Part shown: in pieces, positions 1 through 64,000 of the stretch | How the letters are laid out: every line of letters begins with the position of its first letter | Numbering within the stretch: position 1 is the stretch's first letter | Position numbers and translations under genes: made by a program | NCBI GenBank assembly: GCA_046563655.1 | Contig: CM102286.1 | Location: 3,224,001-3,288,000 of the forward strand | Source: Yuukianura sp. NJ FZ-2021 | Lineage: Eukaryota | Reading direction: 5' to 3' | DNA: 64,000 nt | Notes under the pieces: generated by a model | Database searches by the model: none | What the model saw: the letters and a program-made list of their open reading frames with translations, nothing else | What the model was told of the DNA's origin: nothing

Positions 1-1712
1 TTACGAAACAAACTCCAGATTTTTTATATACACGAAGATCCACACGACAGAGGACTAGTCAATGACTACGCTCGAGATTCCGGCCCCAGTTCACTCGGAC
101 TGGCACACTCCGGACTTACCGAGAGAGATTCACACCCCTCCCTGCCCTGTGTCACCTGAACAGCTACTTGCAAGCCTCGATCCGTCTTCGCGCCCAATCT
201 ACTGCAATGCCGTATGTTCCAGTGTATATGAAAAAAACCGAAAGTCACGTTAAATGTCAAGTAAAGTCTCGTTAACTCTAATAGTAACACTTCTGCTGCG
301 ATATGAAAAAAACCGAAAGTCACGTTAAATGTCAAGTCAAGTCTCGTTAACTCTAATAATAACACTTCTGCTGCGCATTCAAGCAAGAGACACAGGGACT
401 AAGTTTTTGTACCACATCCCCGAACCAATGCGGATTGAGACTTTGAAACGATCTGTGCATGGACACATTCGCCAAGAAGTGATTCCGTAGGTTTCGGTTG
501 TGGGATTTAGTATGTGTTCCTAAGTGATGGTACAGAGAAGGTTTAGTCAAAAATTTAAAGTTCATTTTACAATTTTTTGAACCAAAATTACGAAACAAAC
601 TCCAGATTTTTTATATACACGAAGATCCACACGACAGAGGACTAGTCAATGACTACGCTCGAGATTCCGGCCCCAGTTCACTCGGACTGGCACACTCCGG
701 ACTTACCGAGAGAGATTCACACCCCTCCCTGCCCTGTGTCACCTGAACAGCTACTTGCAAGCCTCGATCCGTCTTCGCGCCCAATCTACTGCAATGCCGT
801 ATGTTCCAGTGTATATGAAAAAAACCGAAAGTCACGTTAAATGTCAAGTAAAGTCTCGTTAACTCTAATAGTAACACTTCTGCTGCGATATGAAAAAAAC
901 CGAAAGTCACGTTAAATGTCAAGTCAAGTCTCGTTAACTCTAATAATAACACTTCTGCTGCGCATTCAAGCAAGAGACACAGGGACTAAGTTTTTGTACC
1001 ACATCCCCGAACCAATGCGGATTGAGACTTTGAAACGATCTGTGCATGGACACATTCGCCAAGAAGTGATTCCGTAGGTTTCGGTTGTGGGATTTAGTAT
1101 GTGTTCCTAAGTGATGGTACAGAGAAGGTTTAGTCAAAAATTTAAAGTTCATTTTACAATTTTTTGAACCAAAATTACGAAACAAACTCCAGATTTTTTT
1201 ATATACACGAAGATCCACACGACAGAGGACTAGTCAATGACTACGCTCGAGATTCCGGCCCCAGTTCACTCGGACTGGCACACTCCGGACTTACCGAGAG
1301 AGATTCACACCCCTCCCTGCCCTGTGTCACCTGAACAGCTACTTGCAAGCCTCGATCCGTCTTCGCGCCCAATCTACTGCAATGCCGTATGTTCCAGTGT
1401 ATATGAAAAAAACCGAAAGTCACGTTAAATGTCAAGTAAAGTCTCGTTAACTCTAATAATAACACTTCTGCTGCGCATTCAAGCAAGAGACACAGGGACT
1501 AAGTTTTTTACCACATCCCCGAACCAATGCGGATTGAGACTTTGAAACGATCTGTGCATGGACACATTCGTCAAGAAGTGATTCCGTAGGTTTCGGTGGT
1601 GGGATTTAGTATGTGTTCCTAAGTGATGGTACAGAGAAGGTTTAGTCAAAAATTTAAACTTCATTTTCCTATTTTTTGAACCAAAATTACCAAACAAACT
1701 CCAGATTTTTTC
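1..1712. repeat. Tandem repeat, ~587-bp unit, about 3 copies (begins at or before the window edge)
   Basis: Units start at 1, 588 and 1175 and are nearly identical. Units 1 and 2 carry an internal 75-bp duplication (226-300/301-375); unit 3 has one copy. Confidence 0.97.
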
Positions 1713-2231
1713 AGTATTATGCATAATGAATCCGTATAATTTCGTTAAAATTTGTTGTTTTTTTTTTGGGAAAACTTTGGAAATGTGTTGAAGTAATTTT
1801 TGTCCAGGTTTCTAATCCTAACCTAATTTTTTGATTAAGTTGAGATTCGAGTTGCCAAAAACTAAATTCGGAATTAATCCCAAATTTTGAACATCTGAGA
1901 AAAGAAATGCCTGGTTGACCTGTTACACAATTGCAAACTGACGTGACTATTCGCTATTTCAAATTCCTTATTTTTTCAAGTTTTTTTTACCATGATTTCT
2001 ATAACCCTCCCTATGGATGATAAAACCGGATAAAAATATTATCCACACTCGTAACATAATGCCTATAATATAACACTCGTAAAAACCTGCGAATCGGCAC
2101 AGTCTGAAATATCTGGTTTTCGGAGGAATAGACATACCCGATTTGTTGCTCCATGTGCTTTATCATGTTTACTTTCAAATTGTTATTAATTCATATTTGT
2201 GCATCGGAAACACAAATCACACCTTACAGTT

Positions 2232-2912
2232 AATTCGTGTTTGGAAAAAGATGAACGAGAACGAGAGAGGGAAGATGACATGGAGAAAGAAGCCATCACT
2301 AAAAATCCAAATCTACCAAGTCTACAAACAGCTTGTATTGAAAAAATGGTAATTTCCAAAGTTTGCAACTTTTAGAAAAGATTATTTTTTTAAAATTTCG
2401 AATTTGGTCTGAACAGGCTGACAAACTCATCGAAGCTCCTTGATGTATTCAAAGATGATTGATGAACACCCTCTCCTGCAAGCCTACGGTGCTGAGACAC
2501 TGAATGAGTTCATGACCAAAGTGCTAAGTTTAAGTACTATCAAGGCAATAGAGTTGGAACAAAGCATTATGCTACTTCCGGTTTCCTACGTTCATCAAAT
2601 GATTCCCGCACTGGAGCAAGTACTTGTCCACTCTCCCGTTTACGCTGAACTTGCAATCAAATGTCTCTCGGCTGTTGTCAACTTCCACTTGGATTCTCTG
2701 CGCCGAGTCGATAAAGAACTGTTGAACAAAGTAGCGGATTTGGCAGAGTCCAGAGGCCTTGAACTGAGCGACAGATTTGGAGTGAACATCGCCTCAAATT
2801 TTTGCAGGAGTCGGTAACAATGGCAGAAAACTTGGCGTGAAATTTTGAATCTACCGTGGGAGATGTGAAACGTAAGAGGAAACAGAGCGAAAAACTTATC
2901 AAAAGAGCCTTT
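2232..2912 (+). pseudogene. WDR3: WDR3/Utp12 C-terminal fragment, disabled
   Basis: HPLLQAYG...ELEQSIMLLPVSYV...ELAIKCL...FGVNIA...KRKRKQSEKLI resembles the Utp12/WDR3 C-terminus. Two exons (intron ~2349-2416) with frameshifts near 2260, 2438 and 2793 and an in-frame TGA near 2838. No WD40 exons are visible upstream. Confidence 0.75.
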
Positions 2913-3660
2913 GGTGTCCCAGGTCATCCTTCCTTGTCCATTGAAGATTGGTCAAGCAAGCAGAGATTGACGTCACAAAAAGAACGCAAACACATTGCGA
3001 TTGCGATAGGAAAAGAGAAGCTGAATGAAATCAACAGTTGCCAAAAACTTGCCGACGTCTGGTGGGTTTTCATAGTTTTCGCAAATATCCACATTCCAGT
3101 CCTGGCACTTGAGCTCTGTAGGTTGTCCACAGTTAGTACTTAAGGTGTGCTAGGTCATCCTTCCTTGTCCATTGAAGATTGGTCAAGCAGAGATTGACTT
3201 CGCAAAAAGAAGTCAAACATTGCGATTGTGATAGGAAAAGAGGAAGCTGAAATGAAGTTGCCAAAAACTTGCCTCCGTGTGGTGGTTTTCGCAAATATCC
3301 ACATTCCAGTCCTGGCACTTGAGCCCTGTAGTATGTCCACGGTGAGTACTGTTACTGTTAGGGCATCCCAGGTCGTCCTTCCTTGTCCATTGAAGATTGG
3401 TCAAGCAGAGATTGACTTCGCAAAAGTTGAAGTCAAACATTGCGATAGGAAAGGATAAGCTAAACAAAAAAAATTGGCAACTTACCGACGTCGGGTCTTG
3501 AAGTCTTCGGAAATATCCAGGTAACAGTGAGGGCCGTTGAACTTTACAGTTTGTCCACCGTGAGTATGTCCATGTCATCCGTCGTCCTTGTCCATTGACA
3601 CTGGTCGCTCACAAATTGTTCCGCACAAACAAAATTTGCACGGTGTTGCAAAAAAAAGAG
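2913..3660. repeat. Degenerate tandem repeat, ~205-231-bp unit, about 3.5 copies
   Basis: The block GGTCRTCCTTCCTTGTCCATTGAAGATTGGTCAAGC recurs in units starting near 2913, 3144 and 3361, and more diverged near 3565. Confidence 0.9.
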
Positions 3661-3767
3661 AAACTTTTGCGGTTTTTTTTTGCGAGGAACGTAAAGTACG
3701 TCTACCCAGGCCGGGTTTCTAAGAATCACTGCGGGATTTCAAAATGGCGACCGACGACATCACAACG

Positions 3768-3974
3768 AGAACCTTCTAGAAGGTTCTAGAAAGACAGTGA
3801 ACTTCTTCTGCTTCTAAGCAGTGACTGCTATATGGAAAACAATGGAGACTGTTGCTGGCTATGATCGGTTTTCGATATAGTGGAACCTTCCAGAAAGTTC
3901 GGAGGAACCTGCCTCTGGACAGTATAGCAATGCTCGATCGGTTTTCGATATAGTGGAACCTTCCAGAAAGTTCG
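3768..3974. promoter_or_regulatory. Cluster of three perfect heat-shock elements (alternating nGAAn/nTTCn)
   Basis: 3768-3792 aGAAc cTTCt aGAAg gTTCt aGAAa (5 pentamers); 3882-3901 and 3955-3974 gGAAc cTTCc aGAAa gTTCg (4 pentamers each). Confidence 0.7.
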
Positions 3975-4025
3975 GAGGGGGGAGGGGGGAGGGGTGACCT
4001 GCCTCTGGACAGTATAGCAATGCTT
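3863..4025. repeat. 73-bp direct duplication carrying an HSE; the second copy has a G-rich insertion
   Basis: gatcggttttcgatatagtggaaccttccagaaagttcggagg...acctgcctctggacagtatagcaatgct starts at 3863 and again at 3936. Confidence 0.92.
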
Positions 4026-4823
4026 ATCCATTGTTGTCCAAGTATTAGTACTTTTGTATGAAGTAAACAGTTATGTATAGTTCCATTCATTTGTTCTAAA
4101 AATAGCGGGAAAAACGAAATACTACATTCATACCCAATCTACACACCGCAAAAATTTTGAAATTTGATTAAGCAGCATACCATTGGCAAAATTTCGGTTG
4201 ACATTTCGACTTAACAGTACACTCTCTGAAGTGAGTCCTTTGATAAATTTGACACCAAGACATGACAAATTATCGTGTTCAGTTTGGCCTTGCTTGATAT
4301 CCGAACCTCTGACCTATTTCCTAATAAAGTTTTGACTGTTTCAGATTCTTCTGCTCCGGCGGCCAAGACGAATTGAATGTTCAGTTCCATTTTCTGGGGT
4401 ATGAAGATTGGTATCACAAACCTCAAAGGAACAAGATTTCAGTGTCAACTTTACAGTTTACAATACTCGAGTCTCACAACTCAAAGTGTCTGATGACAAC
4501 GTGACTGTCACTGATGAAAAGGGGAAAAGAGCATGATTCAAGCGAGTCAGTGTAAGAGATTTTTTTAAACTTATTCAAATTCAAATTCATGTTCTAAATG
4601 TTTGTTTGGTATTTTCAGTTGTTGCAAAGGGCTCTTGGTTTTGGACAGTGAAAGTAATTGACCTTCCGGACACCGCCGCCTGACGCATAGGATGGGGTCA
4701 ATGTTATGACACTTACGAACGACTCAAACTGTCACTTTATGTTATGAAAATGATAAGTTCTGTATAATAATATACTTAATCTGAATAGTGTAAATAATAC
4801 AAAGAACTTTTCAAATTTCAAAA

Positions 4824-7800
4824 TCAAATGTCTTCATTGAGTCCGGGAACTTTTGGTTCGACCAATCGCAGAGACACTTTGTCCCGATTTTCCTGAAGTG
4901 AAATGTTGACAATCACTTTATCCAAGGGATGGATTTTTACCTTCCCAAATTCAACAGCTCCTTCCTTCTGATCGAAAACATAAGAACTTGCTTTTGGAAA
5001 AAAGACATAGCCCTCCATTCCAAATTTTGGAACGAATACTTGCAATGCGTTTCGTCTGACACACATGATCCAGCCTTCGACGTCTTCCTCCTTGCCCAGA
5101 AGTACACGCTGCAAATCAAATTAAAGAATCGTAGCGGGTAAAACGATTGAAATTTCTCAAAAAACTAGTAAGATCTTACACTTTTGTGCCAATTGTTAGA
5201 TGCTCTCGAAGCATACTGGGCCATACGATGACGGACGTTGATATTCTCAGTGACGTCGTGAATAATTTTGGTAGCTAAAACACGAGGATTCGGTTCGTCA
5301 ACTCCAATTGCCACGGCCAACAAGCGATGGACCATCAAATCAGCGTATCTAACACAACACGGATTCAAATTGACGACAAGTGAACGAAAAAATAAGTCAA
5401 TGCTAAGAGACAAGTTACCTTCGAATTGGTGAAGTGAAATGAGTGTAGAGTTCAACAGCCAATCCGAAATGGCGATACTCATTTGGCGGAGCAGTACCGG
5501 AACAGCAGTAGAGTGCTTGCGTCATACATCTAGTTGTCATGACTCGTAGAATTCCTTTCAATTCTTCTGCTTGGCATTCAATTGAATCGTTGAGTGCTTT
5601 GGATCCTTCGTCAACAACCAATCGAATACCATGAGCCTTGGCAGCCAATAGGAGAGGTTCAAAATTTGATGGTGGCGGTAACGGATGTCGTCGAAGAAGA
5701 GAAAACTCTCGGAAAGTTTCCAAGGTAAATTCAGCCACAGAACAGTTTGCCAGTAACATGAATTCTTCTACCATAGAATGCGATTCTTCCGAATTCATGT
5801 CTTCTGTGTCACCTTCGTCACGGACTTCATGTGACGAGAGCATAAGGGCTCCACGAGCAAATCTTCCTTTCTTCAGTTCCTGGGCGAGTAGTGATAATCG
5901 TTTGAGCGACAATGTAATTGGATCGGAAGCTGATGAATTCAACTTAGCCTGGGCTTCGTCATACGTCAAGGAAGCGACAGATCGGATCACTGCCTTGCAA
6001 AACTTGGTTTCCAAAATCTCTGCTTTTGGACTCAACTTCCAGATGACAGAGAAGACTAACTTGTCAGTGTTGGGATGAAGTGAGCACAGGTTAGAAGAGA
6101 GTAAAGGCGGAATCATGTCAATACGTCGATCGGCCAAGTAGACACTCGTTCCCCTTTTGGCTGCTTCTTGGTCCAAAGCTGTTTCTGGAATGACATAATG
6201 TGAGACATCAGCAATGTGGACTCCAACTTCGTAGTTTCCGTCTGGTAGAAGCTCAGAGTGCAAAGCGTCGTCAATGTCAGTACATCCTGGCGGATCGACC
6301 GAAACGACAATGAGATTCCGAAAGTCTTTTCGTTTCTCATATTCTTCTGTTGGAATCTCATAAGGAAGAGTGGGCAGACATGCCTCTACTGCTTTTGAAA
6401 ATGGACCATGAGGAATCCCATGTTCATGCAAAATTGCTGAAGTTTCAGTTTCAAGTGTACCGGACGTTCCAAGAACTTTGATTGTGTGTCCAACTGGATA
6501 CCGCGAGGAGGCTGGCCAATGGTCAATTTGGACCAGGATCTTCTGTCCCTCTAATCGCTTGATATTTCTAGTCTCAATTTTAACCCTTGGGATTTTCCGG
6601 TTGTCTGGCAGAAAGAAATGGAAACTCGATGATTCATTTTGGCTCTTTCGAATTAGACCAGTACATGGTTGCCATTTGCGTCGAATGATTCCAACGACAC
6701 GTCCAGTTGCTTTCTTTAGCTCTTCTCCACCTTCTTTTCGCTTTTCAACGATTGAAAGTATTTCATCTTCGGCTTCTTCTGATTCAACAACAACGTCTGC
6801 AGTCAAGGGAGTTTCCTCTTCGTCGGCGCCAACAACCACCATGCCACTGGGTACAGACCATTTCGATTCTTCCAGAACTTCAATGGCTACGATGTCACCA
6901 TCAGTAGCTCGATTAATGTTCTCTAAACCCTGTAAAAGGATTTCTCTATCGTCGTCAATACGAGTAGAGCCTTCGTAGAAACTCCAACACCGGTAGGCTC
7001 CTTGAAGATATTTGCCAGTACGAATCCCTTCTTGTAAATCCTTTATTGGCAAATGTGGAGGGTAGCTAAAGTCAGCCACATACTTCCGAATTGCTAAAAG
7101 ACATATGCAGGACCGTGAAATTAACGTAAACTTAGCCGAGGTGAATGAAAAATTAGCAAGAATAACTTACATTCATCTTCATTGTACGGAATACGACAAA
7201 CTTTATCCTCCAAATCTGGAAATTGAGCTGCCAAGGTTGGCACGTATTCTTCGGCTGTAGCTAATAGCGCCGGAGGTTTGTTCTGGTCAACAAAATTATT
7301 TTCAGCAAACGCTGGATCGTCACTCAAAATAACAATTTCGATTCCCAGTGGAGCAAAGTGTTGAGAAAGAAACTGATATGCTGACATGAAGGCGCGACGA
7401 TTACGGACTTCCGTAGTTTCTCCTGGTAAGCGATCTACGTATGTATTTCTGAAAACACATAGAAAAGCTTGTTTCAAGTCAAATAAGTCAAAGTTGTTTT
7501 TTACTGCAACAACTTACTTGTGATGTTCGTTGAGGAAGTATGACCACTTGCGGTTCTTGTAACCATCCCGAAGTCGTTTGTATTTGTTGCTATTTGTTCT
7601 GGACACTTCTTCCATCACAAGTTGGAGAAGAATAACATTGCTAAGTTCCTCCGTCACGTCCAACTAAAAAATATGATCGTAAAAACCAACTTAACTTGCA
7701 AATCATATCAAGCATTGCTTACCTGGCGCAGTAAAAATCCAGCGTCTGGCAGAAGATAGTGCTTCTTTGTAAACTTGTTTGAATATACTGGAGGATTTCC

Positions 7801-8104
7801 ATCTAACCCAATCCTGGCTCTTGGGTTTAGCACACAAACCTTGCATCCTAGAGATCCGCAATGAAGGTCTTCTCGTAAATATTTTTCCCGTGAAATCTGT
7901 ACAGAAACAAAGCAAAAAATGGTTAGTAAAAGTCGAAAAAGGGTTCGTCGTTGCTTAGTGATTCGTATCAGCTCCAGGAGCTGTAACCTTTAGCGGCTTT
8001 CCCCTACGGTTCTGTCTGTAAAATGTGATTTGTTTGATTTGGTCCTCAGACCAAGGAGATGCCGGGTCTCCTGCATCAGCTGCAACGTAGTTGTCACACT
8101 CCAT
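4824..8104 (-). CDS. DIS3: Exosome catalytic subunit DIS3/Rrp44 (PIN + RNB + S1), about 7 exons
   Basis: N-terminal TFYRQNRRGKPLK/ISREKYLREDLHCG, PIN region FLNEHH, RNB catalytic SVDPPGCTDIDDALH, HFGLA and YTHFTSPIRR/YAD. Exons ~7985-8104, 7722-7897, 7518-7663, 7170-7448, 5419-7093, 5181-5348, 4824-5109. Confidence 0.95.
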
Positions 8105-8923
8105 CTGTATAGAAGACGCAAATAAATAAATTAATTGGTGCCTGCCTGGTCCCGTTTCGGAAGTGTACTGTAAAAACGTTCGTACACCGTAACAAAACTG
8201 TGGTAAGCTGTCTTCTGAGATGCCAAAGACCAAACCGATTTTGAACCCGCTACTTTTCTGCAAAATAAAAATGAGGCTTCAATTAAGTAATTGATGTAAT
8301 TAATTACCTTTTCCTTCCAAACAATTACCGTAAAAAACAAACACCAGCAGCAATGCAATCGGTCTAGCCAATAAGTCAATGCGCAAGTTGCCGCAAAATC
8401 ATTCAGGAAGCCAATTCATTGGAAAAAATCTGCACGTTGGCGCCGTTCCATTTTAAAATTTTGTCGCATTTTTTCAATTGACACTTTTTTGTTGCCAATA
8501 TATTTTGGGCGGTGTCGATCGACTGACCTAAATTCAAATCCTACATGATTTTTTACAGAATCTGTCAAATTAACAACAAATTAACTAATTAGTAATTGTA
8601 ATTAAGTTATCGAAGTAATTAAAGTGTGATCAACTAATGCATAGGTAAGAAACAGCACCGATCGATCTTCATATTCTAGTCCTTCTATTCTATCGTATGT
8701 CACGACCACGGACCACGACGTACAAAAGAAACGTGACAAATTTTACGCCATAAAATCACTTTCACTACTACACGGGATCGTGACGAGAGCCGAAGCCGAA
8801 TTACATAGTTCAAGCATTGAAGCATCCTGAAGAAGAGTCGGAAACGATGGTTACATACTCGCTTAAGGTTTGAGATAACTGATTGAGGATTAGAAAATTT
8901 TGAATTTCAAGCAAACTGACATA

Positions 8924-11900
8924 ATGTTGGACACACAAGGGAAATGGGATCCAGGTATTAAATTGACTTCACATTTTCCTTCAGATTTTGAAAAATATGC
9001 GATTAATTTGTAAACATTATGTTAATTGTTTTGTAGCGTTGTCGCTGTTATTGACCTCTTTGGAAGAAACTACTCCTGCAGAAAATCAAATATCATCGGA
9101 CGAACTGGGATTCTTAAATTCTCTACTCAAGTCACGTGAAATGAACGCTCTTGTTAAAATCCACTCCATTATTATGGCGGAGAAGGAAGCTATTTCACCA
9201 TTGATCTCTAATAGTGTGGATATCCTGGATGACATATTTAGTGACATGACACTGGACGAAGATGAAGGGAATCCAGAGTTGAACGAACTCATTCAACTCC
9301 TACAAAATCCATATTTGCAAGGGATTCTATACTGCCATGACTGCATTGCGCAAAAGGACTTTATGCCTAAACTCAATACAGATGAACCCTATGAAGAAGA
9401 CGATGGAGGAGTAGACGAAGAAACGATAAAAGTTGTACAGTTGGTTAAATCCAGTGAACCATTGGTAAGGTCACAGTCACACACATCCTATCTCAATTTC
9501 TTGTTACATGACTTTAGATTTGTAATTTCTCTTGATCTATATTGAACAAATGCTACCGTTCAAAGGGCGGGGCTAAAACTACTGAACCAATTGTGGTAAG
9601 AGGCAGTATTTCCTCATAGAAGTGTGTGTGTCGTGTTGTCGCCATGTTTAACACGCATGAAACCTGTTTTTGCAGACTACAGATCTAACTTTAAGACTGG
9701 GATACTTTGCATGCCTCACCCCTAAAAGCCTTCACAAACAAAATTAACATTGATGATGTCTAATATTTGTTAAAAAACTAAACTGACATTGATATTTTGT
9801 ATTCTTATGATTTAGGGAGCCACGATAAAACGGGACGAAGAAACTGGCAGAATCGTGATTGCTCGGGTGATGCACGGAGGTGCTGCAGATCGATCCGGGC
9901 TGATCTTTCCGAATGATGAAGTAATTGAAGTGAACGGGATCGATGTTGAAAGCAAAACGCCGGATGACATCTTACAAATTCTGAAGCAGTCAGAAGGCAC
10001 AATTACCTTCAAACTTATTCCCGCTGATTCTGGAAAATTGAAGGTTGGATAAGAGATTGACAGGGACTAACTCGTAGATCAAAGGTCACAGTTTGATTGA
10101 TTTTTATTTTTACTGTTTATTAGCGGGAGAGCAAAGTCCGTGTTCGATGCCTATTTAACTTTGATGCCACTGATGATCCTCATATTCCTTGCAAAGATGC
10201 TGGACTCAATTTTAACAGAGGCGACATTCTCCATATTGTGAGTCAAGACGATATTTACTGGTAAGCATTTTTCACTTTTTTTAAAATTCCTTGTGGGTAA
10301 AAATGTGAATTTGAGATCATTGTTTTTGTTATTTTAGGTGGCAAGCTAGACTTGAAGGGGACAAAGCTATGCGGGCAGGTTTGATTCCCAGTAAAGCTTT
10401 GCAGGAGCGACGAATAATGATGGCTCGAACGAAGCCATCAAACGACGGTAAGTTTTTTGCATACTAAGCAATCCAGAAGAAGCTTTGTATATTTTTGAGT
10501 ATGTATACTTTTAGAAGCATGTTGATTTGTGTGATTAATTTGTTGTTGTCTTTTTGTTTTGTTTATTTATGTTTTCTAGTTAATTGTATAGAGAGAAGTG
10601 AGAGGTTAACTAAGAAAATTGACTATGATGTGATAGAAAATGAAGACTACGATCGTGACGATATTGCAACTTATGAAGAAGTTATCAAATACTATCCACG
10701 TCCCGGGTCCTACCGACCAATCGTTCTGATTGGTCCACCCGGGGTCGGTCGAAATGAACTCAAACGACGCCTCATTGACACAAATCCTACAAAATATAAA
10801 ACTACAATTCCATGTAAGATTCATGAATTTTTAACTTTTATGAAATACGGAACTATGCATGATTTGACTTCATTTTTGTAGACACAACTCGACCGCAACG
10901 CCCAAACGAAGTGGATGGAAAAGAGTACAACTTTGTCACACGTTCTCAAATGGAAAATGACATTCAGGCCGGGAAGTTCATTGAATTTGGAGAGTACAAA
11001 GGCAATTTGTACGGAACATCGAGTGAAAGCATCAAGCAGATCATTCGTTCCGCTCAAATTCCCGTCTTGAATCCGCACTCTCAAGCTCTGAAGATGCTCC
11101 GAACCAAGGAGTTCAAGCCATACATTGTGTATATCAAACCACCGAAATTTGAGGTAAGTCGCTCAAAATTAAATATTTAAGAATTCACTTTTTTATAACC
11201 GTATAGCCGGTACCCCTTACCCGCTTTATACCCAAAATTTTTTGAAATTAGTTCAAGATAGATTCAATGTTAACCTGTTGTGGGGTAAATCCGAGCTTAA
11301 TTTTAGTATATGGAAAGGTGTGTGCTAACAATTCCAATCTTTCTGTATATAGGTACTCAAAGAATCGAGGCACAGAGTCTTCGCTAAGTCTACTTTTAGC
11401 GATGATACGTGCCAGAGAGCTTTCAACGTATGTTTGGATTTATCCCTTTGCTTTAGCTTGTATCGCTTGGGCTGATCAGTTATGTTATGAACTCCTGATT
11501 CACTTCTCACAAAATTTTAAATCAAAGCTTTCCCCAGCGGGCCATCCTCACGGCAAACGAAACCGAAGTATACAGAAGGACCTTTCATTTCGCAACATGC
11601 TCTCATTGACGGATGGAGAGGAGAATACCGTGAACTTTCTGATTGAAGTCCATGGCATTTACCACCCAAAATTTTTTGTGCCAAAATGTCAACAATTAAT
11701 TGATTCGTTGAAAGTTAAGATAAGATATCATTCGACAAACATTGCGGTGTCTTACCTAGAAATTGTTGCGAATTGAGAAGGTCTTCTGTACTGTATTTTG
11801 CAAAAACAAAAATACTTTTTCCATTAATGTCCTGCTAAGCGTCAGTTCGTGGATTGGAAGTCCGTTAGCTAATTTTGGATTATACTGGATTCTGGATTAT

Positions 11901-12218
11901 TGTATTGGATTTGCTTCATTTACGAAGTACTTGATATTGCTCAAGTGCAGATTAGATGGCGTAGTCAATGTAGAAATGCTTCGATGCTTTGCAAAACCTT
12001 CGATTACGACGTGAAGTAACTCATCTCTTTTGTATTGTCTACAGGATGACGAATTCAACGAGATCATTCACTCCTCAGACCGAATTGAGTTCCTGTATGG
12101 TCACTTATTCGACGAAGTCATTGTGAATGACGACTTGACAAAAGCATTTGCTCAGCTTGTCACAATTGTCAACAAAGTTGAAAATGAGCCACTTTGGATC
12201 CCGTCAAACTGGGTTTGA
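8924..12218 (+). CDS. MPP7: MAGUK p55 subfamily member 7-like (L27-L27-PDZ-SH3-GuK)
   Basis: L27 region; [21 protein letters not shown]3 IPCKDAGL...WWQA; Gu[33 protein letters not shown]; ends PLWIPSNWV*. The start may instead be an upstream ATG at 8847. Confidence 0.9.
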
Positions 12219-12715
12219 ATTCGTTCAACCTTCGCATTTCAGCTTTTGAGCTAAAAAAACACGTCTCTTACGACTTCTCAATGCAGAGACAAGTGAAAAA
12301 TGACATGACTACTATTACGATTAGAAGTTGCTGACGCTACAGTCAACAAAGTTCAAATTCTAAAAAACCAAGTTTCATTTGACACGAGAATAACTCACAT
12401 CCAATATCCATGTTACACTTTACACGACTACTTAACTAAAATTAGTCAATTAGATGTGTCTTAAAGCCCCTCCTTCGTCAATTCCCTCCTCACTTTTAAA
12501 CGTGTTAAAACTTTTAAACCAAACCTGATCACTTTGCCTTTAGAAAATAAAGTCCATGTGGAAGAAGAAACTAAAAGTGCAGAAAAGCTTAGAAAATTGT
12601 CACTGTCGACTATACTTTATGCTAAGGATAGTAAATTGTTTTAAAAGTTGAGTCATATAAGTTATGATGATAAGGTTCTTACACTTTACATTCATTTTTT
12701 GTTGTTTCATAACGT

Positions 12716-15700
12716 TCACGCTGCTCTTTCTCCAGGAGGTCTCTGCCAATCCGGATCATCATCGCCGTCCGATTCTTCTCCGCAGTCCATCAGCTCACAC
12801 TCCCCGTCATCGGGGTCATTGCTTTTCAAACTAAAAGATTTTCTGTCCCGACCTGACCTGGACTTGGACAGAGTTCTGCTCAGTACATTTGCAGGAGTTG
12901 AGGCCTGCACAGTTATAGGTGAAACTCGCTGGCTAACTTCTGGCTGAACTTCTTCCTCTGCTGGCATTTCCTTTGTCATAGTTTCATACTCCTCATCCGT
13001 CAGTGGAAAATGTCTGGGCTCAAACGGCGTTCCCCAAGGACTCTGCTGCAAGTAAAAGTCAAATCAAGTTAAATGCTTTCGGAAATTAAAAAAAAAATTA
13101 AACCAAAATATTCTTGTGCTTTGGACTTACAGATTCACTGTCCATGCGCTCCTCGGCATCTTGTGATGTTGCCGAAATTGTTCGTGTACGCTTTGACCCA
13201 GCAGTATGTGATTCTGCTCCATCTTCTCCAGCTTCTACAGGAGATGGTGGCTCAGTATTACTTGCATCTGGCACGTCAATAGTACTGGGAGTAGGCAACT
13301 CCTCCGAATCTAGAAAATCAACATCAGTATTTAGTTGCAAGTCTAAGATGCTCCACTAAGCAATTTAGTTTGAATTTTTTATAATTTTCGGTACTGTTTG
13401 CAGGCAGTAGTTCCAAACTCTCAGTGCGAGAATCCAAACGGCGTGTTCCACGTCGGGAAGTACTCTTATCAGGAATACTGTGGAATCGCTTGTGTTCATC
13501 CACTTCGCAGCGATCATGACGAATCTTTATGATGTCTTCATTCAAATCTGTTTGTAGTTCATTCTCTCCGTCAGATGACAGAGCTTCATCCGGAGGAGAA
13601 ATCCTTTCCGGATTCAAATCAGAAACCACGCGCCAACTAAAATATGAAAAGATGTTAAATTAATTAGTTAATAGTTTTCGATATTCCAAAAGCAACACAG
13701 CGCCTTGAATTGCTGATTACCTTGGAGTTAAAATCTCTTTGTATTCAATCTTCTCCACCCGAGTTGAAGAGGCAATGCTGTACGGAATGACAATATTGTC
13801 GATGTCGTAATCTTGATTCAATTTCCGCCTGAAACAAAAAATAACGTTTGAATTAAATCTTTTTCTAAAAAACGAGTTCAGTGAAAAGAAAACCTTTTCG
13901 AACGGACTGATCCGCCAACTGACATTTCCGTTGACATTATAATAACGATTGACTGGAATTCGAAACTACTTTCAAATTCGTTTTGAGTCTCTATCAAACG
14001 CTAAGTTTTCACAACAGTGATCTTTGATTATGATTAAAAAAAATTAATCAAAGTTTACCCAGATTGTGACAGGCGTTTGTCGGACTTGTTGCCAGGAAAA
14101 CCGTCGTAATCTTCAAAATTTTGAAATTCAGCGTCATAAAAACCGTCTTCATCCGAGAGACCGCTATCTCTGTCTCGTCGTCTGGGCAAGCCTTTGACAC
14201 ATGAAATTGAATTGTACTTCTTTCGTCGAATTTTAATCGCTCTACGGATTCCCCCAATGTCTCCTCCATAAGATGCTCGGCGGCTAATGGGATTTCTCCG
14301 TTCTGAATTTAAAACGCAAATTCAATTTAATGTTATGTAATCCTCCACTTGATGAATAAGGCTTACCTTTATTGCGCCAGTTCGCGCGCTTGTTGACCAC
14401 GACGCTGTCAACTTGGGTGGTAGATGGTTTGGGATGCTTGATGATTACTTGTCCAAATTGATCAACTCCTCTGGGTAAACGGGGACGTCCTCTCGGTCTC
14501 TTTTTCAATCCAAATTCATCCAGAGCCCCTCGAATCCATTGCGATCTTGGACGTTCCCAGCCTAACGACAATCGTTTGAACTTCGATTTCTTCCGAACGG
14601 GAAGTCCTGTCCATCCTTCACGTTTGAGAGCTGATTCAATCAATGTCGCAATTGGAGTTTCTGCAATAAACGTTCAACATTTTTAATAAGCACAAATAAT
14701 CTTAAGGTACCATTGACGCATCAAGTCTCCTAATAAGCGTACCGTAAGTTCAACTTCAAACGTATGAAAAACGTTTTGTTACTTACCATCTGGAAGGCTT
14801 AGCTTTCGATGATAGTTGTGATCCAACAGTTCATGAACTTCCTTTTGGTCCATCACTTCCACATCAATTGCCTTCGTCTTCCGAGCCCGTCCGCTGCAAA
14901 CGGCACACAATTCAGTCCGTCCGAAACATGTACAGAGAAGTGTTGGAGCCCGACCGGCGAAGCTAGACATGTTATGTATCCCGCCAAGCTGATAAATTTT
15001 TCGTTGTTTGTAGGGCTTCAATGGCATACATCTTCGGGCAGTACACGAAGGGTCATGGTTGATTTGTATTGTCAGGCCAAGCGACTCCAGCCCGCCACCT
15101 ACGATACTGTTTCCTTGCCTGGAACAAAAAGGAAATCACCGAATTAACAATTAGAAGGAGTCAAGCAAAACAGAAGAAAAAAACAAGGAGTGAGAGGATA
15201 ACGGAACAAAATCTGCAAAAATCGATCTGCGAAGGAAGCAAAAATCGAAGCAGTGTGATTTGGGGAGTTTACATGTCTTGTGGAGTTGCATTAGAAGTTG
15301 GTTTTGTATCTCCACTTGGAACCTTCTGGGGGATGTACTACTAGTAGATGATGATGGTGGAGGCATCAACTGGATGGCCTTCCCTGTGATGTAAGGTGAT
15401 TTCCTTTCTCCGGAATAAAATACCTGAGTGCTCCTTATAACCAATAAGAGACGAAGCCCATTTTCAGTTTCAGACTAACTTCCGTTTTGTACAATCTGTA
15501 CTACAATTAACATAACTTACGTGGGGGGTACTTGAAAATTGTTGGTTGCAGTGAAGATTTGGATAGAAGCGTCCTTAAGGGCTGCGTTGGAAGGGGGTCG
15601 GTTTGGTGGTAGTCGATGTACACTTTGGGCCGGTTGTTCATCAAATTGAAAAGGTGGTTTAGCATTCATCAAGTGTCTATAAAATGTAAAAAATCTCAAC

Positions 15701-16500
15701 ATCCAGTCAAACATGGACATCAAAAGTTTTCGTGCTTACTTCAGAAATTCGTCTTGTTGTTTTATCTTGTGGGATAAATTAGAAATCGCATCCTGTAACC
15801 ATGTCCATACTGCTATTATCTTAGCTCGATCTTCGGCGAATTTGTATGCAGGGTTTTCTTTCCTAAAATGCAATCAGCCTTGTATTGTTTCAAGTCGAAC
15901 TTAAAATAGCGATAAAACAAACTTACACGGGCAAGTAATGCGTTACCCGCTTCGGTGTTCCGTCCGCTTCCTCCTGGATGTACATAGTTTCGTCACAACT
16001 GGAGTCTCCAGAGCTGGATTCAGTCTCATCCAAATCCACATTTCCGATGGCTGTCTGGCGTAGTAACGACTGAAAGCTTGCATTGACGTGGTTTATTTCC
16101 GCTATATCTGGCATCTTCCATAACGGAGTATCATATAAAGGATTCCGTTTTTTCTTCGGCTTTGGAGGAACAGTTGACCCATTCCCCCGTTCGGAGTCTC
16201 CGTAGCATGTGATCCTAACGATGATGTTGATGAACGCGCTACATCAAGACGGGTATCTGGTTCATTCCTGATATATGAACTCCCATGCCCCTTTCTTCCA
16301 GCTTGACCTAACCCGAACTTCTTTGCCGGTTGCTTCAACAATAACTTCAGCTGTTCTTGAGTATGTGATTGTAGAAGATCAATTTGAATTCTAGATAATC
16401 GATTCAAAATTGACTTGCAACGATTTTCTTGTTTGTCCGTGTACTCCCTCACTTCCTTCGCTTCTGACTTATAACCTTGTGTTTGACTCTTGCTATTCAT
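12716..16500 (-). CDS. KANSL1: KAT8 regulatory NSL complex subunit 1 (NSL1/KANSL1), multi-exon
   Basis: [33 protein letters not shown]-like [39 protein letters not shown] region [22 protein letters not shown]. The 5' end is uncertain. Confidence 0.88.
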
Positions 16501-17378
16501 GTCTAACTCTAAAAGAAAACAAGTTGTTAAATGAATCCATTAGTTTAAAGTTAATTATACGTCCTGTGGATTAATACTACATAAGTTAAAATTCTAACCT
16601 TAGCCTTGCTTCGTTTATCCAAAAAATAGTCCTCCTCTTCCAAGCCTCGCTATTATTACCACTGAGAAGAGCCTTGGGCCTGTAATAAACATATATGTAT
16701 ATCTTATACTTATCGGTTAATTTTTTAAATTTAATTAATTAATTCCTTTGCAACGATCATCGTCCTTTTTTTAACTTTACTTTGTTATTTTGTGTTTCTT
16801 GTTTTCTGCTGATTTTTTTTGTTGCTGTTTTTTCAGGCAGAATTTGCTTGCCTGCTAGCCTGCTTTCATTTCAAACTTTCGAATTCCCGCCACAGCATCA
16901 TCAACACTAAAATATATAGTATGTAGTATGATTGTCATAAAACTTATTTGCACACTTCTCCACCAAAGATTTTATACACTTATTAACGGGAAAAATGAGA
17001 AGTAGCAATTAATTAATTGTTGTTAGCTAATTAATTACTTATATTACCACATAATGTTTGGGTTGAATCATATATGTGGGTATTGTCAACTATGTTCGGA
17101 TTCGAAAGCACCGAAAAAATTTTTAGTTTTGATTCCCGTGTTTCTTGGTCACATGACAACGGAGGGAGGTGGAGAAGGTCATTGACCTCTTTGTTTCTTT
17201 TCTTTCTCTCTTCTTTTGCTCCCTTCAGTTCATCTTCAGCTGCCGGCGAGTGAGGACGTCTTTCGTCGCGTCTCTTCCAAATTCCAAATTCAACTCGGAC
17301 GGTGTCAAGACAAGTCGGCCTTCTTGGTCACTCGGAAATCATCTTGTGTCAGTAATCTCGTACCTTTAGAGTCCAAGA

Positions 17379-18186
17379 ATGTGCGGAGGAAGTAATAACT
17401 GTGGTGGAAACAACTCATCCCGAAGTCAGGAGCCCAAAGGCTGTGGGGCATGTCAACTGTGCTGCGTAAGTTCATTGACCTTTCTAATTCCTACTGCAAT
17501 ATACGCTTGACATTTCTTGCTTGTTAACAGCCATGCATGAGGCCTGTCTGCTGCAGTCCACCGTGTGGTATGGCTTGCTGTCCTTCTAGCTGTGGAATTG
17601 GCGGATCATCGTCGTCTTCTGGTGGATCATCCTCGTCGTCTTGCGGTGGCTCATCCTCAGCCCGTCGCTCGTCATCCTGCTGCTGTTGTGTAAGTTATTC
17701 TTCAGCGTTAAACAAGAAACGTCAAAGGATATGCATGTACCGATTAATTCTTAACGATGTGTTGCTTCCAGCCAATGCCGTTTCCTTGCTGCAATCCGTG
17801 TATGCCCTGCTGTCCACCGATCGGCTTCTCTTGCTCGGTAAAAGGATTGCCCTTACTACAGTTCATTACGTTGCTGTCGCGATAACATAATCTTGTGAAT
17901 TCATTGTTTTTAGACAAAAGGTCCTTGCCCAACTGCTTGTTGTGGAGCCAAATGCAATCAGAACGTGACATGCTGCCCGAAGCCAACAATCCAACCTATC
18001 CAAATCTGGGGATGTACTCCGCATGGCTGTTGCAACACTTCAGAAGCCGATAGCGTTAAACCACGAGGAGGTGGAGGTAAATATTTGCGAATATTCAACA
18101 GAAACTATCATTCTTCATCTTCGGTTGAGTTGTTTTGCTGAATTTGCTCTAATAATTATTATTTCCTGTTAGGCTTCTGCTGCTGA
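17379..18186 (+). CDS. Small Cys/Pro/Gly/Ser-rich protein, 162 aa, 5 exons, unknown function
   Basis: Exons 17379-17465, 17531-17689, 17772-17837, 17914-18076 and 18173-18186 are joined by GT-AG introns into one open frame with 35 Cys, ending GFCC*. Confidence 0.8.
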
Positions 18187-19254
18187 TTGATTGATCCAGG
18201 TTAACTTCCGGACGTCGTCGCAACTCGCAAGGAACACTCACGCTCCAGCAGCAAGGACTCAATAACGTTCCCATTGACTTTCATCGACTGTCGTTTTCTA
18301 AAGTCGCGCAGTAAATTCATATTCTGACGTCACCATTCTATATTATAATTAATTATTATTAATATATTCTTCTATTAATCTGAGGAGGTAGTATCATTCT
18401 GAGGAATTATTATTATCATATTTATTTACCAACGTCCATGAATTCATAACGCGGTATGGGAAAAAGTGGCTATCCTGCCTAATCCTAAGAATAGTAATGT
18501 TTACAAGACCTAACCATGGATTCCGAGGAATAGTCACTCCATTTAACACCGTATTCTGAATTCAATATCGTTATTTACCATTAAACTTCGGCGAATAAGA
18601 AATTGAATTTTTAGTGTTAATCTTCAAATTATATAATAAGAATAAAAGGAAAAAATGAAACTATAGAAATTATAAAATTTATAAAAACTATAAACCATAA
18701 AATTATAAAAGTGTTTCTTGTAGGTGTCCAACTCCGTTGGGCAATGGAAGAGAGGCTACAAAGAAACTTATTGTCAAACCACTAAAATTACTTTTAACAA
18801 TGAAAGAGGGAATCCTCATGCGTCAGACCATAACAAATACTAATGCAGAAGTTTAGGAAGTTTGTTTTGATTGATTGACTTGTTTAATTCAAGTTAGGAC
18901 TTCAAATTGGGGATAACTGGAGTCAGCATTGGATAAGTCATCAGCCATTCTCTAATTACTATTCCTCTCATTAGCATCAGAACAGAAAGGTAATAAGAAA
19001 ATGAAAAATTATTTTGATTATTGGATTGGAATTTACTTTACACGGCCAGAAAGAAACGTTTTTTTTTAAAAATTAAATTGTCCCCAAACAGAGCTATAGG
19101 ATTTACTCATGCCTTAAACGACTACGACTCTGTCGGTTTTGATTATGAAAATCTTCGAGGCCTTCGATTGTGAAATCTTAATGGCTCCTATAAAAAAATA
19201 TATAAGTCCTAAAATTTTATATGTTTGCAGGAACTGTCTTCTCTTCATCTAAAA

Positions 19255-21442
19255 ATGATCTCGGATGAAGAAGGGGACGAGAGCGGTGAATTTGAGCTTG
19301 ACGACGAAGACATGCTGTTGGAGGATTCCTTGCTGCTGACTCGCAAATGTGATTGCTGCTCAAATACGATTAAAGACGGAGACCATGAACGTGATGTGAC
19401 CGTGACCCCATCAAAGACTCGAAATAGAAGACCAATTCATTCCATGGTCTCAGACTCCTTTTCAGTTCCAAAAGGAACTCTTGCAGAAGAGGATTTCTTT
19501 TGTTGCTCCTCATGTACAAATGTCGTAGCTGATGTGGCCAAAGCGGTTGGAGCACTAAAGGACAAGATGGCGAAAACAAGCAATATTCATTCTTTTTTTC
19601 AGACGTTTCAAATGCATATGGCCAAGTTCCCGGATTCAAGGTCTGCACATTCACCTCTAGAAACTCCAGACCAACCGAAATTAGCACCAATTGTTCTCGA
19701 CGTTTCACCAAAGTCTACACCGAAAACGAATCTAATGAATCCAATTAGAAAGAAACCAAACGGCGATGGTGAAATATTGCTGCCAACTTACATTATAGCT
19801 CCAATCGTCTCCGTTGGCGGCGGTTTGCCTATGAAAAGTCGTGGCTCTGCGCAAGTGAATTCAACCAGCGACAGACCCCATTCAAACGTGAATAACTCAT
19901 CGCTCACACCATCAATCAAAGCCAATATTTCGGGAAATCACAGGGATATCGGTGGAATGACTTATGCTGATGCGATACTTACCTCGGAAGAGAAGCAAAC
20001 GTATCGCAAGACACAAAATACCTCATCGAGAGTTAGAGTAGACTGCCCTGCACCATACTGCGGAAAATTTTTCACTGGACAAATCTTGACGAACGCCGAA
20101 GCATTGTTGAACAAACACATGAAGATGTTTCATCAAACGTTTGTCTGTTGTCACTTCTGCGACAAGAAAGTCTACGGCCTGGAAGAAACCATGGCTCGTC
20201 AATTGCTCCAGCAGCACTTAAAAGATGTACACGAAAAAGAGCCTGCTATTCCCAACGATGAAGAAGCCCAAGTCTTTCCTTTGGGGGCAAAGATCTTCAC
20301 TTACAACTGCAAATTTTGTCCAAGGAAGGTCCATTGTTCAGAAGCAAAAAATAACAATCGTTTAGCTTTTAAGAGACTGATCCGCCAGCACCGTGTAAAG
20401 GAACATGGCGTTTCACGGCAATGTAAATATTGCAAATATGTAGCCCAAGGAACACCAGAAACTATTCAGGAACGGATGGACAAGCATGTTAACCTTCGGC
20501 ATGAAAATCGAAAAGAATTCTTTTGCAGAATTTGTCAAAAGCCAATCCTTCACAGCGGTTACATTAGGAGACATGAATTCAGTCACTTTAGCCAAGAAGA
20601 CAAAGAAGCTGCAGCAGAAAAAGATCCGTCAATACAAACCAAAATACTCTGCCCTACTTGTGGCGTAGTCCTTAAAGGATATTACACCAACAGCAAATGT
20701 AAGAATGTAACTTTTCCCTTAAATAGTTGCTGCCCCCCGCGAATACAAACTTTGTACTATTTTTTTCATACCGGTAGCACCGAGTTTAGTTGTGGGGGCA
20801 GCAACTGTTGAAACAAGTTAATTTACTAAGTAAAGTGCTAATTTTATTGATTACTCTCAGGAAAATTAATTCCTCTTCGTCTTATTACTTATAGTACTGT
20901 TGCAGTCTCATATGAAGAAAGTACATCCAACGTCGGAGGAGATGACCCAAGAAAAGCCCGTATACAAGCGACTAACGTGTGACCAATGTGATTACACCTC
21001 ATCCGATACAAGATTATTAGCACGACACAAGTTATGGCGTCACGTTCAAGTCGATTCACCGTATTTCAAGTACACTTGCAAAAAATGTGGACTTGGTTTC
21101 CTGCCTGGAAAGGGAAATGAGTTTAAGGAACACACCATGGTGTGCTGCGACGAAGCAGAACGACCAGTCCTATGTACCGAACCGGATTGTGCCAGGAGAT
21201 TTAAATTTAAGCAGAATCTAATGGTACACCTCATTGGGTTTCACAAACAAACGCCGGAAGCTGCCCGGGCATGTCTGTATCCAGGACTCCCTATACGTGA
21301 CTGGATTCAAAACATAACGACGAGAGTACCGAAGCGGAAGAAAATGGCAGCACAATCAGAAGTTAACCTGGAAGACGGAGGATCGCCGCAAGGGAAAACA
21401 AAGATTTCACGAATCCAATTGAACAACTCGATTAAGAAGTGA
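19255..21442 (+). CDS. C2H2 zinc-finger protein with ZAD-like N-terminus, paralogue 1
   Basis: Exons 19255-20698 and 20895-21442; N-terminal CxxC...CxxC plus helix, then multiple C2H2 fingers. Confidence 0.9.
20725..20806. repeat. Short inverted repeat/hairpin in the ZF1 intron (possible MITE remnant)
   Basis: agttgctgccccc...gggggcagcaact, 13-bp perfect arms; absent from the paralogous introns. Confidence 0.6.
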
Positions 21443-22112
21443 ACATTTTGCATATTTTTAGTGAAACCGCAGTGTTTTATAGTAATCTGGTAATCATTTA
21501 GTACAAATTTTAAACTGTACTTCTGTAATTCATCCCAACGATACCTCTGGAAACTATTTATATCTTTTACGCTCACGCCCAGTCCTAGGTAATTAAAAAT
21601 ATTTATAAAACTGAAACGAATTGCAAACATCCGTGATTCCAAAAATCGTTGTTCGATGCAATAGTAATTTGACGAGCATGAATTTAGAACTTGGTTAGAA
21701 CGAGGTATAGGTTGGGGTGACTATTTCTCAGAATTCTAGGTTAGGTTTCGTAAGCGTCACAATTCCGAGGATTAGACACATTTTCCCATATCGCGGTTAT
21801 GCCAAAATCTGATTTCCTTGACATAGCAATTTGTACTTGTTTAATTTATTAGCAGGAAAGTAATTATTTTTTATCACGCAGCAAGTAATTCAGCTTTCAG
21901 TGTTAATTTTTTCTTTATATTACATACAAGGATCAAAAATTGAAATAAAAAAAAGTTTAGAAGTTGTAACTATAAAAAGTGAAATTATAAAAGTGGTTTG
22001 TGAATATTTTTCCAACTCTGTTGAATTGGAGCAGAGGTTACTGATATGAGATAAAGTTTGGCCAACGGCCATCTTAAGTTTATTTCCAAACAATTTTGGA
22101 AGATTAGATAAG

Positions 22113-22390
22113 AATAGGGTCTGGCTAAACGTAGGATGTCGTACTCGTCGGATTCCTCGCATTTGTATAAGTGCCTTCTATTCTATCAGGATGGATTCCT
22201 GGGATTGGTTATCTCGAACTCCTCGCATTTTTAAAAACTCAATCGCTTGATTTCAACTCGTATTTCAATGGTTAACTTTGGTTACGTTTTTACCAAACCA
22301 AAGTGCTCCTTATTAGAGGCCGCGGATTGACAGTGTGCACCCCTCATAAAAATCCGAGGAGTCCGAAATCCGACCTTTAGGCAGATCTTA
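22113..22390. mobile_element. Degenerate MITE-like insertion upstream of ZF2
   Basis: Imperfect ~40-bp terminal inverted repeats (tagggtctggctaaacgtaggat.../...atccgacctttaggcagatctta); absent from the homologous ZF1 upstream region. Confidence 0.5.
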
Positions 22391-22825
22391 AAAACAATAA
22401 TAACAAGGGATGAAGAAGTGACGTTTGTTTTGATTGTTAAATTGAAAACAAGTTGGGCTATGAGAACCGGAGTCCATTTTTTGGATAAAAGTCATCAACC
22501 ATTCCGGCTTCCGCGTAATTACTAATCCTTTCATTAGGAGGACCAGAACAGAAACGTAAGAAAAAGTATTTCGTAGTTAGGTACTATGCATATTATAAAC
22601 TAGTACACGACGTAGAAACTTGTATGGTCCACAAGCGATTTGATAAGGGTCGCACTGCCGCTGCGACAGTAGGGCACATGCACATGGTCCACTTAAGATG
22701 AGATTGCGATTACAACTCCTGCTGGTTTTGATTAAGTAGCCATTTCGTTGCAAATTAATTCTTATCGTTCCACACATTCGATATTTGTTTCCAGGAATTA
22801 CGGTCTTCCCGTTCGTCACACAAAA

Positions 22826-25342
22826 ATGATTTCGGAGGAAGATACGGATGATAGCGATGAATTCGAGGTTGAGGGCGACAAAGAGATGCTCTTGGAGGAT
22901 CCATTGAGACTTACTCGGAAATGTGCTTGCTGCTCAAATACGATGAAAGACGGAGACCAGGATTTAGTGACCCCATCCAAGACTCGAAATAGGAAACCAA
23001 TTCATTCTATGATCTCAGACTCCTTTTCTGTTCCAAACGGAGCTCTTGCCGAAGCGGATTTTTTATGCTGTTTGTCATGTTCGACTGTCATAACTAATAT
23101 GACCAGAGGGGTTCAAGCACTAAAAAACAGGATGGCGGACAAAAGTATTATTCACTCGTTCTTTCAAACGTTTCAGGTACATATGACCAATTTTTCAAAT
23201 TCAAGGTCTAGACTTTCACTGCCCGAAACACCAGAGCAATCCACATTATCACCAATCGTTCTTGATGTTTCATCAAAGTCGGCGCCGAAAACGTACAGAA
23301 TGAAGCCAAGTAAGAAGCAACCCAATCGTAGTTCTGAAACACTGCTGCCAACAGATAATATCACCCCGTGCGTATCCGTCGCTGCTTTGCCTATGAAGAA
23401 TCGAGTCAACACCCAAATCACCTTTAGCACGGACAACTCACATTCAACCATCCCTTCATCTCTGACACGAACAATTGGAACAGGGATTTTGATGGATCAC
23501 CGTGATGTGGATATGGGTGAAATGGCTTATCCAGATGCTGTACTTACAGAGGAAGAGAAGCTGGCATATAGGAAGACACAAAATATTACTAGAGTTATAG
23601 ACTGCCCTGCACCATACTGTGGACAAGTCTTCACCGGACAACTTTTGGCCGAGGCCGATGGATTGTTGGATAGACACATGACGATGTTTCACCCAACGTT
23701 TGTATGTTGTCATTTTTGCGACACGAAAGTCTACGGCCTGCGAGAAACCATGGCCCGCCAACTACTACAGAGGCATTTAAAAGACCAACATGAAGGAGAG
23801 CCTGTCGTCCCCGAAAATGAAGAAGCTCAAGCTTTTCCTTTGGGAACAAAGATCTTTACTTACAACTGCAAATTTTGTCCGAGAAAAGTGCATGGTTCGA
23901 AAGAGGAAGATAGAAATCGTACAATTTTAAATACAATGATTTATAAGCACCGCGTAAAGGAACATGGCGTTTCACTTCAATGTAAATATTGCAAACATGT
24001 AACCAAAGGAACTCCAGGGAATATTCAGCAAAAGATGAACAGGCACGTTAAATTCATACATGAAAACCAAAGTGACTTCCTGTGCAGAATTTGCCAAAAG
24101 CCGTTCACTGAGAACAATTACATTAGGAAGCACGAATTCACTCATTTTAGCCAAGAAGAGAAAGAAGCTGAACTTGAAAAAGATCCGTCAATACAAACCA
24201 CGACACTCTGTCCTACTTGTGGTGTAGTCCTTAAAGGAATTCTCACTACTGAACAAGGTATACGTTCCTCTTAGAAAATACTATAATTGGATTTTTCTTG
24301 TTGCCGAACCTAAGAGTGGGATTCCAGACTAGTGCTCACTTGTCACCCAGTGCACCCATACATAGATGGGCATAAATTAAATAAACTAATTTCATAATTA
24401 CTTTTAAAATTACTTAAAAATCTCCAAATTACTTTTAAAATTATTTAGTAAATTTAAATAAAAATTTTATTAATATGAAATAATTTTTTTAATGTTTTTA
24501 GTGATAGTTTGTAAAGGCGTTTTGATTTTCCAAAAAAAAAACACATTTAAAAAATATTTCATATTAATAAAATTTAATTTAAATTTATTAAATAATTTTG
24601 AAAGTAATTTGGAGATTTTTAAGTAATTTTAAAAGTAATTATGAAATTAGTTTATTTAATTTATGCCCATCTATGTATGGGTGCACTGGGTGACAAGTGA
24701 GCACTAGTCTGGAATCCCACTCTTAGGTTCGGCAACAAGAAAAATCCAATTATAGTAACTGGCTAATGAATTAACATAACTAACCTATTACTCTGTTCAA
24801 TACTAATTATTCGTCGTGTCTTTTTAGTATTGTTGAGTTGTCATATGAAGCAAGTACATCCAAAGCCGGGGGAAAAGAGGCAAGGCGAGCACAGACGACT
24901 AATGTGCGACCAATGTGATTATACCTCATCCCATCCACGATTATTAGCACGACACAAGTTATGGCGTCACGTTCAAGTCGATTCACCATATTTCAAGTAC
25001 ACTTGCAAGCAATGTGGAGTTGGTTTCCTGCCTGGACAGGGAAAGGAGTTTAAGGATCACACCATGGTGTGCTGTGACGAATCAGAACGACCAGTCATTT
25101 GTACCGAACCGGGTTGTGCCAGGAGATTCACAACGAAGCAGAATCTAATGGGACACCTTATTGGGTTCCACAAGCAAACCCCGGAAGCAGCCCGAGCATT
25201 TCTGTATCCAGGACTTCCTGTACGTGACTGGATCCATAAAATTAAAAGAGTACCAAAGCGCAAGAAAATGGCGGAAGGATCACAAGAGGACTATAGTGAG
25301 GAGTGGTTGAAACGAAGTCGAAGCTTCCAGGAATCCAGATGA
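22826..25342 (+). CDS. C2H2 zinc-finger protein with ZAD-like N-terminus, paralogue 2
   Basis: Exons 22826-24257 and 24828-25342; collinear with paralogue 1. Confidence 0.9.
24281..24755. mobile_element. 475-bp foldback MITE with ~210-bp TIRs and a TA target-site duplication, in the ZF2 intron
   Basis: ctataattggatttttcttgttgccgaacc... is mirrored by ...ggttcggcaacaagaaaaatccaattatag; TA at 24279-24280 and 24756-24757. Confidence 0.9.
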
Positions 25343-26017
25343 ACAGCTCGAGGGAGAAATGAAGAATCTTTTTTTATTGTTTAGCGGAAATAGTTGAATA
25401 GTAACTAGCCTGGTAATCTCGGAAATATTTCCTACAAATTTCTAATTGTACATCAAAAATTACACCAATGCATCTAACTCTAGAAACTTTTTTAACGCTC
25501 AAGGCAAGCCATAATTTCGTCACAATATTTCTAAAATAAATTATTGTCATCGAAATTGAATTCCAAAAATCCATACTGGATGTAACGGAAGTATAGCAAT
25601 TTTTATTTAAACAAAAGGAAAACAAAAAACCTTGATACATTAGCACTTTATCGAGTGTATTCCTTACCCATGCGATGCCCCGCCCCACGGGAGACGGGAC
25701 TTACTAAAATTCAAAAACGTTCTCAATGAGTTTTCGAGTAGCGTTAATCAGTAGTTAGCTTAATCAGACATTATACCGTAATTAGAATTATTGTTGAGCT
25801 TTTCATGCTGGAAGCTGGAGGAACTGAGCTTTCAGTATCATACTCTAATTGACGAGTGTTGCTCCCTCGGTCACAATGCTAATAGCATGGCCATGCAAAC
25901 TATATGTGCAAAAAACTCTCTGTGTGGAAGAGTGGAACGATCCTGGGGTGTACCTTTTACATTGCTTCTCCAAGCACAGACTTCCACAAATTCCATCTCA
26001 ACTCAGAAACCAAAAAG

Positions 26018-26242
26018 AGGGGGGGGGGGTTCTGGGGGGGCTTGCCCCCCCAGCCTTTACAATACATTTTCGATTCAACTAGACGGAGACGGAACCCGTG
26101 ATGCATCAATCACGCAATTACCTTTAAGCACTAGGTCATACCTCGGGGCAAACGAAAAAGCTAGCGGATTTTTGACAAAATGTTCAAAATCATCCTTCCT
26201 TTATGTCATCGTGATGTGTAAACATCACGGGTTCCGTCTAGT
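26018..26242. mobile_element. Non-autonomous element remnant (GC hairpin plus CTAG-terminated inverted repeats, Helitron-like)
   Basis: Hairpin ctgggggggcttgcccccccag; actagacgg(agacgg)aacccgtgatg near 26078 is mirrored by catcacgggttccgtctagt near 26223-26242. Confidence 0.5.
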
Positions 26243-27077
26243 TTTTTTAAATTGCCTACACGTAAAGACCAACAAAAAATAGAAAAATTCAAAAAAAAAA
26301 AAGAAATTATAATAATTATTTATTTCGTCTGTGTGTCCAACTGTGTTTTATTGGGTGAGAGGCTTACCAAAAAAACTTATTGTCAAACGTGACTAAAATA
26401 AAGGTTGACGTTGACGTAAGCTTTACGTATTACTAATAAGTGAATTATATTTGCACGTTAAAGCAACCCCGCTCCGCTGTACAATGGGTGGCTTCATTGT
26501 GGGGCAACTTATGTTACCGCTTTACGTTATGTTAGGGTACAGTGGCTACAAAAGTTTCCATTCAGGTTTACCCGGCCTATTGTAGCCACAAAAGACAGCC
26601 GAAATGGCTACGCAATGTGGCTACAATAATAGTCGTTAATCCTTACTTCCACCTTCACGAGATAAATACTGTTTGTTTCTAAAGATTTGTTTACAAGAAT
26701 AAATACAAATGAAGTTGTTTATTGTTTGATTTGATTGCTAAATTAAATTAAGTGGGGACTTGAGAATCACTGCAATCCAGGGCAACCATTATTGTCTAAC
26801 TCCTCTCATTAGCACCAGAAGAACTGAAAGGTAAAAATTGGAGTACTACTACACGGCATAGAAATAGGAACGTTTGCTGCTAATTAAATAGCAACGCAAT
26901 TGGCAAATGAGCCATAAGATTCACTTATGTCGTACGCAGGTCTGCTGTGTTTGATTACGTGGTGGTTGAGACTTCTGATTATTAAATGCATTGTTTGTTA
27001 TCGGTACTTATACTATGTAACTCACACTTATATTTGTTTGCAGGAATAATCTTACTCTTACTCCTCGTCATCTAAAA

Positions 27078-29153
27078 ATGATCTCGGATGAAGATGTGGA
27101 TGAGAGCGACGAATTCGAGCTTGATGGTGATGAGAACATACACTTGGAGGATCCATTGCTACTGACTCGTAAATGTGCTTGCTGCTCAAATACGATTAAG
27201 GACGGAGAGGGAGACCACGATGGCAATTTAGTGACCTCAGCCAAGGCTCGAAATAGAAGTCCAATTCATTCCATGATCTCAGAATCCTTTTCTGTCCCAA
27301 ACGGAACTCTTGTGGAGGACGAGTTCTTATGTTGTTCCTTATGTTCAACCGTTATGGCTAATATGGCCAGAGCGGTTCAAGCAGTAAAGGACAATATGGC
27401 ACTGAAAAGCAACATTTATTCGTTCTTTCAAACGTTTCAAATGCATATGACCAAGTTCCCCAATTCAAGGTCTCTAAATTCACCTTTAGAAGTACAAGAC
27501 CAACCCGCATTAACACCAATCGTTATTGATGTTTCACCAAAGTCAGCGGCGCAAACGAACCAAATGCAGCCAATTTCAAAGAAACCTAGTTGCAGTGAAA
27601 TATTGCTCCCAACTTATATTATAGCTCCAATCGTCTCCGTCGGAGGTTTGCCTATGAAGAATCGCGGGTCCGCCCAAATGAATTCCAGCAGGAACAGAAC
27701 CCATTCAAACGTTAATCAATCTCTGAAACTATCAATCAAACCCAAGGACTCCGTGAATCACAGGGATATCGATGGAATGAATTATCCTGATGCTATACTT
27801 ACCGCGGAAGAGAAGCAAACGTATCGCAAGCAACAAAATATCTCATCGAGAGTTGTAGACTGTCCTGCGCCATACTGTGGAAAATTTTTCACAGGACAAA
27901 TATTGGCAGAGGCCGATGCATTGTTGGACAGTCACATGACAATGTTCCATCAAACGTTTGTCTGTTGCCACTTCTGCGACAAGAAAGTCTACGGCCTGGA
28001 AGAAACCATGGCTCGTCAACTGCTCCAGCAGCATTTGAAAGATGAACACGAAACAGAGCCTACTATTCCCAACGATGAAGCAGCTCAAGCCTTTCCTTTA
28101 GGAACAAAGATCTTCACTTACAAGTGCAAATTTTGTCCTAGAAAGGTGCATGGTTCACAAGCAGAAGATGGCAATCGTATGATTTTGAAAAGACTGATTC
28201 GCAAGCACCGTGCAAAGGAACACGGCGTTTCACTGCAATGTAAATATTGCACACATGTAGCAAAAGGAACACCAGGGATTGTTCAGCAACGGATGGACAA
28301 GCACGTTAAGTTTCTGCACGAAAATCAAACTGACTTCCGTTGTAGAATTTGTCAAAGGCCGTTCCTATACAGCAGTGTCGTTAAGAAACATGAATACTGT
28401 CACTTTAGCCTAGAAGACAAAGAAGCTGAAGCCGAAAAAGATCCGTCAATACAAACCAAAACACTGTGTCCAACTTGTGGCGTAGTACTTAAAGGATTTT
28501 TCACCACCGAAGAATGTAAGTGTTTCGTTGAATCAAATTAATTTTCTATTTATTTTGTTAAATAAGTACTGTCAAGGAATTTAACCATTGGTGTTGTCAT
28601 TACAGTACTGCTGAAGTCCCATATGAAGAAAGTACATCCATCGGCGGAGAAGATGACGGAAGAAAAGCCCACATCCAAGCGACGCCTAATGTGCGACCAA
28701 TGTGATTACACTTCAGCCGATACAAGATTATTAGCACGACACAAGTTATGGCGTCACGTTCAAATCGATTCGCCCTATTTCAAGTACACTTGCAAACAAT
28801 GTGGACTTGGTTTCCTGCCTGGACAGGGAAAAGAGTTTAAGGATCACACCATGGTGTGCTGCGACGAAGCAGAACGACCAGTCATTTGTACCGAATCGGG
28901 TTGTGCCAGGAGATTCAAAACGAAACAGAATCTAATGGTACACCTTATTGGGTTTCACAAACAAACGCCAGAAGCTGCCAGAGCATTTCTGTATCCAGGA
29001 CTTCCTGTACGTGACTGGATTCAAAACATGAAGAAAGTACCGAAACGGAAGCAAATGGCGGACCATTCACAAGAGGCCAACAGTGAGGACGGAGCGGTAG
29101 AAGGGAAGACGAAGCTTCCGCGAATCCAAGTAAACAACTCGAGGGAAAAATGA
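27078..29153 (+). CDS. C2H2 zinc-finger protein with ZAD-like N-terminus, paralogue 3
   Basis: Exons 27078-28515 and 28606-29153; collinear with paralogues 1 and 2. Confidence 0.9.
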
Positions 29154-29375
29154 AGTGTCTCTGTATTTATGACTTACAACGAGTAACCTCTTAATTTATT
29201 CTGTAAGTAATGTGTACAAATCGTAAATTGTACATCAAATATATAAAAACGCATTTAGGTTATTACGTGGGGATATCTCTTTTCAGTCAACTTTTTCAGA
29301 AACAATAGGTGATAGGGACAGAACATAGGTGAAGAGTTAGTACGTGTCATGTGCACTTTCCAAAGACAAGAAACG

Positions 29376-29556
29376 CTTCTGCACATTATTGGAACCTTAC
29401 GGTAGTCTTTGGGAGGAGTAAAGTGAGAAGCACCAATCAGAACGAGTTTCCACACTTTTACATTACTGTACTGTATACTCATAGTTTTTTTCTACAAAAA
29501 AAATCGATGAGATACGCCTTAGGAAAATCAATATTTCACTTCCGCTGGAGAAAGTT
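29376..29556 (+). promoter_or_regulatory. Upstream module repeated before the Rab-like copies (CCAAT-, DRE- and ETS-like motifs)
   Basis: ttctgcacatt...gggaggagtaaagtgaga...accaatcagaacgagtttcca...aaaatcgatgaga...cacttccgctggagaaagttg recurs, with variation, upstream of all seven copies (partly deleted before copies 5 and 6). Confidence 0.55.
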
Positions 29557-29714
29557 GATGGTAGTTGGAGCATAATATCTTGTTTTTGTTTGAACAATTT
29601 TTTACGACATTGACATAATTTTAATGTAAATTTTAAATAAAATAATCAACAATTCTTTTTAACTTTTCGCATAGCTACATTGCTAGAAAGTCAATCTTGG
29701 TTCACTTAAAAAAA

Positions 29715-30654
29715 ATGGCCACTCCTGACCCTGTGAAGAGTCTAAACATGGTGTTTCTTGGAGAAAAACAAGGTAAAAATTGCCGCAGTACATAACTCAG
29801 AATGTCATGATTAACAAAATTGTTTTTGTATTAGTTGGGAAAACAGCACTGATCAACAGGATTATGCATGATGCTCCAATGGACCATAAATTCAAGGTTT
29901 CAGTGGATAAAACATTGAGAGTGATCACTGTTCAAGGGGTCGACAAATCGCTGGAGCTCCACTTAATTGACACTTCCGGAAGAGAACTAAGTAGAGACAC
30001 CATTGACTCCTTCATTCATCACTCTACAATTTTTATTATAGTTTACGATGTCACTAGTGAGTATCTTTTTGTATCTTTTGATATCACTAAATCTGGTATC
30101 TTTTTGTTTCAAATTTCTTTAGTACTACTTAAAAAAACCGTGAACATGAGTTTATTATTTTTTTAAAAAACAACTTTGTGATAGATGCTCACTCTTTTCG
30201 TGTTACTTCGAAATGGGTGGATATTATACGAACGGAGCATGGAGAAGATGCCATCATCAGTTTAGTGGGAAACAAAATTGAGCGAAGTGACGCCCGAGAG
30301 GTGACAACTGAAGAGGGCCAGCAACGAGCTGATGAACTTAACACATTGTTTATTGAAACGAGCGCAGTCGCAGGGCCCAATGTGACCCTCGTAAGTTTAA
30401 TTACACACTTAATAATTGTTTCAATTAAACAAACATTTATTCAAAAAAAGATTTTTTTTGTTTAGTTATTCCACCGACTGGTCATGGCAATTCTGAAAAA
30501 GGAGAAACAACGGGAACTAGAAGAGGCGCTAATTGATGATGGTATGAACATGCTTGTGTCATATGAGCAACAAGTTGTGAAATATTAATCGGTTAAGTGC
30601 AATTTAACTTGTTTTCCAGAGGAGGCAGACAACGAATCATGTTTCATTTGCTGA
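29715..30654 (+). CDS. Divergent Rab6-like small GTPase, copy 1 (198 aa, 5 exons)
   Basis: Exons 29715-29772, 29835-30056, 30185-30390, 30466-30541, 30620-30654. Motifs VFLGEKQVGKT, DTSGRE, VYDVT, LVGNKIE, FIETSAV; ends CFIC*. Confidence 0.9.
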
Positions 30655-31386
30655 ACTTCATGAAAATTCTGTCAATCGAAGATCAAATTGTCTCAGGCGA
30701 CTCCCTACACAAACAAAATTCTCAAGCTGAACCCATTCGTAAACTGTAGGAAAACCTAAGATTGCAAAATAGCGTCGTAGCAAAAGTTCTTCTAAGCTGT
30801 AATGATACTGTATGGGCGTCTCTTCCTGAAAACCTTTGTTCGATGTACTAATAGTTATGCATATTTAACAAGTTAACGCTAAATAAATCCTTAATAACCG
30901 TAATTTCAGTTAACAAGAATTATGGTCATCATTGTATCTTGGAACCAACTGAAACAGTACGAACTGACACTTTTATGTAGAACGCGGTGTTTCATACGCA
31001 TGTCTCCCTTTTTCTGTGAACTTTTTCAGAAACAAGATGCAAGGTGAACGTGAACTTCTTTCCAAAGACAAGAGCGTAAATAACGCTTCTGCACATTCGG
31101 GGATCCTTTACGGTAGTTTTGGGAGGAGTAAAGTGAGAGGAACCAATCAGAGCGAGTTTCCACAACTGTTTACCCTACTGCGTGAAAAAAAATTCGATGA
31201 GATAACCCGCGGAGAAATCAACATTTCACTTCTGCTGGAGAAAGTTGAAGGTAGTCGGTGTCTAATTTTCTGTTCTTGGTTGAATCATTTTTTTCGACGT
31301 TGACATAAGTTCAAATAAAAGAACAATTCTTTTTAACTTTTCGGATAGCTACATTGCTATTGAATCTTGCTTTACTTAGAAACAAA

Positions 31387-32344
31387 ATGGCCACTACTGT
31401 CCCCGTGGAGTCCCTGAACATGGTATTTCTTGGAGAAAAACAAGGTAAAAATTGTCGAAGTACACAACTTAGAATTTCATGATTTACAAAACTGTTTTTG
31501 TATTAAGTTGGAAAAACAGCACTGATCAACCGGATTTTGCAAGATGCTCCAAAGGACACTAAATTTAAGGTTTCAGTGGACAAAACAAAGAAATTGATCA
31601 CTGTTAAAAGGGCCGACAAATGGCTGGAGCTCCATTTAATCGACACTTCCGGAAAAGAACTATGTAGACCCACAATTGACTGCTTCATTCATCACTCTAC
31701 AATTTTTATTGTGGTCTACGATGTCACCAGTGAGTATCTTTTGGTACCACAAATTTTGGTATCTTTGTTTCAAACTTTAATTAAAAAAATCCTAACCATG
31801 AAAATAAGTTTATATATGCTCTTTTTTTCTAAAACAACTTTGTGATAGATGCTCACTCTTTTCGTGTTACTTCGAAATGGGTTGATATTATTCGCTCTGT
31901 GCATGGAGAAGATGCCATCATCAGTTTAGTGGGAAACAAAATTGAGCAAAGTGACGCACGACAAGTGACAACTGAAGAGGGCCAGCAACTATCTGATGAA
32001 TTGCGCACATTGTTTATTGAAACGAGCGCTGTTGCAGGGCCTAATGTGACCATCGTGAGTGTAATTACAAACTTAATTGTTTCAATTGCACAAACATTTA
32101 TTTAAAAGAAAATATTTGTCTTTAGCTATTCCACCGACTGGTCATGGCAATTCTGATAAAGGACAGAAAACGGGAACTAATACAGGAGCTAATTGATGAT
32201 GGTATGAACATGCTCGTTTCAGATGAGCAACAATTTGTAAACTTAAACTTGTAAACCTAAATGTGAACCACGCCTAATTGCAATTTAACTTGTTTTATAG
32301 AAGACGAAGAGGAGGAAGAAGACGCATCATGTTCTATTTGCTGA
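31387..32344 (+). CDS. Divergent Rab6-like small GTPase, copy 2
   Basis: Same 5-exon structure; DTSGKE, NKIE; ends CSIC*. Confidence 0.88.
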
Positions 32345-32491
32345 ACCTCCTTGAAAATTCTATCAGTCGAAGTTGAAATTGTTTTAGGCGGATGCCTAAA
32401 CAATTAGACTACATGGGCGTCTCTTTCTTAAAACCTTTGTCCGATGTACTTAAGTAATTTTTATTTAAAACAATTAGCACTAAATAAATCC

Positions 32492-32901
32492 ATTTGTAAC
32501 CAGGAGGGTACAGAAGTTGCGAAGGTTGGCGATGAAGTCGCGAACGGCTGCTCATAACGGCCCAATATTGTAAGTTACAATGTGTACCCCTTATAGGCCT
32601 AAGTTACTGGAAAAAAAAGAATGGATCTTTGACCTGGAAGGGGGCCAATTTTAGTTACATGAAATACACAAAAGTTGCTTGTTTCGATGAGACGAACAAT
32701 TTTTGTAGCCATCATTTTCTGTTACTGGGGATGAACAGGTTGACCTTGAGCTTTGATGAGGAGAGATTTGGCCCTAAGGTATGGTATTTAATATTGAACT
32801 TCTCTGGGTCGCTAGGTGTAGATGGCGGGAGTGTGACGTCCACGGCAAGACAGACAAACAGACAGACAGAATAGGTCGTTCCATAAAGCAGCTTTCGTTA
32901 C
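32492..32901. mobile_element. Helentron/DINE-1-like non-autonomous element; related copies near 34798-34954, 36875-37185, 38622-39048 and 40753-40985
   Basis: GACA microsatellite, terminal stem-loop (e.g. aagtagc-tctc-gctgctt) and no visible TSD. The empty site aataaatcc/ttaataaccg is seen at 30890/30891. Confidence 0.6.
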
Positions 32902-33605
32902 TTTATAACCGTAATTTCTGTTAACATAATGGCCATCATGGTAAGTATATTGGAATCAACTGAAACAACACGGACGGACACTTTTAGGTAGAACCTGGTA
33001 TAAAAGATTTAAGTACAAAACAGCTCCTTCAAAAACTAATAACGCGAAACTAATTGTTCTTAAATACTCATTACTTTTTAATCCTCATTACTTTTTAATG
33101 ATTAACAGATTTAAACACATCGAAAATCGTTTCCCCCACATTTTGTCAGCATATTGGCGGTGAATATCTCTTTTTCATTAGACTTTTTCAGAAACAAGGT
33201 GCAAGGTGAACGCTCAACAAAGGTGAATACCCACTTTCTGAAGACAATAATGTAAGTAATAACGCTTCTGCACATTCAGGGACCTTTTACGGTTGTCTTG
33301 GGAGGAGTAAGAACCAATCAGAACGAGTTTCCACAACTTTTACATTACTGTATACTCATAGGTTTTTTCTAAACAAAAATCGATGAGAAACGCCACAGGA
33401 AAATCAATACTTCACTTCCGCTGGAGAAAGTTTAACGAAGTTGGTGCCTAATTTCCTGGTCTTGGTTGAAACATATTTTGTGCCGTTGACTTAATTTCAA
33501 ATGAAATTTTTAGCTTTTCTTTTTTTCAATTCTGTCAACAATTCTTTTTAGCATTTCAGATAGCTATATTGCTAGAAAGTCAATCTTGGTTCACTTAAAA
33601 ACAAA

Positions 33606-34545
33606 ATGGCCACTCTTGTCAAGGAGAAGAGCCTAAACATGGTGTTTCTTGGAGAAGGGAGAGGTAAAAATTGCCAACACATAACTTAGAATATCATGGA
33701 TTTAGAAAAGTGTTTTGTATTAGTTGGGAAAACATCGCTAATCAACCGGCTTATGCAAGATGCTCCAATGGACTTTTTATCTATTAATCGTTCAGTGGAT
33801 TCCATTGAATTGGTGTTAGGATTCAAATTGGTTATTGTTAAAGAGGGCGACAAAAGGCTGGATCTCCATTTAATAGATACTACCGGAAGAGAAAGTAGAG
33901 CCACCATTGACTCCTACATTCACAACTCTTCAATTTTTATTATAGTTTACGATGTCACTAGTGAGTATATTTTTGTATCTTTTGGTATCACTAAATCTGG
34001 TATCTTTTTGTTTCAAATCTTTTATTTAAAAAAAAATTCGTACCCGTTTATATGAGTTTAAAAAACAACTTTGTGATAGATGCTCACTCTTTTCGTGCTA
34101 TTTCGAAATGGGTGGATATTATTCGATCTGAGCATGGAGAAGATGCCATCATCGGTTTAGTGGGAACCAAAATTGATCGAGACAAAAGACAAGTGACAAA
34201 TCAAGAGGGCCGGCAACGAGCTGTTGAACTTAACACGTTGTTTATTGAAACGAACGCAGTCGCAGGGCCTAGTCAAGGTGTGACCCTCGTAAGTATACAT
34301 ACACACTTAATTGTTTCAATTGAGCAAACATTTATTTAAAAAGATTTTTTTTGTTTAGTTACTCCACCGAATGGTCATGACAATTCTGAAAAAGGAGAGA
34401 CAGCGGGAACTAGAAAAGTGGCTAATTGATGATGGTATGAAAATGCTTGTTTCAGATGAGCAACAATTTGTGAAATTAACCAGTTAAGTGCAATTTAACT
34501 TATTTTTCAGAGGAGGAATACGACGCACCATGTATCGTTTGCTGA
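33606..34545 (+). CDS. Divergent Rab6-like small GTPase, copy 3 (most divergent)
   Basis: GEGRVGKT, in-frame insertions in the switch I/interswitch region, DTTGRE, TKID, ETNAV; ends CIVC*. Confidence 0.85.
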
Positions 34546-35618
34546 ACTTCCTGAAAATTCTGCCAATCAAAGTTGAAATTGTTTGAGGCGGCTGCCTACT
34601 CAAACAAAATTCTAAAGCTGAATCCATTTGTAAAATGTAGGAAAACCTGAGATTCCAAAATAGCGTCGTAGCCAAAGCAACTACATATTAGTGTTAAAAA
34701 GTTCTTCTAAGCTGTAAGGAGACTATATGGGCTTTTCTTCCTTACAACTTTTGTTCGATGTACTAATAGTAATTTTCATCAAGTAACAAATAAATCCAGT
34801 TGTAACCCGGAGGGTTCGAAAGTTGCGAAAGGTGGAGCCGAAATCGCGAATGGCTGCTAATACCGGCCTAACATTGTAAGTTGCAATTTCTCATTGACGT
34901 CCACGGCAATACAGAGAGGCAGAACATGTGGATGCATAAAGTAGCTCTCGCTGCTTAATAACCGTAGTTTCTATTAACAAGAATAATGGTCATCATGGTG
35001 AGTATCTTGGAATCAACTGAAACAGTACGAACGGACATTTTCATGTAGAACGCAATATAAAAATTATTGGGTACAAAACATTAATCTCCTTCAAAAATTA
35101 ATAACGCGAAACTTTAATTAGCAGATTTAAACAAATGGAAAATCGTTTTCCCCACATTTCATAAGCATATTGGTGGGCGATATCTCTTTTTCATTTGATT
35201 TTTCCGAAGCAAGGTGCAATGCGAACGCTCAACAAAGGTGAATGCCAACTTTCCAAAGACAAGAGTGTAAGTAACGCTTCTGCACATTATTGGAACCGTT
35301 ACGTTACTCTTGGGAGGAGTAAATTGAGAAGAACCCATCAGAACGAGTTTCCAGAACTTGTACCTTGCTGCAATCGTAGATTTTTTCTGTAAAAAAAAAT
35401 CGATGAAATTCGCCACAGAAAACTTTCACTTCCGCTGGAAAAAGTTGAAGGTAGTCGGTACATAAATTCTTGCTCTTGGTTGAAACATATTTTGCGAGGT
35501 TGACATAATTTCAAATGAAAATTTTAGCTTTTCTTTTCTTCAATTGTTTCAACAATTCTTTGTAACTTTTCAGATAGCTACATTGCTAGAAATCCAATCT
35601 TGCTTTACTTAAAAGAAA

Positions 35619-36612
35619 ATGGCCACTCCTGTCCCGGTGAAGAGCCTAAACTTGGTGTTTCTTGGAGAAAAACAAGGTAAAAATTGCCGACGTTCATACT
35701 AACTTGAATTTCAGGACTTACAAAATTGTTTTTGTATTAGTTGGAAAAACAGCACTCATCAACCGGATTATGGAAGATGCTCCAATGGACACATCATTTA
35801 TGGTTTCAGTGGATAAAACATTGAAATTGATCACTGTTAAAGGGGGCGACAAAACACTGGACCTCCATTTAACTGATACTTCCGGAAAGGAACGAAGTGT
35901 TTCCACCATTGACTCTTACATTCATCACTCCACAATTTTTATTATAGTTTACGATGTCACTGGTGAGAGTATCTTCTTGTGTTTTTTGATACCACAAAAT
36001 CTGGAACCGTTTTGTTTAAAATTTTTTTATTTAAAAAAAAAGTCGTACAGTGAACATAAGTTTAATAAGTTTTTTTTTTCATAACAACTTTGTGATAGAT
36101 GCTAGCTCATTCCACGTCACTTCGAAATGGGTGGATGTTATTCGATCTGTGCATGGACAAGATGCCATCATCAGTTTAGTGGGAAACAAAATTGAGCAAA
36201 GTGACGCACGACAAGTGACAACTGAAGAAGGCCAGCAACTAGCTAATGAATTGCGCGCAATGTTTATCGAAACGAGCGCTGTCGCAGGGCCTAATGTGAC
36301 CGTCGTAAGTGTACCTACACACTTAATTGTTTTAATTGAACAAATATTTATTTAAAAAAAGATTATGTATTTTTTCTTTAGTTATTCCACCGACTGGTTA
36401 TGGCAATTCTGAAAAAGGACAGACAGCGGGAACTAATAAGGGAACTAATTGATGATGGTATGAACATGCTCGATTCAGATGAACAACAATTTCTAAACTT
36501 AAATGTAAACTTAAACTTGTTAACATAAATGTTAACCGCTTAATATTGCAACTTAACTTGTTTTATAGAGGAGGAAGAAGAGGAAGAAGACGCATCATGT
36601 TCTATTTCTTGA
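35619..36612 (+). CDS. Divergent Rab6-like small GTPase, copy 4
   Basis: Same exon structure; DTSGKE, NKIE; ends CSIS*. Confidence 0.88.
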
Positions 36613-37467
36613 ACTTCCTGAAAATACTGTCAATCGAAGTTGAAATTGTTGAAGGCGGCTGCCTACACAAACAAAATTCTAGCGAAGCTGATAGCATCCG
36701 TAAACTGTAGGAAAACCTGAGATTCCAAAATAGCGTCGTAACAAAAGTAATTAGAAATTAGTGTTAAAAAGTTCTTATAAGCAGTAACGACGGTATATGG
36801 GCGTCTCTTCCTTAAAACCTTTGTTCTGTGTACTAATAGTAATTTTCATTTAACAAGTAACACTAAATAAATCCAGTTGTAACTCGGAGGGTACGAATGT
36901 TGCGAAGGTTGGCGCTGAAATGAGGAACGGCTCCTCATAACGGCCCAACATTTTAAGTTGTAAGGGTCACTTTGGGTCCCATGAAATAGACAAAAGTTGC
37001 TTATCTCGATGAGATGAACAATTTTTGTAGAGATCAAGTTCTGTTACCGGAGAAGAACAGGTTGACCATGACTTTTGTTGCGGAAAGAGTTGGCCTACCG
37101 GGATGATATTTAATATTAAACATCTCTCTCTGGGAGGCTAGGTAGTGTAGATCCCGGAAATGTTGAGTCGTTAGCGAGAATTGATCCATGAGAACGAGTT
37201 TCCACAACTGGTACGCTCTGTATACTCGCAGTTCTTTCTGTAAAAAAAAATCGATGAGATACGCCGCAGACAAACTTCACTTTCGCTGGAGAAAGTTGAA
37301 GGTAGTTGGTCTATAATTTCCTGGTTTGGTGGAAACATTTTTTTCGAGTTGACATAATTTCAAATGAAAGTTTTAACTTTTCATTCCTTCAATTCTTTCA
37401 ACAACTCTTTTTAACTTTTCGATAGCTAAATTGCTAGAAAGTCAATCTTGCTTCACTTAAAAACAAA

Positions 37468-38390
37468 ATGGCCACTCCTGTCCGGGTGAAGAGCCTAAAC
37501 TTGGTGTTTCTTGGAGAAAAACAAGGTAAAAATTGCCGAAGTGCATACTACCTTAGAATATCACGATTTACAAAATTGTTTTTGTATTAGTTGGAAAAAC
37601 GGCGCTAATCAACCGGATTATGGAAGATGCTCCAATGGACACTTCATTTATGGTTTCAGTGGATAAAACATCGAAATTGATCACTGTTAAAGGTGGCGAC
37701 AAAACGCTGGACCTCCATTTAATTGACACTTCCGAAAAAGAACGAAGTGTAGCCACCATTGACTCCTTCATTCGTCACTCCACAATTTTTATTGTAGTTT
37801 ACGATGTCACTGGTGAGTATCTTTTGACACCACAAAATGTGAAATTTTAAGTTTAAAATTTCTTTACTTTAAAAAAAATTGGTAACCGTGAGCATAAGTT
37901 TTTATAAGTTTTTTACCAAAACAACTTTGTAATAGATGCTAACTCATTCCGTGCCACTTGGAATTGGGTGGATGTTATTCGATCCGTGCATGGAGACGTT
38001 GCCATCATCAGTTTAGTGGGAAACAAAATTGAGCAAAGTGAAGCACGGAAAGTGACAACTGAAGAGGGCCAGCAACTAGCTGATGAATTGCGCACATTGT
38101 TTATTGAAACGAGCGCTGTCGCAGGGCCCAATGTGACCGTCGTAAGTATACTTACACACGTAATTGTATCAATTGAACAAACATTTATTTAAAAAAAATA
38201 TTTTTTTTCTTTAGTTATTCCACCGACTGGTCATGGAAATTCTGAAAAAGGACAGACAACGGGAACTAATAAGGGAACTAATTGATGAGGGTATGATGGT
38301 AATCCTAACTGTTAACCGCTTAATTGCAATTTAACTTGGTTTATAGAGGACTTAGAGGATGAAGACGACGCATCATGTGTTATTTGCTGA
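37468..38390 (+). CDS. Divergent Rab6-like small GTPase, copy 5 (G3 glycine lost)
   Basis: Same exon structure; DTSEKE, NKIE; ends CVIC*. Confidence 0.85.
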
Positions 38391-39563
38391 ACTAACCTAA
38401 AAATTCTCTCAATCGAAGATGAAATTGTTTAAGGCGGCTGGCGGCTGCCTACAAAAAAAAAATTCTAGCGAAGCTGATAGCATCCGTAAACTGTAGGAAA
38501 ACCTGAGATTCCAAAATAGTGTCGTAACAATAGTAATAAGAAATTCGTGCAAAAGATAGGTAAGAAAAAGTTCAGTGTACTAGTAGTGATTTTCATTTAA
38601 CAAATAACACTTAATAAATCCAGTTGTAACCCGAAGGGTACGGAATGCGAAGGGTGGCGCTGAAGTCGCGGACGGCTGTTCATACCGGCCTAACATTGTA
38701 AGGTGCAACTTCTAACCCCTAATAGGCCATAGTTACTGGAAAAAAAAAGAGTTGATCTTTGACCTGGAAGGGGGGTCAATTTGGCTTATATGAAATTCAC
38801 AAACCTCGATGAGATAAACAATTTTTGTAGAGATCTTGCATTGTCTGTTTGGGATGAACCGATTGATCTTGAGCTTTGATGCAGAAGGACTTGACCCACC
38901 GGTATGATATTTAATATTGAACATTTTTGGGTCGCTAGTAGATGGAGATCCCGGATATGTTGAGCCGTTTACGACATAATTGACGTCCACTCCAAAGCAG
39001 ACATACAGACTGACAGAAAATGTCGTCACATAAAGTAGCTGTCGTTATTTAATAACCGTAATTTCTGTTAAAAATGATGGTCATCATGGTGAGTATCTTG
39101 GAATAAATTGAAACAGTACGAACGTATACTTTTATGTAGGACGCGGTATAAAAGTTTGATGAGCAATGGCTTGACCCATCGGTATGATATTTAATATTAA
39201 ACATCTCTGGGTCGCTAAAACATTAATCTCCTTCAAAAATCTTCAAAAATTAAAGTGAGAAGAACCAATCACAACGAGTTTCCACAACTGGTACCTTAGT
39301 CTATACTCTCGTAGTTTTTTCTGTAAAAAAATCGATGAGATACGACACAGAGAAATCAACATTTCACTTCCGCTGGAGAAAGTTGAAGGTAGTTGGAGCA
39401 TAATTTCTTGTGCTTTGCTTGAAACATACTTTGCGACGTTGGCATAATTTCAAATGAAAGTTTTAACTTTTCTTTCCTTCAATTCTTTCAACAATTCTTT
39501 TTACGTTTTCGATAGCTGCATTGCTAGAAAGTCAATCTTCGCCTAAAAGTCGCCTAAAACAAA

Positions 39564-40513
39564 ATGGCCAGTCCTATTCCGACGAGGAGCCTAAACTTGG
39601 TGTTTCTTGGAGAAAAACATGGTAAAAATTGCTGTAGTAATGTAGTATACATACTTAGAACGTCATGATTTACCAAGATGTTTCTGTATTATTAGTTGGA
39701 AAAACAGCACTGATCAACCGGATTATGCAAGATGCTCCAATGGACCCTAAATTTAGGGTTTCAGTGGATAAAACATTGAGATTGATCACTGTGCAAGGGG
39801 TAGACAAATCGCTGGAGCTCCACTTAATTGACACTTCCGGAAGAGAACTAAGTAGAGACACCATTGACTCCTACATTCATCACTCTTCAATTTTTATTGT
39901 AGTTTACGATGTCACTAGTGAGTATATTTTTTATCTTTTCATACCACTAAATCTGGTATCTTTTTGTTCAAATTTCTTTAGTACTTAAAAAAACCGTGTA
40001 CATGAGTTTATTATTTTTTTAAAAAACAACTTTGTGATAGATGCTCACTCTTTTCGTGTTACATCGAAATGGGTGGATATTATTCGAGCTGAGCATGGGA
40101 GGAGATGCCATCATCAGTTTAGTGGGAAACAAAATTGAGCAAAGTGACGCACGAGAAGTGACAACTGAAGAGGGCCAGCAACGAGCTGATGAACTTAACA
40201 CATTGTTTATTGAAACGAGCGCAGTCGCAGGGCCCAATGTGACCCTCGTAAGTGTAATTACACACTTAATAATTGTTTCAATTAAACAAACATTTATTTA
40301 AAAAAAAAGATATTTTTTGTTTAGTTATTCCACCGACTGGTTATGGCAATTCTGAAAAAGGAGAGACAACGGGAACTAATAGAGCAGCTAATTGATGATG
40401 GTATGAACATGCTTGTTTCAGATGAGCAACAATATGTGAAAGATTAACCAGTTAAGTGCAATTTAACTTGTTTTCCAGAGGAGGAATACGACGCACCATG
40501 TTTTATTTGCTGA
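39564..40513 (+). pseudogene. Divergent Rab6-like small GTPase, copy 6, with a +1 frameshift in exon 3
   Basis: gagcatgggaggagatgcc versus gagcatggagaagatgcc in copy 1 gives one extra G near 40097-40099. Otherwise intact, so it could be a sequencing error. Confidence 0.7.
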
Positions 40514-41413
40514 TCTTCCTGAAAATTCTGTCAATCGAAGTTGAAATTGTGTAAGGTGTCTGCCTACCCCTACACAAATATAATTGTAGGAAAGATTCCA
40601 AAATAATAAAATAGTAATAAAAGTAATTACAAATTAGTTTTAAAGAGTTCTTCTGAGCGGTAATGAGACTACATGGGCGTCTCTTCCTTAAGACCTTTGT
40701 TCTGTGTGCTTAAATAGTAATTTTCATTTAACAAGTAGCAGTAAATAAATCCATAACCCGGATTGTACGAAAGTTGCGAAGGTTGGCGCTGAAATCGCGT
40801 ACGGCTGCTCATGGCGGCCCAACATTGTATAAGTTGTAAGGGCGTCACTTTGGTTCACATGAAATAGACAAAAGTCGCTCATCTCGATGAGATGAACATT
40901 TTTGTGGAGATTATTTTTTGTTACCGTTGATGAACAGGTTAACCTTGACTTTTGATACGGAAAGAGTTGACCCACCGGGATAACTGATGACCCACCCCTA
41001 CATTTCATAAGCATTTTGGTGAGGGATATCTCTTTTTTAGTAAACGTTTTTAGAAACAAGATGCAAGATGAACGTGTCATGCCCACTTTCCAAAGACAAA
41101 AGGGTAAATACCGCTTCTGCACATTCGGGGAACCTTTATGGTAGTCTTGGGAGGAGTAAAGTGAAAAGAACCCATCGAAAACAAGTTTCCATAACTGGTA
41201 CACTCGTATTTTTTTTTCTGCAAAAAAAATCGATGAGATACGCCGCAGTAAAACTTCACTTTCGCTGGAGAAAGTTGAACCTAGTTGGTTCATAATTTCC
41301 TGTTTTGGTTGAAACATTTTTTTGGACGTTGACATAATTTCAAATAAAAGTTTGAACTTTTCATTATAGAGCTATATTGCTAGAAAGTCAATCTTGTTTT
41401 ACTTAAAAACAAA

Positions 41414-42323
41414 ATGGCCACTTCTGTTCCGACGAAGAGCCTAAACTTGGTGTTTCTTGGAGAAAAACAAGGTAAAAATTGAAGTAGTACATACTTAGAA
41501 CATCATGATTTACCAAGCTGTTTTTGTATTAGTCGGAAAAACAGCACTGATCAACCGGATTATGCAAGATGCTCCAAAGGACACTAAATTTAAGGTTGCA
41601 GTGGATAAAACAAAGAAATTGATCACTGTTAAAGGGGGTGATAAATCGCTGGAGCTCCATTTAGTTGACACTTCCGGAAGAGAGCGATGTAGAGCCACCA
41701 TTGACTCTTTCATTCATCACTCTACAATTTTTATTGTAGTTTACGACGTTACTGGTGAGTATATTTTTGCTCCTTTGTTTATTTTTAAAAAATTCATAAC
41801 TATGAACATAAGTTTATATAAAGTTCTTCTCTTTTTTTTCAAAACAACTTTGTGATAGATGCTAACTCGTTTCGTGTTACTTCGAAATGGGTGGATGTTA
41901 TTCGATCTGAGCATGGAGAAGATTCCATCATCAGTTTAGTGGGAAACAAAATTGAGCGAAGTGATGAACGACAAGTGACAACGCAAGAGGGCCAGCATCG
42001 AGCTGATGAACTGCGGACATTGTTTATTGAAACGAGCGCAGTCGCAGGGCCTAACGTGACTGTCGTAAGTGTGCTTACACACTTAATTGTTTCAATTAAA
42101 CAAGCATTTATTTAAAAAAAAAAATTTTTTTTTAGTTATTCCACCGACTGGTCATGGCAATTTTGAAAAAGGACAGACGGGAGGCCTTGGAAGATGGTAT
42201 GAGCCATAACTCTTGTGATAAATGAGCAATAATTTGGAAAATGTTTTAGTTTAACCAATTAATCGAAATCTAACTTGTTTTTTTTTAGACGAGGAAGACG
42301 AGAAATCATGTTTCATTTGCTGA
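41414..42323 (+). CDS. Divergent Rab6-like small GTPase, copy 7
   Basis: Same exon structure; DTSGRE, NKIE; ends CFIC*. Confidence 0.88.
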
Positions 42324-44383
42324 ATTTCCTGAAAATTTTATCAAACGGAGTTCAAATTGTTTGAGGCGGCTGCCTACACAAACATAATTCAAGCGAAACT
42401 GAATCCATCCGTAAACTGTAGGGAAAGCTGAGATTCAAAAATAGTGTAGTAACAAAACTATAATTAGAAATTAGTTTAAAAAGTTGTTCTAGACTCTAAT
42501 GAGATTGTATGAGCGTCTCTTCATTCAAATCTTTGTTGGATGTAGTAGTAGTTTTTACTTAAAAAGTAAAACTAAATAACCTTAATACTTTATCATTCAG
42601 TTGACACTTTCAATGTCTATTTCCGGAATTATTTTGTGAAAAAACTCGGCGCAGAGGAAGTAACTTTGCCCAAACAAAAGTTAATTATACGTGTGGGAGT
42701 TATTCCTCTACATTTCCATTAATTATCGGATTTTCTGGCAAAAGTTTGCTAAAACATTAATTAAAAAGTAAGGTTTCCCAATGTTACAAAAAAGTCACAA
42801 AGTTTCAGCAGTTGAAAATCACCAAAAAACCACAGTCATAGTACTGCAGGTCTAAAGTTTAACTAAATGAAATTAAGTTGCCTTTGATGCTAATAATCTA
42901 AAGTACCGCGGGTGTTGAAATGAAACAGAACAGAAACCACCATTTATATTAATACAGAATTACTACGAAATCTTTTGATCATTAATAGAAAATACAGTGT
43001 GGGAGTTTTAGAAATAAAAGATGAATTTTAGATAATTTTTTGTCTTTGTTTCACTCTGTACCGAAATCTAAGTTTGAATCAAATGAATCATCCCACGTTT
43101 CAGGTTCTGTTCGCTTAAAACATTTTTCATAAATTTGAAAACTTTAGTAGCAGAACCTTTCATTGCGCAATTTTTAGCCATATTTGATAGAAGGATACGG
43201 TACAACTTAAAACTTCTGGATGGATTCTATTTGTACACAAAACAAAACAATATGCTTTTGGTGTTCAAATATTTCATATGTCTTCAAATTTGTAACAGCC
43301 TGGTAGCTCGGAAAACTTTGCGTTAAACCAGCGAACGAAGGCCTGTTGCTCAATGCGAGGTTCTACTTTAATGCTATTTTCTAAATCAAGGATTCTCATC
43401 ATCTATTTAAGCACACTTTTGCAACATCGACGCAATATGTGCTTGTTTTATTTTGTAGAAAACATTACTACCGGTAGTGGTTTCAATAAAACCTTCCGGG
43501 GGTAGGATGAGAATTTTGTAACAACTTTTTTTTTACCATTGCACAATTTTGTTTCTGAGAAAACCTCTGTGAATTTTATACTGAATGTTAATTGAAAAAA
43601 AAATACTGTCGAGAGTAAAATCCGCAAGCTTAATAAGTATCTTTTATACGCAATTTTCTTTGTACTTGTCAAAAATTTCAACCACTTTGCTTATTAATTC
43701 AATTTCGTTTCGAATCATTAGAAAGTTTTCGTTTTGCGATACAAAAGTGATGTGTGGTTAGAAATTTTTTCTAAGAATTTTTGTTTGTCGTTTCGTTTTC
43801 AACTAACCTTGAAAAACAAGTGACAGGACTTGTAAAAACAGAAGTTTTGAACTGCCCGAAACCCGGTCTCGAGTTCCCAAAAGACCAGCTTAAAAAATAT
43901 CTTAAGGGAATGGATTTTATATTTCATAAACTTAGCATCTAACATCAAAACGCCATTAGAAGGTTCGTCAACTCTTCTGGAACCGCAACTTCATATTGTC
44001 TTTTTCTCTTTTTTGAAAAGTATCTCTCTAACTCCATAATTTTTTCTGTCATTTCAGAAAATGTTGCTCGAAGTCAGCCGTGTAGAACGACCAAAGGCCT
44101 TCTTCTTTCAAGCTGAATTTTATTTTCCATGCTTGCATGCTGCAAAACGAAGCAGAATTTTTCCCAAGGCTTAGTTTTTTCTTTTAACACCGCCCTCTCA
44201 TTCGATGTTTGCTATTGTCAGTCTTTTAGTAAGTTACACACATCACTTTTTGCAAAATAGGCCAGTAAACATTACTCTGTTGTAAGAACTTACCGTTAGA
44301 CAATTGCTAATTGTCACTTCAACCTGTCTAAATCATAATGTGACCACAGTCAATAAGTTTCTTGTGTGAGTATTGTGTTCAAA

Positions 44384-46473
44384 ATGGACAATTCATTAAA
44401 AAGTGTTGATTTTATCAAAAATTTAAACAGTAATGGCGTTCTTCTAATTTGTGGCTTCGTGGCTCTAGTTTCGTTCAATCGAAAATCATTTTTGTCAAAA
44501 ACAGTTTTTACCGTGCTAAAATGGATCCGAATTTTTGTAGAAGATTTATGCCTCACATACCTCTCTTCTTTATGGATCCTCATAATCTGTGGATTTCCAC
44601 AAAGTGCTTGCATGATCTACCGATGGTTCGTTTGGATCTATGTTAAACTTAAATTCGGATCCCAAGCTACGACTATTGACAATTTGGATGTTGTTGGCAT
44701 TGTGGAAGACGATGACGCTCCAGTGGCAATTCTTTCACTGAAAGTTCTGGACGGTGTTTGTGACCTGGATGACCTCAGAGCCAGAATTCTAGCTACCGTT
44801 ACAAAGAAAAATGATAGGGGTCAATTGAAATTTCCCAAATTTCAGCAAACACTAAAAAGTTTTAGTGGCTATGCCTGTTGGATCCCGTCACAACTTGATA
44901 TCAATTATCACGTGAGAATTCTGGACAGCCTGGATGCGGAAGAACTAAACAGCGATTTTTCTTCCGTTAGTGAAAGTCGTGTGCTGGAATTAATTAGTCC
45001 TTTGGCAAAGTGCCGATTTGAACCACGGCGGTCACCGTGGGAAGTTCTCGTGGTACCAAAGTTTCACTATGACTGTGAATCTCCCACGGAGATCATTGAC
45101 CGCTTTGCAATTATCATTCGCGTTCATCATGCCATTGGTGATGGTTACTCTTTTCTGAAACTAATCATACGAGACACAAGTTTAGAAGGAGATGACAATG
45201 TCAACTGTCCGACTCCCGCCACTCCGAAAACGTCAATCATGCCTCTGTGGAAAGGAATTCTGGTTTTTCTGTATTTGACCTTGAGGGGAACCAGAGCTCT
45301 TCTAGCAGAAACTTTTGTCGTAGATGACAATCCGCTATTCAGGAGAAAACCCAGCGGCAAAACGGTTTTAGCCTGGTCACCTCCGATGTCACTGAATTTT
45401 CTTAGAGAACTCAAGAATTCTTCAGGCGTTGGACTAACAACAGTATTTTTAGCTGCTTTGACCTCAAGTGTCAGAAAATATATTTATGAGGTCAGTAAAT
45501 TCTCAAGGTCAAGGTACAATTAAGTTGAAAACGCAGAGGTCAAATGTGAAATGCTTTTTTTTGTAGGAATTCAATGTGGAGCCAAGTTCCCTCTCTGCTG
45601 TCATTCCATTTCCGGCTCCGAATCACCCGAATAACAAAATCACAAACAAATTCAGTTTTGTGCGATTTCCACTTCCGTGTTCAGAAGCTTCTGGAGATCC
45701 ATTGAAGTATTTAAAGGCAATGGAAATTCAAAGTAGGAAGTTAGCGACTGCGCCGGATGGGCCAATGAACTTGCTCCTTTTGCATATGGTTGGAGTATTT
45801 CCTACGAGACTCATCAGAGGATTCCTCAGAAACAAACAATCTACGTTGGTCATTTCAAATTTACCGGGACCTTCTCAAAGAATTTCAATTTGGGGAAAAC
45901 CGTTGGCCGAAACCATGTTTTGGTTATCACCACTTGGAGTTTCGGGTGAATTTCAAAAAACGTTAAACTTTTCTCAAGAATTTCCTCATTTGAAATTTTC
46001 GGAATTATTTGTTTTTAGGAATTAGTGCCGCTTTCCTGAGCTACAACTCTCAGTTTCGTCTTGGTCTTACAGTTGACACAGGAATTATAACGGATGGACG
46101 CGTAGGAGCAACGCGCCTAATTCAGGGATTTCTGGATTCAATTTTGGCCACAGCCCACAGTCTTGGTGTTTCTCCCGAACGTGCTTTTCCACAAGTGACT
46201 ATGATGGATAAATTGACCTCAGAGGGGAAAGTTCAACCTACGCCAGCTAAGTTTCCAGGAAATGAAAACCCTAAAAGTGAAACTGAAAGTGAAACTTGCG
46301 GCCACTTTTCACTTGATTCGTCGGAAACCGTCAGCGGTGGAAGAAATGACGATGGCCACGCCGATAATGAATTAACCTCTAATGAAATTAGACCGGAAAC
46401 ACAAAACTGTCACACACGATTCCCCAAACGATCAAACACAATGACGAAGTCTCCACCTACACTTACCAATTAG
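44384..46473 (+). CDS. Wax ester synthase/diacylglycerol acyltransferase (WS/DGAT) family protein, 3 exons
   Basis: Catalytic RVHHAIGDG (HHxxxDG), SPWEVL, LVISNLPGP, FLSYNSQFRLG and a hydrophobic N-terminus. Exons 44384-45490, 45567-45945, 46019-46473. Confidence 0.88.
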
Positions 46474-46816
46474 CTGGTCCAATCGCTTCAAAATCGCCTA
46501 ATTGAGCGGTTTTTGTAAATTTTTGGAAATTTGTGGTTTAATACTAAAATTAGCGCTAAATTGGCGTTATTTTAAGAAAATATTAGTATTTTTTTTTGAA
46601 TTCATACTTAGTCTTATACTTTTAGAATGAATGACAAATTTAAGTATTCATAAGCCTTGTTTGAATCGAATAAAATTAGGTAAATTTTAATTTCAAGAAA
46701 GGAACAGAAGAATAGAAGTGAATAAATATTTTTACGATTTTGAAATTTGTAAAATAAATTGAAATTTCTATTTACATTTAGTAGTAGTACCTTGATTGAT
46801 TTTTTTTCCCGAAATT

Positions 46817-47250
46817 TTAGTTATAGTTGACAACGTCGTCGTCTCTGAACCATTCGGATGATCCTGCATTTGGGTTTGTGTCCCAGCGATCAACAGCGCT
46901 TCTTTTGTCATTCCACGTTTTGGAAAAAAACCAAGGGCTCCATTTGAATTCAGTTGACGGTAGCTGAAAATGGGATTTTTTGAAAATTGAAGAAATATTT
47001 TGTTTGAACATTTTGAAGATGAACTTACTCTTTTATAACCACTCCCTCCATATGTTGTTGGTTGACTGATGAACTTTGACACAGGATAGCGTCCGAAATC
47101 CGTTGAGAGCCATTCTGGACTCCATTTGTAGATTCGATTAGAATCGTCGCGGTATGCATCAACGCCGTGATGGGTTACCCATGTTGCCAATCCAAAGAGC
47201 CCAAAAATTAGAACAATACTGCACCAGGACGACAATTTAAACTCAGCCAT
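46817..47250 (-). CDS. Secreted propeptide/neuropeptide-like precursor, 122 aa, 2 exons
   Basis: Exons 47029-47250 and 46817-46963 with a 65-nt phase-0 GTAAGT...TTTCAG intron; signal peptide; two KR sites; repeated (Y/F)KWSP(E)W motif. Confidence 0.75.
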
Positions 47251-48434
47251 TATTGTTAAATTTGAGTCAAAGCTTTCCAAAAATTTTTGAGCTGGGGTGA
47301 TTTTCGGACAATACAGCACTGGAACCTCTATAAAAACGAAACACGTTTAAAAATTTTACAACTGTTTTATGAAAAGTACTTTCACGAAAATCTAGTACCT
47401 GTTGCTTCGAACGTGTGAAACACCACTGCGAGTGAAAGTCAAAGTGAGAATGGAGAAAGTTACGGCTCTCCATGCCTTTTTATGAGACAACGGCAAAAAA
47501 AAATACAGAGCCATGTACATTGTACAAGTTACAATTCTTTACGTGCGAGACAAGTACCAAGAAAACTAACAAGGTTTGTTACTTCAAATGTAATTACGAT
47601 CAACTCCATGCTCATTTTACAGCAATTTGGGTTATTGCTAACAAGCGAACGATTAATTGGTACATCAAAGAGACAATGACCCAGTTTTTGTAATTGTAGT
47701 GAATTAATGTTACCTACAAGATTCCATATCCACAACCACTGACTGCCTCCGAATTTCGGTGTGAATGTGAAGCCAATCACGTTTGACTTGTGGCGCCCTA
47801 CTTTTATTCGATTCACTCTCACTTCGTGTTTACTTTCTAGCATCTTCGGAGTAAATTAACATTGCAATGTCCAAAACAGTGTAACTGGACGGTAATTGAC
47901 ATCAAACACCACTAAGCCTAAACCTACTTTTTAACCGAAACACACTCTCGTCGGAAACCAAATATGTCGCCTAACCTTGGCCCTCTTCTGACTAAATATA
48001 TAAATCGAAAATACTTGTATGTTTACCGTATACGAACAATCAACGACGAAAAGTCATTTATGTGCGCTATTTATCATGTGATACGACGTTTCTGTAACGT
48101 AGTCTCAGTCGAGGTGTAAATTTACGATTTAATTAAAGGCTCTGCAACAGGAAATACTAAAATATCTTATGTAATACATTAATTGAGTAATATAAGTCAA
48201 GTATAATACTTAAAAAGAAGTACAAAATGTTAAGTTACAAACTAAAAACTGTATTTCTAGGCGGCCAGCGAGAAATTGCATAGCTGTCCTACTATTCTAC
48301 TTACGAAGAATCCGGGCTAAATGTTACTGAAAACTTTGACTCCCATCGTCCATAATCACTTAATAACCTACATACTCATATAATAATAATTTTGAACACG
48401 TACGAACGTATTTCAGTTATGCTTTGAACACTCT

Positions 48435-49036
48435 TCAGTGTTCCTGGCTCAGAGGACGACGGTTGCTTGTGGGTTCAAGTCGACATTTCTTTTGACGTCG
48501 TCTCTTCACAACACTTGTTCTCATGTCGAGCGGTTTCTCCAAGTAATCGCTGGCTAAACTCTGAAAATATGTTGATATAGTCATTTACGCACCAGTAAAT
48601 GTTATTATCAACAGTTGAGTGTAGCAAACGCTCGTATTTGAGATACCTTTTTGAATTTGATGTAGAGAGTGCGCCGAGGAACACAAAATAGCTGAGCAGC
48701 GAGAGAACAGACCATACCGTTACGAACAGCTTCGATTGCTTTTACCATGTCGTAATCAGTGTATCGTTTGTAACCCCTCTTCTTCCTGTTCCCGTCTGTC
48801 CCGCCCTCACTTTGGTTTTCATGGTTCCGGTAGCCCTCCTCCGAACCATTACCATTGTTATCTGTATTTTGAATCGGAATGACGTCCACCTTGACAGTTT
48901 GCCTGTACTCAAGTACCGGTATGACGTAGGTAGTTGCGCAAACGATGTTGTTGCCACTTCGAAACGACGCAACGCTTATTGGGATGGACAGCAGTTCTGC
49001 TAGGTTCGGCATCGGCATTCCTGAACCGAGCGACAT
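48435..49036 (-). CDS. Small pipsqueak-type HTH protein, about 171 aa, 2 coding exons
   Basis: YTDYDMVKAIEAVRNGMVCSLAAQLFCVPRRTLY is a psq HTH. A phase-0 intron at 48561-48646 adds a tail containing PLDMR and KRRRQKK. Confidence 0.75.
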
Positions 49037-49610
49037 GGCAACTTTACGCAGGATAAATCTCGTCACACCCACCCTAGAAGACAGATTTTGTGTTCAGTCA
49101 GGAATTAATCAGCAAATCAAGAAAACGCAGAATTATATTTAACTCACCGTCAATTAACTTGCAATCAATTACTGTTCAATTACTGTTAATTCACTCACTG
49201 TGACGGATCCGGATAGCTCAATACCTAACGAACCCCTTTTTTCTTTGTTTAATTTCGGAGTAGGTCTTGCAAATGGAAACAAACAGTATACAGTAAAAGA
49301 CATAGAGCAAAACACGAGTCTATTCGGTTTGAATTTTGCACAGATTTTTGCAAATCTGCACTTGAGCTAACCCAGAGTACCCGAGATTACACAGGAAAAG
49401 TTAAACCAATAACTTTAACCCTAATGTTTATCCAAATATACCTGAATTTGTCGGAGGCAAATTACTTAACCAAACACCTAATATGGTAGTCACATTACCG
49501 AATAAAAGATTGACGGCATAATACTTTAGAGGATTATTATCATGGGAGTGAACTCTTTTGTAATTCCAGCATAAACTACGACATTACTACGTTTACTTTT
49601 TTGTCGCAAA

Positions 49611-50875
49611 TTACATTGACACTAGGGCATAAGTAGTTGCGTTCAATAATACGTTAATACCAGCCAGCTTTGTTTGTTGTCTGTAGTAAAACAGGCTGTT
49701 TTTGCAACGTAATGGCCGAAACGCTTGGATTTTGAGTGTAGTAAGCAGAATGGGCGGATGTGTTGTACGCAATTGCAGAAGAAGGTGTTTGAGAGTAACG
49801 GAATTTTCGTATACGGCAGCCATACCAGAGCTGATGACAAGTTCAGTTACGACGCATAATACAAATATTACAGGCGATATCAACACATTGGCTAAGTTTA
49901 AGCCACTTGACAGCCGAATCGTAATGTAGCAGGAAATGATCAGGGCGACCTGACTTTGAGTCCGAGCAATTTCACAGCCGGGTAGACCTTGGTAAATATT
50001 TGACAGTATAGTCAGAACATTCAGTGTTTCAAACAATGTTTTGACATCTCCTTCCTGAAGCCATTGCCTGTACGAAACGAATCAACATCAAATCTTAGAT
50101 ACAATTTTGTCTAATATGAATTCTAGCTACTTACTTGCATTTTTCTAACCAAAAGAGGGCAACCGAGACATGGACGTAAGCAAAGGTTATCACCAAGCAG
50201 AACAAAGTAATGGCACGCATTAGACCGTACGCTTCAAAAATTGTAAGTGCGATGAATATTGGCCACGACTTCCACTCTAGCGGAATTACTGAATAAATAA
50301 AATTCGGATTTGTTTCAAGAGTGGGAAACACCAAAAAAGCCAGGAATGTGACAGCATATATCCCGATTTGACAATGTTTCAAAATTCTGTCCATGAAATG
50401 AGGTTCACGGTATTCTTTGTTCACTTTTTCTACGCCTATAAGAAGATTACCGTAAATCAATAAGACAGCTAACGAACATAATTATTAAGTACGTACCGTA
50501 TGTCTTGAGGAAGTTTCGACCTGTTTGGAGCCAATCACAGTAGCTTTCGGTGTAGTGAATGAGAGTCAAATGAACAAAGCTAAGGCTGATTTCTTTAATT
50601 GTAAAGTATCCGTGAAACGTTAGCTGAATAAGGTAACACTCACGTTTCTCGTGTTCAAAATCGTAGGGAAATTTCGGAATCATTAGCCGCGACAACACAA
50701 AAACTAAATAAAACGACGATACAATGAAATGCAACCAAACAATGCAACGTTTCAAATAAGACGTAGTAAGCCTAAGCTTTTTCGTTTTTGGGTTCCAGTC
50801 TGCCGGCAGTATGAAGGTCACCACTGACAATCGTACTAGTTTGTCCAACATGTCAAATTCAGTTTTAGTCAACAT
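49611..50875 (-). CDS. Gustatory-receptor-like 7TM chemoreceptor 1 (3 exons, about 380 aa)
   Basis: Multiple hydrophobic helices; C-terminal TM7-like LLNATTYALV; exon pattern shared with its neighbours. Confidence 0.72.
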
Positions 50876-51417
50876 TTCGACAGTTATGTTTCCGAGCAGA
50901 CGCTTTCACTGACAATGAATAAACCCGAAATAAAAGAGGTAAGCCATAGTTTCATAGTTCTGAAATTATTGCAAAAGAAAATTGCACGTTTTGCAACTGA
51001 AGTAGTAGTTTTCTTAGTTTAATGTCATTATGTAGACGAAAATGTTGAAGGAAGCAATAAGCACATTACGACAACCCCAAGATAAGAACGAAAGTGAAGC
51101 AATATTCAAAGCTCTCTTTAATAGAACTTATGCTGTGCACCAATCAATCAATAACGTGGCCGCTTTGCCTCCGTCTTTTCAGGAAAAACTGAAGTATATA
51201 ATTAATTACAAACAGAGTATTCCACAAATGATTTCAAAACTCGCATTTGATATTTGGAAGTTACACAATTTTTATTTAACCATTAATCGCGACTTGTTCT
51301 TATAATTAATATTAATTATTCTAACTCTAGTGCAAACATTGGGCAACGTTGTTTCATCATCACGCTACAAAATTTTTTAGAATACTACATGCAGTATATA
51401 TGCATTTTAAGTATAAT

Positions 51418-52781
51418 CTACAACGTGACTAGCACATACGTTACCGTGTTCATGAGTAATCCAATTGTTGAAATTTTAATCCTTTGTTTATAATAAAACA
51501 TTGCATTGCTCCATCTAAGCGGACGAAATGCCGATATATTTGTTTCAATAATTACCTTTTTTGTTGTATTGGCCTTTCGAAGTTCGAATTTTAATTTTTG
51601 TGAGTTTTCATATATGTTGGCCATTGACGCATTGAGATAAATATCCAACGACGAAAGAAAAATTACAACGCCCGGAGAAAATAAAAGCAGAATGAAATTG
51701 ATAGACTCCGACAGGCGAATAGTTACGTAAGAGCTAGTAATAATGGCAACTTGACATACAAATTTCTGAACGTCATACATGGAAAAGTCGTCCCAAGTAT
51801 TTACAAGTACACTCAAAATTTTCATCAAGTCAAGGACGTCTCCTATTCTTCCAAAACGTAGCCATTCCCTAAAAATTAAAGTAGGTATTATACTTTACAT
51901 AAATTCATCATATTAAATGACAATTTCTTTTGGAAATTTAACATTTTTGTAAGGAATACTTACTTTGACTTCTCGGTCCAAGAGTGTATGATACGCAAAT
52001 GCAAGTATGCAAAGCAAGACAGCATGCTAAACCCTATGATAACTCGAAGCATAAGCCAGAGTTCAAGTACAGCAAAAACCGTAAAAATCCACCAAGTTTT
52101 GAATTCCATCGGCAAAATCGAGTAGACAAAATTAGGATTTTCTCGCATCGCCGGGAAAATAAATAAAGCGAGCAAAGCCAAGCAGTAGAAAAACTTCTCA
52201 ACCTCTTTGACAACGTTGTCACGCCGTTCCGAAATTTCACATTTCAGGTTCAGTTTCGTCAATCCTACAAACAAATAAGCGACAGTGAAAACGTACATAA
52301 TAAAAGGATTTACACATTTCAAAGCTATTAACCGCTACCAAGAAATATAAGTAAAAACACTATTTTTCTTTTTTGAGTTATGTAACTATCATTTACCAAA
52401 GTTTTCATTAAAGCGTCGTACAACATTAAACCAGTTGCAATAACTGTCGTTGTACTTGACAAAAAAGTATTGATGCACAACGAGTACAGAGTCTTTGAGT
52501 AGATAGTAAAGATGGAAGGTAAACGGAACAGCAAAGGCTTGGTTATTGCAATGTTTCCGGTCGTAGTAAGGAGCTACGTGTGGAACAAAGAGTCTTGCTA
52601 AAACAAATCCAAAAGAAACATAGATTATAAACGTATTCACATAAGCAAAGTACAATTTGAATTTTGATGTGGTTGGTTTCAATTCCTTGGCTTTTGGATC
52701 CCAATCCGATGGAATAGTTCCAGAATAGCAAGCAATCTTAACGAACTTTTCGATTGCATCCAACTCCACCTTTGTAACCAT
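51418..52781 (-). CDS. Gustatory-receptor-like 7TM chemoreceptor 2
   Basis: MVTKVELD...LLMNTVTYVLVTL*; 3 exons. Confidence 0.75.
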
Positions 52782-53326
52782 TATTGTCAATGTTGTGTAG
52801 CTCTTGTGCGCCAAATTGAAACTGAAACGCTAAACTGCATCCAGCAGAGGTAAAGCGGAAACCGAAATTTTGAAACCCATTGTTAATAAGTGTACATTTC
52901 TTCGGATATATGTAATATTTGGACATGTAATTTGAAAACATGTTATTAGAAGACAGTATTTAAAAATCTTAATTTTGATTTTCATATAATCGAAAATCAG
53001 ATAAAGAAAAATCAACATCAACTTTTAATTAAAAGAAGTTTTTGAGCATCTAGCTTTAGTTAATTTTGTTATTCGAGCGCGCACTTATTCAATTACTATT
53101 TCAAACATAGCTATCAGATTTTAACTATTTGCTAATGCTTTGAAAGTTTCGATGATTATTATGACACAATACTTTGCGAAGTTTTTGTTAATAAAATGTA
53201 TAGGGTGACGGTCTTTCCTTACTATACTTTTGCCTACATATATGCTCTTCCTAAATTTTGAGTTTTATGGATTTGTTTCTACAACACAGTACTTACAGTA
53301 TTATATATTTATAAGGCAGTCGTCGT

Positions 53327-53404
53327 TTACCAAACTTTTCATTCAACTGTTGTTGTACAAGATCATCCAAAATGTCCAGCATCCAGCTCGATTTTAGTCT
53401 CCAT
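53327..53404 (-). pseudogene. Collapsed remnant of a GR-like exon 1
   Basis: ATG-start METKIELDA lies directly beside sequence resembling the exon-1 end (LNEKFG followed by gtaa). Confidence 0.55.
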
Positions 53405-53987
53405 ATTTCATGGTAGATTCAGATTAGACTCGTGAAGCGAATAACAACAAAATATGATGGTTCAGCTCCACAATACGGGAGTTTATTGAAACAAAATTAC
53501 GACTAGACGTAGGTACATACTATATGTATCTGGTAAAACATTTTAAGATAAAAAAAGTGCATCACTGAGGCATTGCTAGAATCCTTACAGAGATTAAACA
53601 ACATATATGGTTAAAAAGTTAAGCGCTGGAGTTATTTAAATTAAGTATAAATTGTATGTAACCTTTGCCGCTTATTTATTATGTCACTGTTCATTATTTA
53701 GGTACATGCTATGTAAATCCAGCTAGAAAAATTATTTACCTAAACTTTTAATCGACAATTAATAGTCCATTATAAACTATGCTAGCGTTGCAAAACCAAA
53801 ATAATATGCTGAGAAAAACCATTTTGTGTAGGAAAAAAACAACTTTTGTATTCAGAAAACAGGAAACTATACACTAGAGTATGGTAAGGTTATCACAATT
53901 TGTGATATCATGCAAAACTTTGCACTTTTGAACCATTTTTACAACGTATGTTTAATGTAAGTATGTAAGTACAGCTCACATAGTAAT

Positions 53988-55345
53988 TTACAAAGTGACA
54001 AGCACATATGTTATGGTATTCATGAGTAAACCAATGGTTGAAATCTTAGTACTCTGTTTATAGTAGAACAAAGAGTTGCTCCATTTAAGCGGTCGGAAGG
54101 CTGAAATATTTGTTTCAAAGATTAACTTTTTTGTTGTGTTGGCCTTTCGGAGTTCGAATTTTAATTTTTGTGAGTTTTCATATATGTTGGCCATTGACGA
54201 ATTTAGATATACATCCAACGACGAAACAAAAATTACAATACCCGGAGAAAGCAAAAGCAGAATGAAATTGACAGAATCGGACAGGCGAATAGTTACATAC
54301 GAGGCGGCAATAGCGCATACTTGAGATATAAGTTTCTGAACGTCGTACATGGAGAAATCATCCCAAGTATTTACAAGTATTCTCAACATTTTCATCAATT
54401 CAAGTACTTCTCCAATTCTTCCAAAGCACAGCCATTCTCTAAATATTAAAGTAAGTATTATACTTTGTATTATATAAATCTATTACATTCAACAATTACT
54501 CATTTTTTGAAGATTTAATATTTTAGCTTGCAATGTAAAATTTACTTTGCCTTCTCGGTCCAAAAGTATATAGTACACAAGTGTAAGTATGCAAAGGAAG
54601 ATAGCACGCTAAACCCAATGATGGCTCGAACCATAAGCCAGAGTTCAAGTACAGCAAAAACCGTAAAAATCCACCAAGTTTTGAATTCCATCGGCAAAAT
54701 GGAGTAGACAAAATTGGGATTCTCTCGCATAACCGGAAAGATAAATAGAGCCAACGAAGCCAAGCAGTAGAAAGAGTTCTGAACCTTTTTGACAATTTTG
54801 TCACGCCGTTCCGAAATTTCACATTTCAGGTTCAGTTTTGCCAATCCTACAAACAATAAACCATATAGTGAAAATGTATATAAGGATTAATTAATTTCAG
54901 AACAAGTATCAAGAAGTAAGAAACACTATTTTTAAAGTTGAATTATGTAACTACATTTACCAAAGTTTTCATTAAAGCGTCGTACAACATTAAACCAATT
55001 GCAATAACTGTCGTTGTACTTGACAAAAAAGTATTGATGCAAAACTAGCAAACTGTTTTTGATTAGATAGTAAAGATGGAAAGTAAACGGAACAGCAAAG
55101 GCTTCTTTATTGCAATATTTCCAGTCGTAGTAAGGAGCTACGTTTGGAACCAAGAGTCGTGCTAAAATAAATCCAAAATAAACATAAATTATAAAGGAAT
55201 TCACATAAGCAAAGTACAACTTGAATTTTGATTTGGTTGGTTTCAATTCCTTGGTTTTTGGATCCCAATCCGATGGAATAGTTCCAGAATAGCAAGCAAT
55301 TTTAACAAAGTGTTCGATTGAATCCAATTCTACTTTTGTAACCAT
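53988..55345 (-). CDS. Gustatory-receptor-like 7TM chemoreceptor 3
   Basis: Close paralogue of receptor 2; ends LLMNTITYVLVTL*. Confidence 0.75.
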
Positions 55346-56121
55346 GTTGTCAAAGTTGGGTCGTACTGGAGAGCCAAATTGAAACTGTAACGCTAAATAT
55401 TATGAGTATCTTCAATTAAGTAAGGAAGGAGAAATTGAAACTTTGAATTTCAAATGATAATTCTTCACCTAATCTGTTGACTTTCATATGGAAAAGGTTT
55501 TTTTAATTATATGAAACTGAGAGATATCATCTAAAAACCTTAGTTTAATTCAAAGCTAACCGAATATCAGATACTGAAGAATCAACAACTTATAATTCAT
55601 GGAATAATGTAAACCTTTCATTAATGCTGATTTTGTTATTTGCACTGCGCCTATGTTATTACTAGCTCTAGCATTCCAGACCGTAATTACTTGATTCGAA
55701 ATTTTTTGATAATTACGCAAGAATCAGTTCAAAATTCTTGGTAATGTGTACAACATACACTTAAGAATATATAGCAAGATGAGCAATTATGCTGGAGTAA
55801 GTAACCACACTTAATGGCTTCGAATATTACGAAAACCTTTTACTTTTTTACTTGTATACTGTTTCTGGTACTGGTATTCACACAATTTTTTTCGATTTGC
55901 TCATTTTACGCGGAATTTATAGTTTGCAGAACGTAGCAGAAACTGGTTTTGAGTAACAAATTATTTAAATGGTGGTTATTTTATTTTTTAATACTACTTC
56001 AGTAACAATTAGTTATCGTTATTACGATAGAATTAATTCTACGGACGTGTTACTCTTGATTTATTCATTGACTCAAGCATTAGTCGACCATGGGCTTAGG
56101 TGTAACACTCACAACAAATAT

Positions 56122-57488
56122 TCAGAAAGTGACTAGTACATATGTTATGACATTCAAGAACAATCCAATTGTTGATAATTTAGTGCTGCGTTGGTAGTAA
56201 AACACTGAGTTGCTCCATCTAAGCGGCCTGAACGCTGCAATATTTGCCTCAACAAATAAATTTTTTGTTATATTCGCCTTCTTCAACTCAAATTTTAAGT
56301 TTTGCGATTTTTCATACACGTTGGCCATCGACGAAGTGAGGAATAAGTCCAGTGATGCAAGGAAACTTGAAAGGCCAGGAGAATATAAAAGGATGATGAT
56401 ATTGATAGACGGAGAAAGGCGTATAGTTACGTACGCAGAAGCAGTAACTCCAAGTTGACATACAAATTTCTGATTCTCGAACATGGAGAACTCATCCCAA
56501 ACATTCACTAGTACTCGCAACGCTTGCATCAATTCAAGGACTTCTCTTATTCTTCCAGATTCCACCCATTGCCTGAAAATTCAATTAGTTCTTATTGATA
56601 CATTGTATATTGTATTATAATGTATATTGTATTTCATCTAAAAACTTATATTAAGTAGTTGTTGAGATGCATTTTTTTGTAATTTTGATAAATTCTGAAA
56701 TTAAACTTTACTTTGACTTCTCGGTCCAAAAGTGTAGTGTCCGAAGATGCAAGTACGCCAAGGAGAATAAGAGGGCATACCCAATTATGGTTCGTATCAT
56801 ATGCCAGAGTTCAAATACAACGCACATCATAAAAATCCACGACGTTTTGAATTCGTCTGGGAAAACGGAGTAGAAGAAATTCGGATTGTTGCGCATTACC
56901 GGAAAAACGAACAAGGACAACGAACCTACGATGTAGAGAAAATTCACAAACTGGCTGACAACCTTGTCACGCCGAGGAGTTTTAGAATACAAATTCAGTT
57001 GTGACATTCCTGCAATCAAAAATATTAATAGTAAAAGCATTTCTCTAAAATCTCTAAAAGAAATATTATAGATGAATTTAATAATACGTGTATGTGTATA
57101 GTTTACCAAAGTTTTCATTGAATTGTCGTACAGCATTAAACCAATGGCAGTACCTGTGGTTGTACTTGACGAAAAAATATTGATGCGACAATATTAGGAG
57201 GTCTCTCAGTGAATAGTAAAGGTGAAAAGAAAAGGTAACGGCAAATTCTTGTTCCTTGTCGGATTTCCAGTCGTAAGGAGTGACATGTGGAACAAAGAGT
57301 CGTGCTAAAAGAAACCCAGAGTATACGCAAATTATGAAGAAATTTATAAAACCCAGATAAAACTTGATTTTTGATCTAGTTGGTTTCAATTCTTTGGTTT
57401 TTGAATCCCAATCCGATGGAATAGTTCCTGAATTGCAAGCAATTTTAACAAAGTGTTCGATTGTATCCAACTCAACCTTTGTAACCAT
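56122..57488 (-). CDS. Gustatory-receptor-like 7TM chemoreceptor 4
   Basis: Paralogue; ends LFLNVITYVLVTF*. Confidence 0.75.
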
Positions 57489-58387
57489 AATGTAAAAGTT
57501 GTGTCTTACTGAAGCGCCAAATTAAAACTGTACTACCAGAAGGTTGCACAAGGCGCCAGTACTAAAGTTTATAATCTTGGAATAAAATGTTACCCTTGAG
57601 TTCTAACTACTTTTTTTTCAAAATAGAAAATCACAAGATTGCTTGTCAAAAACATTTTTAATTTGCAGTTAATAGTGGCAGATAAGCAAAAATCAGGGAA
57701 AAAATTGACACTAACTTATTCTCAGATCTTTGTAACTGACTTTATGCCTTGAAACACATATCAGACATAGTAATTATTTTCCCTCTAGTTAGTTTTAGTC
57801 TATTGTTGATTGACGACATGTGCCAATAATTATGCAAAAACTGTTCAACCTTTCTCATTTTCCAAGAGTTTAGTTTTGATTGCTTTCACTATTACGCAAA
57901 ACTGGTTTTCTGATTTTACGAAACATATATTTAAGAGGCAGTTTAGAAAACAGATAAATCATTTTTATTCTCGAAAAGTAAGTTTAATCGATTAATTAGT
58001 ATTTAGTGTTTGTTACGCTTTACCTTGGATCTCAAGCATTACGACTAATTACTTCTTAGAATATTTTGAATTGAACTTAGAAAACAGTTTTAACATTGAT
58101 TTTCAACATTTCATTTCTTGGTGGAACAAATCCTTTTAAATTACAATTACGAGGAAAACTGTGTATAATTTTTTAGAGAAAAGTCTTAATACATATTATG
58201 TTAACGTACTTCATGGATACTGCTTAATCTAATAATATTATTGGACATAATAACTAAGAAATTAGACAAAAGATTAGGGTGGAAGTATCACAGTTATGGA
58301 GTTGAATTGAAGCCGGGATAAACCACAACGAGATTCCGACAATCAATGGTAAAAGCTGAACGCAAATTTCACTTTAAATTCATTTGT

Positions 58388-61300
58388 TTAAAACAACAAA
58401 ATTGGAAGAAGTGAAAGCGTTAGGAAGGTGAGCAGCGGTCTTTTACTTGAGCCTTGACCTTGCATCGCAGCAGTTTTGTCTCCTACAATCAAAATTATGT
58501 TAAAGATGCTGTTTTTAAAAATTTGAAACTTAAGGAGCGGTTTTTTGGAACTTACCTTCAGACACAAAAATGCTGACTGACGCTGGTTCAGTATTGGAGG
58601 CCTTGCAGGTATAATTTCCAGAGTGTTGTGACCCTGCAGAAGCTACAGTGAGTCTAGAATGTGTATGAATGCCCGGTTCAGTATGGACGCTGACCCTGGT
58701 ACCGTAGTTGACCATTACATTGTTGTGGTACCAGTAGAGGTACTGGGGGGACTCCCGCGGACTCTAGAAATACACCAGGCGTTACAATTAATTAATTAAT
58801 TAAGATTTTAGTTAAGATAAACTGCAGTTTTAATAGTAGTAGCAATTATTGAGTCAATTTTAACCAAGTATTAAAGTAATTTTCTGAAAAGGACTCACTC
58901 ATCTAAAGTTTACATAAAGAATTCAAAAGGTATCGAATTTCAATTGAAACTTAAAAATCAAATTATTCTTCAAAGAGTTTTTATCGACTTGCTAGTATGG
59001 AAATCGTTGAAAGAATTTCAACAACGTTCCAAACTAAGTTTCTAGACGAACATTCTGATTTTCTTCATTAACTCTGAATGAAGTCAAGGAATAATGACAA
59101 GTCAATTTAGTTTTAATTTTGCTTTTAGTCTTTGTTGTTTCGAGTGCTTTCTACCAGTTAGAAACTGTTTTTGAAAAGAAGTGAGGTTCAGGTGTTGCTT
59201 TTGCTTTTGAGTGATTGAAGGATGAGAGATTGGTAGGGAATTGATTCCAGTGGGAATGTCAGAGGGATGATGAGATTTCCTTCTTTGAAGGCTTACAAAG
59301 CAAACTTCCCGCCTTTTGTGTACAAACGCTGTCCTTAGCCCATTCATCCCGCCAAAGTCAGGGACCTCTTGGATTATCTCCGAACTTCCCAGCGTCTCCC
59401 GGGACAGAACACCGAAAAATCCAACCTCAGAGGTCATCATCCACTTTCTCCACTTACTGTCTGTCCCCTCACTCTTGTTCGCACGTTTCAAATCCTTAAG
59501 AAATCAAATGAAATGGCGGGAAAATCGTAACCAGACGCTTTTGGACGGTGCCTTAAACCGGCCTCTTAAGAGAAAATGACTTATAGATTTACATCAGCTT
59601 AACGCAAGCCGTTTCTTTGCGTCCGAGAATTAAAAATGTCAGAGGTGAGTATAATCTTATCAGTTTCATAATTTTCTACTTTCTCTTTCTCGTACGGCTT
59701 TTAATTCACTAATCTCTTTTGTCATTTTGTTTTAAATTTTGGAAATTGAAAAGTTCTCCACTACTTTGTGGTGCTGCCGCCCTTTCATAGACTATTTATA
59801 GACAATGTCTTTTTTGTTTCCTTTTCTGTTTTCAAAGTTCATTGTCGGCTTTTTTGAAGATTCAATTCCTCTTTAGTTGATTAATTGTACGTGTTGAAAT
59901 TGAAGTGTGTTCAAATGTTTGGAAAGTGACTGCAATAAGACAAAATTGGACAAACAGTAGGTTTCGTTTGTATTGAAAAGAAGCGGGAAAGTCGGTTGAC
60001 TCCAATGTTTAAGTGAAAAAAAGAAAAGAGGTTTGGGATTGGAAGGAAAGCTTTTTTGGAGGAAAAGTTTTCAACTTCTACGTATCTGGACAGGACCGAG
60101 CGGAAGAGAGAAAGTAATCGCACACAAATTCATCGTCTGGCGCCAAAAAAAAGTCAGAAGAGTCAAAGCGCCAGTAGAATTTCTCCCCCTCAAAATCCAT
60201 TGACAAAAAAATGAAGGAAACGAAAAAGGAAAGTCCAGAGTTTTCCTGAAACATTTTGCAAAACTTTCTTCTCCTTTCAGCTCTACTTTTTCAACTGCTC
60301 AAAAATCTTCTATGTCCCAAATCTTCCCGAAAACACGAAATTTTCCTAAAGAAGACTCAAAGAATCACAAAATTTTACTAGAAAAGTAGAACTTTTGAAT
60401 AGACGCTTTTTTTTTATTACGGTTACACTATACTTCAAATCTGTTTACAATGTGAGACACGAGCTTCCTTCTTCCTTTCAGATTCATACATTTTCTTTCC
60501 ATCCAGTTACTTCCGGCAACTTAATGAAAATCTTCCCTTTCATCATCTCAATTCGATTGGAAGGACTTTTATAAGAAATTGAACCTACGTGAACAGCATT
60601 AACAAGGCACATAAAAAAGTCAACTTGGATTTCCTTGTGTCAAAGGACACAAACTTGAAATAAAGTTCCATGTAATGCACTTTTACTTAACCTAATCTCA
60701 ACATATCCAACCTAACATTAAATAACAGGAAATCAGAAACTTCCGAATCTACAAAAAAAAAGGCTTTCTTTTCCATAGCATTGGCAGCATTCCTTAAATA
60801 TCCAGCATTTTTTGGCGCCGAAAAATTTAGGTTATGAAAAATTTGGTCACTCGCGACATAGAAAGGAGTAGTCCGGGTTTGCTTAAGAAAGGGATAGGAG
60901 CTGGGCCCAATGGGAGTTTTACACAGTGCGAGATGGGAGATTTACACGGAGTTTTGCTCCCATTCATTTCTCTCATCTCATCTCCTATCTCGCGCAATGC
61001 ATTGCTTCGCGAGGGCCCAGACCCATCCAAACCCGGACTTGTCCTTTTAAAAGTTTCCAAACAGTCGTTCATCGAATTATGTTGGATTTTTATTACAAAT
61101 CGTTTAGAATTGACAATGAAATTTTTGTTTGCAAATGTTTTAACGTGAAAACTTTTTCAATATAAAGCCTGCGCAATCAAAACATTTTTTTTATCAACAC
61201 CCTAAACCTATAAATTTTCTGCCCAAAGTTTTCACTTTTACCGTTGCACGCACAATGTCCTTCCGACGACAAGTGAAAACGTACGCATTATGGAAATTTC

Positions 61301-63287
61301 TTGTTCTAACTGCACGCCAAGTTCTAAAGACTTTCTCTTTTTTTTTTTTTTGCTTTTTTATATAAATTCAAGGGACTTTTTTTAGAAACAAAACTTTTCC
61401 AGTTTTCTCTGAATTTTCTGTTTGTTTTGATTCCATTCGACCAAACCAACAAACCACAAATGCTTTCTGGATTGCATGCAATGCCAAAAGGACAAGAAAG
61501 TTAATAAAAGTCAAATGAATGTTGTCGCTTAGAAATTCAACTTGATGGACAAGGAAGGCGGAACTCCGTAATTGGAAAGTGGTAGAGTCACTTTCACCTG
61601 AACTCCGTCGGTGTCAAAGCAAATTGGCAAATTTCAAATTATGTCCACAAAAAGACTAGACCAGGCACTGTCCATTATTATTTGGCTGACCTCTGAACAC
61701 CATGTTCTCGTTTTTTACTTGTGTTTATTCTGCCATGTTTCTTCTAAAAGTTTCTTAGGAAAGGAATATTTTTTGTTCCTGAGTTAATGGTGGTGTAGAG
61801 CTGAATTGTTAGATTCGCTTTTAAAAGAAATTCTTTTTGCAAGAAGAACGCGAAGAAGTTAGTTTGCTTAGTCAGGCAAACGGATGAGACGTTTGGGCTG
61901 AGGTTGTTCCATATGAAAAGAAGACGGAAACGTATGGAGGTTACAAGAATAAAAAATATTTCGGAAAAACTATTTTTTAAAGCATGAATAGCGCAACTTT
62001 CCTTGTAACCTTTTCAGATTCTTCCAATTTTTAAGGTTTTTCAACTTTCTGTGCTCAGTCATGCCAAAACATACTTTTTCTTAAAAAAAAAACTGCCAGT
62101 ACTCCAATTTGTTCAATAAACCTTACAACTGCAAAACGTAATAAAGTTACAACCAATTTTTGGTCCAAGTGGAGACAGTTGTGGGAGTACTAAGTTTTTG
62201 AAAAATTTCAAATTCCTCTCAGGTAACTTTTCTAGTGAAAGTACTGCATTTTTGGCAAAAGCCAACTGAAGCAGGGTGTTCGCCATAAATCTTTGTCCGT
62301 TTTTGACCTCCTTATCAATTTCTATTTGTTCGAAATCAGCAATATTTTTTGACACTCCAACAAAATTTGAAAAAAAAAAGTTTGTGAGAGAAGGAAGGCG
62401 CCAAGAACAAAAACACGCCGATTGACTTTTGACATCTGAGGTCCTCATTTCACTTTTTTACAACTTTTTTTCTGTGAAAGTATCCAATTTGGTCGGGATT
62501 TTGCTCCAGTTGGCCTCACCACAAAGCAACACTTTTCGAAAACATTTTTTTTTTTGACAAATTTACATCATTTTTCAAAAAAAAAAAGTTTTCATCACAC
62601 TTCTTGTTTAAGAAGTCCGTTTTCAAACGTCGTCTGCAGGGTTGTTGGTGGACAAAATTTTTTTGAAAGCATATTTTTCAAGTAACTGAAAATTTTGTAT
62701 TTCTCCAAATTTTTTAAAAGTTGCTTGTAATGTGTTGGCAGTTGCCAAAACCAGGAAGTTCCGAAACTAGAATAACCTTGTCTAAAAGGTGAAATTTTTT
62801 TCTGACGTTTTCAACAACTGTTAAAGCGATGACGTGTAGTAAGCCAATTTATAGTGTAAGCGGATGCTGGATTTGTTATGCAAGAAAAGACTCAAGTTAT
62901 ACAGCTTCTTTCATCACCTTTCTCTTTATGAGGCAAAAGTAAAAGTTGGGCTCATAAAGCACTTTCTTTGCACAGCCAACTCTTACACTGTACTTTTCAC
63001 ACCAAAATCCGAATCCTCCAGAAATTCCTTCCAATTCAACAATGGTCGTTGGAGCGGAAGAGGTGATAAAAAATGGATATAACTGGCTCTCACTTTATGT
63101 TTCACAAGCGTGCGCGGGAAAAAAATAGTTCGTACATTTTTGAAAAACTTACATTTTCTACTATACAGACGAGACTTATGACGGTTCCTTGCTGGACGTG
63201 GTACTCCTTCGCTCCAAGAATGAATGCCTTGGGCACGAGTACTTCCAAGTTGAAAAAATGTGAAATTGTTCCCTTGCTAGTTGAAAC
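58388..63287 (-). CDS. dpr-family two-Ig-domain cell-surface protein, last three exons (5' part beyond the window)
   Basis: Exon 63153-63287 VSTSKGTISHFFNLEVLVPKAFILG...ISLVCIVEN; exon 58556-58763 SPQYLYWYHN...HSGNYTC; exon 58388-58482 gives a hydrophobic GPI-signal-like tail. Confidence 0.88.
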
Positions 63288-64000
63288 CTGAAATTCAACA
63301 GGTTAAAATAAACAACAATCAATTAACATTTTAATGAAAATATAATTACATTCATAACAAAATCCACCGTTACATCAAGCTAGTTTAAAATTTAGTGCAA
63401 CTGTCTAATATTTTTAGTCTTAAAATTTATTTATAAAGTTTTCAATCTCCAAAATTGATCTTTTTTCGTCGTTTCGGTTCCTATTTTTGAAAAAGGTGTT
63501 TAACAAAGGCTGCTCAGCAAAGAACGAGAAAAAGAGAAGAGATTTTGATTTGACCACCAGACACTCCGGAAAATGATGTTCAAATCACATTTCTCGGGGA
63601 ATATCTAGTGAAATAGTGTGGCGGCGGGCTTTTCATAGAAAATGGAACTCTTTTTTAAGAAATCGAATCTGAGAAGAAAAAGATGGAAGAATAATGAAGA
63701 AAAATTGAAAATGGGCGCTACGCTTTTTATCTCACTTTACTTTTTGCATGGGTTATTTTACTATAACGTAACGTAGTACGCAACGTTAAAGAAATCGACT
63801 TGAGCAGCAGTGGGATTAGATCGGGGCTTTCACCTACTTTCTCCGTCTGATAAAGATCCATTGCCAATGATCCAACGGAAGCCTCATTTCCGTGTGACGC
63901 AAGAAGACAGACAGCCTTAAACCCCATCTATTTCTTTTTCTACAGGAAGATAGATTCTTTTTCGATTTTCATTGGATATCATCTAAGAAATCATTTGAAA

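Follow-up and report, generated by a model that had tools for sequence, protein, structure and literature searches.

Rab6, a switch protein of the Golgi, is one of five near-indispensable Rabs. Departures from the canonical G motifs are found in other Rabs: functional Rabs without the switch II Gln include Rab20 (Arg), Rab24 (Ser), and Rab25 (Leu). These are old subfamilies, single-copy and not related to Rab6, in which NKxD is retained together with the RabF motifs and the hydrophobic-triad Trp. The G motifs of Rab41 are canonical. The Asp of NKxD is the main guanine-specificity contact, and the Phe of the hydrophobic triad is a major determinant of Rab effector choice. Beyond the Rabs, substitution at the Gln61 position (in Rnd1-3, RhoH, and Ras Q61K/R) predicts a constitutive GTP-bound state regulated by protein level; hydrolysis is lost in Ras Q61K/R, and the Rnd proteins are farnesylated via a CaaX box.

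In excerpts of the relevant papers, the RabF1-RabF4 motifs are given as igvdf, klqiw, rfxxxt, and yyrga, in switch I, the interswitch, and switch II (PMC3192815); they are also the REP-binding motifs, and the accepted Rab prenyl motifs are XXXCC, XXCCX, XCCXX, and CCXXX, along with XXCXC and XCXXX (PMC5902227). Pseudo-GTPases, such as the p190RhoGAP domains, AAGAB, and EhRabX10, are described as having the GTPase fold but G motifs that are degenerate (PMC5593906, PMC12490416, PMC8514894).

The locus described here is a seven-copy tandem family in Yuukianura sp. NJ FZ-2021. Its products resemble Rab6A/B and Ypt6 in the alpha3/G4/G5 half, including the TSKWVD..R.E.G stretch. They differ from Rab6 in having [ITV]DT[ST][GE][RK] for WDTAGQE, NKIE for NKxD, and SAV for SAK, in lacking RabF1-F4 and two of the three triad residues, in carrying CxxC or CxxS after an acidic stretch in place of CxC, and in forming a tandem family on a long stem (1.89). 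The Arg that Rab20 has at the catalytic Gln position is also the residue of copies 1, 3, 6, and 7. As in Rnd1-3, RhoH, and Ras Q61K/R, the Gln61 equivalent is substituted (in all seven copies), although those proteins are of the Rho and Ras families and not Rabs. Rab41 and Rab6C are, like the array, lineage-restricted Rab6 offshoots, but they are single mammalian genes, and the available part of the survey that covers them contains neither a tandem array nor an invertebrate expansion (PMC3425129).

Layout and Gene Models

The array occupies positions 29715-42323 on the forward strand of the window (the whole 64,000-nucleotide stretch of DNA analysed) and consists of seven small-GTPase genes arranged head-to-tail, with five exons each. 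The bounds are exactly those proposed in the first-pass annotation, copy 1 starting with its ATG at 29715 and copy 7 ending with its stop at 42323. Repeat analysis found three repeat families (D3, D5, and D6) with seven copies apiece at a spacing of 1664-2231 bases. A tblastn search with copy 1 against the whole window revealed no further copies; there were two weak matches elsewhere (E 0.026 and 0.19). The copies are given below with their exons, followed by the switch I, G3, G4, G5, and C-terminal sequences.

Copy 1, 29715..30654, forward strand: open, 198 aa; exons 29715-29772, 29835-30056, 30185-30390, 30466-30541, 30620-30654; KVSVD, DTSGR (Arg codon AGA, 29981-29983), NKIE, ETSAV, CFIC.
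Copy 2, 31387..32344, forward strand: open, 198 aa (201 aa with acceptor 32301); exons 31387-31444, 31508-31729, 31849-32054, 32126-32201, 32310-32344; KVSVD, DTSGK, NKIE, ETSAV, CSIC; terminal-branch omega 0.49.
Copy 3, 33606..34545, forward strand: open, 204 aa, the most diverged copy; exons 33606-33663, 33724-33960, 34080-34288, 34359-34434, 34511-34545; NRSVD, DTTGR, TKID, ETNAV, CIVC.
Copy 4, 35619..36612, forward strand: open, 198 aa (201 aa with acceptor 36569); exons 35619-35676, 35741-35962, 36099-36304, 36382-36457, 36578-36612; MVSVD, DTSGK, NKIE, ETSAV, CSIS (last Cys replaced by Ser); terminal-branch omega 0.30.
Copy 5, 37468..38390, forward strand: open, 198 aa (201 aa with acceptor 38347); exons 37468-37525, 37591-37812, 37936-38141, 38215-38290, 38356-38390; MVSVD, DTSEK (without the Gly of DxxG), NKIE, ETSAV, CVIC; terminal-branch omega 0.75.
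Copy 6, 39564..40513, forward strand: frameshift in the assembled sequence; exons by homology 39564-39621, 39696-39917, 40041-40247, 40325-40400, 40479-40513; RVSVD, DTSGR, NKIE, ETSAV, CFIC.
G-run in exon 3 of copy 6, 40097-40099, forward strand: one G more than in the other six copies.
Copy 7, 41414..42323, forward strand: open, 193 aa; exons 41414-41471, 41533-41754, 41859-42064, 42136-42196, 42289-42323; KVAVD, DTSGR, NKIE, ETSAV, CFIC; terminal-branch omega 0.44.

The 28 introns of these script-built models, 60-136 nt long, all run from GT to AG. Intron 4 of copies 2, 4, and 5 has an acceptor whose position is uncertain by 9 nt: an upstream TTATAG acceptor would insert three acidic residues and keep the frame. 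The seven five-exon paralogues first reported are all present, but only six have open frames (193-204 aa, with about 595 coding bases apiece). In copy 6, exon 3 measures 207 nt against 206, and the shifted frame stops at 40138, as judged from the exon alignment and the list of open reading frames; the extra G is either a base-calling error or a genuine pseudogenising insertion. The nearest relative of this copy is copy 1 (dS 0.12). Copy 3 has in-frame insertions 3' of switch I and of G5. Across the array, dS between copies is 0.12-0.31 and is close to the intron divergence.

Origin from Rab6

Among PDB sequences, the best 10 of the 152 matched by exon 3 are Rab6 (E 1.9e-21 to 3.5e-17), followed by Ypt6 at 3.9e-11 and by all remaining matches at 2e-8 or weaker; the best 11 of the 80 matched by exon 2 are Rab6 or Ypt6, followed by Rab1A at 3e-4. 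The Pfam Ras family is matched by exon 2 of copy 1 at 3.4e-7 (Roc at 5.5e-8) and by exon 3 at 7.8e-13. With Acropora Rab-6A, exon 3 shares about 65% identity, and identity over the whole protein (42-47%) lies above the cut-off of at least 40% that Rabifier uses for a subfamily. Rabifier also requires at least one RabF motif for the Rab family, and, by eye, RabF5 (LVYDIT-like) is present as I[IV]VYDVT in all seven copies. The canonical Rab6 motifs WDTAGQE, NKxD, and SAK and the CxC tail are absent.

A 58-row tree, built from a quick search and without named non-Rab6 Rabs, Rab41, or Rab6C among its rows, places the seven copies and the sequence P0003 in one clade (SH-aLRT 100, with a stem of 1.89 changes per site), which nests in the canonical Rab6 group holding Acropora Rab-6A. 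P0003, a 146-aa database fragment that matches Pfam Ras at 2e-30, is the sole outside relative in large searches; queried with single exons, 1.84 billion representative proteins and the other searches yielded no further family members. P0003 retains DTSGQ. Since NKIE and SAVAGPNVT are common to P0003 and the array, these motifs are older than the array. Restriction of the family to a narrow lineage is thus supported by the sequences searched, and both the Rab6 derivation and the lineage specificity proposed at first pass stand. The proposal that a Rab6 expansion is unusual is likewise in keeping with the available part of the survey, which found none outside angiosperms and vertebrates (PMC3425129). 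The array would have originated from Rab6, diverged fast, and then been amplified in tandem fairly recently, as its dS range suggests.

G Motifs and the Partner-Binding Face

Checked copy by copy, the earlier readings of G2, G3, G4, and G5 all proved correct, as did the claim that the catalytic Gln is missing: no copy has it, four having Arg and three Lys. The P-loop GxxxxGK[ST] is present in all seven copies (GEKQVGKT in five, GEGRVGKT and GEKHVGKT in one each), and DxxG is kept in six. G4 is NKIE in six copies and TKID in copy 3; G5 is ETSAV in six and ETNAV in copy 3, with SAK in none. At the switch I Thr position, an ungapped alignment places Ser in six of the seven copies and Asp in P0003, but the alignment is ambiguous here, and MAFFT with P0003 places K, M, R, or N, not Ser, at this position. 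The distance from the Asp before switch I to the Asp of DTxG is 28 residues in both copy 1 and Rab6 (counted by hand, in agreement with the HMMER alignment).

The motifs read by partners are also altered. Compared by eye with Rab6 (IGIDF, RLQLW, RFRSLI, and YIRDS), copy 1 has, at RabF1-F4, VDKTL (ungapped) or VSVDK (MAFFT), ELHLI, LSRDTI, and FIHHS. Two of the three residues of the hydrophobic triad are gone, Phe being replaced by L, K, E, or S and Trp by I, T, or V. These losses suggest that Rab6 effectors, REP, and GDI are probably no longer used. At the C-terminus, where no copy has CxC, the CxxC/CxxS tail fits only XCXXX among the Rab prenyl classes and not XXCXC, the Rab6 class (in Acropora, GGCVC). 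CxxC itself is absent from the listed Rab motifs, and the choice of prenyltransferase is a guess.

A reading of these motifs to which we give about an even chance is that the array encodes lineage-restricted, Rab6-derived small GTPases that bind nucleotide, probably hydrolyse it poorly, and have a rewired partner surface. Binding of guanine nucleotide and Mg is predicted to be retained because GKT is kept and because Ser (in the ungapped alignment) and DxxG are each found in six of the seven copies. By analogy with Ras Q61K/R, intrinsic hydrolysis would be very slow with Lys or Arg in place of the switch II Gln. In that case the proteins would be mostly GTP-bound and, as with Rnd and RhoH, controlled by how much of them is present and not by cycling through a GEF and a GAP. 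Against this reading, replacement of the NKxD Asp by Glu could make guanine binding weaker or different and so favour a nucleotide-poor state. The CaaX-like box after the acidic stretch would allow membrane anchoring by a single prenyl group.

Another possibility is that these are ordinary cycling switches, acting as tissue- or stage-specific Rab6-like trafficking regulators in which the protein's own Gln is unimportant and GAP catalysis occurs in trans. In the available part of one paper, TBC GAPs contribute both Arg and Gln fingers, so that loss of the Gln in cis need not end regulated hydrolysis, and the effect of mutating this Gln differs among Rabs: there was none on the action of RUTBC3 on Rab5, but GAP-stimulated hydrolysis of Rab35 and Rab1 was strongly cut (PMC3919270). 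The description of the array as hydrolysis-dead, which relied on the Ras analogy, is therefore too strong as worded. The conserved nucleotide-binding motifs, the purifying selection on the core (see below), and the DTSGQ kept by the sole outside relative are all consistent with cycling. However, the switch II and RabF motifs read by GAPs, GEFs, REP, and GDI have been rewritten and the Trp and Phe of the triad lost, and we consider this explanation unlikely.

Selection on the Array

Over the array copies, the M0 omega is 0.66 (LRT versus 1 of 8.75), which is high for a Rab and counts against the reading favoured here. Selection is unevenly distributed (partition heterogeneity LRT 29.0, 2 df): the 103 codons of the G-domain core have an omega of 0.43 (LRT versus 1 of 25.9), indicating purifying selection, whereas the 48 codons of the switch/interswitch face (omega 0.90, LRT 0.38) and the 40 codons of the tails (omega 1.04, LRT 0.05) are indistinguishable from neutral. 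Under M1a, 45% of sites have an omega of 0.12. A dN/dS near 1 across all sites, named in the first-pass annotation as the mark of decaying duplicates, is thus not what these heterogeneous sites present.

M2a is preferred to M1a (LRT 9.8), with strong support for positive selection at one site, residue 47 of copy 1 (L/K/E/L/S/L/K across the copies), which under the ungapped alignment is the position of the triad Phe. Trees of thirds of the gene unit conflict, copies 2 and 4 grouping at 87 in the 3' third and copies 4 and 5 at 93 and 90 elsewhere, so gene conversion may bias these site-model results.

Could the array be the recent amplification of a marginal gene, silent or with most copies turning into pseudogenes? 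Copies 3 (terminal-branch omega 1.49, LRT 8.3 versus background), 5 (DTSEK), and 6 (frameshift) look compromised, and the high overall omega, the near-neutral partitions, upstream flanks conserved no better than the introns, and the finding of no protein predicted from these genes in the searched protein collections all fit decay. Yet six of the seven frames have stayed open at a dS of up to 0.31, all 28 splice sites are intact, and the core is constrained (omega 0.43), with pairwise core omegas of 0.18-0.31 among copies 1, 2, 4, and 7 alone and terminal-branch omegas of 0.30-0.49 for these four. Moreover, the derived NKIE and SAV are common to P0003 across a far deeper split. Decay is, in our estimation, quite improbable.

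That changes in G2, G3, G4, and G5 abolish binding, leaving the fold as an interaction module only, is hardly credible even though four of the five G motifs deviate from the Rab6 consensus and Glu replaces the NKxD Asp in six of seven copies, since GxxxxGKT (7/7), DTxG (6/7), [NT]KI[ED] (7/7), and ET[SN]AV (7/7) fall within the omega 0.43 partition, where there would be little reason for constraint without nucleotide, and NKIE still carries a carboxylate. The class of nucleotide-free pseudo-GTPases does not fit such retained and constrained motifs, and the pseudo-GTPase label first attached to the array is unlikely to be right. On our reading of the sequences, the array would be neither decaying debris nor a set of empty pseudo-GTPases.

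Possible Roles and Significance

Differences between the paralogues fall mainly on the face that binds partners, and each copy may therefore recognise a partner of its own. A speculative extension, which we regard as very unlikely, casts the copies as Rab6 mimics, locked with GTP and bearing a single prenyl group, in which conflict is diversifying the face that binds partners. They might then act as decoys for, or sensors of, Rab6-targeting factors from microbes (pathogens or symbionts), or else as paralogue-specific membrane identity tags that bypass GEF, GAP, REP, and GDI.

In this array, the Rab6 core has been kept, but rewriting has reached the catalytic residue, the motif for guanine specificity, the triad that effectors read, and the lipid anchor. 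The seven genes are thus a natural experiment on the limits of Rab rewiring compatible with retention. If expressed, they would supply a ready-made set of natural variants (Gln-to-Lys/Arg and NKxD-to-NKxE) for studying nucleotide handling and the recognition of Rabs by REP, GDI, GAPs, and effectors.

Organization of the Array

The window has a G+C content of 0.33-0.43 and short spliceosomal introns, which mark it as eukaryotic. Direct-repeat families of seven members, spaced 1664-2231 bases apart, define the feature under study:

29715-42323 (+): seven tandem five-exon genes for Rab6-derived GTPases (copies 1 to 7)

The gene models were made by script: copy 1 was set by hand, GT or GC donors and AG acceptors were sought at most 40 bases from each homologous boundary in the other copies, and the open splice combination most like copy 1 was chosen. 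Each copy has five exons, and all 28 introns run from GT to AG, with lengths of 60-136 nt. As assembled, six of the seven copies have open frames, encoding 198 aa (copies 1, 2, 4, and 5), 204 aa (copy 3), or 193 aa (copy 7). Exon 3 is 209 nt long in copy 3, 207 nt in copy 6, and 206 nt in the others; in copy 6, an extra G within the G-run at 40097-40099 shifts the frame, leading to a stop at 40138. The last acceptor of copies 2, 4, and 5 is ambiguous by 9 nt, an upstream TTATAG acceptor adding three acidic residues. A tblastn search of the window with copy 1 found no eighth copy, the only other matches being two weak ones (E 0.026 and 0.19), and an Rfam scan of the window gave no matches. Since the upstream and downstream flanks of the copies are about as diverged as the introns and contain no TATA-like box, no argument can be made about promoters.

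Neighbouring Genes

The other features recorded in the window are as follows:

66-398 and 653-985 (-): pair of ORFs with identical 110-aa translations, 587 bases apart
5415-7513 (-): Dis3-like RNB exoribonuclease, an ordinary flanking gene
8967-10881 (+): MAGUK-like gene with L27 and guanylate-kinase pieces, an ordinary flanking gene
19213-29153 (+): two-exon gene in three tandem copies, directly upstream of the GTPase array
44357-46473 (+): gene with the catalytic domain of a wax ester synthase/diacylglycerol acyltransferase (Pfam WS_DGAT_cat, E 4.2e-7), close to the array on its downstream side
48608-49093 (-): ORF with a pipsqueak-type HTH, an ordinary flanking gene
49611-57521 (-): three-ORF gene in four tandem copies

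The identity of the paired 110-aa translations suggests that the left end of the window holds a near-perfect tandem duplication. In the two-exon gene, the first ORF (506-532 aa) has no Pfam match in the first copy, the one scanned, and the second (about 190 aa) has a weak C2H2 zinc-finger match. The ORFs of the three-ORF gene are hydrophobic and about 115-160 aa long, resembling multi-pass membrane proteins; in the one copy scanned, none of its three ORFs had a Pfam match. The ORF with the pipsqueak-type HTH may be transposon-derived.

Derivation from Rab6

Database searches were made with single exons. Pfam assigns both large exons to the Ras family (E 3.4e-7 for exon 2 and 7.8e-13 for exon 3). 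Among the 152 distinct PDB sequences matched by exon 3, the best ten are Rab6 (E 1.9e-21 to 3.5e-17), followed by yeast Ypt6 (3.9e-11) and then by all others at 2e-8 or weaker; among the 80 matched by exon 2, the first eleven are Rab6 or Ypt6 (1e-8 to 1.2e-5), followed by Rab1A (3e-4). Identity to Rab6 is about 65% in exon 3 and much lower in exon 2, and over the whole protein the copies are 42-47% identical to Acropora Rab-6A. The nearest Rab6 rows are from Acropora (65%) and nematodes (64%).

A quick IQ-TREE analysis of 58 rows combined the seven script-spliced copies, a 146-aa database fragment (P0003), and 50 database matches of 175-245 aa, leaving out fifteen multi-domain, duplicated, or insert-bearing entries and proteins outside this length range. 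All seven copies group with P0003 in a single clade (SH-aLRT 100), which has a stem of 1.89 changes per site and is nested in a group containing the Acropora Rab-6A rows. Since the tree was built without named non-Rab6 Rabs, the assignment to Rab6 rests on the tree and the PDB ranking jointly.

Motifs and Tails

The motif readings of the first-pass annotation, which had described seven rewired GTPases without the catalytic Gln, all proved right when read on the sequences of the seven copies.

GTPase motifs of the array proteins
Motif	Reading
P-loop	GxxxxGKT intact in 7/7
G3, copies 1 to 7	DTSGR, DTSGK, DTTGR, DTSGK, DTSEK, DTSGR, DTSGR
G4	NKIE in 6/7, TKID in copy 3
G5	ETSAV in 6/7, ETNAV in copy 3

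At the Gln position, copies 1, 3, 6, and 7 have Arg, encoded by AGA, and copies 2, 4, and 5 have Lys, encoded by AAA or AAG. A literature search found no paper using the term NKxE. The C-termini, preceded by an Asp/Glu-rich stretch, are, from copy 1 to copy 7, CFIC, CSIC, CIVC, CSIS, CVIC, CFIC, and CFIC, whereas Acropora Rab-6A ends in GGCVC.

Relatives of the Family

Exon 2, the family-specific half, was compared with 1.84 billion representative proteins, giving 76 rows at E <= 1e-3. The top two (P0001 and P0002) are bacterial proteins with PPC and other repeats, in which 8 and 19 weak stretches add up to summed chance matches, and they were rejected as relatives. The only close row is P0003, an unnamed single-member cluster from a 624-nt ENA contig, which is 55% identical. 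It shares NKIE and SAVAGPNVT with the copies in the window but retains DTSGQ, which indicates that the changes in G4 and G5 predate the loss of the Gln. Its frame, a Ras-family fragment in Pfam, is not interrupted by an intron at the exon 2/3 junction and continues into intron-3-like sequence; P0003 could be either a partly spliced transcript or an intron-2-less gene of another species.

Further searches yielded no other member. In a word-index search, none of the 35 candidates for exon 2 was scored, 2 of the 11 for P0003 were scored (its own entry and a Rab-like protein at 39%, which is unrelated), and 29 of the 253 for exon 3 were scored at E <= 1e-8, all being of the canonical Rab6 type at no more than 65% and none belonging to the family. 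An alignment scan of JGI metagenome contigs with exon 2 gave 13 loci, which are 25-31% identical and do not belong to the family. The ESM Atlas, queried with P0003, gave only generic Rab clusters, and a Rab6 cluster matched in structure with a TM-score of 0.88. In its account of Rab6, a Rab survey reports expansions to be absent from the genomes examined except in angiosperms and vertebrates (Rab6b, Rab41, and Rab6c) (PMC3425129). Literature searches found no description of a comparable family.

Selection on the Copies

Pairwise Nei-Gojobori dN/dS (omega) is 0.33-0.87 with a median of 0.57, and dS (0.12-0.31) is near the intron divergence (JC 0.10-0.375). Codon models were fitted with our own code (GY94-type, F3x4) to 191 ungapped codons, the extra base of copy 6 being dropped to read through. 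A single ratio gave an omega of 0.66 (LRT against 1 of 8.75). Partitions set beforehand by homology to Rab6 were heterogeneous (LRT 29.0, 2 df).

Omega by partition
Partition	Residues of copy 1	Codons	Omega	LRT against 1
Core	13-33 and 83-165	103	0.43	25.9
Switch I to switch II	34-82	48	0.90	0.38
Tails	1-12 and 166-198	40	1.04	0.05

Model M1a places 45% of sites at an omega of 0.12. In pairwise comparisons limited to copies 1, 2, 4, and 7, the core omega is 0.18-0.31, and on the terminal branches of these copies omega is 0.43, 0.49, 0.30, and 0.44, respectively. The partitions, the core, and these branches together indicate that the family as a whole is not decaying. On the branches of copies 5 and 6, omega is 0.75 and 0.82, and on that of copy 3 it is 1.49 (LRT 8.3 against background); these three copies may be decaying.

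With seven sequences only, M2a is favoured over M1a (LRT 9.8, 2 df) and assigns an omega of 5.4 to 2.8% of sites. The sole site with a posterior above 0.8 is residue 47 of copy 1, which reads L/K/E/L/S/L/K from copy 1 to copy 7. By hand count, the Asp that precedes switch I is separated from the Asp of DTxG by 28 residues in copy 1 and Rab6 alike, and the HMMER alignment agrees. In the ungapped alignment, residue 47 coincides with the Phe of IGIDF, which together with a Trp and a Tyr makes up the Rab hydrophobic triad; the Trp is replaced by I/I/I/T/I/I/V, and the position of the Tyr is still aromatic (F or Y). The same alignment puts Ser (six copies) or Ala (copy 7) at the Thr of switch I. 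A MAFFT alignment including P0003 differs from the ungapped one in switch I. Moreover, when the gene unit is divided into thirds, the trees conflict: copies 2 and 4 are joined at 87 in the 3' third, and copies 4 and 5 at 93 and 90 in the rest. The site test may therefore be inflated by gene conversion, and it gives a hint of diversification.

Mechanism and Classification

The array proteins, with their retained nucleotide-binding motifs, would still bind nucleotide, and Lys or Arg at the Gln position would be expected, by analogy, to slow intrinsic hydrolysis. Comparable changes at this site are Q61K/R in Ras and Q72L in Rab6, the latter a mutant in wide use. The main alternative is that the catalytic residues are supplied by a GAP. 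TBC GAPs are described as contributing both an Arg and a Gln in trans, and a Rab's own Gln is described as having a different effect in Rab1 and Rab35 from that in Rab5 (PMC3919270).

Alongside the proposed slowing of intrinsic hydrolysis, the array proteins have lost the RabF1-F4 motifs and two of the triad residues. REP and most Rab partners are described as binding these motifs (PMC5902227), and the array proteins have therefore probably lost their coupling to Rab6 effectors, REP, and GDI. The CxxC or CxxS end might work as a CaaX-type box.

As stated for Rabifier, the rules require a RabF motif for a Rab and use a 40% identity cut-off for a subfamily (PMC3192815). With their RabF5-like IVYDVT, the array proteins would pass as Rabs by these rules, and they would barely pass the 40% cut-off for Rab6; they lack RabF1-F4, the canonical G3, G4, and G5 motifs of Rab6, and its tail. 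The first-pass annotation had taken them for hydrolysis-dead or pseudo-GTPases; the label of nucleotide-free pseudoGTPase is unlikely to fit, because the nucleotide-binding motifs are held by selection. We file them as a variant within the Rab6 lineage that is neither Rab6 proper nor a nucleotide-free pseudoGTPase: a Rab6-derived fold in which selection holds the nucleotide-binding motifs while the partner-binding face and the tail are free to change.

Follow-up and report, generated by a model that had tools for sequence, protein, structure and literature searches.

Small secreted proteins carrying dibasic sites are not a distinctive group: layouts of the type 'signal peptide plus Lys-Arg' (KR) are frequent in ordinary secreted proteins, and for small orphan secreted proteins the prior favours roles in glands, the cuticle, immunity or reproduction over roles as neuropeptides. 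Orphan small secreted proteins of arthropods are, moreover, a descriptive class and not a family, and membership in this class is silent on function. More is specified for peptide precursors. PMC6313938 gives the convertase motif as (K/R)Xn(K/R), with n = 0, 2, 4 or 6, and the amidation motif as G(K/R)(K/R) or (K/R)XnG(K/R). In Chlamydomonas, according to the same paper, amidated peptides could formally arise from 360 of 771 signal-peptide proteins, indicating that the precursor layout is unspecific.

Here we describe a candidate gene on the minus strand of a 64-kb window (the whole stretch of springtail DNA that was analysed, 64,000 nucleotides long), which an earlier note had read as a candidate precursor of new Trp-rich neuropeptides hidden by an intron. 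With arthropod multi-peptide prohormones, such as the collembolan families surveyed by Derst et al. 2016 (PMC4770511), the candidate shares a signal-like start, a small Cys-free product, a pair of KR sites and, in separate KR-bounded fragments, two motif copies that resemble each other loosely. Unlike these prohormones, it contains neither GKR nor GRR, its GR site is non-consensus, its motif copies number just two and are weak, and neither Pfam nor phmmer relates it to a family. Its resemblance to orphan small secreted arthropod proteins encompasses its short length, single short intron, signal-like start and lack of a detectable homologue, along with a biased, probably disordered composition and non-adapted codon usage. 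We assign a probability of about one half to the reading that this is a lineage-restricted (orphan) small secreted-protein gene of the springtail, with two coding exons and a spliced pre-protein of 122 aa. That a real gene of roughly this two-exon structure exists, whatever its product, we deem fairly probable; yet nothing past the general layout marks it as a neuropeptide precursor.

The gene model is compact. Coding exon 1 (47029..47250, minus strand) comprises 74 codons, the first of them the ATG at 47250 (sequence context AATAATGG), and its translation runs from M to ...GYKR, the two KR codons abutting the donor. It would be followed by a putative phase-0 intron of 65 nt (46964..47028, minus strand; GTAAGT...TTTTCAG, GC 0.25) and by coding exon 2 (46817..46963, minus strand), which contains 48 codons and a TAA stop codon (46817-46819). 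When exon 1 and exon 2 were joined in silico, a 122-aa protein was obtained. The peptide strings in the earlier note proved to be the exact minus-strand translation from 47250 to 46817, and the coordinates of its signal-like segment, GR and KR sites and motifs were confirmed by script. While the open reading frames and the splice signals can be read directly from the DNA, transcription and splicing of the locus are what we infer from them. Past the stop codon, an ATTAAA (46686..46691, minus strand, 126 nt 3' of the stop) might act as a poly(A) signal; AATAAA is absent from the minus strand between 46450 and 46816. Ahead of the start codon, a 71-nt 5'-UTR intron is conceivable (47328..47398, minus strand; GTACTA...TTTTTATAG), and upstream of it lies a TATA-like ATAAAAAG (47483, minus strand) with a CCATTC 30 nt downstream on the same strand; both upstream assignments are speculative.

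The composition of the DNA is in keeping with this model. GC content is 0.44 in exon 1, 0.25 in the intron and again 0.44 in exon 2, and it amounts to 0.22 across the 200 nt 3' of the spliced-frame stop, the range in the window's confident (training) exons being 0.33-0.46. A strict pairing of GTAAGT with YYYYCAG at a distance of 40-120 nt occurs seven times in the 64-kb window, the candidate intron being one of these pairs. In four of the seven, frames of 34 codons or more are open on both sides, and those flanking the candidate intron are the longest (106 and 48 codons). Both the contrast in composition between exons and intron and the consensus splice signals are gene-like. The frame of exon 1 extends for 192 codons from stop to stop, in a window of 38% GC, and the ATG-ORF starting at 47250 spans 160 codons when left unspliced. 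In exon 2, all TGG triplets (5/5) fall in the spliced frame.

These observations bear directly on the possibility that there is no gene here, and that a chance open frame with splice-like signals happens to lie between the WS/DGAT and psq-HTH genes on either side. We regard this as somewhat unlikely, given that several independent signals coincide at the locus: the long ORF (160 codons from its ATG, 192 between stops), an intron of strict consensus placed exactly at the dip to 0.25 GC between two blocks of 0.44, the drop to 0.22 past the spliced-frame stop, a type of hydrophobic N-terminus that is rare in the window (4/81 ORFs, see below), the confinement of TGG to one frame, and two motif copies that differ synonymously. 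Codon usage, by contrast, speaks for a chance frame. Scored against the window's genes, exon 1 had a codon log-odds of 0.5 and exon 2 one of 1.5, compared with a mean of 7.0 (SD 3.2, 5th percentile 1.9) in 48-codon coding windows, and a synonymous-only codon score came to 0.8, compared with 6.4 +/- 3.8 in coding windows and 1.7 +/- 3.8 in out-of-frame windows. Relative to coding windows, none of the three scores exceeds the 5th-7th percentile. The codon usage of the candidate gene is therefore not coding-like and is no better than that of non-coding frames. Over exon 1, the two other sense frames score strongly negative, which the candidate frame does not. The searches for true homologues and for a paralogue within the window, which yielded neither, likewise fit a chance frame, as do the two frames open over exon 2, which would be expected if neither were constrained, and the ease with which AT-rich DNA encodes hydrophobic stretches.

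The second open frame also raises the question of whether a real gene might make a different product. Without splicing, translation could continue for 86 codons beyond the donor, to 46768, the longest such extension among 26 donor-like sites located after long ORFs, and over the exon 2 region this read-through frame has a codon log-odds of 4.9 vs 1.5 for the spliced frame. The product could accordingly be an intron-retained protein of 160 aa, unchanged over its first 74 residues but with another C-terminal half, which is poor in Trp and ends at 46768, or else an uncleaved, type-II membrane-anchored protein, a variant in keeping with a hydrophobic stretch (L6-V25) whose 20 residues are long for a signal-peptide core. 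We judge such alternative products, taken jointly, to be improbable. When synonymous codons were resampled while holding the protein of the spliced frame (frame A), the +1 frame was open in 31% of cases, and a shuffled intron stays open in 29%, so that the double openness is mildly unusual at most. Furthermore, the intron has a GC content of just 0.25 and perfect consensus ends, the break in composition occurs at the spliced-frame stop and not at 46768, and the alternative frame lacks the motif of exon 1 (alignment score 20 vs 34). These features favour the spliced 122-aa form over the read-through form.

Hydropathy and single-sequence AlphaFold2 both delineate a signal-peptide-like N-terminus (residues 1-32; 47155..47250, minus strand). 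After a short, charged start come a hydrophobic core of ~17-20 residues and then THHGVDA, with small residues at positions -3/-1. On the Kyte-Doolittle scale, the 19-aa mean reaches up to 1.74 and the 15-aa maximum is 2.21. Across the six frames of the 64-kb window, 81 ATG-ORFs encode 70 aa or more, and in 4 of these, the candidate included, the N-terminal 15-aa hydropathy is at least 1.9; one of the other three begins the WS/DGAT gene and another is located within an exon of the multi-transmembrane (multi-TM) array described below. The AlphaFold2 model of exon 1 predicts a helix with block pLDDT values of 70/93/82 over residues 1-30; residues 41-74 have a mean block pLDDT of 39-51 and the whole exon a mean of 63, the model being informative solely for the N-terminal helix. 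Of the signal peptide ending in VDA that had been proposed, the hydrophobic start is clear and V-D-A obeys the -3/-1 rule, but the length of the core also suits an anchor, and the segment could alternatively be a signal anchor.

The predicted mature part of 90 residues is devoid of Cys, as had been claimed, and contains 7 Trp, 6 Tyr, 6 Phe, 12 Ser, 9 Asp and 13 basic residues. Given that Trp accounts for 0.9% of the window's coding residues, the probability of at least seven Trp in 90 residues is 2e-5, and at least five Trp occur in only 17 of 15,542 stop-free 48-aa windows (six frames), which are confined to three places. Part of this Trp content belongs to related motifs, whose positions were checked by script: YKWSPEW (47110..47130, minus strand) and FKWSPW (46931..46948, minus strand). 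Over five aligned codons these two copies differ by one Tyr/Phe change and by two synonymous changes at third positions (AGT/AGC and CCA/CCT). A weaker third motif, SSEWF (46847..46861, minus strand, likewise script-checked), can be compared with SPEWL in exon 1, and the RDDD that follows it with the YRDD that opens the mature part. The local alignment score (34) was matched by 308 of 5000 composition-preserving shuffles, and shuffling yielded p = 0.037 for a shared 4-mer and p = 0.027 for shared 3-mers. The recurrence of related motifs thus stands insofar as KWSP is common to two copies, but its significance is marginal (p 0.03-0.06).

Three basic sites had been put forward for processing. 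KR site 1 occupies the last two codons of exon 1 (47029..47034, minus strand) and forms a consensus dibasic convertase motif; KR site 2 lies at 46901..46906 (minus strand). Both are present and might be cleaved, but dibasic residues are no more numerous than expected by chance: at least two dibasic pairs of any kind appeared in 55% of shuffles (p = 0.55), and at least two KR pairs with p = 0.067. The proposed amidation site, a GR after Phe (47089..47094, minus strand), is preceded by D at P4, S at P6 and W at P8. FGR is the sole Gly-basic site of the precursor, GKR and GRR being absent throughout. With no K/R at P4, P6 or P8, it misfits the convertase and amidation motifs given in PMC6313938, and the proposal of a Phe-amide generated from GR is not borne out.

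We also considered the possibility that the gene encodes a novel precursor of neuropeptides or peptide hormones. Following removal of the signal peptide, convertases would cut at GR, KR and KR, and a carboxypeptidase and PAM would then yield a Phe-amide peptide together with two or three Trp-rich peptides, which would act on a receptor. This reading is compatible with the signal-like N-terminus and the Cys-free mature part, with the two KR sites that put the two KWSP(E)W copies on separate fragments, and with the marginally significant similarity of these copies. However, the dibasic pairs occur at chance level (at least two in 55% of shuffles; p = 0.067 for KR), the copies are just two, loosely similar and unequal in length, FGR is non-consensus by the motifs of PMC6313938 and is unaccompanied by GKR or GRR, and the layout itself is unspecific, considering the 360 of 771 algal secreted proteins in the same paper. 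In addition, no Pfam family was found, the four motif strings were absent from all 8.4 million full texts covered by a literature search, and passages on novel, unknown or Trp-containing peptides in the collembolan neuropeptide survey (PMC4770511) mention no comparable peptide. We consequently hold this reading to be very unlikely. Equally improbable, in our view, is its more specific form, in which a springtail-specific gene for peptide signalling, arising de novo or evolving very fast, would encode a precursor cleaved at both KR sites, and perhaps also at the atypical GR, into Trp-rich peptides that are built around KWSP(E)W and of which one is perhaps Phe-amidated; these would constitute a neuropeptide family without an equivalent among other arthropods. 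The prohormone interpretation of the earlier note therefore holds, on intrinsic evidence, for the layout (short intron, signal-like start, two KR sites and Trp motif), but nothing apart from this unspecific layout speaks for a neuropeptide function. Its assertion that the motif lies outside described families, by comparison, agrees with both the absence of Pfam families and the negative literature search.

Several known motifs bear a superficial likeness to that of the candidate. An aromatic residue followed by Ser-Pro-x-Trp resembles the core of AKH/RPCH-type peptides, and the paired Trp residues resemble the W...W peptides of the MIP/allatostatin-B type. Membership in either family was rejected, as Gln does not directly follow the signal peptide, Trp is not followed by Gly-Lys-Arg, the spacing of the Trp residues differs, and neither Pfam nor phmmer yielded a match. 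The WSPW of the candidate also has the W-x-x-W form of the thrombospondin type-1, or WSXW, Trp motifs. A thrombospondin type-1 repeat was rejected as well, since a mature part with 0 Cys cannot form the disulfide-bonded fold, and no Pfam match was obtained.

For homology searches, exons 1 and 2 were used as separate queries. Neither exon matched a Pfam family at E <= 10. Word-index protein searches provided no candidate for exon 1 and one candidate (of the 'longer' lengths) for exon 2, none of which scored, and a phmmer search with exon 1 against 1.84 billion protein representatives retrieved no true homologue. One phmmer match, P0003 (E = 6e-24), was rejected: it is an 826-aa tandem-repeat ORF, its score adds up over 10 matched stretches, which lie in near-identical repeat units and individually reach only ~26 bits by pairwise BLASTP, and its alignment crosses the boundary between signal and mature part. 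A metagenome match (L001) was also discarded, as it lies on a GC-rich, bacterial-looking contig and was seeded by a single octapeptide pattern. The best score in the ESM Atlas was 0.77, under the lead threshold, and a sequence search of the PDB gave no match below E = 0.24. Within the 64-kb window, tblastn with both exons matched the exons themselves alone, revealing no paralogue.

The springtail origin of the DNA was tested with a housekeeping gene in the same window. A DIS3/RRP44 exon (5415-7166, minus strand) shared 66% identity with Folsomia candida and 64% with Orchesella dallaii, its best named matches, and was 86% identical to a JGI metagenome protein encoded on a 9.9-kb contig (P0004); no match reached 100%. 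These matches place the organism among the springtails. The lack of a 100% match implies that the springtail's own annotation lies outside the protein collections searched, while the difference between 86% and 66%/64% implies that a closer springtail relative is present in the environmental data set. With the nearest annotated proteomes this distant (64-66% for DIS3), failure to find the orthologue of a small, fast-evolving protein is to be expected, and the absence of homologues thus says little for or against the gene.

The candidate gene is situated between two genes recognised by Pfam. On one side is an intron-containing gene for an acyltransferase of the WS/DGAT type (wax-ester synthase / diacylglycerol acyltransferase; ORF pieces at 44357-46473, plus strand; PF03007 and PF06974), a family best known from bacteria and plants; on the other is a psq-type HTH gene (48608-49093, minus strand). 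Rfam returned 0 matches over 45500-49500. Further features were noted elsewhere in the window. Within positions 1-1500, a DNA unit of ~587 bp is repeated in tandem (two to three copies or more), with identical 110-aa ORFs at 66..398 and 653..985 and tblastn echoes at 198/785/1373. On the plus strand, 19213-29153 contains three tandem paralogues of a two-exon gene, with first-exon ORFs of 506-532 aa and a second exon of 190-195 aa whose Cys/His patterns resemble C2H2 zinc fingers. The stretch 29715-42323 includes ORFs consistent with small GTPases. On the minus strand, 49611-57521 carries a gene with three exons and a multi-transmembrane look, present four times in tandem; none of the three ORFs in the first copy matched a Pfam family, and the array may represent a lineage-specific, chemoreceptor-like family.

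Returning to the reading that we favour, an orphan small secreted-protein gene, a plausible course of events can be outlined. A two-exon transcript would be spliced at the 65-nt intron, and the hydrophobic N-terminus of its product would mediate entry into the ER. The signal would probably be cleaved near the junction of VDA and Y, with cleavage between GLA and T, or retention as an uncleaved anchor, as possible variants. The polypeptide released, acidic, Cys-free and ~90 residues long, would have a high content of Ser, Asp and aromatic residues; it would probably be unstructured and would carry an imperfect internal duplication of the elements KWSP(E)W, S-x-E-W-[LF] and [YF]RDD. On its way out of the cell it could be cut at the two KR sites by furin or convertases of the PC type, leaving fragments of 40, 19 and 27 residues. 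Its extracellular role may be that of a signalling peptide, or it may serve in glands, in the cuticle or in defence. Of the elements of this outline, the hydrophobic N-terminus and the Trp codons in the spliced frame are present in the DNA as described; secretion, cleavage and any activity of the 122-aa product are inferred.

At present, the candidate gene is a prediction from sequence. If it is real, it would add another lineage-restricted small secreted protein to the Collembola, animals about whose biology little is known. Its codon usage, still non-adapted, and the two frames open over the same DNA would in that event make it a case for studying the origin of short secreted genes. Should the product turn out to be a signalling peptide, it would represent a hexapod neuropeptide family without relatives, which would be uncommon, because most arthropod neuropeptide families are ancient.
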